From Clostridia bacterium (lineage in GTDB: Bacteria > Bacillota > Clostridia > Christensenellales > Pumilibacteraceae): a stretch of 64,000 nucleotides of DNA. The position numbers and the translations under genes were made by a program. Under the pieces are notes generated by a model. The model saw only the letters and a program-made list of their open reading frames with translations, did not search any database and was not told the DNA's origin. Positions 1-64,000 of the stretch are shown one piece after another. Positions within the stretch are counted from its first letter, which is position 1. The number at the start of each line of letters is the position of its first letter. The stretch is taken from the NCBI GenBank assembly GCA_900767465.1, contig CAAGAW010000009.1, positions 67,537-131,536 of the forward strand, in the 5' to 3' direction.

Positions 1-1732
1 TATCCTTACCGACGGCAGCGGTACGACTGTTGACGGTACGGCGAACGGAAACGTACACACTTATTCTTTGCCGATAGGCGCTTATACCTATACGCTTACT
101 ACCGACGACGACAGATACGTAATACCCGTGGCGAGCGGCATCTTTACAATCGAATATATGTTGGACGTAAAGGTGCAAACGGTAAATCAGAACTCTTCGT
201 CTAAGGGAAGTGCAACCGTTACGGCGACTTTCGACGGCGAAGTGTCCGAATTTACTCTTGAAGTCAAAAACAGCGCGGACGAAACGATGCCCGTAACTCT
301 CGACGATAAAACGTTTACGGTCGGTAATCTTAAAGCGGGCTCTTATACCTATACTCTTACCGTAGGCTATATAGTAAAGACGGGCAATATAAATATAGGT
401 TACGACGTAGCCGAGTATATGTTATTCGACCCGAACAAGCCGGATTCCGTCGGTCAGTGGACTCCCAATAAAGTTACGTTAACGCAAGTAGATGCAACCG
501 ATACGGAAAGGGCGTACCTGAACGTAACGGGGTCGGGCTGGACGTCGGCGCAATTATCGACTTTTTGCCGTAACGATTACGTTTATGACGAGACCGACGT
601 GGTTTCTATGTGGTTGTATCTCGACACGACGGACGACGCCGAAGTAAAAATCGGTATTTTCAATTCTCTCGATTACAGACAATTTTTCCGATCGAACCAA
701 TGGTATGAAGTGATTATCCCGGCAAACGTATTCTTCGAGCGCATAAAGAACGGTGCATTGCTGCCCGAAAAATTCAAGGATGCGAAATCGGCAATGCACG
801 CAAACTTGCAAAACATCCGTGTAGGTGAGATTTCTGTTAAAAAGCAAGCCGTTATTGTAGACAGCTCGGCGCTGTATACGCTTTCGGACGACGAAACCGA
901 ACGCGACGTTACAATAAACGTAACGAATAACTTTGCAACCGTAACGCATACGTTTACGTTAAAAGACGCAAGCGGCGCAACCGTTCAGCCCGTTTCTTCG
1001 CAAACAACGGGCAACGTTACGGCTTATACGTATCGCTTGCAAAAGGGCGCGTATACTTATACCGTTTCCGCTGAGGATTCGGCGCAAGGCGAACAACGTT
1101 ACGTTTTGGGCTTCTTCGAAAAATTCAGATATTTAGACAGCAAATGGTATGTGGCAACAAGGTTTGCGTCGGAAATCACCGAATCCGTGCAGGTCGGAAA
1201 CGAGTATATTCTTGTTTCCGCCGAAGAAAGCAATTACGAAGTGCAGAACGGCGGCAAACTGTCTTCGGGCACGGAAACTTCTTCGGGTTCGGCTTATACG
1301 GGGAATTACGTAAAAGTCGAAAAGAACGCAGGCGGAAAAAGATGGCCTAACCCGAAATTCAAGACAGCTTTACCGCTTTACAATGCTTACGCCGAGTTCG
1401 ATTATATTGTAATCTGGGTGTACGAAGAATCCGATACGGCAGATTCGACTACAAATCAGGCGTTTTTCAATAAGGTTTCTGTGGTTGATGGGTATAATAC
1501 CAAACCTAAACTCAAAAACAACGTTTGGCATAAGATAACTTTTTCCGTATCGTTCCTTTTGGACAATGCGTTGCCTGAGGCTAATAATTCGTTTGCCGCA
1601 ACGATGTTGTTTATGAACTTCGACCCTGTATTGCCCGACGGCACGGTTACAAATGCCGCTGACTTCCCGGCTACAAAAGCCGTTCGCATAGGCAATATAT
1701 ACTTGGAAAAAGCGGCGGATGCCAACATATAA
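1..1732 (+). CDS. cell-surface repeat protein, C-terminal portion (5' end lies outside the window)
   Basis: The reading frame is open from position 2 with no stop before 1732. The listed TTG at 68 is internal. Repeated G(A/S)YTYTLT-type motifs suggest tandem beta-sandwich repeats. Confidence 0.6.
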   Translation, partial: ILTDGSGTTVDGTANGNVHTYSLPIGAYTYTLTTDDDRYVIPVASGIFTIEYMLDVKVQTVNQNSSSKGSATVTATFDGEVSEFTLEVKNSADETMPVTLDDKTFTVGNLKAGSYTYTLTVGYIVKTGNINIGYDVAEYMLFDPNKPDSVGQWTPNKVTLTQVDATDTERAYLNVTGSGWTSAQLSTFCRNDYVYDETDVVSMWLYLDTTDDAEVKIGIFNSLDYRQFFRSNQWYEVIIPANVFFERIKNGALLPEKFKDAKSAMHANLQNIRVGEISVKKQAVIVDSSALYTLSDDETERDVTINVTNNFATVTHTFTLKDASGATVQPVSSQTTGNVTAYTYRLQKGAYTYTVSAEDSAQGEQRYVLGFFEKFRYLDSKWYVATRFASEITESVQVGNEYILVSAEESNYEVQNGGKLSSGTETSSGSAYTGNYVKVEKNAGGKRWPNPKFKTALPLYNAYAEFDYIVIWVYEESDTADSTTNQAFFNKVSVVDGYNTKPKLKNNVWHKITFSVSFLLDNALPEANNSFAATMLFMNFDPVLPDGTVTNAADFPATKAVRIGNIYLEKAADANI

Positions 1733-1927
1733 AAATTATAAAAAAGATTTTTATGAAAAATTTTCGGTGTTTTATGTGCGGCTTTGGCGGTAGGACTTGC
1801 GTTTTCGGTTGCGCCGCATACTGCCGTACGTACGGCGGACGCCGTGTCTATGAAAGCAGAGGAAAGCGCGACTGTTGCGCAAACGATAGCCGATTGTAAC
1901 GTTGCTACCACCTAAATAATTGATGTA

Positions 1928-1958
1928 AAATGTGGACGAAAATTTATCGTCCACATTT
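1928..1958 (+). terminator. perfect 12-bp stem hairpin (aaatgtggacga / tcgtccacattt) with T-run; terminator for the upstream + gene
   Basis: Inverted repeat read directly from the sequence. Sits in a convergent intergenic region. Confidence 0.5.
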
Positions 1959-2067
1959 TGCTGTGCTGATAAAATAGAATCGTAATAAACTCCCGTCCAC
2001 ATTCTTAAAAAGTGTGGACGAGATGTGCACGAGAAGGGGTTTACAACCCCATAGTTGTCATTTATAA

Positions 2068-2105
2068 GAAAAAGAGTTCCCGTATTTAGTTCGGAAACTC
2101 TTTTA
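2068..2105 (-). terminator. hairpin (aaagagttcccg...cggaaactcttt) with flanking T-run on the minus strand; terminator of the GGGtGRT gene
   Basis: Inverted repeat immediately downstream of the minus-strand stop at 2130. Confidence 0.5.
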
Positions 2106-2129
2106 ATTTACTATTATATATTGCGGTTT

Positions 2130-3134
2130 TTACTTATTCATGGCTTCCTGAACCGCAACCGCGCAAGCGACGGACGCGCCTACCATGGGGTTGTTGCCCA
2201 TACCGATAAGTCCCATCATTTCTACGTGAGCGGGAACGGACGACGAACCCGCAAACTGCGCGTCGGAGTGCATTCTGCCCATCGTATCGGTCATGCCGTA
2301 CGAAGCGGGACCCGCAGCCATGTTGTCGGGGTGGAGCGTTCTGCCCGTGCCGCCGCCGGAAGCGACGGAGAAGTACTTCTTGCCGTTATCGACGCACCAT
2401 TTTTTGTACGTTCCGGCAACAGGGTGCTGGAAGCGGGTGGGGTTGGTGGAGTTTCCGGTAATGGAAACGTCAACGCTTTCGTGCTGCATAATCGCAACGC
2501 CCTCGCGAACGTCGTCCGCGCCGTAGCAACGGACTTTGGCGCGCTCGCCGTCCGAGTATGCGATCGTCTGAACGACGTTGAGTTTGCCGGTGAAGTAGTC
2601 GTACTTCGTCTGAACGTAAGTAAAGCCGTTGATTCTCGAAATGATCATCGCGGCGTCCTTTCCGAGACCGTTCAGAATAACCTGAAGAGGTTGCTGACGA
2701 ACCTTGTTTGCGGTTTTTGCGATGCCGATCGCGCCTTCCGCGGCGGCGAAGGATTCGTGACCCGCAAGGAAGCAGAAGCATTTGGTGCTTTCGCTCAGCA
2801 GCATAGCGGCAAGGTTGCCGTGACCCTGACCGACTTCGCGCTGTTCGGCAACCGAACCGGGAACGCAGAACGCCTGTAAGCCTTCGCCGATAGCGACGGC
2901 GGCGTCGGTTGCTTTGGTGCAGCCTTTGGCGATGGCGACCGCGCAGCCGAGGGTGTAAGCCCAGCTTGCGTTATCGAAAGCGATGTTCTGGGTGCCTTTT
3001 ACGATTTTGTCGGGATCGAATCCCTTGTCGAGGCACATCTTGCGCGCCTCTTCGAGGTCTTTGATACCGTACTTGGCAAGGCACGCGTTGATTTTGTCTA
3101 TTCTTTTTTCATATCCTTCAAAAGTTACGCTCAT
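2130..3134 (-). CDS. GGGtGRT-family protein (conserved, uncharacterized)
   Basis: 334-aa ORF containing the literal GGGTGRT motif and Gly/Ala-rich conserved blocks. Recognised from memory of the family signature. Confidence 0.7.
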   Translation of the reverse strand: MSVTFEGYEKRIDKINACLAKYGIKDLEEARKMCLDKGFDPDKIVKGTQNIAFDNASWAYTLGCAVAIAKGCTKATDAAVAIGEGLQAFCVPGSVAEQREVGQGHGNLAAMLLSESTKCFCFLAGHESFAAAEGAIGIAKTANKVRQQPLQVILNGLGKDAAMIISRINGFTYVQTKYDYFTGKLNVVQTIAYSDGERAKVRCYGADDVREGVAIMQHESVDVSITGNSTNPTRFQHPVAGTYKKWCVDNGKKYFSVASGGGTGRTLHPDNMAAGPASYGMTDTMGRMHSDAQFAGSSSVPAHVEMMGLIGMGNNPMVGASVACAVAVQEAMNK

Positions 3135-3145
3135 AATCGTTCTCC

Positions 3146-3838
3146 TTATTTCGTACGCGGGTCGATGTAACTTGCCGCGCCCTCGAATCTGCCGTAGTGA
3201 CCGGTAGCCTCTTTAAGAGCCTGATCCGCGCTCATACCGCCGCGGATTTTATCCATCATCACGCCCATTTTGATGAACTCGTAACCGATAATAAGGTTGT
3301 CCTTATCGAGGGCGAGTTTGGTGATATAACCTTCCGCCATTTCGAGGTAACGGACGCCCTTCGCTTCGGTGGAGTAGATGGTGCCAACCTGGCTGCGATG
3401 ACCTTTGCCGAGATCCTCCATGCCCGCGCCGATTTCGAGACCGTCTTCGGAGAAAGCGGACTGAGTTCTGCCGTAAACGATTTGCAGGAACAACTCGCGC
3501 ATAGCGGTGTTGATCGCGTCGCAAACGAGGTCGGTGTTAAGCGCTTCGAGAATAGTCTTGCCGGGGAGAATTTCGCCCGCCATAGCCGCCGAATGAGTCA
3601 TACCCGAGCAACCGATCGTCTCGACCAGAGCCTCGCGGATAACGCCTTCCTTGACGTTAAGGGTAAGTTTGCACGCGCCTTGCTGAGGAGCGCACCAGCC
3701 AACGCCGTGCGTAAGGCCGCTGATGTCTTTGATCTCGCGCGCCTGAACCCACTTACCTTCTTCGGGAATGGGGGCAGGACCGTGGTTAGGTCCTTTGCGG
3801 ACGCAAACCATTTCTTCTACTTCTTTGGAAAAATGCAT
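3146..3838 (-). CDS. NifU/IscU-like Fe-S scaffold domain protein, partner of the GGGtGRT protein
   Basis: Cys motifs CAPQQGAC, GCSGMTHSAAMAGE and LVCDAI resemble the NifU N-terminal domain. 11-bp gap to the downstream gene on the same strand. Confidence 0.55.
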   Translation of the reverse strand: MHFSKEVEEMVCVRKGPNHGPAPIPEEGKWVQAREIKDISGLTHGVGWCAPQQGACKLTLNVKEGVIREALVETIGCSGMTHSAAMAGEILPGKTILEALNTDLVCDAINTAMRELFLQIVYGRTQSAFSEDGLEIGAGMEDLGKGHRSQVGTIYSTEAKGVRYLEMAEGYITKLALDKDNLIIGYEFIKMGVMMDKIRGGMSADQALKEATGHYGRFEGAASYIDPRTK

Positions 3839-3995
3839 AATGTCCTCCTGAATCGGATTTTGTCTACCGCGTAGTATTATAACATAATCTGCGTAAATTC
3901 ACAACTGTTTTTAACCTTTTTTCTTGTTTAAGAAGTTGATTTTTTTTCGATTACGTTATATAATATAGGTGAAAGCCAAATCAAGGAGGTTTTTT

Positions 3996-5015
3996 ATGGA
4001 CAAAAGAGTACTTATCACCGGCGGCGCGGGATATATTGCCTCGCATACCGAAGTCGAACTTCTCAATCGCGGATACGAAGTAATCGCGTTCGACAATATG
4101 ATAAACTCGTGCGACGAGAGTATCAGACGGGTAGAGAAGATCACCGGCAAGAAGATAAAGTTCTACAACGCGGATATGCGCGACCGCGCGGCTATGGAAA
4201 AAATCTTTTCCGAAAACGAAATCGACAGCGTGATTCACTTCGCCGGACTCAAGGCGGTAGGCGAAAGTTGCTCGAAACCGCTCGAGTATTACGACAACAA
4301 TATTTACGGAACGCTCGTTCTTCTCGAAGTAATGCGCGAGCATAATGTCAAAAAGCTCGTGTTCTCGTCGTCGGCTACCGTTTACGGCACGCCCGAAAGA
4401 TTGCCGCTCGACGAAGAGTGTCACCTTTCCACCACCAACCCGTACGGCACGACCAAACTTATGATCGAGCGTATCTTAAAGGATCTTTATGCTGCGGATA
4501 ACACGTGGGATATCGTCCTCCTTCGTTACTTCAACCCGGTAGGCGCGCACGAAAGCGGACTTATCGGCGAGGATCCGAAAGGAATCCCCAACAACCTTAC
4601 CCCGTACATCGCGCGCGTTGCCGACGGCAAACTTCCGTGCGTAAACGTATTCGGAAACGACTACGATACCCCCGACGGAACGGGCGTACGCGACTATATC
4701 CACGTAGTCGACCTTGCGATCGGACATATCAAAGCGATCGAAAAAATGAACGACCCCGGCGTGCATATCTTCAACCTCGGCACGGGTAAAGGTTATTCCG
4801 TTCTCGACGTAATCCACGCGTTCGAGAAGGCGTGCGGTCACGAAATCCCGTACAAAATCTGTCCCCGCCGCCCCGGCGACATCGCCGCTTGTTACGCCAA
4901 CGCCGACAAGGCAAAACGCGAACTCGGTTGGGTTGCCGAACGCGGCATCGACGAAATGTGCGCGTCGCTGTGGAAGTGGCAAACTCAGAACCCGAACGGT
5001 TACGACAAGAAATAA
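3996..5015 (+). CDS. galE: UDP-glucose 4-epimerase
   Basis: [13 protein letters not shown] Rossmann motif, YGTTK catalytic motif and full-length GalE-like sequence. AGGAGG RBS upstream of the ATG at 3996; the ORF-track start at 3969 is probably too early. Confidence 0.9.
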
Positions 5016-5027
5016 ATCAACGTTTAT

Positions 5028-5061
5028 AAACGCGTTCCGAGGTAAAACGGAGCGCGTTTTT
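5028..5061 (+). terminator. rho-independent terminator after galE; a second hairpin follows at 5095-5118
   Basis: aacgcgttccg...cggagcgcgtt stem plus TTTTT, then the acgcatatacgtatgtgcgt palindrome plus TTTTT. Confidence 0.6.
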
Positions 5062-5421
5062 CTATGTCGCCGAAGCACCTTAGCGTAATAAAAACGCATA
5101 TACGTATGTGCGTTTTTGTAACATTAGCGCGAAGAGACGCGCAACATAAAGCAAGGGAATGCGGGCGTCTCGCATACGGATATAATACGTTTACCGCGGG
5201 GGATTTCTCCGCTGCGTTCGGACTATCGTCCTCACTCCGGTCGAAATGACATTATAAAAACAATCGGACCCGAATACCCCAAAACAATCGCCAGCGCCGG
5301 CTCACCGCAGGGCAGCTACAAATTACGCGAAAAAACCTTATCGAGCCACCCGAAAAACTTTGACAAGCCATCGGCGGTTATGATAGAATGTAAAGAAAAA
5401 CAACATACGGGGTAAAAGACG

Positions 5422-6348
5422 ATGGAACTTACCGACGTTAAAATAAACGGCTGCGGATACGAGGCAGAGTTTTCTTCGAGGCTCGGCGCGACCTGTTACC
5501 GCCTTACGTACGAGCCGCTCGGCTGCGACGTACTGCGCACGCCGACTTCGGAAGCCGACCTTAAAATAAATCCGTATCTTTACGGCAATCCGATCCTTTT
5601 TCCGTGCAACCGTATAAGCGGCGGAAAGTTCACGTTCGACGGCAGAGAATACCGTTTTCCGATCAACGAGCCGAAAACGAATTGCCATATTCACGGCGCG
5701 CTGTACTCGCTGCCGTTTAAGATAATATATCTCGCCGCCGATAAAGCGACTTTCCGATATGAAGCGGCAAATGGCGAATACCTCGGCTTTCCGCACGCTT
5801 TTGCGGTCGAGCGCGAATATACCGCGAACAAACGCGGGCTCACCGAAAAAACGACTTTCGTTAACCTGTCGTCCGAAAAAATGCCGCTCACACTCGCGTT
5901 CCACACCACGTTCAACGCGCCTTTTTCGGGCAAATGTAAATGTTACGCGACCGTGCCCGCCGTTTCCGAACAACTCCGCAACGAAAATTTCCTTCCGACC
6001 GGCGAATGGAGTTCCGGCGAGCGGGAGGAGCGAATGCGCCGCGGCGAGTACGAAGTCGGCAAAATCCACCTTTCCGCGCTGTATAAAATCGACAAACCCG
6101 ATTGCTTTCTCGCAACCGACGGCGCGATTTTAAAATACTCCGCCTCGCCCGAGTACGGCTACCGCATGACTTACGCCGAAAGCGGCGGCGGATTTATGGT
6201 TATCGAACCGCAAACCTCGGCGATCGATTGCTTTCACCTGCCCGAACCGCCCGAAAAGCACGGGCTTATCGCGATAAACCCGGGGGAAAGCGTAACTTTT
6301 TCCTCTTCGATAAGCGTCCGTAAAAAAGAAGTTCTGCGCACCGACTGA
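5422..6348 (+). CDS. aldose 1-epimerase family protein (LacX-like)
   Basis: YGNPILFPCNRI and HIHGALY motifs typical of the galactose mutarotase-like fold. Confidence 0.75.
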   Translation: MELTDVKINGCGYEAEFSSRLGATCYRLTYEPLGCDVLRTPTSEADLKINPYLYGNPILFPCNRISGGKFTFDGREYRFPINEPKTNCHIHGALYSLPFKIIYLAADKATFRYEAANGEYLGFPHAFAVEREYTANKRGLTEKTTFVNLSSEKMPLTLAFHTTFNAPFSGKCKCYATVPAVSEQLRNENFLPTGEWSSGEREERMRRGEYEVGKIHLSALYKIDKPDCFLATDGAILKYSASPEYGYRMTYAESGGGFMVIEPQTSAIDCFHLPEPPEKHGLIAINPGESVTFSSSISVRKKEVLRTD

Positions 6349-6403
6349 AAACGTGCGCCCGTCCGAACCCGAAAAAGGTTTAATTATTTTGCAAGATCCG
6401 TAA

Positions 6404-6433
6404 AAAATTTTGGCTTGAAACAGCCCTCGTTTC
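6404..6433 (+). promoter_or_regulatory. sigma-A-like promoter (TTGAAA-17-TACAAT) for the large surface protein gene
   Basis: Hexamers read from the sequence. A GGAGG RBS lies 9 nt before the ATG at 6515. Confidence 0.4.
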
Positions 6434-6514
6434 GTGATACAATAAGCGTGATAAAGGGGCGGATCGCAACCGATTTGCCGCGACGAATCTGCAAAATGAC
6501 GGAGGTTAAGGAAA

Positions 6515-9500
6515 ATGAAAAGAGGGAAACGGTGGACTTTGGCTCTTATATTGTGCCTTGTAGTCGCTACTATCGGTGCGGCTGCTGCGGGGTGCGGAAA
6601 AGCCAAAACTTACGTAATCAACTTTAATTCTATGGGGGGGGGGAACGGTTGCCGCGGCGGAATACACCGCAGGTGACACAAAATTCTACTTTCCCACGCC
6701 CGCGCAAGGCGATAAGTACGGATTCAGGTTCCTCGGCTGGTATTACGACGAGGCGTGTTCGGACGGTAAAGCCGCAGACGCCAAGAATATCGACGTAAGT
6801 TACGCAACCGACGGAACGATTACTCTTTACGCCAAGTGGTCGGATTTGTACAACATAAATTTCGAAACCTCTTCGGACGATTATTTCTCAAAAAAGGAAT
6901 ATCACTTCGGAGATAAGGTAAAACTTTCCGATCTGCCCGTTCCGAAGAATATGGAACGCGGCGGCGTTTCCGCGCCCTTCAAGTACTGGAAAAACGAAGC
7001 CGAGGACGTTGCGGTAACCAAGGACTTCAACATGCCGCCCAACGACGTGTACCTCAAAGCGGTTTACGATACCGGAATGAGCAATCAGTTCGATCTCGAC
7101 GACGACGGATTCGTAAGCAACCTCGGCATGGGCAAAAAGGCGTTCAGCGACGTTCGCGGCGCGTACGACGAAGAAACGGGTACGTACGCAAGCGCGGAAC
7201 TTACCGACGGCAAGGCGATGTCGTTTGACTTTACGATGACGTTCGGCGAATACGGACAGGACGCGGGCGCCGTTTTCGCGGCTAACTCGTACACCAACGG
7301 CACGTTCGATTCCCCGATGTTCTTCTATATCACCAGTACCGCTGCAAACGCGGCTAACTTCGGGTCTATTCAGATCTGGGGACCGACCGTGAAAGGCGAA
7401 GGCGAAGAAGCGGTCGTAACCGCCGACAGAGAACTCAAAATGCTGCGTATTTCCGACGCGGTTTTCGAGGGTTCGGAATATCTTGCCAAGATAAACGCGT
7501 GCCGCGAGTCGGGCGAACCCGCAACGTTTACGTACACCGTCCGCAGATGCGGCGATACGTGGATTATCGGCGTTGACGGAGTAGAGTACGTTTCGATCAA
7601 AGCGGGCGACGATGCGAAATCGGGCGGCAAAGTCGCTGCGGTAAACGCGGGCTACTGTGGAATAGTAACCAAAACCGATCAGGTTCATTATAAGAATATC
7701 GGACTCGTAGACGCGGACAAAGCGGAAATAACTTTCGACGCGGGCGAGGGCGCAACGATAACCGAAACCGAGCGCAAAATCGCTTGGGGAGAGGCTGTGG
7801 GAACGCTTCCCGTACCCACCCGCGAAGGACTTACTTTCCTCGGCTGGTTCTATTACGACGGCGCAACCTTAAAAACGCTTACCGATACGACGACGTTTAC
7901 TTCGGACGCGTGGAGAATTTCCGCGTTCGCCGAATGGGACGATCCGACGGCTCAGCATTATAACATAGTGTTCGACGGCGGCGAGGGCGGCTACACCCAC
8001 GCGGAGATCGAAAACTGGTACGAGGGCAAGCATATTACGCTTCCGAAACCCGAACGCCACCTTTTCCATACGTACGACGGCGCGTGGTACTACGACGCGG
8101 AATGTACTCAACCGGTTGACGAGAGAAACATAAGCGCGGCAACCGCCACGGGCGAGGGAGCGATTAAAACGCTCACCTTTTACGGAAAAGCGACCTACTC
8201 GAAATTCAGCAGCGGCGAGTGGAGCGAGGACGAAAACGGAAACATCACCGGCAGCGGCGAAACTTTCGTGGACGGAACCGCACTCGTCGTCGGCAAAACC
8301 TTCTCGGCGGATATCACGCTTCCCGCGTACGGAACAACTTACGGCAATACTTACTTGTATATAGGCTCGTCCGACGTAAAAGTCGCGCAGTATCGGGTAA
8401 TTATTCTCGGCACCAACGGCACCAACGTCAAGAAAAATACCAACGGTGCGATCCAACTTTACGAATACACCGACGGCAGTTACAAATTCCTCGGAGAGGC
8501 GTTCTCGACCCGTTACTATCTCGGAGCGCTTGCTGGCACGACGTATAATACCGGTTACGAGGCGTACAAGACGAGCGGCGAGCCGTTTACCTTCACCGTA
8601 AGCGTTGCCGCGGCGGCAGACAAAACGTACTTCTTCGTCAACGGAAACCTTCTTTATACCGTAAACAAAACCGTTGCCGGCAAGTATTCGGGCGTCGGCG
8701 TAGCAACCGCAAACACTTCCGCGTTCTCAGGTCTCAAAGCAGAGGACAGCAAAGCGGTTATCACGTTCAACGCGGACGGCGGCATTCTCACCGGCGACGC
8801 GACCCGCACCGTTGCCGCAGGCTCGGCGCTCGGTACGCTTCCCGAAGTGACGAAAGCAGGTTCCCGATTCCTCGGCTGGTTCGACGGCAACACCGCAGTC
8901 ACCGACGAAACCGTTATCGGCGCGGACGTTATGAACAAAACGATCGTTGCGAAGTGGGCGGAGCAGGTTACCGTTACGCTTAACGTAAACGGCGGCGACG
9001 CAATCGAAAAAACCGAATACGTAATCGATAAGGGCGCAACTCTCGGCGAGTCGCTTCCCGTTCCGACCCGCGCGGGCTATACTTTCCTCGGCTGGTATAA
9101 CGGCGATACGAAAGCGGACGACGATACGACCTATTCCGAAAGCGCAACTCTTACCGCTAAGTGGGAACAGAAAGTAACCGTCACCTTCGATCCGAAAGAA
9201 GGAGAGGTAACGGAAACTACCCGCCTTATCGATAAGGGCGCGGCAATCGGCGAACTTCCCGTACCGACGCGCTCCGAATACGCATTCCTCGGCTGGTTCG
9301 ACGGCGATACGCGGGTTACTACCGAATCGACCTTTACCGCAAACGTGACTCTTATAGCAAAGTGGGAATCCGCTCCGACTCATACGATCATCACAGTTAA
9401 ATACGACGACGGCGTAACGCCGGACGGAACTATCGACCTTAACGTCGGCACCGCTATCGGCTCGCAACTTCCCACACCCACTCGCGACGGCTACCGTCTC

Positions 9501-10760
9501 GACGGCTGGAAAGACAACGGCGGCAACGTCGTAACGGAGGAAACCACTTTCTCGACCTCTACCGCAACCATCACCGCTCAGTGGGTGGAAGTGGTAACCG
9601 TAACGCTCGACGCGAAAGGCGGCAGCGGAGTTACCGCGACTGCGTTTACGGTAGATAAGGGTACGGCTATCGGCTCGAATCTTCCTTCGTCCGTAACCGC
9701 GCCTCTCAACGGCGACGTGTTTATCGGCTGGTTCGACGGCGACAAGCAAGCCACCGCCGAAACCGTGGTATCCGAAAACTTAACCCTTACCGCGCATTAC
9801 GGCTGGGACGGCGCGACCGTTTCCGAATCGCTTAGCGGCGAAGGAACGACCGAAAAACCGTTCCTTATCGGCAGCGGAGCCGATCTTAAACTTCTTTCCT
9901 CTTCGTACGGCAGCGAAACGTATAAAGGTAAGGTTTTTGCACTCAACGCAAACATAAACCTCAACGACAAGGCGTGGACGCCTATCGGAACGACTGCATC
10001 GTTGTTTACCGGAACGTTCGACGGAAAATCGTTTGCGATTACCGGAATGAAAGTTGAGGGCGCAAGTTACCTCGGCTTGTTCGGTGTGATTAAGGCAACG
10101 GTAAAAGATCTTACTGTCGACGGCGAAGTAACCGGCACAGCCGGTGTAAACGGAATCCTTGCCGGACAGATTCAGGGCGGAAGCACGATATCCGGCGTAA
10201 CGACGAAAGGATCGGTTACCGGCGGAGGATCGGACGTAGGCGGAATCGCGGGAGATATTAAACTCGGTACCGGCAACGTTACGGTTTCGGATTGTGTCAA
10301 CTACGCAACGATTACATGTAACGCGTCGGCAACAGTTGCGCTTGCCGGAGGAATCACCGGCGGAACCGACAACATTGCGGTTATTATCAGAAATTGCGTA
10401 AACTACGGCAAAGTAACCTCGAAAAACAACTTCGTCGGCGGAATTGCAGGACTGTTCCGTAAACACGCCGATTCGCTTATCGAAAATTGCAAAAACTTCG
10501 GAAATATCACCGGTAAAACCGGAACGGGCGGTATCGCCGGCGGTAACAGGGCTCTTGTAAAGACGAGTTATTGCTACGGAGACGCTCTTCTCAACAATAA
10601 GGCGGCAAGCACGTACAATCTTGTCGGCAACACGACGCAAACACCGACAACCGGAGCGATTCCCACCGGCAGTATTATCGGACAAATGGACGATAAAAAC
10701 GGCGGAACAATCGACGAATCCTCCTGCGGACTTTGCGATGCGGAAGGCAACGCAATCTGA
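6515..10760 (+). CDS. large surface lipoprotein with about 10 Flg_new (Listeria-Bacteroides) repeats and a C-terminal GLUG-motif region; frameshifted in a G10 tract, so the signal peptide is out of frame with the body
   Basis: The ATG at 6515 has RBS and promoter and encodes MKRGKRWTLALILCLVVATIGAAAAGCGK, a signal peptide with a lipobox-like AAGC, then stops at 6676. The 1304-aa ORF in the -1 frame remains open upstream to 6618 and encodes in-frame Flg_new repeat sequence (FLGWYYDE...TLYAKW) before its first ATG. Nine G instead of ten would fuse the two parts. Repeats of the G..LP.PTR.GY.FLGWFDG...AKW type and GGIAG GLUG-like repeats were read from the translation. Confidence 0.6.
6634..6643 (+). 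repeat. homopolymeric G10 tract at the frameshift site (candidate slipped-strand phase-variation switch, or homopolymer sequencing error)
   Basis: Ten consecutive G at 6634-6643. Confidence 0.8.
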
Positions 10761-10804
10761 GCGCAAAAACTTCAATCGCCTGACAATTCATTACGGAGAA
10801 AAGA

Positions 10805-13417
10805 ATGAGGAAAACAAGCAAATTTACGAAAATCGCGGCGTCCGCGCTCTGTCTCGTAACGGGCGCGGCGGCGACGTTCGGGTGCGGCGAAAAACCTATG
10901 CCACCGTACGATCCCGCAACTCGCACGCCCACCGACGCTAACGAAATCGCCTATACGATAGACGCGGACGATTACGGCTATTACAACAACTACGTCGAGT
11001 TTTACGACGGCGACGGCGACGTCTACGACATCGGCGATCCGTTCGTATTCCGGTTCGACGGCAAGTATTACCTTTACACCTCGCTAAACGGCGACAAAAA
11101 GAAAACCGGCAAAATTCCTTGCTGGTCGTCCGAAAACCTCGTCGACTGGCAGTGGGAAGGCTGGGCGTACGACCCGAAGTCGAGTTCGGAATCTTCCGAA
11201 ACGTACATAGCGTTCGCGCCCGAAGTAGTCTACTACAAAGGCTGGTTCTATATGTGCGAGTCGCGCAGAGGGCAGGGGCATTACTTCTTCCGCTCGGATA
11301 AGCCGCAAGGACCGTATACGAAAATTTCCGAAAACCTCGGCATGGGAATCGACGGATCGTTCCACCTTGCCGCCGACGGAAAACTGTATTTCCTTTCCGC
11401 CGAAAACGTGTACGCTAATCGTGTTTGTTGGTTCGAGATCGACTTTATCGAAGAGAACGGCGAGCCGAAAGTAGTCGTCGATCCGACCGCTTACCATATA
11501 ATCGACGACGCGTACGAATCCGGCTGGACGGAAGGACCGGGCGTATTTGCCCGCAATGGTTACGAATATCTTACCTACGCGGCAAACCACGTGGACGCGC
11601 CGCAGTATCGGGTAGCCTACTCGTACGCAAAGAACGCTATCGTGTTCGGCGATGCGGAAAACCTCAACTCGCCGTGGGATAACGTCACGCTCGTGTCTAC
11701 CGGTATCGACAATCCTGCCGTTCCCGGTTACGCAAGCAAAACGGGCAATACCGCGGTTACCGATTATCGCGGCTTAGGACACAGTTCCAACGTCGTCGGA
11801 CCTAACCTCGACAGCATTTACACCGCTTACCACAACGCGGGCAGAATCAACTACCGCAACGAAAACGACAACACGGGCGGAACGCGCAAGTTCAACGTAA
11901 CGCAATACTTCACCAACGAAGGTTACCTTCTTACCAACGGACTCGGCAACTACACCCGCACTAAACCCGAAATGCCCGACTATACGGCTTTGGCTTCCGT
12001 GCTTTCGGACGGTAAAAGCACGGAGTCGACCGGAAACGTTTTCACCGCCGAAATTTCTTTCCGTCTCACAGACGGCGCGGCGGAAGTCGTCGCGGGCGGA
12101 TCGACCGTTGCGATCAGCGGCGCAAACCTTACCGTGAAAAAGGGTAGCGAATCGCTCGCTCACGGAACCGTTCCGACCTCGACCAATCCCGACGCTATCC
12201 ATACCGTAAAGGTTATAAACGGCGCAAGCAAAGCGGAAATCTATTTCGACAACGTGCTTGCCGCAAAAACCTCCGTTTCGCTCGGCGCGGGCAAGATCGG
12301 TTACGGCGCGGGCGCGCGAGGCACTAGTCTTATGTTCACAAACGACGCTTTCGGAACGTCCGACTTCGACGCGGTAAAAGACCTTACCGGTTCGTTCCCC
12401 GCGTTTGCCTACCTCAAAGGCGAAAATCGCGGATTCTCGCTATCTAAGGGTAAACTCAACGCCAACGGCGTTCGTCAGGGCGAGAAAGAAACCACAAAAT
12501 CGGTTGCCGGCGCGAAAATCGCAAACTCGCTTTCCACCGAAAAAACGGGTAACGTACCCGTAACCGCAACGGTGCTCAGCCGCGGCGACTGGGTAAAATA
12601 CCTCGTCAACGCGCCCGCTGCCGACACGTACGCGCTCAACGCCCTTATCGGCAAGGAGAGCGCGGGTTGCACGTTCGAGATTATCGTCGATAACGAAACG
12701 ATAAGTAAGTTCGTCGTTCCCGTAGCGGCGGCGTTCGGCGATTCGGATTACGTCAACCTTTCGATCGGCAGTTTCGATTGCGGAGCCGGACTTCATACGC
12801 TCAAAATCCGAGTTTACGATGGCACGCTCGCGGTAGCCAACTTTTCGACGGTAAAGGGCGGCAATGGAGAAAACGTAACGAATACGCTCAAAAAGGACGA
12901 GGCTTCTTCTTCGCCGTTTGTCCGCAAAATGGGCAAAAATTCGAGTTACACGGCAAACGGACTTATTCTTAACCCTACGGACGACAAAACGTTGTTCCTT
13001 ACCGGCGAGAAGGGCGCGGCTAACTTTGAAATGAGCGTCAACGTTTCCGTCGTGCAAAGCGGCAGAGGCGGCATAATGTTCCGTATGAACGATTTCGGTT
13101 ACGCCACAGCCAAGGCTCAGCAACTCAACTGGCACGGCTACTATCTCGATATAAACGAAAACGCCGTAACGCTCACAAAGGACGGACACACCAAGAGCGA
13201 AAAACTTTTCTTCGGTCGTCCTGCGGCGTCGCTTAAAGGCGGTGCGGTCGTTAAAGTCACCGTCCGCGCCGAAAACGGTAATATCACGATTTCGATGAAC
13301 GATAACGTACTCGTTTCGCACTTCGATCCCGAGGCGTACCTCAGCGGGTATATCGGGCTTTACAGCGAAAAAGGCGCAATGTTTATTTACTCCGATTATT
13401 CGTATCGGACACTTTAA
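10805..13417 (+). CDS. glycoside hydrolase family 43-like lipoprotein with C-terminal CBM6/35-like and beta-sandwich domains
   Basis: Signal peptide with Cys. DPFVFRFDGKYYLY and GWAYDP five-bladed propeller motifs. GDWVKYLVNAPAADTYALNA is a CBM6-like block. Confidence 0.7.
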   Translation: MRKTSKFTKIAASALCLVTGAAATFGCGEKPMPPYDPATRTPTDANEIAYTIDADDYGYYNNYVEFYDGDGDVYDIGDPFVFRFDGKYYLYTSLNGDKKKTGKIPCWSSENLVDWQWEGWAYDPKSSSESSETYIAFAPEVVYYKGWFYMCESRRGQGHYFFRSDKPQGPYTKISENLGMGIDGSFHLAADGKLYFLSAENVYANRVCWFEIDFIEENGEPKVVVDPTAYHIIDDAYESGWTEGPGVFARNGYEYLTYAANHVDAPQYRVAYSYAKNAIVFGDAENLNSPWDNVTLVSTGIDNPAVPGYASKTGNTAVTDYRGLGHSSNVVGPNLDSIYTAYHNAGRINYRNENDNTGGTRKFNVTQYFTNEGYLLTNGLGNYTRTKPEMPDYTALASVLSDGKSTESTGNVFTAEISFRLTDGAAEVVAGGSTVAISGANLTVKKGSESLAHGTVPTSTNPDAIHTVKVINGASKAEIYFDNVLAAKTSVSLGAGKIGYGAGARGTSLMFTNDAFGTSDFDAVKDLTGSFPAFAYLKGENRGFSLSKGKLNANGVRQGEKETTKSVAGAKIANSLSTEKTGNVPVTATVLSRGDWVKYLVNAPAADTYALNALIGKESAGCTFEIIVDNETISKFVVPVAAAFGDSDYVNLSIGSFDCGAGLHTLKIRVYDGTLAVANFSTVKGGNGENVTNTLKKDEASSSPFVRKMGKNSSYTANGLILNPTDDKTLFLTGEKGAANFEMSVNVSVVQSGRGGIMFRMNDFGYATAKAQQLNWHGYYLDINENAVTLTKDGHTKSEKLFFGRPAASLKGGAVVKVTVRAENGNITISMNDNVLVSHFDPEAYLSGYIGLYSEKGAMFIYSDYSYRTL

Positions 13418-13434
13418 GACAGGAGGATTAAATT

Positions 13435-14931
13435 ATGAAAACGAAAAAGTTAGCGGCGCTTCTGCTCGCGGGACTTATGACTTTCGCAACGCTCACCGGT
13501 TGCGGCGGCAATTCAAACGTCGACGACGGTACGGGCAAAGAGTGGGAGTCGCTTAAACACAACGACCTTGTTTCGATCGAATTCTGGGGCAGAGACGAGG
13601 GAACGGAAGAGGTAAATTACCGCAACTACATCAACACGTTCAACTCCGAGCATAGCAATATCGTCGTTTCCGTCAAGTGGGAAACGGACGCTCTGGCGTA
13701 TAACAGCGCGCTCGACGGCAAAGGGAACAACCTTCCCGACGTGTTCATGCTTTCCAACGCAATGTTCACCTCTTACGCGGCAAGCGGCAAACTCGCAAAT
13801 ATCCGCTCGCACGTGGACGACGCGGTGCTTAACGATCTTTACGAAAACGCATACGAAGTTTATTACTTCGATCACTCGACCAAAAAAGTCGGCAAAACGG
13901 ACTCAGCCGCGCTTTACGGACTTCCCAAAGATCAGGGACCGTACGCGCTTTGCTACAACGAGGATCTGCTCACGAAAGCGGCAAACGCGTATAACGCAAC
14001 CGCCGCAGAGAAAGACAAGATCGATCTCGGCCGCGTCACCGATCCCAAAAACCCGATGACTTTCGGCGAGTTTATCGACCTAGGCAAAAAACTTAAAACC
14101 CAACTCAAAACCGGCACGGAAGCAGAATACGTATGTTCCGGTTACGATATGGAAAGCGCGGTTTACTCGAATAACGCCAACTTCTTCACCGACGACAGCG
14201 GCAGAACGGCTGCTATCGACTCGGATAACTTCGTAGGCGCGATCCGGTTTATGCAGAATCTCTACAAAGAGGGGATCCTGCCTTCCGCCGGCACGAGTTC
14301 GCAGAACGCCGAAAACCTCTTCAAGCAAGGAAGAGCGATATTCTTCTACGCCGGTCCGTGGAAGCAGAAAACCTACTGGAAAGAAATCGACGTCGATACC
14401 AACGCAAAACGCTTTGCGTGGAATATTCTTCCCGTGCTTTGCGGCGACGCGGAAGGCTCGGTTTCCACGGCTTATATGGGCGGTATGTGCTACGCGATTT
14501 CGCGCAACTGCAAGTACAAAGACGCCGCGCTCGAACTCGTCAGATACCTTTCCGCCGACAGCGGTTCGCAGCGTAACCAGTATCGCAGCGGACAGTGTAT
14601 TCCCAACCTCAAAAGCCTTGCGGAAGAGTATTCGACCGACAGCAAAGGGCTTCTCGGCGACAAGAACCCCGCCAACCGCAGCGTATGGATCGATTGCGTA
14701 AACGGCACGAGCGCGACCGACAAAATCACAGCGAAATACCGCGCCGCGTCTTATACCTTTACCGACACGTGGCAGACCAACCTCAACACGTATATGCGCA
14801 CCGGCGAGTACGGCTCGTTCTGGGAAGCAAAGGGCGGTCAGTGGGTGGACGTAAAAGCCGCTCTTACGGCTTATAAACCGACCATGCAGGAAGCGCTCGA
14901 CAACGACGCGAGAAGACTCGACAGAATGTAA
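13435..14931 (+). CDS. carbohydrate ABC transporter substrate-binding lipoprotein (SBP family 1)
   Basis: Lipobox LTGC, size and composition typical of a CUT1 sugar-binding protein. Directly upstream of two permease genes. Confidence 0.75.
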   Translation: MKTKKLAALLLAGLMTFATLTGCGGNSNVDDGTGKEWESLKHNDLVSIEFWGRDEGTEEVNYRNYINTFNSEHSNIVVSVKWETDALAYNSALDGKGNNLPDVFMLSNAMFTSYAASGKLANIRSHVDDAVLNDLYENAYEVYYFDHSTKKVGKTDSAALYGLPKDQGPYALCYNEDLLTKAANAYNATAAEKDKIDLGRVTDPKNPMTFGEFIDLGKKLKTQLKTGTEAEYVCSGYDMESAVYSNNANFFTDDSGRTAAIDSDNFVGAIRFMQNLYKEGILPSAGTSSQNAENLFKQGRAIFFYAGPWKQKTYWKEIDVDTNAKRFAWNILPVLCGDAEGSVSTAYMGGMCYAISRNCKYKDAALELVRYLSADSGSQRNQYRSGQCIPNLKSLAEEYSTDSKGLLGDKNPANRSVWIDCVNGTSATDKITAKYRAASYTFTDTWQTNLNTYMRTGEYGSFWEAKGGQWVDVKAALTAYKPTMQEALDNDARRLDRM

Positions 14932-14946
14932 TTACCGGAGGAAACG

Positions 14947-15936
14947 ATGACGGCTTACGAAGAAATCGCAACCGTATCCGAACCGGCGCAGGCGGGCAGG
15001 ATGACGTCTCTTGCCCCCGCGCCGAAAAAAGGAACGAGCAAACTGAAACAGAAAGAACATATTACCGCGCTTGCGTTTATTTCGGTCAAGTACGTCGGAC
15101 TTTTCATCTTCACGCTACTGCCGCTGTTATTAGCGTTATTGTACGGTTTTACCGACTATACCGGCGCGGACACGGGAAAGCCGTTCTTTTCGCAACTCGA
15201 CAAATTATGGCTCGGATTCGGTAACTACAAGGCTTTGTTCGCAAGCCTTACTTACCGCAAACCGTTCCTTAACGCGATAAAGAACAATCTTATTTTTCTT
15301 ATCAGCGTTCCGCTCGGAATCTTTTTCGGTCTTATCGTGGCGTTCCTTCTTTCGCAGGGACGTAAAGTATACGGCTCTAAAATCATTCGTATGCTAATCT
15401 ACGTTCCCGTCGTCTCGTCGGCTGTCGCGATGGCGATAATCTGGCAGTACATATTCGATAACGAGTACGGTATCATCAATCAGGTTCTCGGGGTCAATAT
15501 TCCGTGGATGACTAACTCAGGCTGGCTCAAAGTCGCCATCATCATAAAAACGGTATGGGGAAGCCTCGGCAGAACGATGATCCTTTGTATCGCCGGTCTT
15601 ATGGCGGTGTCCAAGGACTATTACGAAGCCGCCGAAATCGACGGAGCAAACCGCTTTACGCAGTTTTTCAAAATTTCGATTCCGCTCATTTCGCCCACGC
15701 TGTTCTATCTTCTTTGCACCGGAGTTATCGGAAATTTACAGTCGTACGTAGATTCGGAAGTTTTCGCGAATAAGCATTCCGGCGGACAGACGATAGTGTA
15801 TTTTATCTGGGAGTACGGAATCCGCAAAGGTTTGTACGGTCTTGCGTCCGCGGCGTCGTTCGTCCTTTCGATCAGCATTATGATCATTACGTTCGCGCAG
15901 TTCAAGATATCCGAAAAATGGGTTTACAGCGAGTAG
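14947..15936 (+). CDS. carbohydrate ABC transporter permease (MalF/UgpA-like)
   Basis: Six or more TM segments and the EAA loop EAAEIDGANRFTQFFKISIP. GGAGG RBS. Confidence 0.8.
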   Translation: MTAYEEIATVSEPAQAGRMTSLAPAPKKGTSKLKQKEHITALAFISVKYVGLFIFTLLPLLLALLYGFTDYTGADTGKPFFSQLDKLWLGFGNYKALFASLTYRKPFLNAIKNNLIFLISVPLGIFFGLIVAFLLSQGRKVYGSKIIRMLIYVPVVSSAVAMAIIWQYIFDNEYGIINQVLGVNIPWMTNSGWLKVAIIIKTVWGSLGRTMILCIAGLMAVSKDYYEAAEIDGANRFTQFFKISIPLISPTLFYLLCTGVIGNLQSYVDSEVFANKHSGGQTIVYFIWEYGIRKGLYGLASAASFVLSISIMIITFAQFKISEKWVYSE

Positions 15937-15945
15937 GAGGGGTCT

Positions 15946-16851
15946 ATGGAAAACGATAATTTCACAAGTCTGCCCGCAACCCGGCTCGCTCCGCCCGCGA
16001 AAACCGTTCGCGAATCCGTAAAAGTAAAAGACGTAGTTTCGTACGTAATAATCTATCTGTTCCTCATACTCGTGTGCTTTACTTGCGTGTTTCCGTTCTT
16101 CTGGATGATAACGTCAAGTCTCAAATACGCGCACGAAGTCAACTCGTTCACGCTCAGGATTTTCCCCGAAAGTCCGCAGTGGAGCAATTACGCCGAAGTT
16201 TTCCGGCAAAGCAACAATCTCTTCCGCGGCGTTCTCAACACACTGATCGTCGAAGTCGCGACGATTCCCGTTTGCGTGTTTATTTCGGGAATGTCGGCGT
16301 TCGCGTTCTCGAAAATGGAGCTTAAACACAAAGACGCGCACCTTATGATCCAACTCAGCGCGCTTATGATTCCTTACGCGTGCCTTATGCTCCCGCTTTA
16401 TCGCGCGTATAACACACTTAACCTCGTCGATACGCTGTGGCCGCTTATTCTGCCATCGCTGTTCGGCGGCGTGTCCATGATGTTCTTCTTCGTCCAGTAT
16501 CAGCGCGGGATTCCGTCGGCGATATTCGAGGCGGCAAAAGTGGACGGAGCGGGGTATATGCGACAGTACTGCACGATAATGATACCTCTTATGGGACCCG
16601 CTATCGCCGCGCAAGTCATATTTATGTTCGTCGGAACGTGGAACGACTACCTCGCGCCGTCGATCTACATCACTTCGGCAAACGTGCGCACCCTGCAGAT
16701 AATGGTTCGTTCGCTTGCGTCCGACACCAGCCTTCCGAAACCCATCGCGTTTGCGGGAGCGGTCGTAGCGTGTCTGCCGCTTTACGTAATCTATATCGCG
16801 TTCCAGCGTTTCTTTATCGAAGGACTTGCCGTGGGAGGAGTTAAAGGCTGA
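15946..16851 (+). CDS. carbohydrate ABC transporter permease (MalG/UgpE-like)
   Basis: EAA loop EAAKVDGAGYMRQYCTIMIP. GGAGG RBS. Confidence 0.8.
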   Translation: MENDNFTSLPATRLAPPAKTVRESVKVKDVVSYVIIYLFLILVCFTCVFPFFWMITSSLKYAHEVNSFTLRIFPESPQWSNYAEVFRQSNNLFRGVLNTLIVEVATIPVCVFISGMSAFAFSKMELKHKDAHLMIQLSALMIPYACLMLPLYRAYNTLNLVDTLWPLILPSLFGGVSMMFFFVQYQRGIPSAIFEAAKVDGAGYMRQYCTIMIPLMGPAIAAQVIFMFVGTWNDYLAPSIYITSANVRTLQIMVRSLASDTSLPKPIAFAGAVVACLPLYVIYIAFQRFFIEGLAVGGVKG

Positions 16852-18638
16852 TGAAACACGCAAAATGCTACAAAAAAGGGTATCCTCGACCGCGTTTTGT
16901 GCGCGACAACTTCACGTCGCTCGACGGAGAGTGGAATTTCGCGTTTGACGACGAAAACGCCGGCGAGCGCAAAAAATGGTACAAGACGGGCGTAAACGAC
17001 CTTAAAATCAACGTTCCGTTCGCGTATCAATGCGCTTTAAGCGGAATAAACGTCGACGACCGCCACGAAATCGTGTGGTATTCGCGCACGTTTACCGCCG
17101 TAAAAAAACGAAACAAACGGCTGCTTATCAACTTCGAGGGCGCGGATCACGAAGCCAAAGTCTGGCTTAACGGCGAACTTCTCGGCACCCACGCCGGCGG
17201 CTATACGCGCTTTACGTTCGACCTTACCGACTACCTCAAAAACGGCGAAAATCTGCTCGTCGTAAAATGCGTCGACCGCCGTTCGGCTCTTACCGTGCGC
17301 GGAAAGCAACGCTACGTCGAGAAAAACGTTTCCTGCTTTTACACCGATACCACCGGAATATGGAAACCCGTCTGGCTCGAAGAGGTCGGCGACGGTTACC
17401 TTTTCGGAGTAAGCGCGCTTTGCAACTACTCGGAATGCGAAGCGGTTGTCGAATATAAAATTCAACGGTTCACCGACGGACTGTCGCTCGAAACGCGGCT
17501 GTATTTCGACGGCGAATTCGTCCGCACGACCGAAGTGACCTGCGACGACGACTACGGCAAAATCAAACTCGATCTGACGTTAAAAAACAAGGTTTTACCC
17601 ATGAAGCCGTGGAGCGCGGGCAGATCCGGACAGTTTTTCGACGTCGAGTATATCTTAAAAAAGAACGGCAAAGAAATCGATCGGGCGGGCAGTTACGTCG
17701 GACTCGTCGATTATCGCGTCCGCGGCAACGAAATTCAACTCAACTACCTGTCGTGTTTGTATATGCGTATGGTTCTCGATCAGGGCTACTTCGAGGGCGG
17801 CGACCTTACCGCTCCGGACGAAGGAGCGTTGACGGCGGACGTTGAACTTATAAAGCAGGCGGGATTCAACGGCGTACGGATTCACCAGAAAATAGAGGAC
17901 GAGCGATTCTATTACTATTGCGATATGCTCGGGCTGTATTTCTGGCTCGAAATGCCGGCGTTTTACGATTTCACCTCCGCCTCGGCTGAGGCCGCAACCC
18001 GCGAATGGTCGGAAATCGTAAATCAGTACAAGGGCTATCTTTCGCTTATGGCGTACGTTCCCGTCAACGAAAGCTGGGGCGTGCTGCAAACGTCCGAAAA
18101 CGAAAAAATGCAAGCGTTCACGGCGGGGCTTTATTACCTCACCAAGTCGCTTGACCCGACACGCCTCGTTATTTCCAACGACGGCTGGGAACACACGATC
18201 AGCGACGTCGCGACGCTTCATAACTACGCCCAAACGGGCAAGGAAATCAAACTCGCTTATTCGGATATGCAAGGTTTTATGAACGGGAAAATGCCGCTCG
18301 ACCTTCATACGCGCTCGCCTTACGCGGACGGTTTTTCGTACGGCGGACAGCCGGTTATCATAAGCGAATACGGCGGAGTGGCGTACGCGGGCGACCAAAG
18401 CGGCTGGGGATACGGCGAATCGGCAGTCAGCGAAGACGGGTACGTAAACCGCGTCCGCGATCTTACCGCCGCGATAGTCGGACTCAAAGATTGTCAGGGG
18501 TATTGCTATACTCAGTTTACCGACGTAATGCAGGAGCAGAACGGGCTTTTCAGGATCGACCGTTCGCCCAAAATTTCAATAGACAAAATGCGCAAAATCA
18601 ACGGAATCACCCGCAGCGCGACGATAGAGGAGGTCTGA
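16851..18638 (+). CDS. glycoside hydrolase family 2 protein (beta-galactosidase/mannosidase/glucuronidase-like)
   Basis: GH2 N-terminal sugar-binding motifs (DGEWNF, HAGGYTRFTFDLT, GENLL.V.V) and the clan GH-A NESWG acid/base motif. TGATG stop/start overlap with the upstream permease. Confidence 0.7.
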   Translation: MKHAKCYKKGYPRPRFVRDNFTSLDGEWNFAFDDENAGERKKWYKTGVNDLKINVPFAYQCALSGINVDDRHEIVWYSRTFTAVKKRNKRLLINFEGADHEAKVWLNGELLGTHAGGYTRFTFDLTDYLKNGENLLVVKCVDRRSALTVRGKQRYVEKNVSCFYTDTTGIWKPVWLEEVGDGYLFGVSALCNYSECEAVVEYKIQRFTDGLSLETRLYFDGEFVRTTEVTCDDDYGKIKLDLTLKNKVLPMKPWSAGRSGQFFDVEYILKKNGKEIDRAGSYVGLVDYRVRGNEIQLNYLSCLYMRMVLDQGYFEGGDLTAPDEGALTADVELIKQAGFNGVRIHQKIEDERFYYYCDMLGLYFWLEMPAFYDFTSASAEAATREWSEIVNQYKGYLSLMAYVPVNESWGVLQTSENEKMQAFTAGLYYLTKSLDPTRLVISNDGWEHTISDVATLHNYAQTGKEIKLAYSDMQGFMNGKMPLDLHTRSPYADGFSYGGQPVIISEYGGVAYAGDQSGWGYGESAVSEDGYVNRVRDLTAAIVGLKDCQGYCYTQFTDVMQEQNGLFRIDRSPKISIDKMRKINGITRSATIEEV

Positions 18639-18640
18639 CC

Positions 18641-19756
18641 ATGGCAGAAATCAAAGGCAAATGGAGTAAAGAACGCGCGTGGGAGTGGTATAACGCCCAG
18701 CCGTGGATAAGAGGGTTCAACGGTTATCCGTCCAACTGCGTAAATCGCGTCGCGATGTGGCAGCGGTATAATCACAAGGAAGTTTTCGATCAGATCGCGT
18801 ACGAATTCGATATTGCCCGTCAGACGGGATTCAACGCCGTGCGCGCGATAATTCAGTTCGAGGTGTGGTATTACGAACACGACTCGTTTATGTCCAACCT
18901 CGAAGAATATCTTACGCTTGCGGACAGTTACGGAATCAAAGTAATGCTTACGCTCGGTAACGACTGTACCGTCCCCAAAGACAGGTTCAGACAGGTCGTT
19001 TTCGGCGAGCAGAACGTCGACTGGGGGTATCACAGCGGCATAAAAGCGGGTCCGCACGCGGCAGGATACAACGAACCCGGGTATTGCCTTCTCGACGAGC
19101 CGGATATCGAGCCGTTCTACTACAAAATGGTGGACGAGATCGCCGCGAAGTACGCCCATGACGAGCGTATTCAGATCTGGGACGTGTGGAACGAGCCGGG
19201 CAACGGCAGACGTTACGACCTCAGCCGCAAAGCAATGGAAAAGTTCTTCGAAATTATCCGCTCGTACGATCCGATTCAGCCGCTTACGGCGGATTGCTGG
19301 AGTTACGAGGACGATTTTTCTCAGCCTCGCCGCGACATCGAAAAAGTCGCGCTCGAACTCAGCGACGTAATCACTTTCCACTATTACGGATCATACGAAA
19401 ATATGATACGTATTATCGAAAACCTGCGTGAAAAATACGGCCGCCCGCTTATCAACAACGAGTGGCTCAATCGTATCGCGGGCAACGACGTAGCCGAACT
19501 TTTTCCGCTGTTCTACCTCGAAAAAATCGGTTCGTACCACTGGGGACTGATTCAGGGCTACTCGCAGACTTACGAGCCGTGGGGGCATTATTTCGTCGAT
19601 TACCTTAAAGAGGGATCGACTCTCGACCTTCGTCTTTGGCAGCACGATCTCTATCGTTTCAACGGCTTGCCATACGACGTAAAGGAAATTAAAATCATCG
19701 AAAAGTTCTGTGCACTCGCCGACGAGAGAGATCGTAAAAGCGGAGTTCTGAAATGA
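18641..19756 (+). CDS. clan GH-A glycoside hydrolase (GH5-like TIM barrel)
   Basis: AWEWYNAQPWIRGFNGYPSNCVNRVAMWQ N-terminus and the WDVWNEPG catalytic NEP motif. GGAGG RBS before the ATG at 18641; the ORF-track start at 18491 overlaps the GH2 gene and is probably too early. Confidence 0.6.
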   Translation: MAEIKGKWSKERAWEWYNAQPWIRGFNGYPSNCVNRVAMWQRYNHKEVFDQIAYEFDIARQTGFNAVRAIIQFEVWYYEHDSFMSNLEEYLTLADSYGIKVMLTLGNDCTVPKDRFRQVVFGEQNVDWGYHSGIKAGPHAAGYNEPGYCLLDEPDIEPFYYKMVDEIAAKYAHDERIQIWDVWNEPGNGRRYDLSRKAMEKFFEIIRSYDPIQPLTADCWSYEDDFSQPRRDIEKVALELSDVITFHYYGSYENMIRIIENLREKYGRPLINNEWLNRIAGNDVAELFPLFYLEKIGSYHWGLIQGYSQTYEPWGHYFVDYLKEGSTLDLRLWQHDLYRFNGLPYDVKEIKIIEKFCALADERDRKSGVLK

Positions 19757-20970
19757 AAAACCGAATCAAAAAAATTTTTGCGGCGTTGTGTGCGCTCGTA
19801 CTTGCTTTGACGGCGGGCGCGTGCTTTGCGGCGTGCGGCGAATCCGAACCGGAACAGCCGATAGACAAAATCGCGCTCACTCAGAATGCGACGGACTACT
19901 CGAAATACGTTAATACGTACGGCAGAGTTTTCTACAACTCCGATCTCGGCGGCGTAACGTTCATAAACAGCGCGTCGGGATTCGAAGTGCGTTTCCGCGG
20001 AACCGAGCTCCGCGCCGAAGTTCAGACGGTATCGGGAGGTGGATCGTACCCAAACGGTATGTTTTCGGTGTTTGTTGACGGCGAAACCGACTCGAACGCC
20101 AAGATTCTCAAAACCGAAAGATCTGTCGGCGGAGTCTCGGACGAAGTGACGATAGCGGAGGGTCTTACCGACGGCGAACACGTCGTAAAAGTGCTTAAAC
20201 GCACACCGTCCAACCGCGATCGGCTTATCGTTTCGCAAATTTCCACCGACGGCGAAATTCTTCCCGCACCCGCAAAACCGAGCCTTAATATCGAGTTTTA
20301 CGGTGATTCGATCACGTGCGGCGAAGGCGTGCTTCGAGCGTACAAAGACGAAAACGGCAATATCAAGGACAGCGCGCTGTACACTCAGGAAACGCAAAAC
20401 GTGTTTCAGTCGTACGCGGGCGAGTGCGCAAAAGATCTCGGCGCGGCATTTCGCGTATTCGGGCGCGGAGGCATCGCGCTTAAATATACCGACTTCACCA
20501 AAGAACGGTATACCGTCGCAAACAACTACGGCAGCATGGCGGTAGATCTTGCCGCCGCCGAGTATCCGTACGACTACAATTCGTACCGTCCCGACGCGGT
20601 TGTAATTTACCTCGGCACCAACGATTATTTCCGTTCGCAAAAAGGTACGGCCAAGGACGATAACGGAGTCGCGTACTCAAAAGGCGGAATGAAGATCGCC
20701 GTCGTTAATTTTGTGCGCGACGTTATAGGGCGGTATTACGGCAAAAATATCCCGGTATTCGTTTGCTCTAATCTGATGGCTCCGGGCTCCGGACTCGACG
20801 TGATAATGGAAAACGCGGTAACCGAACTGAAATCCGATTTTCCGAACGCCGTCGCGGTCAAGTTCGACAAGGGCGTTACTACCGACAAAGGCGGGCACCC
20901 CGTCGTAGAGGACAGCGAAATTGCCGGAGCGAAACTCGCAGGCGAAATCCGCAGAGTTCTCGGAATCTGA
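19753..20970 (+). CDS. SGNH/GDSL hydrolase lipoprotein with N-terminal beta-sandwich (CE2-like carbohydrate esterase)
   Basis: Lipoprotein signal (LTAGACFAACG), GDSITCGEG block and DxxH-type C-terminal SGNH motifs. ATGA overlap with the upstream gene. Confidence 0.6.
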   Translation: MKNRIKKIFAALCALVLALTAGACFAACGESEPEQPIDKIALTQNATDYSKYVNTYGRVFYNSDLGGVTFINSASGFEVRFRGTELRAEVQTVSGGGSYPNGMFSVFVDGETDSNAKILKTERSVGGVSDEVTIAEGLTDGEHVVKVLKRTPSNRDRLIVSQISTDGEILPAPAKPSLNIEFYGDSITCGEGVLRAYKDENGNIKDSALYTQETQNVFQSYAGECAKDLGAAFRVFGRGGIALKYTDFTKERYTVANNYGSMAVDLAAAEYPYDYNSYRPDAVVIYLGTNDYFRSQKGTAKDDNGVAYSKGGMKIAVVNFVRDVIGRYYGKNIPVFVCSNLMAPGSGLDVIMENAVTELKSDFPNAVAVKFDKGVTTDKGGHPVVEDSEIAGAKLAGEIRRVLGI

Positions 20971-21076
20971 TACGAACGATTCACTCAAAGCCGCTCTTGC
21001 CGAACGGGGAGCGGTTTTTTGTACGCTTTATTCGCTAATCCTTGCATTATTTCGCAAAATGTGTTAAAATAAACGT

Positions 21077-22144
21077 ATGATAACTGTACTCGTTGAGGAA
21101 AATTATGCAAAGAACAGCCGCGTCGGTCTTATACTGGACGGCATTCTTTCGGTTACGCGTCGCAAGCGCGTTGCGGTCGAGGTTTACACGGACGAAAAGA
21201 AGATAAAAAGCAACCCGCGCGTAGTCGTTCTTATCTGTGCGTCGCTCAAATGGGCGACCGAAACCATCGAAAAATTCAACGATCGCGGAATCCACCCGTT
21301 GTTGTTCGGATTCCAGTATATCGACACGGTGTTCAGGTACAGTTGCATAACGCTTACTTATACGCAGAACACATATCTTCTTACCAGGTATCTTCTCGAT
21401 AAAGACAACGGCGAAACCGTTTTTCTCGGCGCGAACAAGGACTCGATGACCGACCGTCAGAAATACGTTGGAATGGAACTTGCGGTAAAAGAGGCGGGAA
21501 CGACCTATCGCGAAGTGGAAAACAAGGGCGACGTCGTCGCGTGTATCGACGAGTTTATGAAGAACTCCGACGGCGTGAAAAACGTCGTTTGCAGCAGCGA
21601 CGCCGTAGCGATAATCCTCTGTACGCGCTATCCCGAAGTCCCGACGAAATTCAACGTCTGCAGTTGCAGCGCGATGAAGTTTTCCGAGCGTATGCAGGTA
21701 AAATATCCGACCGCTTGTATCAACTACTACAAAGCGGGCGTTCAGATTGCCGAACTCTATTTGTTTTTGGAAAGAAGCGACGAAATCAATTCTACGTTCA
21801 TGACGCTCGAGATGGATCTTAACCTTAACGACGGCGGCGAAAACTCGCTTTCGTATGAGTCGAGAGGACTTACGAAAAGCAGTAAAACCGTCGATTTTTA
21901 CGGCGATCCGAGCGTAAGAGAAGTGGAACTTCTCGAAAATATGCTCTTAAAATGCGACGAAATCGACGAGGCGATCCTCAAATGGATAATGGCGGACGTG
22001 CCGTACGAAAAGATCGCGGAAATCGAAAATCTCGCGGTAAATACGGTAAAGTACCGTATACACGCCATGCTCGTAAATTCGGGCATTCAGTCCAAGCGCA
22101 AACTCGTCGAACTTCTCGGTTTTTACGGGCTTCGGTTTGACTGA
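21077..22144 (+). CDS. transcriptional regulator: periplasmic-binding-protein-like sugar-sensor domain fused to a C-terminal LuxR/GerE-type HTH
   Basis: C-terminal EIAEIENLAVNTVKYRIHAMLVNSGIQSKRKLVELL matches a LuxR-type HTH. N-terminal 250 aa looks like an alpha/beta LacI-type sugar-binding fold without an N-terminal HTH. The start codon is uncertain. Confidence 0.5.
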   Translation: MITVLVEENYAKNSRVGLILDGILSVTRRKRVAVEVYTDEKKIKSNPRVVVLICASLKWATETIEKFNDRGIHPLLFGFQYIDTVFRYSCITLTYTQNTYLLTRYLLDKDNGETVFLGANKDSMTDRQKYVGMELAVKEAGTTYREVENKGDVVACIDEFMKNSDGVKNVVCSSDAVAIILCTRYPEVPTKFNVCSCSAMKFSERMQVKYPTACINYYKAGVQIAELYLFLERSDEINSTFMTLEMDLNLNDGGENSLSYESRGLTKSSKTVDFYGDPSVREVELLENMLLKCDEIDEAILKWIMADVPYEKIAEIENLAVNTVKYRIHAMLVNSGIQSKRKLVELLGFYGLRFD

Positions 22145-22241
22145 AAATACATATTTCGGCGGATAAAATCGGCGAATTATTGTCTTGAAAATCCCTCTTT
22201 TTTCGTTTATAATAGAATCAACGATAAGAGAGGTTTTTATT

Positions 22242-25200
22242 ATGACGACTACAGTTAAAAAAGAGAGGATCGTTATCCCCACTTACCCCGTCGGCGCACC
22301 CGAACCGTTGCCGATGTATTTTGAAAAACGTCCCTATCAGGGCGCAAGCGGCAAAGTTTATCCCATTCCGTACACGTCCGCAATCGGAGACGAACGCGAC
22401 GATAACCGCGAGTACGAGGCGATCGTTCTCGAAAACGACTGGGTGAGAGTGGAACTTCTCCCCGAAATCGGCGGCAAAGTTCACGGCGCGGTCGATAAAA
22501 CCAACGGATACGAATACGTTTATACGAATAAAGTCATCAAACCCGCAATGGTAGGCTTAGCAGGACCGTGGGTGTCGGGCGGAATCGAATTCAACTATCC
22601 CCAGCACCACCGTCCCACGACGTTCATGCCCGCCGAATGGGCAATCGTCGGCAGCGGCGACGACAAACGCGCCGTCATGGGCGAAACCGATTATTTCTAC
22701 GGTCTTAAAGGTATGACCGAGTTGTCGCTTATTCCCGGCACCAACTGCCTTCGCGCCCGCGTTACCGTGTATAACGGCACGAGCGTCGAACGTCCCTTTA
22801 TGTGGTGGGCGAACCTTGCCGTAGGGATCAACGACGATTACGACGTCGTATTCCCGCCGGACGTCGAATCGGTAAACGACCACGACCGCAGGACGATTCT
22901 CGAATGGCCGGTCGCGAGCGGCGTTTACAAAACCGCGCGCCCGTTCGATTACGGCAAAGGTACCGACATTCATCATCACAAAAACATAATGGTTCCGACC
23001 TCGATGATGATTTCGCGCGGTCAAAGCGACGAGGACTTCGTTTCCGGTTACGACAACGGCAAAAAAGCGGGTATCGTAACTATCGCGAATCATCACGTTT
23101 CCCCGGGTAAAAAACTCTGGACGTGGGGCAACTGCAATTTCGGCCGCAAATGGTGTGCCAACCTCACCGACGACGGCACGCGTTATATAGAACTTATGAC
23201 GGGCGTGTATACCGACAATCAGCCCGACTTTACGTGGATCGCACCGCACGAAACCAAGATTTTCGATCAGTTCTGGTACCCCGTAAAAGAAATCGGCGAA
23301 GTAAAGCGCGCAACCGAAAAGGGAGCAATCAACCTCGAAAAGACGGATAACGGCGCGTTTATCGGATATTATTCCACGTCGAAAGGCAAGTTCATCGTAA
23401 CGCTTACCGCCGGAGGCAAAACGATTTATACGGACAAAACCGAAATTTCGCCCGAAAAACCGTTTACCGCGACCGTGGATTTCGACGGCGACTTCAACGA
23501 CCTTTGCGTTACCGTAAAACGCGGAAACGAAACGGTTATCGAGTATTCGCCCATCGTAAAACAAGGCAAAAAACCGATCGAACCCCGCAAACCCGCGCCC
23601 AAGCCGTCCGAGATTTCGTCCGCCGAAGAACTCTGGATTCACGGCACGCACCTTCGTCAGTACAAGCACTTCGCGTACCGTCCCGAGGATTATTTTCTCG
23701 AAGCGCTCCGCCGCGATAAAAACGATATTCGCTGCAATCAGGCGATGGGCGACCTTTGCTACGACAGAGGAATGTTCGAAGAGGCAATCGCTTACTATAC
23801 GACCGCGCTCGATCGTCAACGCCTTCGCAACGCAAACCCCGACGACACGTCCGCGTTCTACCGCCGCGCGCTTTGCAAATTCCGCCTCGGCGACGAAAAA
23901 GGCGCGTTCGACGACGCGTATTCGGCTGTTTGGAGTTACGCAAACCGCACCGCCGCATACTATCTTCTTGCGAAAATCGCGTCGAAACGCGGCGACAAAT
24001 CGCAAGCGGTCGATTTCCTTCGTCTCGCGCTCGAAACCAACGTCCGCGACCTTCGCGCTCGTTACGCGCTCGCGATCCTTACCGGCGACGACAAGGCGAC
24101 AGAGGATATAAAAGCCTCCGATCCGCTGTTTATCCCGAATCCCCGCGATACGAGAAGAGCAATCGAGTTCGCCGTCGAACTATCCGATTTCGGGCTAACC
24201 GACCTTGCCGTAAAAACGCTCGAAGCGGCAGACGACGGCGCGGGCAAGTTCTATTACCTCGCGTACCTCACCCGCGGCGCAAAACGCAAAGAGTACCTCA
24301 AAGCCGCCGATTCAAGTCCGTGGCAGTACGCTTTTCCGTCGCGCATCGAAAGTATCGCCGTGCTTAAAGCCGCCGGAACACCTATGGCTTCGTACTATCT
24401 CGGCTGCCTGCTGTACTCGTTCGAGAGTTACGCAGAAGCGGCAAAAGCGTGGGAAAAGACGGTTAAATCGCTCGATTTCGCGCCCGCGTACCGCAACCTT
24501 TCGCTCGCGTATTACGACCACCTCGACAAGCCCGTGCTTGCCCGCAAGAGCCTCGAAACCGCCCGTCGCCTTATGCCCGAAAGCGGTCGAATCTTTTTTG
24601 AACTTACCCAACTATATAAGAGTCTCGATCTCCCGCTCGACGAGCGTCTCGCGCTTTACGAATCTGATCCCGACCTCGTTGCAACGCGTGACGATTGTAC
24701 CTTGCAATACTCGGTTCTTTTAACCGAAAAGGGCGAGTACGAAAAGGCGAAAGCGGTTCTCGACGGACACCGTTTCCATACGTACGAGGGCGGCGAGGGC
24801 AACCTCACCCAGCACCACGCGTGGCTGTACCTTCTTCGCGGACTTGCCGAAAAAGACGCGAAAAAGCGTACGGAAATCCTCGAATCCGGTCTCGTATTCC
24901 CGCTTAACTACGGCGAAGAGAAGAACTACTTCGTCAACGACGCGCCTTTGTATTACGCGCTCGCAACCACCGACGGGGCGGATTCGGCGAAGTTCCTCGG
25001 CGAGGCGGTTTCCACCAAAGGCGCGCCCACGATCCACAGTTACTGGCAAACGCTCGCGTACCGCGCCCGCGGCGAAGAGAGCAGAGCGATCGGTCTTGCC
25101 AACGAGATGATCGCTATCGGCGAAAACAAAATCGAAAACGCCGACGTAAACGACTATTACGGAGTCGGCTCGCCCGCGTACCCGCCGTTCGGCTACGACA

Positions 25201-25358
25201 TCGTCAAGGCTCACGTGCTTGCGGGAAGTATGATGTGCGCGTTCGGACACCTCGCCCGCGGCGAAAAAGAAAAGGCGATCGCTTACGCCTCCGCCGCCCG
25301 CAAAATCGACTCGGCAGACTTCAACCTCTACCTGTTCGATACCGTTCTTTGCGGCTGA
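22242..25358 (+). CDS. DUF5107-like N-terminal domain protein with C-terminal TPR repeats
   Basis: Start taken at MTTTVKKERIV, where an RBS is present. The N-terminal block IPTYPVGAPEPLPMYFEKRPYQGASGKVYPIPY recalls DUF5107. C-terminal half is Ala/Leu/Tyr-rich TPR-like. Function unknown. Confidence 0.5.
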   Translation: MTTTVKKERIVIPTYPVGAPEPLPMYFEKRPYQGASGKVYPIPYTSAIGDERDDNREYEAIVLENDWVRVELLPEIGGKVHGAVDKTNGYEYVYTNKVIKPAMVGLAGPWVSGGIEFNYPQHHRPTTFMPAEWAIVGSGDDKRAVMGETDYFYGLKGMTELSLIPGTNCLRARVTVYNGTSVERPFMWWANLAVGINDDYDVVFPPDVESVNDHDRRTILEWPVASGVYKTARPFDYGKGTDIHHHKNIMVPTSMMISRGQSDEDFVSGYDNGKKAGIVTIANHHVSPGKKLWTWGNCNFGRKWCANLTDDGTRYIELMTGVYTDNQPDFTWIAPHETKIFDQFWYPVKEIGEVKRATEKGAINLEKTDNGAFIGYYSTSKGKFIVTLTAGGKTIYTDKTEISPEKPFTATVDFDGDFNDLCVTVKRGNETVIEYSPIVKQGKKPIEPRKPAPKPSEISSAEELWIHGTHLRQYKHFAYRPEDYFLEALRRDKNDIRCNQAMGDLCYDRGMFEEAIAYYTTALDRQRLRNANPDDTSAFYRRALCKFRLGDEKGAFDDAYSAVWSYANRTAAYYLLAKIASKRGDKSQAVDFLRLALETNVRDLRARYALAILTGDDKATEDIKASDPLFIPNPRDTRRAIEFAVELSDFGLTDLAVKTLEAADDGAGKFYYLAYLTRGAKRKEYLKAADSSPWQYAFPSRIESIAVLKAAGTPMASYYLGCLLYSFESYAEAAKAWEKTVKSLDFAPAYRNLSLAYYDHLDKPVLARKSLETARRLMPESGRIFFELTQLYKSLDLPLDERLALYESDPDLVATRDDCTLQYSVLLTEKGEYEKAKAVLDGHRFHTYEGGEGNLTQHHAWLYLLRGLAEKDAKKRTEILESGLVFPLNYGEEKNYFVNDAPLYYALATTDGADSAKFLGEAVSTKGAPTIHSYWQTLAYRARGEESRAIGLANEMIAIGENKIENADVNDYYGVGSPAYPPFGYDIVKAHVLAGSMMCAFGHLARGEKEKAIAYASAARKIDSADFNLYLFDTVLCG

Positions 25359-25388
25359 TCGTCGCAAAAACGTTAATACGTATATACA

Positions 25389-25424
25389 AAACCTCGACGT
25401 TTCGTAAGATCCGCCGAGGTTTTC
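25389..25424 (+). terminator. rho-independent terminator (aaacctcg...cgaggttttcc)
   Basis: Hairpin plus T-run 30 nt after the stop at 25358. Confidence 0.6.
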
Positions 25425-25573
25425 CGTTGCGATATTTCCGATCGTCGAAATTTAACTTACCTGAAAGTCATACGAAAAATAAAATAAATTTCGGCGTCGG
25501 CGGCGGCTCAAACGATTGTCTTTTTTTTTGCGGCGTGGTATAATGAAAAAGACGTTATTTTTGAGGTGCACAC

Positions 25574-27061
25574 ATGACGAAGATAGGATTTGATAACGAC
25601 AAGTACGTAAAAACGCAGTCCGAACATATCCGCGAGCGTATCGCGAAGTTCGGCGGCAAACTTTATCTCGAATTCGGCGGCAAACTGTTCGACGATTACC
25701 ATGCGTCGCGCGTTCTGCCGGGATTTCAGCCGGACAGCAAACTCAAAATGCTGCTCAAACTCAAAGACCACGCCGAAATCGTTATCGTCGTCAGTTCGCA
25801 AGCCCTCGAAAAGAACAAGATTCGCGGCGACTTCGGCATAACTTACGATCTTGACGTTCTTCGGCTTATCGACGCGTTCCGATCCGTCGATCTTTTCGTC
25901 GGCAGCGTCGTTCTCACGCAGTTCTGCGGGCAGGCGAGAGCGGTTCAGTTCGAGCATAAACTCAAAACCTTGGGCGTAAAGACATACCGTCATTACCCGA
26001 TCGAAGGATACCCCTACGACGTGGCGCATATCGTCAGCGACGAGGGATACGGCAAAAACGACTATATAGAAACCGAGCGCGAACTTATCGTCGTAACCGC
26101 ACCGGGACCGGGGAGCGGCAAAATGGCAACGTGTCTCAGCCAACTCTACCACGACCACAAGCGAGGAATCAAAGCGGGCTACGCGAAATTCGAGACGTTC
26201 CCGATCTGGAATCTTCCGCTTAAACACCCCGTAAATATCGCGTACGAGGCGGCGACGGCGGATCTTAACGACGTAAATATGATCGACCCGTTCCACCTCG
26301 AAGCGTACGGCGTCACTACCGTAAATTACAATCGCGACGTGGAAATTTTCCCCGTTCTCAATAATATTTTCGAGCGGATTTACGGCGAGAGTCCGTACAA
26401 GTCGCCGACCGATATGGGCGTGAACATGGCGGGTAACTGTATTTTCGACGACGAGGCGGTTTGTAAAGCCGCCAACGACGAAATTATCCGTCGCTATCTC
26501 CAGACCCTTTGCGACAACTTGCAGGACAAAGTGGGTGAGGAGGCGGTATTCAAAACCAAACTTCTGATGAAGCAGTCGGGTCTCGATCTTACGTTCCGTC
26601 CGGTAGTCGGAGCGGCGCAGAAGAAAGAGGAAGAAACGGGCGCGCCGGCAGCCGCGCTTCAACTCGAAGACGGCACGTTGATTACCGGCAAAACCTCGTC
26701 GCTTCTCGGCGCAAGTTCCGCGCTTTTACTTAACGTTCTCAAAGCACTTGCGGGGATTCGCGACGACGTGCTTTTGCTTTCGCCGGCGGTTATCGAACCC
26801 ATTCAGGTTCTTAAAACCAAGCATCTCGGCAACGGCAATCCGCGACTTCACACCGACGAAATTCTTATCGCGCTTTCGATATGCGCCGTAACGAGTCCCA
26901 CGGCGATGCTTGCGATGCAGCAGCTTCCCAAACTCCGCGGGCTCGAAATGCACTCGACCGTAATCCTTTCGCAGGTGGACGTCAACGTGCTTAAAAAACT
27001 CGGCGTTCATCTTACCACCGACGCGCGTTACCAGAGCAAAAAACTTTATCACCGCGGCTGA
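25574..27061 (+). CDS. UPF0371/DUF1846 family protein
   Basis: N-terminus GFDNDKYVKTQSEHIRERIAKFGGKLYLEFGGKLFDDYHASRVLPGFQPD is characteristic of the Firmicute UPF0371 family. Preceded by a TTGTCT-17-TGGTATAAT promoter. Confidence 0.6.
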   Translation: MTKIGFDNDKYVKTQSEHIRERIAKFGGKLYLEFGGKLFDDYHASRVLPGFQPDSKLKMLLKLKDHAEIVIVVSSQALEKNKIRGDFGITYDLDVLRLIDAFRSVDLFVGSVVLTQFCGQARAVQFEHKLKTLGVKTYRHYPIEGYPYDVAHIVSDEGYGKNDYIETERELIVVTAPGPGSGKMATCLSQLYHDHKRGIKAGYAKFETFPIWNLPLKHPVNIAYEAATADLNDVNMIDPFHLEAYGVTTVNYNRDVEIFPVLNNIFERIYGESPYKSPTDMGVNMAGNCIFDDEAVCKAANDEIIRRYLQTLCDNLQDKVGEEAVFKTKLLMKQSGLDLTFRPVVGAAQKKEEETGAPAAALQLEDGTLITGKTSSLLGASSALLLNVLKALAGIRDDVLLLSPAVIEPIQVLKTKHLGNGNPRLHTDEILIALSICAVTSPTAMLAMQQLPKLRGLEMHSTVILSQVDVNVLKKLGVHLTTDARYQSKKLYHRG

Positions 27062-27078
27062 ACAATCGCTACGAAACG

Positions 27079-27108
27079 CCGACCTTCCTTTGCGAGGGTC
27101 GGTTTTTT
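27079..27108 (+). terminator. rho-independent terminator (ccgacc...ggtcgg plus TTTTTT)
   Basis: Read from the sequence. Paired with a minus-strand terminator at 27114-27147 (A-run plus cgctccg...cggagcg) serving the convergent GDPD gene. Confidence 0.6.
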
Positions 27109-27169
27109 CATGCAAAAAAAACGCTCCGCTTGTGTGTAAACGGAGCGCAATCTGCAAAAGTCGATTAAC

Positions 27170-27901
27170 TTATTCTATTACGGGGATAAAATTCTCGAAA
27201 ATGAAGTTGTCGCAATGCGGCAAAACCTTCTCCATGTCCGTATTGCTGCGAATCGTCCACGCAAGCACGGGAAGTCCGGTTCTCGTTACGTATTTATTCG
27301 GCAAATCCTTGCCCGCGTACGAAATAAAGTCGGGAGAGGAAATTTTAGTGACTTTGAGACGGTTAAAAACAAAGCGTTTGTACCAGGTAAAGTCCTTTTT
27401 CCCGAACACGCACGAAAGTTGTCCGCGCGGAATCTGCGGCGCGTTCTTTTTAAAGAATTCCATAGAGTATGGGTTAAACGACTGAACCGCGTATTCGCCG
27501 CCGTATGGGCGCAACAAATCGAGAACGGCTTGTTCGAGTTCGCCGCTCTTGTTCGAGTTGGAATTTTTGATTTCGATAAGAAGAGGAACGCGACCGTCCA
27601 CGAGTTCGAGGACTTCGGCAAAATAGGGTATACGTTCGTCCGAGCCGGCAAGACGAATTTCGTCGAGGTCGGCTTTGGAGAGTTTACAAACGTAACCGTC
27701 GCGGTTAGTCATTCTTTTTATGCTGTCGTCGTGGAAAACGACCACCGATCCGTCATCAATCGGACGGACGTCAAGTTCTATCGGAAAGCCCGCCTTAACG
27801 GCGCGCGAAAAAGCAGATAAAGAATTTTCAGGCGTAAGTTCGTCGTGCAGCCCCCTATGCGCGATCGGTCGCGTGAAAAGTCCGGATTTTTTTATATCCA
27901 T
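27170..27901 (-). CDS. glycerophosphodiester phosphodiesterase family protein
   Basis: IAHRG...ENS.SAF...AGF.IELDV...DG.VVVFHDD are GDPD motifs. Confidence 0.8.
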   Translation of the reverse strand: MDIKKSGLFTRPIAHRGLHDELTPENSLSAFSRAVKAGFPIELDVRPIDDGSVVVFHDDSIKRMTNRDGYVCKLSKADLDEIRLAGSDERIPYFAEVLELVDGRVPLLIEIKNSNSNKSGELEQAVLDLLRPYGGEYAVQSFNPYSMEFFKKNAPQIPRGQLSCVFGKKDFTWYKRFVFNRLKVTKISSPDFISYAGKDLPNKYVTRTGLPVLAWTIRSNTDMEKVLPHCDNFIFENFIPVIE

Positions 27902-28125
27902 ATTTACCTCACGGCAAAGAATCGTTCTACTTCACAATTATAACACAAAAAGTCGATACGTGCAAGAGTTTTTTACTGATTTTTCTCCGTTTCGACAAAA
28001 TTTTTGGACGAAAAGCGCGCAAGTGACGACGAAACCGCGGGATAAGCGTGTGCGCTCGTTATTTTTTGAAAGAAACAAACCTCAAATAAGTTGCGTTTTT
28101 CCGGACAAAAAGATATAATATAACC

Positions 28126-29925
28126 ATGAGTAAACAAACGCATATAAGAAATTTTTGTATCATTGCGCATATCGACCACGGCAAAAGCACGCTTGCCGAC
28201 CGGCTTATCGAGGAAACGGGTACGGTAGCCAAACGCGATCTGAGCGATCAGCTTCTCGACAGTATGGATATCGAGCGCGAGCGCGGCATAACAATAAAAC
28301 TCACCCCAGTAAGAATGAAATACACGTACGAGGGCGAGGAGTATATACTTAACCTTATCGACACCCCGGGACACGTGGACTTTACCAACGAAGTGTCTCG
28401 TTCGCTCGCGGCTTGCGAAGGCGCGATACTCGTTGTCGACGCGTCGCAGGGCGTAGAGGCGCAAACGCTTGCAAACGTGTACCTTGCGGTGGATAACGAT
28501 CTCGAAATCCTGCCCGTAATAAATAAAATCGACCTTCCTTCCGCCCGCCCCGAAGAGGTGAAAGCGGAAATCGAAGACGTTATCGGAATCCCCGCCGACG
28601 TCGCGCCGCTTGTTTCGGCTAAGGAAGGGATCGGTATAACCGAAGTCCTCGAAAAAGTAATCGAACTGTTCCCGTCCCCGAAAGGCGACGAGGAAAAACC
28701 GCTTAAAGCGCTCATTTTCGATTCGTTCTACGACAATTACAAGGGAGCGGTGTGCCTTGTCCGCATCTTCGACGGCGAAATCAAAGCGGGCGACCGTATC
28801 CGACTTATGAACACGGGCAAAGAGTTCGATACGGTGGAAGTGGGGTATTTTGACCCGAAAATGCACCCCGCGGACTCCCTTTCGGCGGGCGAAGTCGGTT
28901 ACGTTTGCGCTTCCATAAAAAACGTGGAAGACACCGCGCCGGGCGATACCATAACGCTTTGCGAGCGACCGGCGGCAGAGCCGTGCGCCGGATATAAGCC
29001 CGTTCAGCCGGTGGTTTATTGCGGAATTTATCCCGTGGACGGCAGCAAGTACAACGATCTTAAAGACGCGCTCGAACGGCTTAAACTCAACGACGCCGCG
29101 CTCTTTTTCGAGCCGGAAGTGTCGGTTGCGCTCGGGTTCGGTTTCCGCTGCGGATTCCTCGGACTTCTGCACATGGAAATCATCGAAGAACGGCTCGAGC
29201 GCGAGTTTAATCTCGACCTTATCACAACCGCGCCGGGCGTTAATTACCGCGTCGTAAAAACGAACGGCGAAGTGGTTACCGTCACCAATCCCGCCAACCT
29301 TCCCAACCTCTCCGAAGTCGAGCATATCGAAGAGCCTATCGTAACGGCGTACGTTTACACGCCGCCCGAATATATCGGGCCGATCATGGAACTGTGTCAG
29401 GAAAAACGCGGCGAGTATCTCGATATGGTATACCTCGACAAAACGCGCGTAAAACTTCATTACGAAATTCCGCTCAACGAAATCGTTTACGACTTTTTCG
29501 ACGGCTTGAAATCCCGCACGCGCGGCTACGCGAGCCTCGACTACGAAATCAAGGGTTATAAACCGAGCGACCTCGTAAAACTCGATATTATGCTCAACAA
29601 CGAGATCTGCGACGCGCTAAGTATAATCGTTCATCGCGACAAAGCGTACGCCCGCGGCAGATCTATCGCCGAAAAACTCAAAGAGGTTATACCGCGCCAA
29701 ATGTTCGAGATCCCCATTCAAGCGGCTATCGGCTCCAAAATCATCGCGCGCGAAACCGTAAAAGCGCTTCGTAAAGACGTTCTCGCCAAGTGTTACGGCG
29801 GCGACATCACGCGTAAGAAAAAACTTCTCGAAAAACAGAAAGAGGGAAAAAAACGTATGCGTCAGGTCGGCTCTGTCGAGGTCCCGTCCGAAGCGTTTAT
29901 GTCGGTGCTTAAACTTGATAAATAA
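28126..29925 (+). CDS. lepA: elongation factor 4
   Basis: [22 protein letters not shown]-domain and full-length LepA-like sequence. Confidence 0.95.
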
Positions 29926-31024
29926 CGACGAAAAACTACTAAAAACGGGTGTTTACGTGCATTTTCCGTACTGTAAGTCGAAGTGCGCGTATTGCTCGTT
30001 TTGTTCTTCCGCGGATAAAAGCACGGCGGAAGATTACGTAAAATCGCTTTGTCGCGAGATAAACGACCGCGGCAACGGAGCAAGCGTAAATACCGTTTAT
30101 TTCGGCGGCGGAACGCCGTCGGTTATGCCTTTCGGCTCGCTTACTTCGGCGTTCGGAGCGATCGCGAAACGCTTTGACCTGTCGGAACTTGACGAGTTCA
30201 CCGTCGAGGCGAATCCCGATTCGGTTACGCACGACTTTATCCGCGAGATAAAAAGCGTCGGCGTAAACCGCGTGAGTATGGGACTTCAGTCCGCGTCCGA
30301 CGAGATTCTCGAAAAGATCGGCAGGGTACATACGGTCGGGCGGTTTCGTCGGGCTGTCGAGGCTTTACGCGACGCAGGAATAGACAATATTTCGTCCGAC
30401 CTTATTATCGGGTTGGACGGGCAGGACGAGCGCGACGTGGAAAACGCCGTAAAACTCTGGCAAGACCTCGGTATAACGCACGCGTCCGTGTACTCGTTGT
30501 CGGTGGAGGAAGGAACGCCGATGTATCGCTCGGGGTATCGTCCCGATCCCGATCGTCAGGCGGATATGTACGAATTTGCCGTAAAGATGTTAAAGGGTGC
30601 GGGATTCGACCGCTACGAAGTGAGCAACTTTGCCCGCAACGGCAAGATTTCGCTGCATAACTACAAGTATTGGACGGGCGCGGATTATTACGGGTTCGGC
30701 GCGGCGGCACATTCTAAAATCGGCAAAACTCGTCGCGAAAACCCCTCGGACGCGCTTGCGTATATAAACGGAGCGGGCATAAAAGAGTACGGTTTATCGC
30801 CGTCCGACGAGCGCACCGAATATATAATGTTGTCGCTTCGCACCGCAAACGGGCTTAATTACGAACGGTATCTTGCCGTGACGGGTAACGATATTCGCCG
30901 CGAGAGGGCGAAAGAGATCGCAGAACTTATAAAACTCGGAGTTGCGGCGGACGACGGCGAGAATCTGCGCGCGACCGACAAGGGTTTTTATCTTCTCGAT
31001 TCGATAATAACGGAGCTTATGTAA
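29915..31024 (+). CDS. hemW: radical SAM family heme chaperone HemW (HemN-like)
   Basis: [10 protein letters not shown] radical-SAM CxxxCxxC motif, HemN-like length and the conserved lepA-hemW synteny. Confidence 0.8.
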
Positions 31025-31204
31025 ATGGAAAACGAAAACAAAACGGTCGGGTCGGAAAAACGTAAAACCGCCGACGAAATCATTCGCGAAAAAGAACGCG
31101 AAAAGCAGCTTAAAAATAAATCCGCCCGCGAAATCGCCGAGTTCAAAAAACGCTATTTTGCTTATTACGACGATATAAAAATATCCCACCGCGAAGACTG
31201 GTAA
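31025..31204 (+). CDS. hypothetical small Lys/Glu-rich protein (59 aa)
   Basis: ATG overlaps the hemW stop (TAAATG). Composition is coding-like. Too short for the supplied ORF track. Confidence 0.3.
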   Translation: MENENKTVGSEKRKTADEIIREKEREKQLKNKSAREIAEFKKRYFAYYDDIKISHREDW

Positions 31205-31346
31205 GCGGGTTCGGTCGCCGGTTGCGCGGCGCGCGTCCGTCGTAACGGCAAAAACGTAAAATCGAAACGCCCCGAATAATCGGAGCGTTTTTGTTTATTG
31301 TTAACTTTTGCGTATTTGACCGTTTTACTGTTAAAATCGGACAAAA

Positions 31347-32357
31347 TTACTTAATTTCGTAGCCACAAGCGCGCATCATTACTTTATAAAGCGCGAGTTC
31401 GTAGTCGGGCGTGGCTGGTAAGGTCGCTTCGCCTTTTATCGCTTCGGCAAACCTTATCATCATCGGCGCGTAACGGTGGAACGGCTCGCTCGTTACGGTC
31501 GTTCCGTCCGCACCCCAGCCGTCTTTTTCGCAGTCGGAAAGAGTAACGTAACGCATCGTTGCGTTCTGCATACCGTTTTCGATAAATCTCTCGAGCGGTC
31601 GGATTTCGATCGTGCCTTTCGACCCGTTTATGACGAGTTGGCGGCGCATAAAACCGCCGTCCTCGACAGCCGTCGTTTTAAGAAAAGAGTAGCCGCGCGG
31701 ATATCTGAATACCGCCATTCCGAAGTCCTCGCCGACGCCCTGTTCCGTCGCAAGGTTAAGCGGTATAACGTCCTGCGGCTCGCCCTGAATCGCGTAAATC
31801 AGATCGACGAGATGACAGCCGAGGAAGAAAGTCATACCGCCCTTGTATTGATCCAGCCATTCGCGTTTGGCGCGGACGTGCAGGCAGTTCATTTGCGCTT
31901 CGACCGAATAGATTTCGCCGAGTTCGCCGCGTTTTACCTTATCGAGGGCGTCGATCACGAGCGGGTTGTATCGGTACATGTACCCCGTCGAAAAAACGAG
32001 ATTTTTCGCCTTGACCGTCGCGATCAGTTTTTCAAAAACGGGCAGATCGTAACCGCCTTGCTTGTCCATGTGGACGTGCAAACCTTTCTCCGCCGCCATA
32101 AGCGCGTATTTTCCGAGGCTGTAATCGTTGGTTTCGATAACCGCCGCGTCGAGTCCGGGCAAAGTCAAAGCGTCTTCGGCTTTGTATCTTTTAAGTCCCT
32201 TATACGGAGCCTTCGAGTTTTCGGTAAGCCCTTCGCCTTCGGTAATCGCGTAGCCTAAAACGTTGAAAACTTCGGGGTGCGAGCGCATAGCGTTCATTAC
32301 CATCGGCGCGTGATCGTGCCCGACTCCTATCTGAACCACGTTAATTCTGTCTTTCAT
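31347..32357 (-). CDS. Gfo/Idh/MocA family oxidoreductase
   Basis: N-terminal VVQIGVGHDH Rossmann motif and family-typical length. Confidence 0.75.
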   Translation of the reverse strand: MKDRINVVQIGVGHDHAPMVMNAMRSHPEVFNVLGYAITEGEGLTENSKAPYKGLKRYKAEDALTLPGLDAAVIETNDYSLGKYALMAAEKGLHVHMDKQGGYDLPVFEKLIATVKAKNLVFSTGYMYRYNPLVIDALDKVKRGELGEIYSVEAQMNCLHVRAKREWLDQYKGGMTFFLGCHLVDLIYAIQGEPQDVIPLNLATEQGVGEDFGMAVFRYPRGYSFLKTTAVEDGGFMRRQLVINGSKGTIEIRPLERFIENGMQNATMRYVTLSDCEKDGWGADGTTVTSEPFHRYAPMMIRFAEAIKGEATLPATPDYELALYKVMMRACGYEIK

Positions 32358-32369
32358 AATTTTGTCCCC

Positions 32370-33341
32370 TTATATTTTCAAAACGACTTTGCCCGCGCTC
32401 TTGTTTTCCGCGAGTAGCAGATGCGCTTTCTTTGCTTCGGTTATCGGAAGTTCGGCAAATATCGCAGGCCGTATTTCACCCGCCGAAACCTTGTCCCAAA
32501 GCGTGTCGACGAGCGAAGAGAGTATCTTCCCTTTAAACGATTCGGGCTTCGAGCGGAGCGTACTTCCGACGAGGCGAACGTTCTTAACGTACAACTTACG
32601 CATATCCACTTCGGTAAGGTCTCCGGCAAGCGTTGCTATCATTATCCACTTCGCCATATAACCGAGGTGGGGCAGACACTTGCCCGCAACTTCGCCGCCG
32701 AGACAGTCGATCGCGCAGTTTACCGGTCTGCCTTCCGATTCGAGCCGTTTAAGAATTTCGACTATATCTTCTTTTGCCGTATTCACTATAAGATCGGGTT
32801 TTAACTTCATAACGGCGTCGCGCTTGCTTTCGTCGATAATCGTAGTTACTACGTACGCGCCCATGGATTTTGCCATCGGAATAACGACGCTTGCAAGTCC
32901 GCTCGCGCCCGCGTGCATAAGCACAGTATCGCCCGCCTTTACGCCGCCCTCGATCGCAAGGTTGAGATACGCCGTCGCAAACGCTTCCGGAATCGCCGCC
33001 GCCTCGCGCATACTAACGCCTTTCGGAACCGGCATAACCATAATCTCGTTTACAGTGACGTATTCGGCGTATCCGCCGCCGCCGAGCAGGGCGCATACTT
33101 TGTCTCCGACTTTGAATTTTTTTGCGTTCTTTCCGGTTGCCGCTATCGTTCCCGAAACTTCAAGTCCGGGGTAGTCCGGACAGCCCGCGGGAGGCGGGTA
33201 GCACCCGTCTACCTGCATAAGGTCGGCGCGGTTTACCGCAGCATACTCAACCTTTATAAGTACGTCGCCGTCGCCGATTTTCGGATCGGGAACGTCCGTC
33301 CAAAGTAAGGATTTGTCAGATTGTATCGTTATCGCTTTCAT
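32370..33341 (-). CDS. NAD(P)H:quinone oxidoreductase-like zinc-independent MDR family protein
   Basis: MKAITIQSDKSLLWTDVPDPKIGDGDVLIKVEYAAVNRADLMQ and a GASGLASV-like cofactor loop, typical of Qor-like MDR enzymes. Confidence 0.7.
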   Translation of the reverse strand: MKAITIQSDKSLLWTDVPDPKIGDGDVLIKVEYAAVNRADLMQVDGCYPPPAGCPDYPGLEVSGTIAATGKNAKKFKVGDKVCALLGGGGYAEYVTVNEIMVMPVPKGVSMREAAAIPEAFATAYLNLAIEGGVKAGDTVLMHAGASGLASVVIPMAKSMGAYVVTTIIDESKRDAVMKLKPDLIVNTAKEDIVEILKRLESEGRPVNCAIDCLGGEVAGKCLPHLGYMAKWIMIATLAGDLTEVDMRKLYVKNVRLVGSTLRSKPESFKGKILSSLVDTLWDKVSAGEIRPAIFAELPITEAKKAHLLLAENKSAGKVVLKI

Positions 33342-33344
33342 AAC

Positions 33345-34151
33345 TCAGTCCTCCCACATAAGTAATTGTTTTATTTTGTTCACGTCGCTCATAAGCGGCT
33401 TTTCGGGGTTGCTCATCTCGTAAATTTCGTCATTGCAAAGTACTATGCAAGATCCGAACATAAACGCCGTCGGTCGCACGAATTTTCCGTATTTGCCGCA
33501 AGCTTGGTATAAAAACGGTGTTTTCAGGTTATTTTTCAGATAATTTATCGTGCAAAGTACTATGCAAAGTTCTTCTTCGTTCTTCGCGTTCGCTATTATT
33601 TTGACGATATCCGCGCCGCGACTCTCTATTTCGCGCGCAATAGCCAGAGTTTCCTCTTTCGGCATAACTTTTCCGATATGCGCCGACATCAGAACTTCGC
33701 AACCGAGTTCGTGAAACTTACCGATCAGTTCTTTTTGCTTTTCTATCGCGGTAGGGTTCATTGAAACTTCGTCCGGGTCGTACGCGGCGAAAGAGGCGGC
33801 GCACCCCGTCAGACTGTCGTGCGTGTTTCCTTCGTCGAACGAGTAAATCGGTACGTCAACCGCGGGCAGTCCGAGCCGCGCGCAACCGAGTTTAAGGTCG
33901 TTGAGTTTTGCGTCGTCGCGGCAATCTTCCGTGCGGTAGTTAAGCACCATTACGGGAAGAGACGTCGCGGCTTGAATCTTTGCGATTTCTTCGGGCGTGC
34001 GATATTTTTCGTCCAACCGCTCGGCGTGCAGAATAAATCCGTCCGCGCCGTCCGCCTCGGACTTAATCGCGTCGGCAATACACTCGTCGGTCGAGCGGTG
34101 GATAAGCGACACGACGAGCGCGCCTCTTTTTAGTTCGGTAAATTTTTTCAT
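33345..34151 (-). CDS. type I 3-dehydroquinate dehydratase-like protein
   Basis: Blocks align with AroD in the same order (ALVVSL, ADGFILHAERLDE, IVKIIANAKNEEEL with a candidate catalytic Lys, and an MSAHIG His). Confidence 0.5.
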   Translation of the reverse strand: MKKFTELKRGALVVSLIHRSTDECIADAIKSEADGADGFILHAERLDEKYRTPEEIAKIQAATSLPVMVLNYRTEDCRDDAKLNDLKLGCARLGLPAVDVPIYSFDEGNTHDSLTGCAASFAAYDPDEVSMNPTAIEKQKELIGKFHELGCEVLMSAHIGKVMPKEETLAIAREIESRGADIVKIIANAKNEEELCIVLCTINYLKNNLKTPFLYQACGKYGKFVRPTAFMFGSCIVLCNDEIYEMSNPEKPLMSDVNKIKQLLMWED

Positions 34152-34153
34152 CG

Positions 34154-34558
34154 TCAGTCCTCCACGGTATCCCGGTCAAACAGCGTTACCGGGAAAGAAC
34201 GGTCGTTTATCGGCTCGTCGTAAATTTTGTCGGCGTCGAGCGGGGAAGCGATTCTCTCGTAAACTTTCGTAAAATCGAATCTTGCGTGTGAAATAAGATT
34301 CATGATCGCCGACATATCGTCGCGCGTCGTCCATTCGTTCTGGGAAGATTCTTCGATAGGGCGCGCGGCGGTATGCGCTCCCACGGGTGTTATCCCCGGA
34401 CCGTGAACCTTGCGGTAATGGTCGATCGAAAAATCGGAATTTCGCGTACAGCATAGAAGTGCGACCCGCCCGAATTTCCGCATACAATCAAGAACCCGAT
34501 CGAGTCCTTTCCCAAGTCCGGTAACCTCGACGGCAACGTTCGCGCCTCCCGCTGTCAA
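34154..34558 (-). pseudogene. C-terminal remnant of a zinc-dependent MDR dehydrogenase (sorbitol dehydrogenase-like)
   Basis: Only about 134 codons (VAVEVTGLGKGLDRVLDCMRKFGRVALLC...) are present. An in-frame TAA lies 13 codons upstream of the TTG. The catalytic N-terminal 200 aa are missing, and an AT-rich junction with the opposite-strand AraC gene starts at 34560. Confidence 0.5.
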
Positions 34559-34752
34559 CGTTTTTGCCTTTTTTCGGGGAAATACAGAATACGATTATTC
34601 ATAACCCGATCCTTCGTGCGTCGAATCTTAACGTTATTATACAATAAAACCGGCTCGTTTATCAATACGAAAAACGATTTATTTTTAAGATTTTCGATAC
34701 AACGGGTCGCTATTCGCTTGCGCGCGGAAGTTATCCGTGTTATACTTACGAC

Positions 34753-35520
34753 ATGGAAGATTTTTCGCAAATAAGAATAACCAGAATCGAGTCGGTAATG
34801 ACGGTAAAAAACGAGAAGGGCGTCAACCGTATAATGAAGGACAGGTTTGCGTTTGCGCTCGGATTCTGCCGTTCGGGCAAACTCACTTACGTTCATAAAA
34901 CAACCAAGTACGTGTCCGAACGAACCGTCGCGGTGATTATCCCCAAAGGCAAAACGTACAGCCTGCATTGCGACGAATCGGGCGAGTTTCCGCTAATAAA
35001 CTTCCAGTGCGTCGGATTCAATCCGCCGTCGTTTACCGTGATTCCGCTATCCGATCCCGCGGCGTATCTGTCGATGTTCGAGCGTATCGCGTCATACCGC
35101 ATCGGCGAGAAAAACGAGTTCGCGAGTCTCGGCGCGTTTTACGAAATTCTGTCGATGCTTTTGCGCGAGGGAGGCAACGTAAAGACAATCGGAGCGATAC
35201 AGCCCGCGGTTGATTATCTTGCCGTAAATTTTTGCTCGCCGGGTCTTACGTGCGCGTATCTCGCGCGGCTGTGTTTCACGTCCGAGGCGTACTTTCGTCG
35301 GCTGTTCAACGCCCGCTTCGGAACTTCGCCCGCAAAGTATATAAAATCGCTCCGCATCGGCAAAGCGAAAAATCTTCTCGCGTCGGCAGCGTACAGCGTA
35401 ACGCAAATCGCCGAAAAATGCGGATATTCGTCCGTATACTATTTTTGTCAGGACTTCAAAACCGAAACGGGCGAAACCCCGTCGGCGTACCGCAAAAGAA
35501 CGGGCGAGTGGAGTTATTGA
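34753..35520 (+). CDS. AraC family transcriptional regulator (cupin-like sensor plus AraC HTH)
   Basis: C-terminal YLARLCFTSEAYFRRLFNARFGTSPAKYIKSLRIGKAKNLL...YFCQDFKTETGETPSAYRKR matches the AraC HTH signature. Confidence 0.8.
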   Translation: MEDFSQIRITRIESVMTVKNEKGVNRIMKDRFAFALGFCRSGKLTYVHKTTKYVSERTVAVIIPKGKTYSLHCDESGEFPLINFQCVGFNPPSFTVIPLSDPAAYLSMFERIASYRIGEKNEFASLGAFYEILSMLLREGGNVKTIGAIQPAVDYLAVNFCSPGLTCAYLARLCFTSEAYFRRLFNARFGTSPAKYIKSLRIGKAKNLLASAAYSVTQIAEKCGYSSVYYFCQDFKTETGETPSAYRKRTGEWSY

Positions 35521-35601
35521 TCCCCGCATAAAACGGCAATCGGAAAAAACCGCCTCGGTTTCGTCGGCGGTTTATACTTTACACTTGTACGGTCGCGGTT
35601 T

Positions 35602-36378
35602 TTATCTGTTTATCATTTCTTTCAGCGAGGCTTTCGCGTTTTTTTCGAGTCGCGAAACCTGAGCCTGCGAAATACCTACTTCTTCGCTCACTTCCATCTG
35701 TGTTTTGCCCTCGTAGAACCGCAACATCAGAATTTCGCGCTCGCGTTCTTCGAGACTTTCGATTGCCTGATCGAGAATAACGTTTCCCACCCATTTTTCG
35801 TCCGACGAGGTCTTGTCCGGAATCTGGTCCATGATCATAACCGTTTCGGTTCCGTCGTGATAAACGGGATCGAACAACGAAACGGGATCGGAAATCGCGT
35901 CGAGTGCGTCGGTAACTTTCGCGACCGGAATATCGAGCGCGGCAGCGATCTCGTCGAGCGTTGCTTCGCGACTCAGTTCATGTTCGATTTTGCTTCTTGC
36001 GGTAATCACTTTATAAGCCGTATCGCGTATCGAGCGGCTTACGCGCATTGCCGAACAATCGCGTAAGAATCTGCGTATTTCGCCTATAATCATAGGCACG
36101 GCGTACGTCGAAAAGCGCAGGTTGAGTTCGGTGTTAAAATTGTCCGCGGCTTTGATAAGACCTATGCATCCGACCTGAAAAACGTCGTCGAGCGATTCGC
36201 GCTTGTCGTAAAATCGCCTGATAACGCTCAGTACAAGCCTTAAATTTGCCGTAATAAATTCATTTTTAGCCGTCTCGTCGCCTTTTTGCGCCGCACGAAG
36301 CAAATCCATAGATTTTTCGTGAGACAATTTCGGAAGCGAAGAAGTATCGATTCCGCAAATTTCAACGCGCTTAGCCAT
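35602..36378 (-). CDS. sigG: sporulation sigma factor SigG
   Basis: KRVEICGIDTSSLPKL, NLRLVLSVIRRF, FSTYAVPMIIGEIRRFLRD, DPVSLFDPVY and GKTQMEVSEEVGISQAQVSRLEK match SigG along its full length. GGAGG RBS 7 nt upstream of the ATG at 36378. Confidence 0.85.
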   Translation of the reverse strand: MAKRVEICGIDTSSLPKLSHEKSMDLLRAAQKGDETAKNEFITANLRLVLSVIRRFYDKRESLDDVFQVGCIGLIKAADNFNTELNLRFSTYAVPMIIGEIRRFLRDCSAMRVSRSIRDTAYKVITARSKIEHELSREATLDEIAAALDIPVAKVTDALDAISDPVSLFDPVYHDGTETVMIMDQIPDKTSSDEKWVGNVILDQAIESLEEREREILMLRFYEGKTQMEVSEEVGISQAQVSRLEKNAKASLKEMINR

Positions 36379-36491
36379 ATTTAATCCTCCGTTCAACGCG
36401 TATTTTGCGCCTGCCGGAGCCGTTTTTATACCGATTCCGGACTAAAAAGTAAAAGTATGCGTTTTATCCGCATATAAATAGCGTAGAACTT

Positions 36492-36923
36492 ATGGACTGC
36501 GTGGGTGTAGAATTAACATTTTGCGAATTGCGCGCGAAAGAGGTCGTTAATGCGAGCGACGGACGTAAACTCGGCAGAATAACCGACCTCGTTTTTTCCG
36601 CGGATTCCGGAACGGTAAAGGGGATAGTTGCGCCTTTCACGCGAAGAGGACTGTTCGGTAAAGGGCAGGACGTGTTTATACCGTGGCGTTGTATTCAAAA
36701 GATCGGCGAGGACGTGATTCTGGTCGAAATCGGGTCGACCGAATCGCCTTGCGCCGTCGATCGTCCGCCTTGTCCTCCGCCTTGTCCGCCGCCTCCGCCT
36801 TGTCCGCCGAAAGACGATTGCGGTTGCGATACTTGCAATCCTTGCGATACTTGCGCTCCGCCGTGCGACAAGCGTTGCGAAAAGTGTATGCTTTTCGATT
36901 GCGAGTTTCGTTGGAAAAGATAG
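36492..36923 (+). CDS. ylmC: YlmC/YmxH-family (PRC-barrel) sporulation protein with an unusual 55-aa Cys/Pro-rich C-terminal extension
   Basis: ELRAKEVVNASDGRKLGRITDLVF...DVFIPWRCIQKIGEDVILVEI is the PRC-barrel core. The tail PPCPPPCPPPPPCPPKDDCGCDTCNPCDTCAPPCDKRCEKC was read from the sequence. Confidence 0.7.
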   Translation: MDCVGVELTFCELRAKEVVNASDGRKLGRITDLVFSADSGTVKGIVAPFTRRGLFGKGQDVFIPWRCIQKIGEDVILVEIGSTESPCAVDRPPCPPPCPPPPPCPPKDDCGCDTCNPCDTCAPPCDKRCEKCMLFDCEFRWKR

Positions 36924-37114
36924 TCTCGGACGCTGTAAAGTTGCCGTTTTCGGTACGAACAAGACCGTTTTTTGTAAATTTGCCTCAAATCGTTGGACTA
37001 AACCGCTCAAAAGTTATATAATATACGGGTAGGAAACGCGCGGACGAATAAATATTGACCGCGCGGACAGAAAAAATCCGAATCCGGTTCTATTTTTACG
37101 TTTGGTGGATAAAT

Positions 37115-37567
37115 ATGAAGTGTATGTATTGCGGTTTTACCGAGAGCAAAGTCATCGATTCGCGCGCGTCCGAGGACGGAACGAGTATTCGTCGCCGTCG
37201 CGAGTGCCTTCGTTGCGGCAGACGGTTCACGACTTACGAAACCGTCGAAACGACGCCCGTCCTCGTTATCAAAAACGACGGAACGCGTCAGCCGTTCGAC
37301 GCGTCGAAGATACGTAACGGGATAATCAAATCGTGCGAAAAGCGACCCGTAGCCCTGCACGACATAGACCGTCTCGTAAGCGACATCGAAAAAAAAGTAT
37401 ACAATACACTCGATCGCGAGATTCCGTCCGCACGTATCGGCGAGTACGTAATGGAAGGACTCAAAACGATCGATCAGGTTGCGTATATAAGGTTTGCTTC
37501 GGTATATCGGCAGTTTCGGGACGTAACTAATTTCATCGATCTGATTTCCGGTATCGACAAGGAGTAA
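37115..37567 (+). CDS. nrdR: transcriptional repressor NrdR
   Basis: MKCMYCGF...[12 protein letters not shown] zinc ribbon and an ATP-cone region. The ORF-track start at 37055 is too early; the real start is MKC at 37115. Confidence 0.9.
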
Positions 37568-37570
37568 AAT

Positions 37571-37804
37571 ATGACTTTGGCTCAGGCTCGGACGAACTGC
37601 GTTTATCGCGTACTCGGCGTCGGCGGCGAGGAAACCATGCGCCGCAGATTGCTCGATATGGGGTTTACAAGAGGAACGGCGGTGTACGTCGGCGGAGTTT
37701 CGCCCACCGGCGGAACGGTTCTGGTCGGCTTGAGAAATTTTGCCGTCGCGCTTCGGTCGGACGCGGCGGCGGTAGTTAAGGTCGGAGAGGAAAACCGCGC
37801 GTGA
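37571..37804 (+). CDS. feoA: FeoA family ferrous iron transport protein
   Basis: 77-aa SH3-like protein 3 nt after nrdR. GTGA overlap with feoB. Confidence 0.75.
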   Translation: MTLAQARTNCVYRVLGVGGEETMRRRLLDMGFTRGTAVYVGGVSPTGGTVLVGLRNFAVALRSDAAAVVKVGEENRA

Positions 37805-40044
37805 AGCCGCTTTCCGTTGCCCTCGTCGGTAATCCCAACGTGGGCAAAACCAGCCTTTATAACAGAATTACCCGATCGTTCAATCACGTAGGAAACTGGC
37901 ACGGGGTAACCGTTGCCGAGGTAAGCAAAACGATTAATTACGGCGGCGAAGAGGTTGCGATTTCCGATCTCCCCGGGCTGTACGGACTGTCCGTTTACAG
38001 CGGGGAAGAGGCAATCGCCCGCGACGCCGTTTTGTTTAACGATTACGACGCGGTCGTATGCGTGTGCGAGGTAAACAATCTTCCCCGCAACCTTTATCTC
38101 GCGCTCCAGCTTCTCGAAGCGGAAGTACCTGCGGTTATCGCCGTCAATATGATCGACGAACTCGAAGCGGCGGGAAAAACACTCGACACCGGGGCTCTGG
38201 AGCGGGCGTTCGGCGTACCCGTCGTCGCGGTTTCGGCACAGCGTCGCAATTGCGTCGATGCGCTTATGAGCGTTGCGGTGAAACGCGCAAAAGACAAACG
38301 TTACGCTGCCGCGCGCTTGCCGTATCTTAGTAAATTACCGATCGGAAAGGTAAAATCGGCGGTCGGCGAGAAGATAAAAAAGAGCGGACTGAAAGAAAAT
38401 TACGCCGCGGTAAAGTTACTCGAGCGCGACGCGTTTGCGGAGGGTAAATGCGGCTTAACCGAATCCGAAATCGGGCAAATCGCGAGGTTTGGCGACTTTT
38501 CGGACGAGGCGGCCGCGCTCAGATACGCGTTTATCGACGAGGCGACGGAAGGGGTTATCCGCCCGTCGAAAAGACAGGATAAAAATTGCGGCGGTCGCAA
38601 AAACAACGATACGTATAAGCGTTTTCGCGACAAATCCGAAAATATAAACGTACCTCCCGACGTAAAGAAAGCAAAGGCGAGGTTCGAATCGCGGTCGGGC
38701 AGAATCGACAGAATAGTGCTTAACAAATATCTCGCTTTGCCGTTGTTTTTTTTCGTAATGCTCGCTGTTATAGCGGTAACGTTCGGACTTATCGGCAACA
38801 AACTCGCCGATCTTTTGTCGCGGGCAATCGACGATTTCGTATACCTGCCGACGGTATCGAGGCTTAAAGGGGCAGGCGCGCCGGCGTGGGTCGTCGGACT
38901 TATAGGCGACGGCGTTATAAGCGGCGTGGGCGGCGTTCTCGTCTTTCTTCCGCAAATAGTCGTGTTGTTCTTTTTTCTCGCGCTTATGGAAGACAGCGGC
39001 TACGTAAGCCGCGTAGCGTTTATGACGGACGGTTTTTTTCGTAAAATCGGACTTTCGGGCAGGTCGGTTTTCACAATGCTCACGGGGATAGGTTGCTCGG
39101 CGACCGCCGTTCTTACCGCACGCGGACTCGAGGACGAAACGATGCGTAAAAAGACGGTTATTCTTACCCCGTTTATATCGTGCTCGGCAAGACTTCCGAT
39201 ATATACTACGATCGCTTCGGCGTACTTTGCAAAAGGTAAAATTCTGCTCGTGTTCGCGCTTTATATTCTCGGCGCGGCGGTTTCCGTGATTGCCGCGGCG
39301 ATTATGGAAAAATGTACGAAACGACTGAAAAGCGGGCGACTATCGTTCATTATGGAAATGCCGCCGTATCGTTTTCCGACCGTCGAACGACTCGCTCAGA
39401 TTATCGCTCACAACTGCAAAGTTTTCGTCGTAAAAGTAGGCACCGTGATTTTCGCGTTCAACGTTATCGTTTGGTTACTGTCGAATTTTTCGCTCGTCGA
39501 CGGGTTTACGGATAAGCCCGAACTCAGCCTGCTTGCAACCTTTTCCGGGTTTATCGCGCCGTTGTTCGCGCCGCTCGGCTTCGGTAACTGGCGGGCGGTA
39601 ACCGCGCTTACGGGCGGGTTCGTCGCAAAAGAAATGGTCGTTTCGATTATGGAATCTCTCGGCGGCATGCAGGCGATTTTCACGTCTGCGTATCCGTCGG
39701 TTTCAGCCGCGGCGTTCGCGGTTTATACGCTTTTGTATCTGCCGTGCGTAGCGACTTTCGGCGCGGAAATAAAAGAGGTCGGGTGGAAGTGGACTGCGTT
39801 CGGACTGATTCTCCAGACTTCGGTCGCGTACCTTTGCGCTCTCGTAATAAGGCTTGTCGGAATCGCCCTCGTCGCAAACGCCGGACTTACCGTCGGCGTC
39901 GCCGTTGCAAGTCTTGCCGGCGTCGTCGCTACGGCAAACGCGATTCGCTTTGCATGGGGAAAACGGCTTTGCGCGGGGTGCGAAGGCGGCTGCCGCGGGA
40001 GATGCCGCGCGAAAAACGGGACGCAAAGCCCGTCAAAGACTTGA
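37801..40044 (+). CDS. feoB: ferrous iron transporter FeoB
   Basis: VALVGNPNVGKTSLYN G-domain followed by a polytopic membrane domain. Cys-rich C-terminal tail CAGCEGGCRGRC. Confidence 0.9.
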   Translation: MKPLSVALVGNPNVGKTSLYNRITRSFNHVGNWHGVTVAEVSKTINYGGEEVAISDLPGLYGLSVYSGEEAIARDAVLFNDYDAVVCVCEVNNLPRNLYLALQLLEAEVPAVIAVNMIDELEAAGKTLDTGALERAFGVPVVAVSAQRRNCVDALMSVAVKRAKDKRYAAARLPYLSKLPIGKVKSAVGEKIKKSGLKENYAAVKLLERDAFAEGKCGLTESEIGQIARFGDFSDEAAALRYAFIDEATEGVIRPSKRQDKNCGGRKNNDTYKRFRDKSENINVPPDVKKAKARFESRSGRIDRIVLNKYLALPLFFFVMLAVIAVTFGLIGNKLADLLSRAIDDFVYLPTVSRLKGAGAPAWVVGLIGDGVISGVGGVLVFLPQIVVLFFFLALMEDSGYVSRVAFMTDGFFRKIGLSGRSVFTMLTGIGCSATAVLTARGLEDETMRKKTVILTPFISCSARLPIYTTIASAYFAKGKILLVFALYILGAAVSVIAAAIMEKCTKRLKSGRLSFIMEMPPYRFPTVERLAQIIAHNCKVFVVKVGTVIFAFNVIVWLLSNFSLVDGFTDKPELSLLATFSGFIAPLFAPLGFGNWRAVTALTGGFVAKEMVVSIMESLGGMQAIFTSAYPSVSAAAFAVYTLLYLPCVATFGAEIKEVGWKWTAFGLILQTSVAYLCALVIRLVGIALVANAGLTVGVAVASLAGVVATANAIRFAWGKRLCAGCEGGCRGRCRAKNGTQSPSKT

Positions 40045-40108
40045 CTATCCGCGTTTTTTACCGTATAATAAAGAATACGAAAGCAAAATTTACTGAAGGG
40101 TATGCAAA

Positions 40109-41044
40109 ATGGAAAACGAAAACAGCGTTCAGATCGAAGACACTGCCGTAAAAGCGACTAAAAAACCGCTTTCGAGACTGGCGAAAATTATCATAACCGT
40201 TATCGTGGCGGTTGTGGGCGTAGGCGGTATTCTTGCCGGAATTTTGGTTCCGATTGCGCTCGGAACCCGCGAATTCACCGACGAAGAGGGCGTAAATCCG
40301 CAGGCGACTATCCGTCTTTCCAACGGAATGGAACTCAATTTCGATATTTACGAAAGCGATTGTCCCAACGCGGCGACTAACTTTATCTGGCTTGCGAGCA
40401 TCGGCTATTTCAACGACGTGATTCTGTTCGATTCGCAGCAAGGTTTCGTGCGTTTCGGAGGCTGGACGGACGCTAAAAAAGAGGACGGAACTCCGGTTCA
40501 TCGCGGCGACGACGACAAGAACTTCACCGACAAAATCTCGTTTTCCGAGTGGACGGGTACGGACGGTAAAGTCAACAATTACGACAAGAACAAGTTCGGC
40601 TATCGTCTTCGCGAGGACACCGCGAAAAGAGATCTGACAGGGCAGGTCGGCGCGCTTTCGTTCTGTTACGAACGCAGCGCGACCGAGTTCACGCTCACCG
40701 CGGACGAGAGTTATTCGCTTACTATCGACGGCGACGACAACGGAGCGACTTCGACCCGTCAGTCGTGGAAAGTCGCGCCTTTCGGATTTGCAAGCAATCC
40801 TAAAACCATCGAGAATATCAGGGCTATCGAGTCGCTTTCCCGCGATGACGGTACCGCGTTCAATCACAAATACTTCCGCGCTCCGCTCGACTCGGACGGG
40901 CTTATAAAAATCAAGTCGGTTAAAGTCGTAAAGAAATATTCCGGCAAGTGGAAGAAATTCGACTTCGTCCGCTACGTCAATTCCGGCGGCACGAAAAAGA
41001 CTACCTCGTGGTCTACCGGCAGCCAGAAAAGATCCGGTAACTAA
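40109..41044 (+). CDS. membrane-anchored cyclophilin-type peptidyl-prolyl isomerase-like protein with C-terminal extension
   Basis: One N-terminal TM helix, then ATIRLSNGMELNFDIYESDCPNAATNFIWLASIGYFNDVILFDSQQGFVRFGGW, which follows the cyclophilin consensus. Confidence 0.5.
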   Translation: MENENSVQIEDTAVKATKKPLSRLAKIIITVIVAVVGVGGILAGILVPIALGTREFTDEEGVNPQATIRLSNGMELNFDIYESDCPNAATNFIWLASIGYFNDVILFDSQQGFVRFGGWTDAKKEDGTPVHRGDDDKNFTDKISFSEWTGTDGKVNNYDKNKFGYRLREDTAKRDLTGQVGALSFCYERSATEFTLTADESYSLTIDGDDNGATSTRQSWKVAPFGFASNPKTIENIRAIESLSRDDGTAFNHKYFRAPLDSDGLIKIKSVKVVKKYSGKWKKFDFVRYVNSGGTKKTTSWSTGSQKRSGN

Positions 41045-41068
41045 AGAGTAAAAACAAACGTCACATCG

Positions 41069-41096
41069 AAACCCGAACCCGTCCGTTCGGGTTTTA
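41069..41096 (+). terminator. rho-independent terminator (aaacccgaac...ttcgggtttt)
   Basis: Hairpin plus T-run 25 nt after the stop at 41044. Confidence 0.6.
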
Positions 41097-41471
41097 TCTT
41101 TATAAAACGAACCGTCCGCGACTGTCCCGAATACGCGCCATAGCAGGTTTTTGAGTCCGCACCCGATTGTCATTTCGTGCAAGTTTGGAAAATCCTCCGC
41201 GTTAGAAACGAAAAACAACCGTACACAAATAGCGTAAATACTTGCTCGTAACGTACTCGCGCCGCTGCTTCGATCCGCTCGCCCGCGGTAGCAATGGTGC
41301 GCAACGAACCCGTTTCGTGCCGCTGTCATTGCGAGGAGCGCGAAGCGCGACGTGGCAATATCCAGGAAGAGAAACGTTATTTGTGTTCCCGATGATAGCA
41401 TCAAAAATCTCACGAAACCACGTATAAAATCCGAAAAGTTAACCGAACATTACTTCGGAGGTCGAATTTTT

Positions 41472-42158
41472 ATGACTATGGGTCTTATACTTCTGGGAAT
41501 AATAACGATTTCGCTGTTTTTTCCGTTCGGAAGACGAGCGTTCGGAGGAATGAGAATTACCGCGCCGTGGGCGTTTCTGATCGTCGCATGCTTCGCAGTG
41601 GGCGTTATCGTGCCGGTTGTCACGATCGGCTCGACGTTTACGATGAGCCTTTCCGGCTTTTTATTTCCCGCGCTCATTATGCTTGCGCTCGTTCCCGCGC
41701 TGATAATAAAAAGAGGAGCGGCTCGCGCTCTCGTCGCCGAACTCGCCGTAACCGCGGTAGTAACGCTGTTTTCCGTCGTCGTTCCGGTAACGACTATGGG
41801 GTGGCAGACGCTTTGGGCGATCGCGTGCGGAATCTCCGTAGGCGCGCTCGCGTTTCTTGTCGCCCGAACCCCGCTTCACGCCGTATACGCCGCGTCGGGA
41901 GGAATAGTTTCAGGCAATGTCGCATACGGTTTTATTAACTTTTATGCGTCCGGCGCACCCGTTTTTTCGCTCGGTCAGTCGTGGATTTATAACGCGTTTT
42001 TTATCGCGATTGCCGTCGTGCTTTCGGCGTGCGAACTTTCCGTGGCGTTATCCCACGCCGCCGCAAACGCCTCCGCAACCCGCCGCAGTCTGCGATTCGA
42101 AGCGGGCGAGGATCGCAATTTCGACGACGTTTCGGGCGAGGACGAAATTTTCAGATAA
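41472..42158 (+). CDS. hypothetical polytopic membrane protein
   Basis: Start taken at MTMGLILLG after a GGAGG RBS. Six hydrophobic segments. No family recognised. Confidence 0.45.
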   Translation: MTMGLILLGIITISLFFPFGRRAFGGMRITAPWAFLIVACFAVGVIVPVVTIGSTFTMSLSGFLFPALIMLALVPALIIKRGAARALVAELAVTAVVTLFSVVVPVTTMGWQTLWAIACGISVGALAFLVARTPLHAVYAASGGIVSGNVAYGFINFYASGAPVFSLGQSWIYNAFFIAIAVVLSACELSVALSHAAANASATRRSLRFEAGEDRNFDDVSGEDEIFR

Positions 42159-42437
42159 TCGCCTGTTTCGAACGGTTCGGGAAATAAAAACTACCCCGCG
42201 TTTTTCACGGCTTTTCCGTACGAATCGGAAGAGCCGTTTATTTGTCGTTCGTAAAGACGCCCCCGACTTTTTCGCTCGATTTCGATAACGCTTCGCGTTA
42301 TTTTGCGTCGAGGTTGCCTATTCGCTTGATATTTAGTCAAAAAAGTGGTACAATGTATATCTGTAACGGTGTAGGTGTGTCAAGCGACGCGCCGACCGTC
42401 TCTTTTGCAAAGAGGTAAAAGGAGAATAAAGAAGCGA

Positions 42438-43640
42438 ATGAAGATAAGTTTTTCCCCTCCGGATATATCCGAGCGCGAAATTGCCGAAGTTGTCGATACG
42501 TTAAAATCGGGTTGGATCACTACCGGACCGAAAACCAAACGGTTCGAGCGTGAAATTGCGGAGTATTGCAACGTAAACAAAGCCGTTTGCCTCAATTCGC
42601 AGACTGCCTGTGCGGAAATGGCTTTGCACGTACTCGGAATAGGCGAGGGCGACGAGGTTATAACGACCGCATATACATACACCGCTACCGCTGCCGTCGT
42701 TTGTCACGTTGGGGCAAAACTCGTACTCGTCGACACGCAAACTGACAGCCTCGAACCGGACTACGACGCGATAGAAAAAGCAATCAACGAGCGAACCAAA
42801 GCGATAATTCCCGTCGATCTCGGCGGCGTTCCGTGCGACTACGACAGAATTTTCGATATCGTAAACGCCAAAAAATCGTTATTCCGTCCCGCAAACCGTA
42901 TTCAGGAAGCAATCGGCAGAGTTGTCGTGCTTGCCGATACGGCGCACGCGTTCGGAGCGGTTTATAAAGACAAAAAAGTCGGCAGTATTGCGGATTTTTC
43001 GGCGTTTTCTTTTCACGCCGTCAAAAACCTTACCACGGCAGAAGGCGGCGCTCTTACGTGGCGCACGATCAACGGAATCGACGACGAAGAAATTTACAAA
43101 ACCGTTCAACTTCTTTCGCTCCACGGACAAAACAAGGACGCGCTTGCAAAAACGAAATTCGGTGCATGGGAATATGACGTCGTCGCACCTTGGTATAAAT
43201 GCAATATGACCGACATAATGGCGGCGCTCGGACTCGCTCAACTTTCGCGTTACGACGGAATGCTCGCACGCAGAAAAACAATAATAGAGCGTTACGATTC
43301 GGCGTTAAAGCCTCTCGGCGTAAAGGTTTTACCGCATTTTACCGGCGATCATAAGTCGTCGTGTCATCTGTATATCACCGAAATCCCGAACGTTACGTAC
43401 GAGCAGCGCGGCGAAATAATCAATCGGATGGCAGAACGCGAAATCGCTTGTAACGTTCATTACAAACCGCTTCCGCTGCTTACGGCTTATAAGAACCTCG
43501 GTTTCGATATTAAGGATTATCCGAACGCGTACGATCACTTCGCGCACGAAATCACGTTGCCGTTACATACTTGCCTTACCGACGAAGAAGCGGATTACGT
43601 AATAAGCAATTTTGCCGGAATTTTGCGGGAGTATCTTTAA
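42438..43640 (+). CDS. DegT/DnrJ/EryC1/StrS family PLP-dependent sugar aminotransferase
   Basis: ISEREIAEVVDTLKSGWITTGPKTKRFEREIAEY N-terminus and a conserved Lys region (SFHAVKNLT) typical of the family. Confidence 0.8.
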   Translation: MKISFSPPDISEREIAEVVDTLKSGWITTGPKTKRFEREIAEYCNVNKAVCLNSQTACAEMALHVLGIGEGDEVITTAYTYTATAAVVCHVGAKLVLVDTQTDSLEPDYDAIEKAINERTKAIIPVDLGGVPCDYDRIFDIVNAKKSLFRPANRIQEAIGRVVVLADTAHAFGAVYKDKKVGSIADFSAFSFHAVKNLTTAEGGALTWRTINGIDDEEIYKTVQLLSLHGQNKDALAKTKFGAWEYDVVAPWYKCNMTDIMAALGLAQLSRYDGMLARRKTIIERYDSALKPLGVKVLPHFTGDHKSSCHLYITEIPNVTYEQRGEIINRMAEREIACNVHYKPLPLLTAYKNLGFDIKDYPNAYDHFAHEITLPLHTCLTDEEADYVISNFAGILREYL

Positions 43641-44524
43641 TGCTGATTCGCAAATGGGAAAAACTGCCCGCCGACATGCAGACGGCACAGGTGCGAAAAT
43701 ACTACGAAATCCTGCGAAAAAAGAACGTTTCGCTGTTTTTCAAGCGGGTATTCGACGTGGTTGTTTCCGCAATTATGCTTGTAATTCTGTCGCCGCTGTT
43801 TCTGATTCTGGCGATCGCAATAAAAATCGACAGCCGCGGTCCGGTATTCTATCGTCAGGAACGCGTCACGCAGTACGGAAAACGTTTCCGGATTTTCAAG
43901 TTCCGCTCGATGGTCGAAAACGCAGACAAAGGCTCGCAGGTTACCGTCGATCACGACTTGCGGATCACGAGAGTGGGAAAACTTATTCGTAAATGCCGCC
44001 TCGACGAAATCAGCCAACTTATAGACGTGTTCCGGGGTACGATGACTTTCGTCGGTACCCGTCCCGAAGTTCCGAAATACGTCGAACGGTACACGCCCGA
44101 AATGAAAGCGACTTTGCTTTTGCCCGCAGGCGTTACCAGCCTTGCAAGCATCTATTACAAGGACGAAGCCGAACTTCTCGACGGCGCGGAAGATACCGAC
44201 AAAGTTTACGTCGACAAAATATTGCCCGCAAAAATGTATTATAACCTTAAAGCGATCGAACGATTCGGTTTCCGGCGGGATATAAAAACCATGTTCATGA
44301 CGGTTTTCGCCGTCCTCGGAAAGGAATATAACGGCGACTACGTCCCGCCCGAAGAAACCGCGGAAGGAGTTATTTCCGCGCCGACCGAAAGCGATCGAAC
44401 GACGGAACCCCCGTCCGCAGAATCGCCCGAAAGCGCGCAAAACGCCGATACGGTCACGGAAAATCGCGACGCCGAGGAATCCCCCGATTTCGTCGCAAAC
44501 CACCAAGAAAATGATCCGGAGTAG
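43640..44524 (+). CDS. undecaprenyl-phosphate sugar phosphotransferase (PglC/WbaP-type initiating transferase) with acidic Ser/Glu/Pro-rich C-terminal tail
   Basis: One TM helix, then the KIDSRGPVFYRQERVTQYGKRFRIFKFRSM and LDEISQLIDVFRGTMTFVGTRPE bacterial sugar transferase motifs. TAATG overlap with the upstream gene. Confidence 0.8.
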   Translation: MLIRKWEKLPADMQTAQVRKYYEILRKKNVSLFFKRVFDVVVSAIMLVILSPLFLILAIAIKIDSRGPVFYRQERVTQYGKRFRIFKFRSMVENADKGSQVTVDHDLRITRVGKLIRKCRLDEISQLIDVFRGTMTFVGTRPEVPKYVERYTPEMKATLLLPAGVTSLASIYYKDEAELLDGAEDTDKVYVDKILPAKMYYNLKAIERFGFRRDIKTMFMTVFAVLGKEYNGDYVPPEETAEGVISAPTESDRTTEPPSAESPESAQNADTVTENRDAEESPDFVANHQENDPE

Positions 44525-44526
44525 GT

Positions 44527-45341
44527 ATGGAATTTTCGGTACTGATGTCAATTTATTATAAAGAAAATCCCGACTATCTCCGTCAGTGTCTCGATAGTCT
44601 TGTCTCGCAGACCGTAATGCCGACCGAAATCGTTATAGTGAAAGACGGTCCGCTTACGGACGGTCTCGAAAGCGTTTTTTCGGAATACGTTGCGAAAAAC
44701 GAAGGATTATATAAGTTTGTTCCTCTCGAAACCAATCACGGACTCGGCTTTGCGCTTGCCGAAGGAGTTAAGAACTGTTCTTACGAACTTATCGCGAGAA
44801 TGGATACCGACGATATTTCGAGAAAAGACAGATTTGAGATCCAGTTGAAAGAGTTTGCGTCCGATCCCGATCTCGATATATGCGGGAGCCGCATCGAGGA
44901 GTTCGAGGGCGACGTTACGAATATCGTAGCAAAAAGAACCGTTCCGCTCGAAGACGCGGCAATAAAAAAGTATCAGAAAAAAGAGACGGCTTCAATCATA
45001 TGACGGTTATGTTTAAAAAGTCCGCAGTACTGAAAGCTGGAAACTATCAGTCTTGCCTCCTTATGGAAGACACCCTTTTATGGGCGAACATGTTTATGAC
45101 CGGGGCAAAAGGGAAAAACGTTGACGACAGTCTCGTTTTCGTACGGATCGGAAAGGATATGTACGAACGCCGCGGCGGATTCGCTTACTATAAAAAATAT
45201 AAAGCGGGTCGTAAACGTGTCCGGCAAACCGGTTTTATCGGGTTTTGGGATTATCACACGTCGCTTGTCGTTCAGTTCATCGTTGCTATGATGCCGAACA
45301 AACTGCGCGGCTGGGTTTTTAAAAAGGTGTTACATAGGTAG
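44527..45341 (+). pseudogene. family 2 glycosyltransferase, frameshifted in an A6 tract (pieces 44527-45003 and 44880-45341)
   Basis: The N-terminal piece has VLMSIYYKENPDYLRQCLDSLVSQT...ARMDTDDIS GT2 motifs. The second frame continues ...RDGFNHMTVMFKKSAV. Seven A at 44977-44982 instead of six would give the contiguous ...YQKKRDGFNHM... Confidence 0.6.
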
Positions 45342-45394
45342 AGTTGTAAATGTTTGGTTGTATTCCCAAAACAAGTAAATCGAATCATTGAAAG

Positions 45395-46596
45395 GTGTGT
45401 ATAATGAATACAAAAATGTCTCGAATTCAATATGTCAGATTTAACGACATAATTGCATGTTGCGTTTTTTTACTTGTTTTACCGATTGCTTTGATTGCAA
45501 AAATATTTGTTCATGATTTTTGGCTTATCGGGGAGGAGAAAAATGAGGCTCGCGATAACGGGTATTGGTTTTTTAAATATGTTCGTGAAAATTACCCGAG
45601 ACAAAAAGTTGCTTACGTTATAAACAAAAAATGCTCGGATTATGAAAGAGTTAAAAATTTAGGTAAGGTTATTCAATGGGGAAGTTTCTCGCATTGGTTT
45701 TGGTATTTGACAGCAAAAAAAATATAAGTTCTCAAAAGGGGTGTAAACCCAATGCCGCTGCATGTTATCTATTTGAGGTGAAATTACGCTTATGGCGTAA
45801 CAAACGATACTTCCTACAACATGGGGTGATAATGAATGATTTGGAATGGCTGTATTACGATAAGTGTTATTTTAAACTTTTTTGCGTAAGCGCGAAGCCT
45901 GATTGTGATTATGTGTCGTCTATGTTTGGGTACCCAAAGGGAATAGTTGAATGTACGGGACTTGCTCGTTTTGACGAGTTGCATAAGCAACACGAGATAA
46001 AAAGACAAGTATTGGTAATTCCGACATGGAGAGAATATTTGGTCAGACCGCACGGAACTGTCGGAGAATCTGAATTAAGAAAAGAATTTCCGCAGTCGTT
46101 GTATTTCAACAAATGGGCTGAGTTACTTTGTGACGAAAGACTCGGAAATATTTTGAAATCCAGCGGGTATACGCTTTTGTTTTATCCTCATCGGAATATG
46201 CAAAAATATTTAGACTTTTTTTACAAATTGAATTTGGCGCAATGTGTCACAATTGCCGATCCGACGGTTTTGTCAGTGCAAGAAGCGTTAATTCAGTCAA
46301 AATGTATGGCTACGGACTATTCTAGCGTATTTTTCGATTTTGCTTATATGAAGAAACCGGTAGTTTTCTTTCAGTTTGATGAAAAAGAATTCAGAAGCGG
46401 ACAGTATAAGCAAGGCTATTTTGATTACCATTGCAATTCTATAGGGGAGTGGTGTTGTACCACGGAGGATTGTTTGACTTTGATGAAAAAACAATTAACG
46501 AATGATTGCCCGGAAAACGATAGAATTTCTGACTTTTTCGAGATGTACGACAATAAAAACTGTGAAAGAATATACAATGCGGTTTTAAACCATTGA
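45395..46596 (+). pseudogene. CDP-glycerol glycerophosphotransferase (TagF/TagB-like), frameshifted in an A8 tract (pieces 45395-45727 and 45676-46596)
   Basis: The upstream frame ends ...GSFSHWFWYLTAKKI*. The downstream frame continues KKNISSQKG...YFLQHGV, matching the family's ISSH and QxWHG motifs. Nine A at 45715-45722 would fuse them. Confidence 0.55.
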
Positions 46597-46605
46597 GAGG
46601 TAAAT

Positions 46606-47684
46606 GTGAAAAGAATTCTACACGTTGTATCAACATTAGCACAAGGCGGAACCGAATCCGTTGTGCTGAATTATTTTTCAAATATGAATAAAGAGGAAAT
46701 CATATTTGATTTTCTCGTTATTTGGGGTAACAGTAAAAAAGAATATGATGATGTTCTTAAGTCCCAAGGGTGCAGAATATATAGAATGAAAAACCCGCCG
46801 AATCGTTTTTGTGAGCATGGCAAAGAACTGAAAAAGTTTTTTGACGGCAACGAATACGATATCGTACACATACATGCAATGTCTTCTTTGCGTTATCGTG
46901 TAGCGAAGATCGCAAAAAAGAGTGGTGTAAAAACCGTAATATACCATTCCCATATATCATCTTGTGATAAAAACAAATTATTACACAGTTTGTGCAAAAG
47001 GATATTAAATAAGTGGTGTGACTATAGATTTGCTTGCTCCGAAGTAGCCGGTAAATTTATGTATAACAGTAATTTTACGATTATAAGGAATGCTATAGAC
47101 TTAGAACGCTATGCTTTCGATAATAAAAAGCGCAAAGCATTGCGTGAAAGATACGGATTACAGGATAAATTTGTTGTCGGTAACATCGGGCGATGACTAC
47201 GGTAAAAAACCAAAAGTTTTTATTTCCCATATTACATTTACTCGCCAGAAAAGAAGACGCCATCTTGTTTCTTATTGGAGACGGTAGCGAGATTGATACG
47301 CTTAAAGAGACAGCGAGACAGTACGAGGTAACTGACCGCGTGATATTTGCCGGTAATGTCGGAACGGAAGTTTGTCAATACTATAGTATTTTCGGCTGCT
47401 TGGCTTTTCCTTCTCGATTTGAAGGTCTTAGTATGGTTTTAGTGGAGGCACAGGCGAATGGTTTGCCGATCATAGCGTCGGATTTGCTGTCCGATGAACA
47501 TAAAATATCTAACAATTTTACTTTTTTGCCTATAACGGAATCTGACGAAAATTATTTTGTGTGGGCAAAATCGATTATCGGGTGCAAGAATGGACGTTGT
47601 GATAATATGCATGTTTTGGAAAAAGCTGGTTACGACATAAAGACTGAAGCGAAGAAATTGCAAGAATTTTATTTGAGTTTATGA
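46606..47684 (+). pseudogene. family 4 (GT-B) glycosyltransferase, frameshifted near 47188-47195 (pieces 46606-47196 and 47193-47684)
   Basis: The first piece ends ...FVVGNIGR*. The second begins MTTVKNQKFLF...FLIGDGSE...FPSRFEGLSMVLVEAQANGLPIIASD, the GT4 EX7E region. A single-base insertion in gggcgatg would give the canonical contiguous VGNIGRMTTVKNQ. Confidence 0.6.
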
Positions 47685-48927
47685 AAACTATAAAGAGACA
47701 AAATAAAATAGACTTACTAACATTTAATTGCGCGTTGTTTTTGCTATTTTTATCTTTTTTTGAAGAATCAACTTTATGGAAGTTTTCTTACATTGGGTTG
47801 GTTGCGGTTTTTTTATTTCCGATTGTCCTTTTTGTCGGTATGCAGTTTAATTGCATAACTTTAGATTCGCACGATAAACAAATAGTATTAGGTTTCTGTA
47901 TTTTTGCTCTGATACAGGGTTTAGGTATTAGTTTTTCTTCTATTTATAAAAGTCTAACGCCGATATATCGCACAATTTCAGTTGTCTTAACTATTGTATA
48001 TATTAGACATGTTATTTGGACGGATGAGAAATTCCGAGCGTTGGATTTTTTGTCTTTTTTTGTTATACTGTTTGGGTTCATTTCATTTTTATTACCGCAA
48101 CAAGAAGATACTAATCCATTTTTTGGAAATTTGAATACTGTCGGAGCGCTGTGTTTTTCTTTTTTTGCTTTAAATTATATTCAATTTTTGAAAACGCATA
48201 AGTATATCAAATTATTGTATTCGGGTTTGAGTATGTTGTTGGTGATCATAAGTAATACGAGGACAGCAATGTTTTTGATTTTGCTTGCAATCGTTCTATG
48301 TGTGGCAATCAAGTGTTTTATCGGCAAAAATATAAAACCGTTAGCATTTTTCGTTCTTTCAATTGGTATCATTGTTCTTTTTATTGTGTTTTACTACAAT
48401 GTAAAAAGTAAACAACTTTATTCATTATTAAATAGTATATCCAAAGCTATATTCCATAAAAATTTTGATTCCGGAAGACCCGACTTGTGGAAATCGGCAG
48501 TGGATGTAGTTGGAGATATGTGGATTATGGGTAGAGGAACGTTTGTTGAGTTGTCTGATTTTGTCGTGGGAAAAAAACATCGCATAGCGTTTATTTTGAT
48601 ATTTATTTAAAAAACGGCATATTGGGTCTTGTTTTTTATATTATCGCGATAATAAATGTATTGAAATCAAAGAAAACATGGAAATACAATAAATTAAATG
48701 TATTTATAATGATTATCGCTTCCATATTATTGCTGTATAATGCTATGGCTGTTACGCTTATTAAACCAAGATCCGGTATTGGATTGATCCATTGGATACT
48801 AATTGCTCTGCCATATAATAATATCCAAACTGCAGAAGAAAATAACAAGTATCGTTGTGCGGACAAGGTTCAGACTGTGGAAAATGTAAAAGCAGATGTC
48901 GGAACGTCGACAAGCGTAAGATGGTAA
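47681..48927 (+). pseudogene. O-antigen polymerase/ligase-like (Wzy_C) polytopic membrane protein, frameshifted in an A7 tract (pieces 47681-48610 and 48622-48927)
   Basis: 10 or more TM helices with NTRTAMFLILLAI (Wzy_C). After the A7 tract at 48571-48577 the -1 frame reads KKTSHSVYFDIYLKNGILGLVFYIIAI, the conserved HN.Y...GiiGl end of Wzy proteins. Eight A would restore a single ORF. Confidence 0.55.
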
Positions 48928-48967
48928 ACTCTGCGTATTGTATTAAATTGATAAGGTCAACATTCTT

Positions 48968-49999
48968 ATGATATACGTATCTGAACAAATAACAAATAAT
49001 AAGCACGCGGGGAGTAAGGCTCGCAACGATGTCGAAGCGATTTTAGCGCAGGTCGTCGGGAATAAACTTGGTTACGTCTGCGACAATAAAGGCGGAGGTT
49101 CGTTATTTACTAAAGTAAAACGGGCGTTGAGGTTGCGTCGACAGGGAAAGATAATCAGTCGATTAAAAAACGAAACGATATTTATTCAATATCCGGTAGA
49201 CAGGAGAAAAATCGTCGGACTTTTTGAGTCGATTATAAAAGCATCAAAGCGTAATAAGACGGTTCTCATAATTCACGACGTCGAATTTATAAGGGAAAAA
49301 CTTGTCGGGAAGGCAAAGGATCGCGAAGTCAGGTTGTTTGATTCGGCAACCGTTCTTATATGTCATAATCGGGCAATGATCGAAGAGTTACAACGTAGCG
49401 GCGTAACTCACCCTCATTTTGTGAATCTCGGTATTTTCGATTATCTGACCGACGGAATCCCTGCAAACGAGCATAGTTTCGATAAGAGCGTCGTTTATGC
49501 CGGAAACCTCGCAAAAGCACCGTTTTTAACCGAATTAAACGCGTTTGACCTTGGTTGGGATTTTGTTTTATACGGCATCAATTGTCCACAAACAACGAAT
49601 CCGGCGATTAAATACAACGGAGCGTTGTCTCCGGAAGACCTTGTAGGGAATCTGACTCAATCGTTCGGGCTTATATGGGACAGCGAAACGGTTGACGGGT
49701 GTACCGGTAAAATCGGCGAATATACTCGTTATAATAACCCGCATAAACTTTCTTTATATCTCGTTTCGGGGATGCCCGTAATAGTATGGTCGCAGGCTGC
49801 CGTTGCCGATTTTGTAGAGAAAGAAAAAGTCGGTTTCGTAATCGATTCGCTCCGCGATATAGCCGCAAAACTTGATAATCTGACGGAAGAAGAGTACGAA
49901 GAATATCGCAGAAATGCAGATCGCTTAAAGCAAAAACTTTATTGCGGCGAGTTTATGAAAGCGGCAATCGTACGAGCGATTGAATTATGTAAAGGGTAA
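48968..49999 (+). CDS. beta-1,6-galactofuranosyltransferase (WbbI-like)
   Basis: Block-by-block similarity to E. coli WbbI as recalled from memory (GSKARNDVEAI, IHDVEFIRE, ICHNRAMIEEL, VVYAGNL, FGLIWDSETVDGCTGKIGEYTRYNNPHKLSLYL..PVIVW..AAVADFV). Sits directly upstream of glf. Confidence 0.65.
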   Translation: MIYVSEQITNNKHAGSKARNDVEAILAQVVGNKLGYVCDNKGGGSLFTKVKRALRLRRQGKIISRLKNETIFIQYPVDRRKIVGLFESIIKASKRNKTVLIIHDVEFIREKLVGKAKDREVRLFDSATVLICHNRAMIEELQRSGVTHPHFVNLGIFDYLTDGIPANEHSFDKSVVYAGNLAKAPFLTELNAFDLGWDFVLYGINCPQTTNPAIKYNGALSPEDLVGNLTQSFGLIWDSETVDGCTGKIGEYTRYNNPHKLSLYLVSGMPVIVWSQAAVADFVEKEKVGFVIDSLRDIAAKLDNLTEEEYEEYRRNADRLKQKLYCGEFMKAAIVRAIELCKG

Positions 50000-50004
50000 A
50001 ACTT

Positions 50005-51105
50005 ATGAAATACGATTATCTTATAGTCGGGAGCGGGTTGTTCGGGGCGGTATGCGCGCACGAACTCAAATCCGCCGGTAAGCGGGTGCTTGTCGTGGAT
50101 CGGAGAGATCATATCGGCGGCAACGTTTACACCGAAAAAATCGAAGGCATAAACGTGCATAAATACGGCGCGCACATTTTCCATACGTCGGACAAGCGCG
50201 TGTGGGATTACGTCAACCGTTTTGCCGAATTCAACAATTACGTCAATTCGCCGATCGCAATTTACAAGGACGAACTCTACAATCTGCCGTTCAATATGAA
50301 CACGTTTTCCAAATTGTGGGGCGTAAAAACTCCGGCGGAGGCGGCTGCGAAAATCGAAGAAGAAAAGGCGAATTTCCATATCGCCGAGCCGAAAAACCTC
50401 GAAGAGCAAGCGATAAATCTTGTCGGCAAAACGATTTACGAAAAACTCATCGAGGGTTATACGGCAAAACAGTGGGGCAGACGGTGCGTGGATCTTCCGG
50501 CGTTTATTATTCGTCGCTTGCCTGTAAGAATGACGTTCGACAACAATTATTTCAACGACCGCTATCAGGGAATCCCGATCGGCGGGTACACTCCGATAAT
50601 CGAAAAAATGCTGGACGGCGTCGACGTAAAACTCGGTTGCGATTACCTTGCAAGCAAGGAAGAGTTGAATCGTCTCGCAGATAAAATAATTTATACGGGA
50701 GCGATCGACGAATATTACGGCTATCGTTTCGGAGAACTCGAATATCGTTCCGTGCGGTTTGAAACCGAGGTTCTCGACGAAGTCAATCATCAGGGCAACG
50801 CCGTCGTAAATTATACCGAATACGAAATTCCGTATACCCGCATAATCGAGCATAAACACTTTGAGTTCGACGTTATATCGCCTAAAACCGTCGTATCGAA
50901 AGAATACCCCGTAACGTGGAAACGCGGCGACGAACCGTATTATCCCGTAAACGACGAATGCAACGCGGTTTTGTACGCAAAGTACAAATCGCTCGCCGAA
51001 GCCGAAACCAACGTCATGTTCGGCGGAAGACTCGGTACGTACAAGTATTTCGATATGGACGACGTTATCGCGGCTGCCCTTGACGCGGCGGACACGCTCA
51101 GATAA
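50005..51105 (+). CDS. glf: UDP-galactopyranose mutase
   Basis: YDYLIVGSGLFGAVCA FAD motif, HIGGNVYT, HKYGAHIFHT and full-length Glf-like sequence. Confidence 0.9.
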   Translation: MKYDYLIVGSGLFGAVCAHELKSAGKRVLVVDRRDHIGGNVYTEKIEGINVHKYGAHIFHTSDKRVWDYVNRFAEFNNYVNSPIAIYKDELYNLPFNMNTFSKLWGVKTPAEAAAKIEEEKANFHIAEPKNLEEQAINLVGKTIYEKLIEGYTAKQWGRRCVDLPAFIIRRLPVRMTFDNNYFNDRYQGIPIGGYTPIIEKMLDGVDVKLGCDYLASKEELNRLADKIIYTGAIDEYYGYRFGELEYRSVRFETEVLDEVNHQGNAVVNYTEYEIPYTRIIEHKHFEFDVISPKTVVSKEYPVTWKRGDEPYYPVNDECNAVLYAKYKSLAEAETNVMFGGRLGTYKYFDMDDVIAAALDAADTLR

Positions 51106-52590
51106 ATGAAAGAAAAGAGTATAAAACGCAATTACGTATACAACGTGGTATATCAGGTGCTTGCAATTATAGTGCCTATTATAACCATGCCTTACGTGTC
51201 GCGCGTTCTTAACGCCGAAGGGATCGGGCTGTACAGTTACGGCTCGTCCATCGCGTCGTACTTCGTGCTTGCGGCAACGCTCGGAACGACCGTATTCGGA
51301 CAACGCGCGATAAGTTACGTTCAGGGCGACATTGAGGCGAGAAGCCGCGCGTTCTGGGAACTTTTTATCTTCCGTCTGATTTCTACTGCGATCGCGCTCG
51401 CGGCTTACGCGGCGGTGTTTTTCGCGTTCCTTAAAGATAACGGAACTATGTATCTTATTCTCGCGCTCAACGTAGTCAACGTCGCGACCGATATATCGTG
51501 GTTTTTTCAGGGTATCGAAGAATTCGGAAAAATAGTGATACGTAACGTCGTTTTTCGTATCCTTAACCTCGCGGCAATCTTTATTTTTATTAAAACCGCG
51601 ACCGATCTTTACAAGTACGTTCTTATAGTCGTAGGATTTACCACGGCGAGCAACCTTTCGCTTTGGTTTATGATGAAAGGCAACGTTTGCCGGGTCAAAG
51701 GAATAAAACCGTTCCGCGACGTAAAGGAAATTCTGCAATTTTTTATACCTACGGTCGCGACTCAGATCTATACCGTCCTCGACAAATCGATGATCGGTTG
51801 GTTTACCGGTTCGGACGCCGAAAACGGTTATTACGAGCAGGCGGAAAGAATAGTAAAAACGACGCTTACCGTCGTTACCGCGCTCGGAACGGTTATGATA
51901 CCGCGTGTATCCAAATACTTCAAAGAGGGTAAAACCGACCTTATGCGCGAGTATCTGTATAAATCGTATCGTTTTACGTTTTTGCTTGCCGTGCCTATCG
52001 CGTTCGGGTTGCTCTCTACCGCAAGCACGCTTGTTCCCGTTTTTCTCGGCGACGGCTACGAACCGTGCGTTTTGTTGATTCAGGTTTTCAGCGCGCTCGT
52101 TATCCTTATAGGATTAAGCAACGCGAACAATCTTCAACTTTTCGTGCCTACGGGCAGGCAGAATCTGCTTACCGTAACGGTTACCGTCGGAGCGGTCGTT
52201 AACGCCGTGCTCAACGTAATTCTTATACCGAGATTCGCCGCAACCGGAGCGTGCGTTGCGTCCGTTATAGCCGAAGGAGTCGTAACGCTTCTCGGATTTG
52301 TCTTTATCATAAAAGCCAAAGATCTTGCCGTCGGAAAAATCTTCCTCTCGTCGTGGAAGTACTGGGTCGCGGGAGCGGCGATGTGTGCGGCGGTATACGC
52401 AGTCAAATCCGTCATGCCGATTGCCGTGTGGGCTTTGGCGACGCTGATAGTTTTCGGCGCGGTTGCGTATTTCCTGATACTTCTTATCCTTCGTGACGAA
52501 CTATTGATAGGTTCGATAAAAGCCGTTTTGTTCCGTCTGAAAAAGAAGCCCGCCGAAGTCCCTGCCGACGAAAACGCAGATAATAATTAA
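51106..52590 (+). CDS. wzx: oligosaccharide flippase (Wzx, MOP superfamily)
   Basis: 494 aa with 12 or more TM helices. N-terminus YNVVYQVLAIIVPIITMPYVSRVL is typical of Wzx/PST. ATG overlaps the glf stop. Confidence 0.75.
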   Translation: MKEKSIKRNYVYNVVYQVLAIIVPIITMPYVSRVLNAEGIGLYSYGSSIASYFVLAATLGTTVFGQRAISYVQGDIEARSRAFWELFIFRLISTAIALAAYAAVFFAFLKDNGTMYLILALNVVNVATDISWFFQGIEEFGKIVIRNVVFRILNLAAIFIFIKTATDLYKYVLIVVGFTTASNLSLWFMMKGNVCRVKGIKPFRDVKEILQFFIPTVATQIYTVLDKSMIGWFTGSDAENGYYEQAERIVKTTLTVVTALGTVMIPRVSKYFKEGKTDLMREYLYKSYRFTFLLAVPIAFGLLSTASTLVPVFLGDGYEPCVLLIQVFSALVILIGLSNANNLQLFVPTGRQNLLTVTVTVGAVVNAVLNVILIPRFAATGACVASVIAEGVVTLLGFVFIIKAKDLAVGKIFLSSWKYWVAGAAMCAAVYAVKSVMPIAVWALATLIVFGAVAYFLILLILRDELLIGSIKAVLFRLKKKPAEVPADENADNN

Positions 52591-52660
52591 ACGTGTAGTT
52601 ACGTGTTTCGCGTATATATTTATTATGACAAAAGAAATTTCCGTCGAACGGTGAAAATCA

Positions 52661-52689
52661 TTGACAAAACGAGCAAAAAATAGTACACT
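52661..52689 (+). promoter_or_regulatory. promoter TTGACA-17-TACACT for tRNA-Leu
   Basis: Hexamers with a 17-nt spacer ending about 10 nt before the tRNA 5' end. Confidence 0.45.
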
Positions 52690-52699
52690 ATAAAGGCTT

Positions 52700-52785
52700 G
52701 CGAGGGTGGCGGAACTGGCAGACGCGCTAGTCTCAGACGCTAGTGGTTAATTCTCGTGTGGGTTCAAATCCCATCCCTCGCACCA
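52700..52785 (+). tRNA. tRNA-Leu (anticodon CAG), class II with long variable arm and encoded CCA
   Basis: Manual fold. Acceptor stem GCGAGGG/CCCTCGC. Anticodon stem CTAGT/GCTAG with loop CTCAGAC. Long variable arm. T-loop TTCAAAT. The 3' ACCA is encoded. Very similar to E. coli tRNA-Leu(CAG). Confidence 0.85.
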
Positions 52786-52790
52786 AAGGA

Positions 52791-52821
52791 ATCTCTCACC
52801 GTTTTTCGGCGGGAGATTTTT
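52791..52821 (+). terminator. hairpin plus T-run after the tRNA
   Basis: tctcaccg...cggcgggaga followed by TTTTT. Confidence 0.45.
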
Positions 52822-52982
52822 GCTTGAACAGAAGTGACGGCGACGAAATATCCAAAGCAAACCGTTAGCAAAACGATAACCGCAAACAGTATCGAAAATC
52901 TTAAAAGTAAATCGTTTTTCGTATTGTAAAAGCGGCGGCGGAGTGGTATAATGTCGGTAATAAAACGAAACGGAGGAATCAA

Positions 52983-53927
52983 ATGAAAAAAGTTCTGGTT
53001 ATCGGCGGCACGGGTGCGATGGGAACATATCTCGTTCCGAAACTCGTCGAGCGCGGATATAAGGTGGACGTTATCGCGAACGACGAAGTTTTGCCTGAGA
53101 ATAAAGCAAATCTCACGTATAGCAGAGCCGACATGTACGACGAGAAGCTCGTGCGCGAAACTCTTAAAAACGCGTACGACGGCGTAGTAGATTTTATGAT
53201 TTACGACGATACGAGAATCGCGCGTTATCTGCCGATTTATCTTGACAACACCGATCATTACATTTATTTTTCGTCGTATCGAGTATTCGCGGACAAAGAA
53301 CATCCCATTGTCGAAACTTCGCCGCTCGGCGTGGATGTAAGCGACGATCTCGATTATCGTTACGCGAACGATTACGGCATTTACAAAGCCAAGGGCGAAA
53401 AACTCATTCGCGGATTCGGTCGCAACAACTGGACGATAGTCCGTCCCGCAATCACGTACTCGAAAAAACGCAGTCAGCTTATGACGCTTGAACGTCAGCA
53501 TATTCTCAAGTATCTCGACGCGGGTAAACCTATTCCGCTTTACGAAGGCGCGAAAAACGTTCAGGGAACGATGAGCTGGGCGGGCGACGTAGCCGAAATG
53601 CTCGCGCGGTTGCTGTTTAACCCCGCGGCAATCAAAGAAGATTTCAACGTGACTACGTCCGAACACCACACGTGGGACGAAATCGCAGGTTACTACAAAG
53701 ATATTTTCGGGCTTGACCATGTCTATGTAGGCGAGGACGAATATCTCACCGCACGCGACGGCGTCGTCAACGACTGGAACAAGTGGCAACTTCGCTATGA
53801 CCGTATGTTTGACCGCATAATGGACAACTCGAAAGTGCTTAAGGTAACGGGCATGAAACAATCCGACCTTATCTCGCTCTACGACGGACTCAGCCGCGAA
53901 AAGAAAACCATACTCGAACGCCCGTAA
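52983..53927 (+). CDS. NAD-dependent epimerase/dehydratase family (atypical SDR) protein
   Basis: MKKVLVIGGTGAMGTYLVPKL Rossmann motif, the YGIYK (YxxxK) catalytic motif and a GGAGG RBS. The longer antisense ORF 52764-54167 is rejected. Confidence 0.7.
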   Translation: MKKVLVIGGTGAMGTYLVPKLVERGYKVDVIANDEVLPENKANLTYSRADMYDEKLVRETLKNAYDGVVDFMIYDDTRIARYLPIYLDNTDHYIYFSSYRVFADKEHPIVETSPLGVDVSDDLDYRYANDYGIYKAKGEKLIRGFGRNNWTIVRPAITYSKKRSQLMTLERQHILKYLDAGKPIPLYEGAKNVQGTMSWAGDVAEMLARLLFNPAAIKEDFNVTTSEHHTWDEIAGYYKDIFGLDHVYVGEDEYLTARDGVVNDWNKWQLRYDRMFDRIMDNSKVLKVTGMKQSDLISLYDGLSREKKTILERP

Positions 53928-54012
53928 GTTTATTAACGCCCAAAAAAACGAAAGATCGCCCGAAGCGGCGGTCTTTTTTTCGATTTTAGTACTGAACCGA
54001 TCTGAATCCGAT

Positions 54013-54129
54013 TGTTTCGCTGCCGACTTCGTTCGGTTTGCTATCCTATCGAGGCCGGTGTTCCGATTGAGGGCGCGCAAGCGTAAACACTTGACGAAAT
54101 AGCGGAATTGTGTTACACTATGGATAACG
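54013..54129 (+). repeat. 118-bp direct repeat, copy 1, containing promoter TTGACG-17-TGtTACACT
   Basis: Near-identical to 54881-54999, with one indel and two substitutions by eye. Contains the -35 at 54091-54096 and an extended -10 at 54111-54119. Confidence 0.8.
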
Positions 54130-54260
54130 TGGACAGAAGGTTGGTGGATATTTGGAACGACATACACTTGGAATCAAGCGCAATATCTTGGTGGAACTGT
54201 TGGTAGATATGTTCAATTTAAACTTATATGTGATTTAATGAAATTGGCAAAGAGTTTTTA

Positions 54261-54869
54261 ATGAGAAAAATACAGAATATTATATCAATATTTACTTTAA
54301 CAATTTTATGTTTATCATTTGTTGGATGTTCAAAAGGTTGTTTTGCAAATGAACATAAGTGGCTATATGAAAAAATGAGTGAAATTCCTATTGAATACGA
54401 AGGATATTACTTTGAAAATATATATGGAACAGAGGAAGATGAATCTGCAGCAAGTCAGAATACTATAAAAGAGTATATTTTTAGAGGTAAAACATTAACT
54501 GTCGATGAATATACAATGATTTATGATGAAAACAAAATTGTTATAGATATAAATTTTATTGAACAAAGAAGTCAAGTTTCAAGTTATATCAATCATATAT
54601 GGGATGAGAAGGGTAAAATTAGGACACATCAACCTTGGATTTCCGGGATACAGGTTTTTGATGATAAAATCTTTCTAAGTACTTGTGGCATAGAGACGCA
54701 AATGGCAGGTACAGCGAGAGGCGTAACTCCGTTCGTATTATACTATTATGACATAGATAATGATAAAATTTTATATTGTGGATTTTTTGCAGGGAAACAA
54801 AATGAATATGGGACATATGAAGGGTTCGTTCCAAGGTCTCCTATTCATTTAGTAATTAGAAAAGGATAA
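54261..54869 (+). CDS. hypothetical lipoprotein encoded on an AT-rich (about 30% GC) cassette
   Basis: Signal peptide with lipobox LSFVGC. No recognisable family. Codon usage and GC differ markedly from the flanking roughly 55% GC DNA. Confidence 0.55.
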   Translation: MRKIQNIISIFTLTILCLSFVGCSKGCFANEHKWLYEKMSEIPIEYEGYYFENIYGTEEDESAASQNTIKEYIFRGKTLTVDEYTMIYDENKIVIDINFIEQRSQVSSYINHIWDEKGKIRTHQPWISGIQVFDDKIFLSTCGIETQMAGTARGVTPFVLYYYDIDNDKILYCGFFAGKQNEYGTYEGFVPRSPIHLVIRKG

Positions 54870-54880
54870 GGAGAGAAAAA

Positions 54881-54999
54881 TTGTTTCGCTGCCGACTTCG
54901 TTAGGCTTTGCTATCCTATCGAGGCCGGTGTTCCGATTGAGGGCGCGCAAGCGTAAACACTTGACGAAATAGCGGAATTGTGTTACACTATGGATAACG
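54881..54999 (+). repeat. 118-bp direct repeat, copy 2, containing the same promoter 35 nt upstream of the RBS of the 55035 gene
   Basis: Direct comparison with 54013-54129. Confidence 0.8.
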
Positions 55000-55034
55000 A
55001 ACCTGACTATAATAACAAATAGGAGGATAGCAAA

Positions 55035-55667
55035 ATGAAAAAATTAACCGATCGTCTGAAACCGAACGTTCTGATTATTCTCGGCGCGTTGATGTTTATC
55101 TACTTTCTGAACTGTTTATCCGGCAGAGGCACGGTGCTTGCTCTGGGAATCGGCGCGATAATCGTGTCCGCGTATTATCTTATCGTCGGCGTTTCGCTCG
55201 TAGTATCGGGCGATAAAATTTCGCCGAAAGTCCGCAAGATACTCGGACTGATTTCGGTAACGCTGTTTGCCGCTTTTATGTTCGTTTGCCTTTTGCTTGC
55301 GATCATCAACGCGGCAGACATTATGGGTCCTACGGCGTGGGTAATCAATGTTTTCAGTATGGTTGCGTCTCTCGCGCTTATCGTGGTATTTATCGTTTCC
55401 GAGTTTTCTGCAGAACCGTCCGTTTTTCGTTTTACGTATCTTAGTTCTTTGATTTTCGTTATAACGTTGCTGCTTAATATTCTGTTCGACGCTGTCGGTA
55501 ATTCCGTAACTTTGGGTAGTATAGACGTACTTCTTGTGGTAATTTACGCGCTTTATTCGTTCTATCTTTTCGGGTCGATCGAAAAATCGGAGGAATCGTG
55601 CGGTTGCAAGAAAGACCGGGCGAGTAAAGAAGCGGATTGCGAGGAAACGAGCGGAATTTCCGAATAA
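55035..55667 (+). CDS. hypothetical membrane protein (4-5 TM) with Cys-containing acidic C-terminus
   Basis: AGGAGG RBS. Hydrophobic segments. No family recognised. Confidence 0.5.
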   Translation: MKKLTDRLKPNVLIILGALMFIYFLNCLSGRGTVLALGIGAIIVSAYYLIVGVSLVVSGDKISPKVRKILGLISVTLFAAFMFVCLLLAIINAADIMGPTAWVINVFSMVASLALIVVFIVSEFSAEPSVFRFTYLSSLIFVITLLLNILFDAVGNSVTLGSIDVLLVVIYALYSFYLFGSIEKSEESCGCKKDRASKEADCEETSGISE

Positions 55668-55860
55668 GGCAACGACATAAACCGAGCCGCGGGGTGCAAA
55701 GAAAAACTTTGCGCCTCGTTTTTTTATTGAATCGATTCATAGAGACATTGTTTTTTCGACTCGTTCGGACGAAATAAAACCGACAAAGCAAATCGGGGCA
55801 ATTACCATCCGGGAGAGTAAGGTCTGTAGGCTAAAATTTCAGTTATCCTATGCTAACCAC

Positions 55861-55889
55861 TTGACAAAGTACGAAAAAACGGGTATAAT
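55861..55889 (+). promoter_or_regulatory. promoter TTGACA-17-TATAAT upstream of the DtxR-family regulator
   Basis: Consensus hexamers with a 17-nt spacer. Confidence 0.5.
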
Positions 55890-55920
55890 AGACAAGCACA
55901 GAATGTTCGGAGGCAGGGTA

Positions 55921-56289
55921 ATGAGAACCAAAGAATCGGAGGAAATGTATCTCGAAACGATATACCGTATCGGCAAAACGAAATCTGACGTACACGCGAT
56001 CGACGTTGCCGTCGAACTCGGCTATTCAAAACCGAGCGTTTCCCGCGCGGTCGGATTACTTAAAAAGCGCGGATACATTACGGTTGCGCCGACGGGAGTC
56101 ATTACTCTCACCGAGCAAGGCAAAGCGAAAGCGGAAGGTGTTTTCGAGCGTCACGAGGTTATAACCGCCGCGCTCGAAAAACTCGGAGTTTCGTCCGCCG
56201 AAGCGGAAGAAAACGCCTGTCGTATCGAACACGTTATTACCGAAGCGGCGTTCAGAGCAATAAAAGCGTTCGCGGCGAAAGGGGAATAA
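55921..56289 (+). CDS. DtxR/MntR family metal-dependent transcriptional regulator
   Basis: MYLETIYRIG...VHAIDVAVELGYSKPSVSRAVGLLKKRGYI HTH and a RIEHVI metal-site region. GGAGG RBS before the ATG at 55921. Confidence 0.7.
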   Translation: MRTKESEEMYLETIYRIGKTKSDVHAIDVAVELGYSKPSVSRAVGLLKKRGYITVAPTGVITLTEQGKAKAEGVFERHEVITAALEKLGVSSAEAEENACRIEHVITEAAFRAIKAFAAKGE

Positions 56290-56311
56290 CGGAAATATCG
56301 TAAGGTAACGG

Positions 56312-56337
56312 ATCCCGTCGGAAGCGGCGGGATTTTT
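56312..56337 (+). terminator. rho-independent terminator (atcccgtcg...cggcgggat plus TTTTT)
   Basis: Read from the sequence. Confidence 0.55.
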
Positions 56338-56493
56338 CATATCAAAAAACGGCTGTCTTTATGCAAAAATCGCGTTGCCGTTCGATTTTGCGGCGTTTTC
56401 CGTTGACGGAAAGGCTATAATCGTGGTATAATATAACGAAAAGAAAAAGTCCGGCAAATCGCTTCGGTTCGGGCAAACAATAAGGAGTATGAA

Positions 56494-57387
56494 ATGAAAA
56501 AGATTTTCGTAGTCGGCAGTCTTAATATGGATCTCGTTATCCGCGTTGCCAAAATGCCGCGCGCCGGCGAAACCGTTACCGGCGGGGACTTTATGACTAA
56601 TTCGGGCGGCAAGGGCGCAAATCAGGCTGTTGCCGTGTCCAAACTCGGCGGAAAGGCGTATATGGTGGGTTGTGTCGGTCGCGAATTCGGAGCCGAACTT
56701 ATCGGCGCGCTGGACGGCTACGGCGTAAACACGAAGTACGTTCGCCGTCTTGACGACGTTTCGAGCGGAATCGCGGTTATTACGGTAGAAAACGGCGACA
56801 ACCGCATTATTCTCGACAGAGCGGCAAACGGTCGGATCGATTGCGCCCTTATCGACGAAGCCCTTTCGGAGGCGGACGAGGGCGACTATCTTATGTTGCA
56901 ACTCGAAATCGCGCTCGATATAGTCGAGTATGCGCTTAAAAAGGGTAAAGAGAAGGGTATGATTACCATGCTCAATCCCGCGCCGGCAGCCGAACTTCCG
57001 CCCGAAGTTTTTGCTTTGTGCGATTATTTTACGCCTAATCAGTCGGAGGCCGAATTTTATACGGGCGTTTATCCGAAAGACGAGGAGTCGGCAAAAAAAT
57101 GCGCCGGAATCTTAGCGGGTAAAGGCGTTAAAAACCTCGTCGTCACTATGGGGTCGGAAGGATCGGCAAGCGTAACGGACGGCGTTTTCCGCAAAGTTGC
57201 GGCAAATAAAGTCAAAGCCGTAGATACCACGGCGGCGGGCGATACTTACGTCGGCGCACTCGCGGTTAAACTCGGCGAGGGAGCGGAAATCGAAGAAGCG
57301 ATGATTTTCGCCGGCAGAGCGTCTGCGATAACCGTCACCAGAAAAGGCGCGCAGCAAGCCGTTCCGTTTCGGTCGGAAATAGAATGA
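56494..57387 (+). CDS. rbsK: ribokinase
   Basis: VVGSLNMDLV, GGKGANQAVA and DTTAAGDTYVGALA, the PfkB/ribokinase signatures. Confidence 0.85.
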   Translation: MKKIFVVGSLNMDLVIRVAKMPRAGETVTGGDFMTNSGGKGANQAVAVSKLGGKAYMVGCVGREFGAELIGALDGYGVNTKYVRRLDDVSSGIAVITVENGDNRIILDRAANGRIDCALIDEALSEADEGDYLMLQLEIALDIVEYALKKGKEKGMITMLNPAPAAELPPEVFALCDYFTPNQSEAEFYTGVYPKDEESAKKCAGILAGKGVKNLVVTMGSEGSASVTDGVFRKVAANKVKAVDTTAAGDTYVGALAVKLGEGAEIEEAMIFAGRASAITVTRKGAQQAVPFRSEIE

Positions 57388-57466
57388 AACTCGTATTACG
57401 TTATTGCGAGTTTACGAGAGCTTAAAGCGTGAAACCGAACGGTGCACATAGCGAATAAGAGTTGTT

Positions 57467-58654
57467 ATGAAATCTTTAAAGGAATTATATAAAGCCGGAA
57501 GAGGACCGTCGAGTTCACATACGATAGGACCACAGCTGATTGCCGAAAAAATATTGGAAAAATACGGAAAACGGAGTTATAGCGTAACGCTTTACGGTTC
57601 GCTTGCGCTGACGGGGAGAGGACACGGAACCGACAGGGTTTTAAAGCATGTTCTGGGCGAAGAAACGGAAATACTTTTTGACGAGAAAGAAAGAAACTTA
57701 CGTCACCCCAACGAGATGAAAATATACGCCGTCGTCGGAGGAGAAAGAGAACTCCTTGCAACGGCGCAAAGCGTAGGCGGCGGCGTTATTATAGTAAACG
57801 GTAAAATATATCCCGACGGAGCGGACGTATATAAGGAAAGGAATTTTACGGAAATAAAAGAAGAATTGAACGAAAACGGCGGAGATATCGTTTCTTACGT
57901 GGAAAGAAACGAAAAAGACGTCTTTTCGTATTTAAGAGAAATGTGGCAAATAATGAAAGAGAGCGTAACGTCGGGACTTGCGAAAACGGGGGTTTTGAAC
58001 GGTCGCCTCGGGTTGGCGCGAAAGGCAAAGTCTTTATACGAACAAGAATCGCTGTTTGAAAATGCCATAACTAGAGAAAATCGGATATTATCCGCCTATG
58101 CGCTTGCCGTAGCGGAGGAGAACGCCGATAACGGTGTCGTGGTAACGGCTCCGACCTGCGGATCGGCAGGAGTGTTGCCGTCGATTTTGTATTATATGTA
58201 TAAGGAAAATAACGTCTGCGAGGAAAAGATAATCAAGGCAATGGCCGTTGCGGGCGTTGTAGGCAACGTGGTGAAACATAACGCTTCTATAAGCGGGGCC
58301 GAATGCGGTTGTCAGGCGGAAATAGGAGTGGCGTGCGCTATGTCGGCGGCGGCTCTGGCTTATTTATACGAGCTTGACGTCGAAACCGTAGAATGCGCTG
58401 CCGAAATCGCGCTCGAGCATAATTTGGGGTTAACGTGCGATCCGGTTATGGGATACGTTCAAATACCGTGCATCGAGCGGAACGCTATGGCTGCAAATAA
58501 GGCTGTAAATGCGGTAACGCTTGCGAAGTACTCTAAGGATAAGCACAAAATAGCCTTTGACGATATAGTGAAGGTTATGTATGAAACGGGAAAAGATATG
58601 AATAAAAACTATAAGGAAACGTCTCTCGGGGGTTTAGCGGCGTTATACAGATAA
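57467..58654 (+). CDS. sdaA: L-serine ammonia-lyase, iron-sulfur-dependent (single-chain short form)
   Basis: GRGPSSSHTIGP beta-domain motif plus alpha-domain motifs APTCGSAGVLP and ECGCQAEIGVACAMSAA. Confidence 0.8.
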   Translation: MKSLKELYKAGRGPSSSHTIGPQLIAEKILEKYGKRSYSVTLYGSLALTGRGHGTDRVLKHVLGEETEILFDEKERNLRHPNEMKIYAVVGGERELLATAQSVGGGVIIVNGKIYPDGADVYKERNFTEIKEELNENGGDIVSYVERNEKDVFSYLREMWQIMKESVTSGLAKTGVLNGRLGLARKAKSLYEQESLFENAITRENRILSAYALAVAEENADNGVVVTAPTCGSAGVLPSILYYMYKENNVCEEKIIKAMAVAGVVGNVVKHNASISGAECGCQAEIGVACAMSAAALAYLYELDVETVECAAEIALEHNLGLTCDPVMGYVQIPCIERNAMAANKAVNAVTLAKYSKDKHKIAFDDIVKVMYETGKDMNKNYKETSLGGLAALYR

Positions 58655-58734
58655 CGTCGGTTTCCGAAAGTAAACAGCGTGCGGAACCGCGCATTCGGAG
58701 TAATAAATCGCGCCGCGAAAAAATAGTATAAAGT

Positions 58735-59784
58735 ATGTACAGAATTTTTGCGGTAACCATGCTCGTAGTGGGTACGATAATAGGCGCGGGGTTTGCTTCC
58801 GGCAGAGAAATCGTAACGTTTTTCGGCGAAACGCCTCCGGTAGCGGTAGCGGCGGCGGTTGCGGTGCTCGTTTTTGTTTCGTGCGCAACGTTTTTATTCG
58901 TGGGCAGCAAGGCTTGCGCCGACGATGTAGGTGCGGTAAACCGCAAAATAGCGGGCAGGGCGGAACCGGTATTAAGCGCGCTTATGCTGTTTAATTCGCT
59001 TGTGTCGTTATCCGCAATGCTCGCCGGAACCGACGATCTTCTCGGCGAAATCTTTCCGCTCAAACCGTTATATTCGATAATTTTCGGTGCGCTCGGCGTT
59101 ATCGTCGTTGCCCGCGGACTTGACGGAATAATGAAAGTAAACGTAGTTGTGGTTCCGCTTCTCGCGGCGATAACGGTAATCGTTACGTCTCTTACGATTT
59201 CTTCGCCGTCGTCTGCTTCTTTTACCGCGCTGACGGCGTACAAAAGCCTTACCTACGTCGCTATGAACGCGATTTTGGCAGCGTCCGTCCTCACAACCGT
59301 CCACGGACTCAGCCGCAAACAAATCATGATTTCATCCGCGCTTACGGGCGTTATCATAGGCGGAATCGTGCTGTGCATAATTCTCGCTCTTTGCAGCAGC
59401 GGCGCAGGCAAGGCGGATATGCCGATTATAGAAATGGCAAAACCGCTCGGCGGTTTAACGTACGCTTTTGCGATCGTATCTGTTATGACGGGAATTTTTA
59501 CGACGATGATTTCGGCACATCTTTCGCTGTCGGAATGGGCGGTTTCGCTTTGCGGTAACAAAACTTTTGCGGCGGTGCTTACCGCGATAGTGGCGGAGAT
59601 TGTCGGACTTATAGGCTTCAGAACGGTCGTGGACGTGTTCTACCCGATCGTCGGAGTTGCCGGAGTAGTCTATTTTATAGCATGCCTGGTTTACGTTATG
59701 CCGCGTTCTTCCGCGAAAACATCGTCGTCCAGACCGACCGAAAAACCTCTGCCAAAAAGTCGCCGCGTCGCAAAAACGTTATAA
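58735..59784 (+). CDS. YkvI-like polytopic membrane protein (putative transporter)
   Basis: GTIIGAGFASGREIVTFFG N-terminal motif and 10 or more TM helices. Assignment is from memory of the family. Confidence 0.45.
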   Translation: MYRIFAVTMLVVGTIIGAGFASGREIVTFFGETPPVAVAAAVAVLVFVSCATFLFVGSKACADDVGAVNRKIAGRAEPVLSALMLFNSLVSLSAMLAGTDDLLGEIFPLKPLYSIIFGALGVIVVARGLDGIMKVNVVVVPLLAAITVIVTSLTISSPSSASFTALTAYKSLTYVAMNAILAASVLTTVHGLSRKQIMISSALTGVIIGGIVLCIILALCSSGAGKADMPIIEMAKPLGGLTYAFAIVSVMTGIFTTMISAHLSLSEWAVSLCGNKTFAAVLTAIVAEIVGLIGFRTVVDVFYPIVGVAGVVYFIACLVYVMPRSSAKTSSSRPTEKPLPKSRRVAKTL

Positions 59785-59788
59785 CGTA

Positions 59789-60589
59789 TCATTGTTTTTC
59801 GTACCGGGCGAATAATTTTCCGAGCAATGCCACCACGCCGTACATGCCTGCTGCAAGCACGCATAAAATAACCGTCGCCGTCATAACAAGGTCGATTTTG
59901 AACACCTGCCCGCCGTAAATTATAAGGTACCCCAGCCCCGCGCCCGATACGAGGTATTCGCCCATAATCGTACCCACCCAACTCAGTCCCACGTTGATTT
60001 TCATCAGCGAGGTGAATGCGGGGACGGAAGAGGGGATAACGAGTTTGACGAGAATCTGCCACTTCGTCGCGCCCATGCTTTTAAGAAGAAAAATCTTTCC
60101 GTCGTCCGTTGCGGTAAATGCGGACAGCAGCGACATTATCGTCACGATTATGCATATCATAAACGCCATCGTCACTATCGCTTTCGTTCCCGCGCCCGCC
60201 CAGATTATGATTATCGGTCCGAGCGCGATTTTCGGCAAAGCGTTAAGCACCACGAGGTACGGTTCGGCAACCGCACGCGCCGTTTCGCTCCACCACAAAG
60301 CGACTGCGACGATTACGCCTGCCGCGGTAGAAATCACAAAACCGAGTATGCACTCGTAAAGCGTTATCCAGACGTGCCGCATGAGATCGGCGCCCGCCAT
60401 GCCCGCGAGCGTTTTTATTATGCGGCTCGGGGAGGAAACGAAAAACGAGTCGGCAAGACCTGTGGCGGTGGTCAGTTCCCATACGCCGATAAAAATCACC
60501 AAAAGCGCGACTTGGAGTCCGCGCACTTTCAGTTTGTCTCTTCGCAAAAGCGCGAGATATTTTTCTCTCGAAGTCATCGCTTTTTTCAT
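59789..60589 (-). CDS. ABC transporter permease (NitT/TauT family)
   Basis: Start taken at MKKAMTSREK; ATGA overlap with the upstream ATPase gene. Six TM helices and an IIIWAGAG...ATKWQILVKLVIPSSVP EAA-like region. The ORF-track start at 60835 is too long. Confidence 0.75.
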   Translation of the reverse strand: MKKAMTSREKYLALLRRDKLKVRGLQVALLVIFIGVWELTTATGLADSFFVSSPSRIIKTLAGMAGADLMRHVWITLYECILGFVISTAAGVIVAVALWWSETARAVAEPYLVVLNALPKIALGPIIIIWAGAGTKAIVTMAFMICIIVTIMSLLSAFTATDDGKIFLLKSMGATKWQILVKLVIPSSVPAFTSLMKINVGLSWVGTIMGEYLVSGAGLGYLIIYGGQVFKIDLVMTATVILCVLAAGMYGVVALLGKLFARYEKQ

Positions 60590-61341
60590 CGGTCGTCCTC
60601 CTTGCGGCAAACTTCTTTCCAGATCCGGTCGAAATACCCCGCAAACGTACTTTCTTCCCGTCGTCCGAGCGGCGAATCCGCATTGCTTCCGATAGAAAAG
60701 ATCTTTCGTACCCGCGCGGGACGAGGGGTAAGAACCGCCACGCGATCGCTCATAGCAACCGCTTCGGAAATGTCGTGAGTAACTAAAATCGCCGTCTTTT
60801 TCTCGGCGCGTATTATCGCGTAAACGTCGTCGCAAACGGCAAGGCGCGTCTGAAAGTCAAGCGCGGAAAACGGCTCGTCGAGCAGCAGCAGTTCGGGACG
60901 GAACGCGAGCGTCCGGATGAGGGCGACGCGTTGCCGCATGCCGCCGCTGAGCTCTGACGGATAACGGTTTATAAAATCTTTCAGTCCGTATTTTTCAAGC
61001 AGCGAAACGGCGTAAGCCGCGCTTTCCGCCGTCTTTTCTCTGCGTATTTCAAGCCCGAGCAGAACGTTATCCTCGATCGTCCGCCACGGAAAAAGTTGAT
61101 CGCGCTGAAGCATATATCCGACCGTTTTCCGACCGCTGTTCAGTTCGATTTTGCCGCTTGTAGGCTCTATCAGACCCGCGACGAGCGATAAAACGGTGGT
61201 TTTTCCGCAACCGCTCGGACCTACCAGCGACACGAATTCGCCGCGGCTTACGTTCAGCGAAAAATCTTTCAGAGCCTGCGTTTCGCCCGACGGAGTCTGA
61301 TAGGTAAGACAAAGGTTTTCGATCGAAAGTAAATTTTCCAT
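60586..61341 (-). CDS. ABC transporter ATP-binding protein (NitT/TauT family)
   Basis: GPSGCGKTT Walker A, LSGGMRQRVALIR signature and LLLLDEPFSALD Walker B. Confidence 0.85.
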   Translation of the reverse strand: MENLLSIENLCLTYQTPSGETQALKDFSLNVSRGEFVSLVGPSGCGKTTVLSLVAGLIEPTSGKIELNSGRKTVGYMLQRDQLFPWRTIEDNVLLGLEIRREKTAESAAYAVSLLEKYGLKDFINRYPSELSGGMRQRVALIRTLAFRPELLLLDEPFSALDFQTRLAVCDDVYAIIRAEKKTAILVTHDISEAVAMSDRVAVLTPRPARVRKIFSIGSNADSPLGRREESTFAGYFDRIWKEVCRKEDDR

Positions 61342-61416
61342 TTTTCCTCCGTGTCCCTTCGCGCCGCAGATTCCGATTCTCGCTGCGGCGCGTTAAAATC
61401 GTCGCCGGTTCGTTCG

Positions 61417-62436
61417 TTATTTCGTTTCGGAAAATTCCGCCGCAATCGCCTTGGCGAAAGTGTTATCAACCGCCGAGGTGAACGTTACGCGGGATTCGAG
61501 AAAACCTGCGTTTTGCATAACGTCCTGAAGTTTGATATACGCGTTTTCGGTAAATACGGGCGTCGAACACCACGCGTCGATTTCGATATAACTTTTAAGC
61601 GCGGCAGCCGCGGATTTTTCGCTCGTTCCGGAAAAGGACGGGGTGAGGTAAGGCGCAACCGTTTCGGGCGTGTTATTCTTAATATAATCGTATCCTTTTA
61701 CGATCGCACGCAGAAAACCTTTTATAAGTCCGGGGTTTGCCGCGATGTAACTTTTCGAGGCCGAGAAAGAAGTGTAGGGGATCTCGCCCGACTCTTTGCC
61801 CACCGCCGCGACGATATATCCTTTGCCCGCCGCCGCAAACTCGCTTGCGGTAGGCTCGAAAAGCGTGGTATAGTCCACCGTGTCGTCCGACTCGAATACC
61901 GGACCCATCATATTGAACGCTACGTCCGTATTGAAATTAAGGTCGGTTTTCTCGTCCAGTCCGGCCTTGTTTATAACGTACTGCATAGTCATCGCGGGAA
62001 CGCCGCCTATGCGCCCGGCAAGTACGTGTTTACCCCTTAGATCCGTCCATTTAAAGTCGGGCTGATCGGTTTTTGCGACGAGGAACGAGCCGTCGCGCTT
62101 GGTGAGTTGCCCGAATATCACGGGGTAGTCTTTTTGCCCCTGTGCCTGACAGTAAACCGTTGCTTCCGGACCCATAAGTCCGATATCGGCGGATTTCGAC
62201 GTGATTGCGGTCATGACTTTGTCCGCGCCGCCGCCGTTGGTAAGCTCTATCGAAATGTTCTCTTCGTCGAAGTATCCTTTGTTTATCGCGACGTACATCG
62301 GCGCGTAAAAGATCGAATGGGTCACCTCGCAAAGACGTATTTTCGTCTTGCCTTCGGGGTCTTTTTTGCACCCGACGAGGCAAACGGAACATACAGCCGT
62401 GACGAGGCATAACAATACCGCTGAAAACTTTTTCAT
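61417..62436 (-). CDS. ABC transporter substrate-binding lipoprotein (NMT1/THI5-like; sulfonate/nitrate/pyrimidine-precursor type)
   Basis: Lipobox LVGC. Periplasmic-binding fold with YAPMYVAINKGYF. First gene of a minus-strand SBP-ATPase-permease operon. Confidence 0.7.
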   Translation of the reverse strand: MKKFSAVLLCLVTAVCSVCLVGCKKDPEGKTKIRLCEVTHSIFYAPMYVAINKGYFDEENISIELTNGGGADKVMTAITSKSADIGLMGPEATVYCQAQGQKDYPVIFGQLTKRDGSFLVAKTDQPDFKWTDLRGKHVLAGRIGGVPAMTMQYVINKAGLDEKTDLNFNTDVAFNMMGPVFESDDTVDYTTLFEPTASEFAAAGKGYIVAAVGKESGEIPYTSFSASKSYIAANPGLIKGFLRAIVKGYDYIKNNTPETVAPYLTPSFSGTSEKSAAAALKSYIEIDAWCSTPVFTENAYIKLQDVMQNAGFLESRVTFTSAVDNTFAKAIAAEFSETK

Positions 62437-62551
62437 CGTATCTCCTTTATCCGCAGTTGCGGTTCATAGTCCATACTATGCGGCGCGGTCTCGAACGGGT
62501 GATTAAAAGCGAAGAAATATGACTTTTCCGTCTCTCGTCCGCTTAAAATCG

Positions 62552-62580
62552 TTGATTTTGACGCGCGATTGTGTTATAAT
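62552..62580 (+). promoter_or_regulatory. promoter TTGATT-17-TGtTATAAT for valS
   Basis: Consensus -10 with a TG extension, 28 nt before the ATG at 62608. Confidence 0.5.
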
Positions 62581-62607
62581 GTAATGACAATAAGTACGGA
62601 GACTAAA

Positions 62608-64000
62608 ATGAACAAGACTTACGACCCGAAAGCGTTTGAAGAGAGAATCTACTCGAAGTGGCTGAATAAGAAGTATTTTCACGCCGCGCCGAACAAAAAC
62701 AAAAAACCGTTTACCATAGTTATTCCGCCTCCCAACATCACCGGGCAACTTCACATCGGACACGCGCTCGACGATACGATTCAGGATTCGATTATTCGCT
62801 ATAAGCGTATGAAGGGTTACGAAGCCCTCTGGCTCCCCGGGACCGATCACGCGTCCATTGCGACCGAAGTCAAAATCGTGGAAAAAATGCGCGAAGAGGG
62901 ACTTGACAAAGACTCGCTCGGAAGAGACGGGTTTTTAAGACGCGCCTACGAGTGGAAGGATCGGTACGGCGGCAGAATCGTCGAACAACTCAAAAAAATG
63001 GGATTCTCGTGCGACTGGGATCGCCTCGCTTTTACGATGGACGAGCGTTGCTCGCGCGCCGTCCGCGAAGTTTTCGTAAACTACTATAACAAGGGTCTCA
63101 TTTACCGCGGCGACCGTATCGTAAACTGGTGTCCCGAGTGCGGAACCGCTATTTCGGACGCCGAAGTCGAGTACGAAACCGAAGCGGGTAAACTTTGGCA
63201 TTTCCGCTACCCGATCGCGGGCGAAAAAGATAAATATATCGTAGTTGCGACCACCCGACCCGAAACGATTCCGGGCGACACCGCGGTCGCGGTAAACCCG
63301 TCGGACAAGCGGTATACCGCTCTTGTCGGCAAAGAAATCGAACTCCCGATTTTCGGTCGTCGTATTCCCATCGTTGCCGACAGATACGTAGATAAAGCGT
63401 TCGGTACCGGCGCGGTCAAAATCACCCCCGCGCACGACCCCAACGACTTCGAGGTCGGATACCGTCACTCGCTCCCGACGATCCGCGTTATGAACGACGA
63501 CGCGACCATGAACGAAAATGCGGGTAAATACTGCGGTATGACCCGCGAAAATTGCCGCAAAGCGATCGTCGAAGACTTCGACAAACTCGGACTTTTAGTC
63601 AAAATCGAAGACCACGAACACAATGTCGGACATTGTTATCGTTGCCACAGTTCCATCGAACCCATTGTTTCCAAACAGTGGTTCGTCAGGATGAAAGAAC
63701 TCGCCGAACCCGCGATCAAAGCGGTTAAATCGGGCGAAATATCCTTCCTTCCGAAGCGTTTCGAGAAAAACTATTTCTTCTGGATGAACAATATCCGCGA
63801 CTGGTGCATATCCCGCCAGCTTTGGTGGGGTCATCGCATACCGGTGTTTTACTGCGACGATTGCGGATACGTTACCGCAAGCAAGGAAGACCTTACCGTC
63901 TGCCCGAAGTGCGGAAAACCCATGCGTCAGGACGAGGACGTTCTCGATACGTGGTTTTCGTCCGCGCTCTGGCCGTTTGCAACGCTCGGTTGGCCGGAAA
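62608..64000 (+). CDS. valS: valine--tRNA ligase, N-terminal part (continues beyond the window end)
   Basis: [48 protein letters not shown] class I HIGH region typical of ValS. The frame is open to position 64000. Not in the ORF track because no stop lies inside the window. Confidence 0.85.

Follow-up and report, generated by a model that had tools for sequence, protein, structure and literature searches.

The locus analysed here raises the question of whether a run of ten G residues near the 5' end of a large gene is an ON/OFF switch, a recent mutation or an error of assembly. The run lies within the window, the whole stretch of 64,000 nt (64 kb) that was analysed, from an uncultured human-gut Clostridia species. 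It had been proposed in an initial annotation to be a slipped-strand contingency switch on a surface protein, with a homopolymer error named as the trivial alternative.

Anatomy of the G tract and of the gene it divides

The features around the tract, with coordinates in the window, are as follows.

6415–6443, + strand: promoter-like TTGAAA-17 nt-TACAAT with an extended -10 TG, also present in the sibling-lineage loci L068–L070
6501–6505, + strand: Shine-Dalgarno GGAGG, 9 nt 5' of ATG 6515
6515–6595, + strand: predicted lipoprotein signal peptide (26 aa) and lipobox Cys27 codon TGC (6593–6595), by a PROSITE PS51257-style pattern
6515–6676, + strand: truncated product of the G10 allele, 53 aa (signal peptide, 16 native residues, then 10 out-of-frame residues)
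6611–6836, + strand: first Flg_new (Listeria-Bacteroides repeat) domain, PF09479 profile positions 1–65 matching residues 33–107 of the fused protein, interrupted by the frameshift
6618–10760, + strand: surface-protein body in the adjacent frame, 1304 aa from its first possible start, TTG 6846, and identical to database protein P0017
6634–6643, + strand: G10 homopolymer covering Gly41–43 (GGG GGG GGA in the G9 allele), a +1 frameshift in the window
9966–10757, + strand: strain-hypervariable C-terminal domain, residues 1151–1414, related to PDB 3n6z

The homopolymer of ten G, the promoter and ribosome-binding site ahead of ATG 6515, the reading through the tract to 6676 and the adjacent frame open upstream to 6618 had all been described in the initial annotation, and each was found in place. 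The ORF from ATG 6515 crosses the tract and meets its stop codon at 6674–6676, whilst the body frame is bounded upstream by TAA 6615–6617 and stays open to 10760. Deletion of one G in silico yields a single ORF of 1414 aa, the length that had been predicted for one G fewer. With G9 the product is thus 1414 aa, with G10 it is 53 aa plus an orphan body, and with G8 it is 93 aa plus an orphan body; a one-unit change in length toggles between full-length and truncated products, as in contingency loci. The run, in codons 41–43, is also longer than the ~7 nt inside an ORF or promoter from which SSR phase-variable and contingency loci are recognised. Two details had to be amended. The body frame can first start at TTG 6846, which no Shine-Dalgarno sequence precedes, and not at an ATG, although Flg_new sequence is indeed encoded upstream of that start; and the signal peptide, said to be 40 aa long, does have a lipobox but measures 26 aa, 40 aa being the distance to the tract. 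No RNA element was found in the leader by Rfam, whose sole match in the window is a tRNA-Leu.

The 1414-aa protein is, from its sequence, a predicted cell-surface lipoprotein composed of some nine Flg_new repeats, a pair of beta-rich inserts and a C-terminal domain that varies among strains. Its N-terminus (MKRGKRW) is basic and is followed by a hydrophobic stretch and the lipobox VATIGAAAAGC (residues 17–27, PS51257-style regular expression), which places the Cys within residues 15–35, as in substrates of signal peptidase II; the lipobox is kept in orthologues as AAGC, AVGC, FSAC and AAGC. The PF09479 profile matches the body with E = 1.5e-47 in six stretches and the N-terminal repeat across the tract with E = 3.5e-9, so the first repeat straddles the tract; TIGR02543 also matches the protein (E = 1.4e-15). 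Among 14 variants, identity is 95–99% over residues 111–1150 and 42–96% over residues 1151–1414. The C-terminal ~250 residues resemble 3n6z_A (phmmer, E = 8.6e-12), with repeated xGGIAG/NC motifs common to both; 3n6z is a structural-genomics entry described as a "putative immunoglobulin A1 protease", a function that is itself putative. The GLUG content claimed initially was not upheld, as PF07581 has no Pfam match in the C-terminal 310–328 aa even at E<=10, nor in 3n6z, and the GGIAG-like motifs are seen by eye only. Pfam and NCBIfam assigned neither the two inserts nor the C-terminal domain, and no catalytic or CBM domain is recognisable in the protein. A homologue search with the first insert (residues 186–400) gave no match; its single-sequence AlphaFold model was poor (pLDDT 45.6), and no fold search was made from it.

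The length of the G run exceeds chance. The window contains 82 G runs of length 4, seven of length 5, none of lengths 6 to 9 and one of length 10, with no C run of 6 or more, so that the tract is the sole G/C run of at least 6 in 64 kb; it is also the sole G/C run of 7 or more in 358 kb of species-group loci. By a first-order Markov model, 0.08 G runs of at least 9 would be expected. The codons are equally atypical: GGG is the rarest Gly codon (10.7% of Gly codons) and the tract employs it twice, whilst GGG-GGG occurs in none of the 69 Gly-Gly codon pairs of 40 window genes and GGG in none of the 17 other Gly-Gly motifs of the lipoprotein. Across 94 scanned loci of other Flg_new proteins (762 kb), four G/C runs of 8 or more were found, with no recurring 5' pattern.

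Tract length and origin among strains

The comparison of orthologues for variation in tract length, which the initial annotation had proposed, revealed G8, G9 and G10 among consensus assemblies (one, six and one, respectively). The six assemblies with G9 (L001, L002, L098, L099, L100 and L101), representing five strains, all carry the intact 1414-aa gene. Two of them are of the same strain as the window and are identical to it across 61 kb save one G; against contig k119_81385 of ERZ27229642, that G is the only difference in 61,026 compared bases. The A8, T8 and T9 runs do not differ between the window and this contig, suggesting that the window assembly is not generally error-prone at homopolymers. 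The sole hint of switching within a clonal lineage is that one strain is recorded twice with G9 and, in the window, with G10. The other four strains with G9 have 95–98% nt identity.

The G8 tract is found in L114, an independent contig and strain 98.3% identical to the window, in which the tract is the sole coding indel; its coverage, according to the contig name, is ~6.6x. The out-of-frame 93-aa product of this allele had been predicted beforehand and was then found by exact look-up (P0043). A further 13 protein variants are all intact and all contain SMGGGT. The two deviant alleles stand against a cluster of 78 sequence variants (~2 OFF among ~80).

Look-ups of the other products in the protein collection were negative. 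The predicted G7, G11 and G13 products are absent from it, as are truncated forms of three further strain variants and, for the G8 strain, the ON protein; no in-frame length variant (G6 or G12) was seen. The 53-aa product is also absent but the 1304-aa product (P0017), apparently from the window's own record, is present, so G10 alleles are probably visible only through 1304-aa products; look-ups of the 1304-aa and 53-aa products gave no contigs. An exact flank pattern with a variable gap had no match in metagenome_contigs, and a word-indexed search for homologues of the fused N-terminal 476 aa gave distant Flg_new proteins only, missing the near-identical cluster. The GTDB relative L004 was considered as a locus broken at the tract and rejected, since its contig opens with an Illumina adapter and covers the protein only from about residue 425, so that it is uninformative on the tract.

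The single ORF is the ancestral form of the gene. In the sibling lineage (86–90% nt identity) the Gly-Gly-Gly codons read GGA/GGC GGA GGA, without a G run, from which it follows that the tract is young and lineage-specific; more distant orthologues also have no tract. That the two synonymous sites do not vary among six strains is what chance would give (P = 0.72, 4-fold-site calculation), and conservation of the tract was therefore rejected as evidence for selection. Retention of the tract across strains and related species thus does not exceed chance, as it would be expected to in a contingency locus.

The glycan operon and the accessory island

The lipoprotein gene was said to be the first of a polysaccharide-utilization cluster, and it does head a same-strand glycan-utilisation operon, in which no plus-strand terminator or promoter was found between 10760 and 10805. 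The features below are from gene calls and Pfam unless stated.

5225–25331, no strand: accessory island of 20.1 kb (aldose 1-epimerase gene, lipoprotein gene, glycan cluster), missing from some strains of the species
10805–13417, + strand: GH43 with a 3-keto-disaccharide-hydrolase-like domain
13435–14931, + strand: ABC solute-binding protein
14947–16851, + strand: two permeases
16851–18638, + strand: GH2
18641–19756, + strand: GH2-like
19753–20970, + strand: CE2 esterase
21077–22144, + strand: unassigned 355-aa ORF, with sub-threshold HTH and periplasmic-binding matches only
22242–25358, + strand: DUF5107/TPR

CAZymes and a carbohydrate transporter on one strand are what characterise a Gram-positive polysaccharide-utilisation locus, and this context suggests that the lipoprotein may serve in glycan capture. 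As for a dedicated transcriptional regulator, another mark of such loci, the 355-aa ORF gave the sub-threshold matches listed above. The island is absent in L105 and L110, where window position 5224 is joined directly to 25332 at a junction with microhomology and a retained 3' gene stub; in L111 other genes occupy its position. Elsewhere in the window, an A8 run splits a Glyphos_transf gene (teichoic-acid-type transferase).

Competing explanations and known systems

We lean, by a little, towards a real length polymorphism produced by replication slippage, with G9 as the ON state and G8 and G10 as null alleles. Two synonymous changes in the lineage would have turned the Gly-Gly-Gly codons 41–43 into a G9 run liable to slippage, G9 being the functional and predominant allele; G8 or G10 would separate the signal peptide and lipobox from the body and, as no start codon of the body is served by a ribosome-binding site, no surface protein would be made (OFF). 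The early stop may also reduce expression of the co-transcribed GH43 and ABC-transporter genes, and such null alleles would presumably be revertible. There is an experimentally established precedent in another Gram-positive commensal of the gut, where the opening gene of an operon for a surface structure is OFF with G10 and ON with G9 (PMC9187656). The slippage reading is weakened by the low coverage of the G8 contig, the rarity of deviant alleles and the absence of in-frame lengths, and by the same-strain G9 assemblies, possibly from one sample, since the G10 could then be the assembler's choice or an error. The trivial alternative of the initial annotation accordingly survives: the organism may truly be G9, the extra G having come from read errors, error correction or bubble resolution, and the same may hold for L114, whose coverage is low. 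The near-equal contigs of the same-strain assemblies (417,423 vs 417,846 nt) suggest the same reads assembled twice, and published warnings concern both the lengths of database G-tracts, at which Illumina reads misbehave (Penno et al., PMC9187656), and error-correction artefacts near homopolymers (PMC8808543). Against an artefact, nothing but the tract is discordant in 61 kb, and it shows two independent deviations, one longer and one shorter, in different strains and from different assemblers. A run of nine to ten bases is also below the length where Illumina consensus calling tends to break down, homopolymer indel errors occurring mainly above ~14 nt according to literature reviewed in PMC8808543. 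As an assembler follows the better-supported path, a G10 consensus implies substantial G10 read support. An artefact therefore seems to us a serious but somewhat doubtful explanation.

If the slippage is real, it does not follow that it is adaptive. That selection keeps the tract because stochastic ON/OFF expression of the lipoprotein, and perhaps of the operon, is advantageous appears unlikely, the possible pressures being evasion of phages or antibodies, or the cost of the protein when its glycan is absent. The tract's place at the 5' end of a surface-exposed gene heading an operon, its atypical codons, its uniqueness in a region otherwise purged of G-runs, the presence of both kinds of OFF allele, the hypervariable C-terminal domain expected of a surface target under diversifying selection, the second homopolymer-split surface-polymer gene and the bifidobacterial precedent all agree with such a locus. 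The claim of a contingency switch stands as regards its frameshift anatomy, single ancestral gene and length differences among assemblies, but not as regards retention of the tract, given its absence from the sibling lineage and more distant orthologues and its chance-level conservation. At other Flg_new loci, too, long G/C runs are few and without a recurring 5' pattern. G9 is moreover overwhelming, unlike in classical loci with both states common, and because ON dominates so strongly an evolved switch is not demonstrated; most likely, the tract is a hot spot of mutation with the behaviour of an ON/OFF site. Plain pseudogenisation, in which a real G10 is an effectively fixed null at the start of decay of a dispensable island, would agree with the deletion of the whole island in some strains and with other split genes in the window's polysaccharide locus. 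It is improbable, however, since both the remainder of the 4.2-kb ORF and every downstream gene are undamaged and match the same-strain G9 assemblies exactly, so the lesion would be very recent and of the single most reversible kind. Recoding was also weighed, in which G10 is functional and slippage of RNA polymerase, or +1 slippage of the ribosome, restores the frame in a fraction of products. Long homopolymers permit perfect re-pairing after a slip, and transcriptional slippage has been discussed for comparable tracts (PMC9187656); but at the tract no stimulatory element was apparent, the run is followed by an ordinary Asn codon (AAC) and not by a stop, and direct encoding of the protein with G9 is seen in nearly every other assembly, making recoding scarcely credible.

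If the G8, G9 and G10 alleles are real, slippage-driven ON/OFF variation occurs naturally in a Gram-positive gut commensal, is visible in public metagenome assemblies and affects a surface protein heading a carbohydrate-utilisation island; Clostridia would then be added to the chief examples documented in the gut, Campylobacter, Helicobacter and bifidobacterial pili. A more ambitious reading, which we consider distinctly unlikely, is that this one Clostridia species turns a giant Flg_new lipoprotein, variable as an antigen, on and off at its surface by a young poly-G contingency tract and, through polarity, maybe also affects the glycan operon, the tract and the A8-split gene together pointing to a repeat-based "phasome". 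Were it true, repeat-based switching would operate in gut Firmicutes, a group whose phase variation has until now been ascribed chiefly to invertible DNA. Should the alleles be artefacts, they are a reminder that homopolymer lengths in MAGs are untrustworthy without reads. The MAG annotation here is of a 1304-aa protein without a signal peptide, whilst the species' gene encodes a 1414-aa lipoprotein.

Among known systems, the poly-G/C loci of Campylobacter jejuni, Neisseria (hmbR/hpuAB, PMC3786947), Haemophilus and Helicobacter (PMC2823697) share an intragenic 5' homopolymer in a surface-component gene and one-base ON/OFF control of translation, but those genomes hold tens of tracts (a "phasome") with both states common, whereas the present 64 kb contain a single G-tract, predominantly ON. 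Poly-G slippage with a phenotype related to surface glycans is likewise known for Mycoplasma agalactiae gsmA and Klebsiella pneumoniae rmpA (cited in PMC9187656; bioRxiv 10.1101/2025.09.12.675794); these are other classes of gene, a glucan synthase and a capsule regulator, and their switching is experimentally documented. The RuGH5a xanthanase locus of Ruminococcaceae UCG13 (bioRxiv 10.1101/2021.06.02.446819) also combines a large secreted protein of multiple PF09479 repeats with a Gram-positive polysaccharide-utilisation locus in gut Clostridia; unlike the protein here, RuGH5a has a catalytic GH5 domain and CBMs, and no homopolymer switch has been described for it. The closest analogue of the tract is the G10/G9 pilus switch of Bifidobacterium breve UCC2003, where replication slippage turns sortase-dependent pilus clusters ON and OFF at bbr_1889a/b (G10) and bbr_0113a/b (G11) (Penno et al., 2022, PMC9187656). 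That switch was proven by error-corrected deep sequencing and is enriched in vivo, whereas the present lengths are from consensus assemblies; G-tracts recur in pilus genes across Bifidobacterium, whilst this tract is limited to one lineage, and the gene here is a lipoprotein of a glycan-utilisation island in Clostridia. Both systems nevertheless belong to Gram-positive human-gut commensals and place a poly-G run inside the first gene of a surface-structure operon, where the gene is split in two at the annotated G10, the second ORF lacks a start of its own and G9 fuses the two (ON).

The G10 tract and the lipoprotein gene it interrupts

Window positions 6634-6643 are a run of ten G, which lies between a start codon with promoter and ribosome-binding site and a long ORF in the neighboring frame, an arrangement described in the initial annotation and borne out here by the following features:

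6415-6443, plus strand: promoter-like TTGAAA-17-TACAAT with an upstream TG, recognized from sequence
6501-6505, plus strand: GGAGG, 9 nt 5' of the ATG at 6515
6515 (ATG) to the stop at 6676, plus strand: 53-aa ORF reading across the G10 tract
6618-10760, plus strand: open body frame, adjacent to that of ATG 6515; its earliest start, TTG 6846, gives 1304 aa

Deletion of one G in silico gave the anticipated single 1414-aa ORF. In the restored protein, Pfam Flg_new profile positions 1-65 align to residues 33-107, spanning the tract, so the frameshift splits one domain in two. The predicted lipoprotein signal, however, comprises a 26-aa signal peptide with lipobox Cys27, not 40 aa; the first start of the downstream frame is TTG rather than ATG; and the GLUG assignment could not be kept, as Pfam gave no match to that family. 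In a public gene-call collection, the window allele (6846-10760) appears as the TTG-initiated 1304-aa NCBI-record protein P0017. This annotation has no signal peptide, whereas the gene of the species encodes a 1414-aa lipoprotein.

The restored protein carries Flg_new (Listeria-Bacteroides) repeats, matched at E = 1.5e-47 by Pfam and at E = 1.4e-15 by TIGR02543, and two beta-rich inserts for which no family match was found; a single-sequence AlphaFold model of the first insert was not good enough to use. The C-terminal domain (residues 1151-1414; window 9966-10757) is akin to PDB 3n6z, a 'putative IgA1 protease' (E = 8.6e-12), and shares 42-96% identity among strains, against 95-99% elsewhere in the protein. 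These residues form a hot spot of strain-level diversity with cassette-like replacements.

The G10 run is unusual for this window, which holds 82 G4 runs, seven G5 runs, none of G6-G9, and no C run of at least six in its 64 kb; a first-order Markov model predicts 0.08 G runs of at least nine. It is also the sole G/C run of at least seven in 358 kb of fetched loci from the same species group. Across 40 window genes GGG is the rarest glycine codon (10.7%) and GGG-GGG encodes none of 69 Gly-Gly pairs, while all 17 other Gly-Gly motifs of the lipoprotein use GGC, GGA or GGT.

Tract length among related assemblies

Exact-protein look-up of the adjacent aldose epimerase retrieved the G9 contigs, with two ENA metagenome contigs having the 1414-aa gene called, both G9. 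Over 61,026 bases, contig ERZ27229642 k119_81385 (417,846 nt) differs from the window solely by the extra G of the latter, with A8, T8 and T9 runs all concordant, and a SAMN02333939 scaffold is identical save that G over the parts compared (2176-12349 and 40005-54604). Four more strains (95-98% nucleotide identity, different samples) have G9. Among the 15 members listed of a 78-member 90% protein cluster, 14 are full length (1404-1426 aa) with ...NFNSMGGGTV..., the remaining one being P0017, identical to the window ORF, on a 417,423-nt contig from which the window presumably derives; the intact state is thus by far the commonest among listed members.

Products of alternative tract lengths were predicted first and then looked up exactly. 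The predicted 93-aa G8 product was matched by database protein P0043, which lies on contig ERZ16021021 P107-NODE_1335. This contig shares 98.3% identity with the window; its tract is G8, its gene is split into 93 + 1304 aa, and all its remaining indels are intergenic. The series therefore comprises G8 (n = 1), G9 (6 assemblies and 13 protein variants) and G10 (n = 1), so that the length variation which the initial annotation proposed to seek in related genomes is present among consensus assemblies. In a sibling lineage (86-90% nucleotide identity) the gene is intact with ATG GGA/GGC GGA GGA at the site, and orthologues further off have GGC GGC; the tract is therefore recent, having arisen via two synonymous changes. 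The orthologous contig CAAFIN010000062.1 (MAG HGM11397) begins with an Illumina adapter (bases 1-24, CCCTACACGACGCTCTTCCGATCT) joined to mid-gene.

We lean towards G8, G9 and G10 being a real length polymorphism, as the tract is the sole discordant site in 61 kb, the two deviations run in opposite directions in different strains and assemblers, 9-10 bases is below the length where Illumina consensus calls usually fail (literature reviewed in PMC8808543), and an assembler takes the better-supported path. The same points count against an assembly or sequencing artefact in a truly G9 organism, a less likely but plausible explanation, for which other points speak: two other assemblies of the window's strain show G9, their contigs are so close in size to the window's presumed source that the same reads may have been used, coverage of the G8 contig is about 6.6x, and database G-tract lengths are reported to be unreliable, with Illumina misbehaving at G-tracts (Penno et al., PMC9187656). 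If one read set did give G9 in two pipelines and G10 in a third, those reads probably hold both lengths.

Operon, accessory island and other loci

The tract gene heads a polysaccharide-utilization cluster, as initially annotated, and no plus-strand terminator or promoter was found between it and the next gene:

3' of the lipoprotein gene, plus strand: GH43, ABC solute-binding protein, two permeases, two GH2-type genes, CE2 esterase, unknown ORF, DUF5107/TPR
5225-25331: accessory glycan-utilization island, 20.1 kb, missing in two same-species loci

In those two loci (L105 and L110), 5224 is fused straight to 25332. The junction falls on a GTTCG microhomology, and the 3' end of the DUF5107/TPR gene survives as a stub, indicating deletion; a third (L111) has ~2.5 kb of unrelated genes there.

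Elsewhere, a Glyphos_transf (CDP-glycerol glycerophosphotransferase-family) gene (45404-46596) is split at A8 (45715-45722) into ORFs of 107 aa (Pfam profile positions 17-82) and 306 aa (170-366), which A9 would join into one of 397 aa. A8 recurs in the two other assemblies of the window's strain. The split may stem from another homopolymeric ON/OFF site in this surface-polymer locus, or the gene may be a pseudogene. GT2 (44527-45341; 158 + 113 aa) and GT4 (46606-47684; 196-aa Glyco_transf_4 + 163-aa Glycos_transf_1) glycosyltransferases each comprise two ORFs overlapping in ATGA, and could be true two-chain enzymes or frameshifted genes. The sole Rfam/ARAGORN RNA match in the window, tRNA-Leu (CAG; 52700-52785), lies just 3' of the polysaccharide-biosynthesis locus. 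A perfect 93-nt direct repeat (54037-54129 and 54907-54999, 870 nt apart) contains promoter-like TTGACG...TACACT, each copy 5' of a functionally unassigned ~200-aa ORF (54261-54869; 55035-55667).

Likely slippage, possible selection and known systems

Slipped-strand mispairing during replication is the most likely source of length change. At G9 the gene codes for a complete pre-lipoprotein, while translation would end after 53 residues with G10 and 93 with G8; as the body has no Shine-Dalgarno-linked start, the surface protein would be lost in both. The genes are apparently co-transcribed, so an early stop may also depress GH43 and ABC expression, an effect reported for bifidobacterial pilus operons (PMC9187656). 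A tract of this kind is by its nature likely to revert through slippage.

It is unlikely that selection has kept the tract as an evolved contingency switch. The sibling lineage does not have it, the intact state predominates, no recurring G-tract was found in other Flg_new loci, and retention in six strains is expected by chance (15% of 4-fold sites vary; P for both tract sites being invariant = 0.72). The hypervariable C-terminal domain, the dispensable island and the second homopolymer-split gene (A8) give a hint of pressure acting on a surface target, but all three fit simple decay too. The initially annotated anatomy is confirmed, and the poly-G slippage switch originally proposed is supported in part. 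On balance, the feature is read from sequence as a slippage-prone homopolymer whose length variants would turn a surface lipoprotein gene ON or OFF, an assembly error being less likely but plausible.

Like RuGH5a, the protein is a Flg_new-rich, here predicted, secreted protein of a Gram-positive polysaccharide locus, but with no recognizable catalytic or CBM domain. Classical contingency loci with poly-G tracts in Campylobacter, Neisseria and Helicobacter operate on the same principle, although those form large sets with both states common. The closest match is the pilus switch of Bifidobacterium breve UCC2003, a Gram-positive gut commensal, where an annotated G10 in the first gene of an operon splits bbr_1889 into a and b, and G9 fuses them (PMC9187656).

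Follow-up and report, generated by a model that had tools for sequence, protein, structure and literature searches.

Contingency loci of surface glycans include the poly-G tracts of Campylobacter jejuni LOS and capsule genes, the poly-C tract of Neisseria meningitidis siaD, and the poly-C and poly-A tracts of Helicobacter pylori fucosyltransferases. The Wzy-dependent cps loci of Streptococcus pneumoniae acquire capsule-loss and suppressor mutations, and spontaneous frameshifts or deletions in them abolish the polymer. In the O-antigen cluster of Yersinia pestis, several genes have been hit, mostly by single-nucleotide lesions. Frameshift mutations in the O-antigen genes have been held responsible for the rough phenotype of Y. 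pestis (Skurnik 2000, cited in PMC4319491). Poly(A)-tract frameshifts that are rescued by polymerase slippage have been described in the endosymbionts Buchnera and Blochmannia, according to work cited in PMC5009743.

Here, we analyze a 64,000-nucleotide stretch of DNA (the window) from an uncultured gut Clostridia bacterium, a Gram-positive-type commensal known only from metagenomes, in which four consecutive surface-glycan genes are frameshifted. As in Y. pestis, to the extent of the cited account, frameshifts in one lineage appear to have silenced a glycan cluster of which close relatives keep intact copies (PMC4319491). However, the host belongs to the gut Clostridia, the predicted product is a Wzy-dependent, glycerol-phosphate-containing cell wall glycan rather than an LPS O-antigen, and the loss affects one clone instead of being fixed in the species. 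The likeness to contingency loci is that one-base homopolymer changes in glycosyltransferase or capsule genes turn a surface structure off, and that one tract, the A9 of the TagF-like gene, has a recurrent OFF allele. In contrast to those loci, the tracts in the window are shorter, consist of A, derive from conserved lysine codons and are synonymously interrupted in some strains; nearly every other assembly has the sites ON, and one of the four lesions lies outside any repeat. With pneumococcal cps, the locus shares an initiating transferase, glycosyltransferases, Wzy, Wzx and a layout in which conserved flanks enclose a variable central cassette, and lesions of the initiating transferase also occur here, in strain L190. 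It differs in phylum and gene set (a TagF-like protein, a Gtf3-like glycosyltransferase and Glf) and in carrying four hits in one allele, and no CpsA-D-type regulators, chain-length regulator or tyrosine kinase were noticed among the open reading frames (ORFs) annotated around the locus. The resemblance to Buchnera and Blochmannia, as far as the citing paper describes them, is that one-base changes in poly-A interrupt genes in AT-rich sequence and that slippage can restore some product; the runs here, of 6 to 8 nucleotides, are shorter than the 9 reported for efficient slippage (PMC5009743), the genome has 52% GC with only the cassette AT rich, and there is no sign that the window clone keeps the frameshifted state.

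By gene content, the region from 42.4 to 53.9 kb is a locus for a Wzx/Wzy-dependent cell-surface polysaccharide, encoded on the forward strand. In its conserved 5′ flank lies an intact 400-aa DegT/DnrJ-type sugar aminotransferase gene (positions 42438 to 43640; Pfam PF01041, E = 5e-97), also called at 400 aa in two related contigs (L001 and L002), and this is followed by the intact gene for a 294-aa initiating phosphoglycosyl transferase of the Bac_transf type (43640 to 44524; PF02397, E = 1e-53). Genes for a GT2 glycosyltransferase, a TagF-like CDP-glycerol glycerophosphotransferase, a GT4 glycosyltransferase and a Wzy-type polymerase come next, the last three being the low-GC genes of the cassette. 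The conserved 3′ flank opens with a 343-aa Gtf3-like glycosyltransferase (48968 to 49999; PF26334 and PF26337) and continues with a UDP-galactopyranose mutase, Glf (50005 to 51105; PF03275, E = 3e-82), a Wzx-type flippase related to Polysacc_synt/MurJ (51106 to 52590; PF01943, E = 8e-23; also PF03023) and, as the last gene, an NAD-dependent epimerase/dehydratase (52983 to 53927; PF01370), all of them intact. Flippase and polymerase thus lie in one cluster, the polymerase being frameshifted in the window clone.

The exact 343-aa Gtf3-like protein is found on 15 contigs. Three of these (L003, L005 and L006) have flanks 97.9 to 98.9% identical to those of the window, and their center, from the initiating-transferase/GT2 genes to Gtf3, is occupied by LicD/IspD/epimerase/GT4/Wzy/Caps_synth in place of the window cassette, and their GT2 is a different gene of 276 aa. 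The GC content of the core is 31 to 39%, the lowest in the window, versus approximately 52% elsewhere. These comparisons mark the middle of the locus as an exchangeable, serotype-specific cassette of low GC content between conserved flanks.

The original prediction that the four genes between 44527 and 48927 are each split, and that a single extra base would restore each of them, was borne out. In every case, the sequence past the break continues in the −1 frame relative to the part before it, and adding one base yields a single ORF. The repaired proteins (271, 397, 359 and 415 aa) match their Pfam families across the breaks, in agreement with the claim that the downstream frames continue the family sequence. 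Three of the breaks do fall in poly-A tracts (A6, A8 and A7), whereas at the remaining one a GG pair has lost a single G.

The GT2 gene (44527 to 45341) is divided into a 158-aa N-terminal fragment (44527 to 45003) and a C-terminal fragment in the −1 frame (45000 to 45341), with the frameshift at the A6 tract at 44977 to 44982; with one base added, the 271-aa protein matches PF00535 across the break (2e-24). In the TagF-like gene (45404 to 46596), the A8 tract at 45715 to 45722 separates a 107-aa N-terminal fragment (45404 to 45727) from a 306-aa C-terminal one (45676 to 46596), and intact alleles carry either A9 or AAAAAAGAA. The repaired 397-aa protein covers profile positions 17 to 366 of the 367 in PF04464 (E = 6e-29). 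It has 2,321 homologues at E ≤ 1e-30, those listed being mostly approximately 390 to 400 aa, and it is 50 to 74% identical to 13 aligned homologues of 389 to 401 aa, with 88 invariant columns. It is therefore, by homology, a full-length TagF-like member of the PF04464 family and a putative enzyme. The 107- and 306-aa fragments occur on only two or three contigs, those of the window clone, apart from one more 107-aa N-terminal fragment in another strain, L092.

The gene for the GT4 glycosyltransferase, of GT-B fold (46606 to 47684), is split into ORFs of 196 aa (46606 to 47196) and 163 aa (47193 to 47684). Its lesion, in GGGCGATG at 47188 to 47195, removes one G from the CGG (or AGG) that precedes ATG, and no homopolymer is involved. 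The break separates residue 196 precisely from Met197, where the two domains join, so that stop and start overlap as ATGA and no residue is lost; the repaired 359-aa protein matches PF13439 and PF00534, and intact forms of that length dominate its 90%-identity cluster. The Wzy-type polymerase gene (47681 to 48927) yields a 309-aa N-terminal fragment (47681 to 48610), and the native frame resumes at 48578 (downstream fragment ORF, 48578/48622 to 48927), beyond the A7 tract at 48571 to 48577, where intact alleles have A8 or GAAAAAAA. As a result, the conserved Wzy_C stretch SHSVYFDIYLKNGILGL is out of frame. The repaired 415-aa protein matches PF04932 (E = 1e-15), and 11 of the 13 members of its cluster are 415-aa alleles.

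Alleles were compared across assembled metagenome contigs, and the genes are intact in approximately 20 other assemblies. Same-species gut-metagenome alleles that are about 97 to 99% identical encode proteins of 271, 397, 359 and 415 aa, exactly the repaired lengths, and these full-length forms dominate the 90%-identity protein clusters, in which the fragments found in the window are confined to two or three contigs of its clone. The most direct comparison is with L002, a contig from another metagenome that is 98.96% identical to the window and exceeds it by exactly one base at every one of the four sites (A7 versus A6 at 44977, A9 versus A8 at 45715, CGG versus CG at 47191 and A8 versus A7 at 48571), leaving all four genes intact at the same lengths. 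Outside the window clone, the GT2 site is A7 and in frame in 21/21 accessions, the TagF site is in frame in 15 of 16 (the exception being L092, with A8), the GT4 site is GGGCGGATG or GGGAGGATG and in frame in 16/16, and the Wzy site is in frame in 5/5. All four breaks recur in L001 and L004, which are 100.000% identical to the window over 21 kb and 15.6 kb, although the three lesion-bearing assemblies may share the same reads and may not be independent of one another.

The window contains 122 homopolymers of 6 nucleotides or more. Outside the core, all tracts of at least 7 nucleotides within genes are in frame (for example, A8 at 37389, T8 at 38746 and several A7 and T7 tracts), except for a G10 tract at 6634 to 6643, and the earlier description of the rest of the window as intact needs this one amendment. 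In the window only, G10 frameshifts a 1,414-aa surface lipoprotein gene, the tract being G9 in ten other loci. L001 and L004, which share the four glycan lesions, have G9; this difference marks the window as a separate assembly and indicates that the A-tract states are independent of the assembler.

We consider a real, strain-specific, multihit inactivation of the serotype-specific Wzx/Wzy core to be the probable explanation, rather than an artifact or demonstrated phase variation. Relative to alleles approximately 97 to 99% identical, the cassette carries several inactivating lesions, namely, four one-base deletions. Four broken genes would be consecutive among about 50 with a probability of 47/230300 = 2e-4 (arithmetic on the ORF map); this clustering exceeds chance. 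Other strains have different lesions in the same locus, including a loss of 46 bp that frameshifts the initiating transferase gene (L190), the A9-to-A8 change in TagF (L092), an added C in GT2 (L188) and wzy homology that runs out into unrelated sequence (L099 and L189), which suggests recurrent loss. The suggestion of a decayed locus fits the evidence best for the window clone, and not beyond it, since intact orthologues are common elsewhere; on this reading, the locus is a young cryptic (pseudogenized) glycan cassette.

SNPs private to the window are 3 nonsynonymous and 4 synonymous in the aminotransferase gene, whereas all 4 in the initiating transferase gene and all 5 in the Gtf3-like gene are synonymous. 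The resulting ratio of 3:13 for the intact flanks compares with 6:6 for the four broken genes (Fisher P = 0.11), and the 6:6 in the core compares with 48:86 for polymorphism among intact strains (Fisher P = 0.36); the direction of the contrast fits relaxed constraint, and the difference is not significant. Several observations weigh against a young cryptic cassette. For simple neutral decay, four indels are many beside 12 private SNPs, and because one hit would have been enough, four could reflect stepwise selected changes of structure or switching. The window assembly also contains at least one homopolymer discrepancy (G10 versus G9), and harm might be expected when synthesis stops beyond the initiating transferase, yet that enzyme's gene is intact in the window.

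The original prediction had offered contingency switching as one explanation, in which the poly-A tracts of GT2, TagF and Wzy would be independent slipped-strand ON/OFF switches, all of them OFF in the window, through which the population could alter or drop its surface polymer. We regard this as unlikely. Surface-glycan genes are the classical targets of contingency loci, three of the four lesions fall in homopolymers that need one further base to be ON, and a surface lipoprotein gene of the same clone has a poly-G tract that differs in length between assemblies. Moreover, the anticipated variation in tract length between strains does exist at one site, where L092 carries the OFF allele (A8) of the TagF A9 tract independently of the window clone, with GT2 and GT4 ON. 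However, L092 is the sole mixed combination and has the only OFF allele outside the window clone, the sites being otherwise in frame as counted above, and the four OFF states are identical throughout the clone's three assemblies. The ON tracts (A7 to A9) are short compared with classical contingency tracts, and the A9 is accounted for by the family-conserved A-K-K-N motif, which is encoded in AAA codons. Nor is tract integrity preserved, since a synonymous AAG breaks the TagF tract in three accessions (AAAAAAGAA) and GGG interrupts the Wzy tract in three (GAAAAAAA). Finally, because the break in GT4 lies outside any repeat, slippage cannot bring the operon back to ON.

A technical cause, namely, that bases were dropped from the consensus through homopolymer undercalling or low coverage of the low-GC core, also had to be considered and appears quite improbable. 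It would explain why all four lesions are one-base deficits, three of them in A runs, clustered in the stretch of the window with the lowest GC content, and it draws on the G10 tract, which is absent from two other assemblies of this clone, and on the chance that the three assemblies with the lesions rest on the same reads. Systematic undercalling by long-read assembly, the form in which the idea was first put forward, does not agree with the recurrence of the breaks in assemblies of short-read type. One lesion-bearing contig has a MEGAHIT-style name (k119_81385) and another a SPIRE-style name (BRIT16-1_SAMN02333939_METAG-scaffold_380). The main ENA selection rule of SPIRE required instrument_platform = ILLUMINA, and all samples were assembled with MEGAHIT (PMC10767986); the SPIRE-style name thus implies Illumina data, and short-read consensus errors at A6 to A8 are rare. 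Within the same accession series, another sample (ERZ27232018) gave an intact allele, and an independent sample, L092, has the same TagF A8 allele. Within the core, only 3 of 25 homopolymers of 6 nucleotides or more and 0 of 14 T tracts differ from L002, unlike the pattern of strand-symmetric read error. Six T7 tracts of the core are in frame, as are A8, T8, A7 and T7 tracts that lie in other genes of the window, and no homopolymer is present at the site of the GT4 lesion.

Leaky expression would leave the locus turned down rather than off, through RNA polymerase slippage, −1 ribosomal frameshifting or, for the split GT4, coupled polypeptides meeting at the residue-preserving ATGA overlap. Read in the upstream frame, the TagF (gcA AAA AAA Ata) and Wzy (ggA AAA AAA cat) sites contain A AAA AAA, which fits the X XXY YYZ heptamer perfectly and at which a −1 shift would recreate the native AKKNISSQKG and GKKTSHSVY, respectively; GT2 has G AAA AAA, and GT4 has no such heptamer. 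Bacterial transcriptional slippage is documented on runs of A or T, with efficient slippage reported for 9 (PMC5009743), but the runs here are of 6 to 8, no stable structure lies 3′ of the heptamers (fold z-scores of 0.26, −1.29 and −0.19), the heptamers and ATGA are automatic by-products of losing one base in Lys-Lys codons or before Met-Thr (in simulation, P = 0.11 for at least two ATGA overlaps among four random deletions), and in relatives each of the four proteins has one continuous frame, so that a frameshift is not a conserved decoding feature, which together make this reading very improbable.

If, as we favor, the core has truly been inactivated, three slipped-strand deletions in coding poly-A (A9 to A8, A8 to A7 and A7 to A6) would have been joined by the loss of a single G from the GG pair in GT4. 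Both A9 and A8, the longest homopolymers in the intact cassette, were hit, as length-dependent slippage predicts, and the GT4 lesion, being outside any repeat, is not readily reverted by slippage. The first hit would have ended the pathway; the remaining cassette genes would then have lost constraint and been struck at their most mutable sites, while the conserved flanking genes would remain under purifying selection. Pressure from phage or antibodies on the surface glycan may have been the selective driver. With GT2, the glycerophosphotransferase and the polymerase truncated and GT4 split, repeat units would no longer be completed or polymerized, and the strain therefore most likely no longer produces the glycerol-phosphate-containing polymer of this locus. 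Loss of a glycan polymer is an ordinary kind of event, and in the window clone the polymer has most likely been switched off and is starting to be lost.

Four consecutive plus-strand genes at the center of a surface-glycan locus are each divided into two ORFs, and in all four the downstream ORF is shifted into the −1 frame relative to the upstream one, as revealed by ORF listing and three-frame translation. These genes encode a GT2 glycosyltransferase (44527-45003 and 45000-45341), a TagF-like glycerophosphotransferase (45404-45727 and 45676-46596), a GT4 glycosyltransferase (46606-47196 and 47193-47684), and a Wzy polymerase (47681-48610, with the native frame resuming from 48578 to 48927). 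Addition of one base restored a single ORF in each: 271 aa for GT2 when placed at an A6 tract (44977-44982), 397 aa for the TagF-like protein at an A8 tract (45715-45722), 359 aa for GT4 at CG^ATG (47191), which is outside any homopolymer, and 415 aa for Wzy at an A7 tract (48571-48577). Pfam matches to the repaired proteins span the breaks (PF00535 in GT2; PF04464, profile positions 17-366 of 367, in the TagF-like protein; PF13439 and PF00534 in GT4; PF04932 in Wzy). The original prediction had located and described the four split genes correctly.

The neighboring genes indicate that this is a Wzx/Wzy-type glycan locus. A DegT aminotransferase gene (42438-43640) and an initiating Bac_transf gene (43640-44524) precede the broken genes, and genes for a Gtf3-like glycosyltransferase (48968-49999), Glf (50005-51105), a Wzx-type flippase (51106-52590), and an epimerase (52983-53927) follow them. 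GC content falls from a window mean of ∼52% to 31-39% at 45-49 kb. The exact Gtf3-like protein occurs on 15 public contigs. Three of these contigs (L003, L005, and L006) have the same flanks around a different central cassette (LicD, IspD, epimerase, GT4, Wzy, and Caps_synth), which makes the center of the locus an exchangeable serotype cassette. The organism is an uncultured Clostridia bacterium known from gut metagenomes, and several of the record names specify the human gut. Its LepA protein is closest, among the matches listed, to that of the metagenome-assembled genome "Clostridiales bacterium UBA10677" (90% identity), and one homolog of the TagF-like protein (71% identity) carries the label Candidatus Borkfalkiaceae.

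Strains also differ downstream of the locus. A pair of ∼120-bp repeats, 98.3% identical (54011-54129 and 54880-54999), flanks a 202-aa ORF (54261-54869) that matches no Pfam family and has very low GC (0.19 at third codon positions). The intervening segment is absent from L003-type strains (their alignment skips from 54128 to 54880), which looks like gain or loss by recombination between the repeats. The window encodes an intact serine dehydratase (57467-58654; SDH_beta plus SDH_alpha, 395 aa), the gene for which is broken in other strains: in L002, a strain from another metagenome, an AGAA-repeat deletion of 4 bp lies at 57684 and ∼535 bp are absent (window 57984 to 58520), while L003, L005, and L007 retain fragments of 82 and 35 aa.

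As a set, the four breaks were specific to one clone. Two public contigs, L001 (ENA ERZ27229642, k119_81385, 417,846 bp) and L004 (BRIT16-1_SAMN02333939_METAG-scaffold_380), match the window with 100.000% identity along 21.0 and 15.6 kb, respectively, and contain the same four breaks. L002, which is 98.96% identical to the window, encodes intact proteins of 271, 397, 359, and 415 aa, and its alignment shows exactly one additional base at each site (A7, A9, CGG, and A8). When the four proteins are clustered at 90% identity, almost all cluster members are full length, and the window's fragments (158, 107 plus 306, 196 plus 163, and 309 aa) are limited to two to three contigs, all of this clone. 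We retrieved additional loci and typed the four sites; because some entries may be duplicate assemblies of one sample, the numbers refer to accessions rather than to hosts. Outside the clone, the GT2 site was A7 in 21/21 accessions, the TagF site was in frame in 15/16 (12 A9 and 3 AAAAAAGAA), the GT4 site was CGG or AGG in 16/16, and the Wzy site was in frame in 5/5 (2 A8 and 3 GAAAAAAA). The sole exception, L092 (Logan SRR25448542), has a TagF A8 tract with fragments of 107 and 306 aa and in-frame GT2 and GT4 sites; this strain is distinct (98.3% identity, and two amino acid differences in the N fragment). A scan of JGI metagenomes with the TagF protein returned distant homologs only (≤60% identity) and no additional alleles of the cassette.

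We consider these data best explained by a real, clone-specific inactivation of the serotype-specific Wzx/Wzy core, which was probably hit several times by one-base deletions at slippage-prone sites. Among the sites hit are A9 and A8, which are the longest homopolymers in the intact cassette, and one of its 7-nt tracts. Slippage rate depends on tract length; once selection is lifted, slippage would be expected to strike the longest tracts first. Relative to all comparators, the four broken genes have 12 window-private SNPs (6 nonsynonymous and 6 synonymous) and four indels, three private to the window and one shared with L092, versus 3 nonsynonymous and 13 synonymous private SNPs and no indels in the intact flanking genes. 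This contrast leans in the direction that relaxed constraint would produce, although it falls short of significance (p=0.11, and p=0.36 when polymorphism among intact strains is the reference). Intergenic A tracts also differ between the window and L002, after the PPIase gene (41045-41055; A5 in the window versus A7) and at 53942 and 55701; homopolymer indels are therefore the usual indel type between strains of the species. The interpretation in the original prediction is supported in part: neither of its main alternatives, assembly artifact or contingency switching, is the best fit.

A sequencing or assembly artifact behind the four lesions is unlikely. The specific proposal of undercalling of A homopolymers by long-read assembly was rejected, as the same lesions occur in MEGAHIT/SPIRE-style contigs and long homopolymers elsewhere keep their reading frames. 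By their record names, these contigs appear to be short-read MEGAHIT assemblies, and the naming pattern of L004 suggests a SPIRE record; under its main rule, SPIRE chose ENA samples with instrument_platform = ILLUMINA and assembled each sample with MEGAHIT (PMC10767986). BRIT16-1 in the record name may stand for Brito 2016; the FijiCOMP paper does not detail the sequencing platform. Of the homopolymers of at least 6 nt, the window contains 122 and the core 25, and only three core tracts differ between the window and L002. All six T7 tracts of the core are in frame, as are an A8 tract (37389), a T8 tract (38746, in FeoB), and several A7/T7 tracts in other genes elsewhere in the window, and the nonhomopolymeric GT4 lesion is likewise at odds with homopolymer miscalling. 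An internal control was provided by a 5.9-kb comparison of the window with the two ENA assemblies of the clone, in which the sole difference was a poly-G tract (G10 versus G9). This difference marks the window as a separate assembly, and even so the four glycan lesions are the same in all three. A small probability is kept for artifact because our verdict rests on assemblies, and the three that share the lesions may derive from common reads.

That poly-G tract (6634-6643) is the window's only G/C run of at least 6 nt and lies ∼40 codons into a gene (6515-10760) for a 1414-aa surface protein that carries a signal peptide of the lipoprotein type (MKRGKRWTLALILCLVVATIGAAAAGC...) along with Listeria-Bacteroides (Flg_new) repeats. 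G10 brings the ORF from 6515 to a stop after ∼53 codons, leaving an out-of-frame remainder (6846-10760). In 10 other loci, the two ENA assemblies of the clone among them, the tract is G9 and the gene runs through unbroken; no among-strain variation was seen at this tract in those 10 loci, and we discarded it as a positive control for genuine length variability. The window's G10 is either a poly-G consensus error of its assembly or a minority phase variant.

A further explanation, which we regard as improbable, is that, instead of decay, the lesions represent a "dimmed" state of a multiswitch glycan locus, one that is regulated or selectable. Each of three consecutive genes would be turned ON or OFF independently, at a low rate, by its short poly-A tract. 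The recurrent TagF A8 in an unrelated strain would be one example of such switching, and the poly-G tract of the lipoprotein gene would be an extra switch. A gut Clostridia population could then tune or combinatorially vary its surface polymer under phage or IgA pressure. A trickle of enzyme would come from slippage on in-frame A AAA AAA and from translational coupling between the halves of an exactly split GT4. Read in the upstream frame, the sites in TagF and Wzy are indeed A AAA AAA, where slipping back by one base or transcribing one A too many would restore the native protein, and the GT4 cut falls exactly before Met197 with an ATGA overlap. Both features follow automatically from deletion of one base in Lys-Lys codons or before Met-Thr, and the tracts here are 6-8 nt long, compared with runs of 9 for efficient transcriptional slippage (PMC5009743). 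We thus retain such "soft" frameshifts only as a low-probability component of the dimmed state. In simulations, the same ATGA stop/start overlap arose from 39% (GT2, 45000-45003) and 21% (GT4, 47193-47196) of random one-base deletions, and at least two overlaps among the four genes arose with P = 0.11; designed split genes were rejected as the overlaps are compatible with chance.

Nor do we class the tracts as a phase-variable contingency system. In favor of such a system, the lesions lie in homopolymers within surface-glycan genes, and one recurred independently at the longest tract, the TagF A9, which behaves as a mutational hot spot. Common ON/OFF variation, the defining feature of contingency loci, was looked for among the accessions and not found, the intact allele being almost universal in them, and the GT4 lesion cannot revert by slippage. 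Moreover, the A9 tract (GCA AAA AAA AAT) encodes a family-conserved A-K-K-N motif, and synonymous substitutions interrupt both the A9 and A8 tracts in several accessions; tract integrity is therefore not preserved. Programmed frameshifting was rejected, as no structure was found downstream of the heptamers and the arrangement is not conserved in relatives.

Other lesions were observed at this locus in other strains. In L190 (KORP18-1_SAMEA104445497 scaffold_327, 5157-5998, corresponding to window 43640-44524), a frameshifting 46-bp deletion splits the initiating phosphoglycosyl transferase into 139 and 141 aa. In L099 (7783-8385) and L189 (HILD21-1_SAMEA7519194 scaffold_234), wzy homology stops at window 48387 (codon ∼236) and gives way, up to the contig end, to ∼600 bp that are unrelated, have a higher GC content, and contain repeated TGCAGT..ACTGCA palindromes; this stretch is either an insertion (possibly a mobile element) or a chimeric contig end; the replacement sequence in L099, including a 155-aa ORF, had no Pfam match. 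A wzy cluster member (P0173, 179 aa) is another variant, divergent from codon ∼167, and a +C in GT2 of L188 (SRR31464391), 55 nt from a contig end, is given little weight. Given these varied lesions, recurrent loss of the polymer seems to be tolerated or favored.

Locus inactivation of this kind is familiar biology. As a precedent, the cryptic O-antigen cluster of Y. pestis comes closest, having been silenced by frameshift mutations (Skurnik 2000, as cited in PMC4319491). For genome scans, an exact-sequence allele census over public assemblies can distinguish artifact, switch, and decay without reads, and annotators should mark the four genes as strain-specific pseudogenes instead of "repairing" them. 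If the lesions are real, this clone is a natural knockout of a serotype-specific cell wall glycan in an uncultured human-gut Clostridia lineage. The TagF A9-to-A8 change, the 46-bp deletion in the initiating transferase, and the interrupted wzy in other strains together suggest repeated loss of the glycan in hosts, an outcome to be expected were it a target of phages or antibodies.
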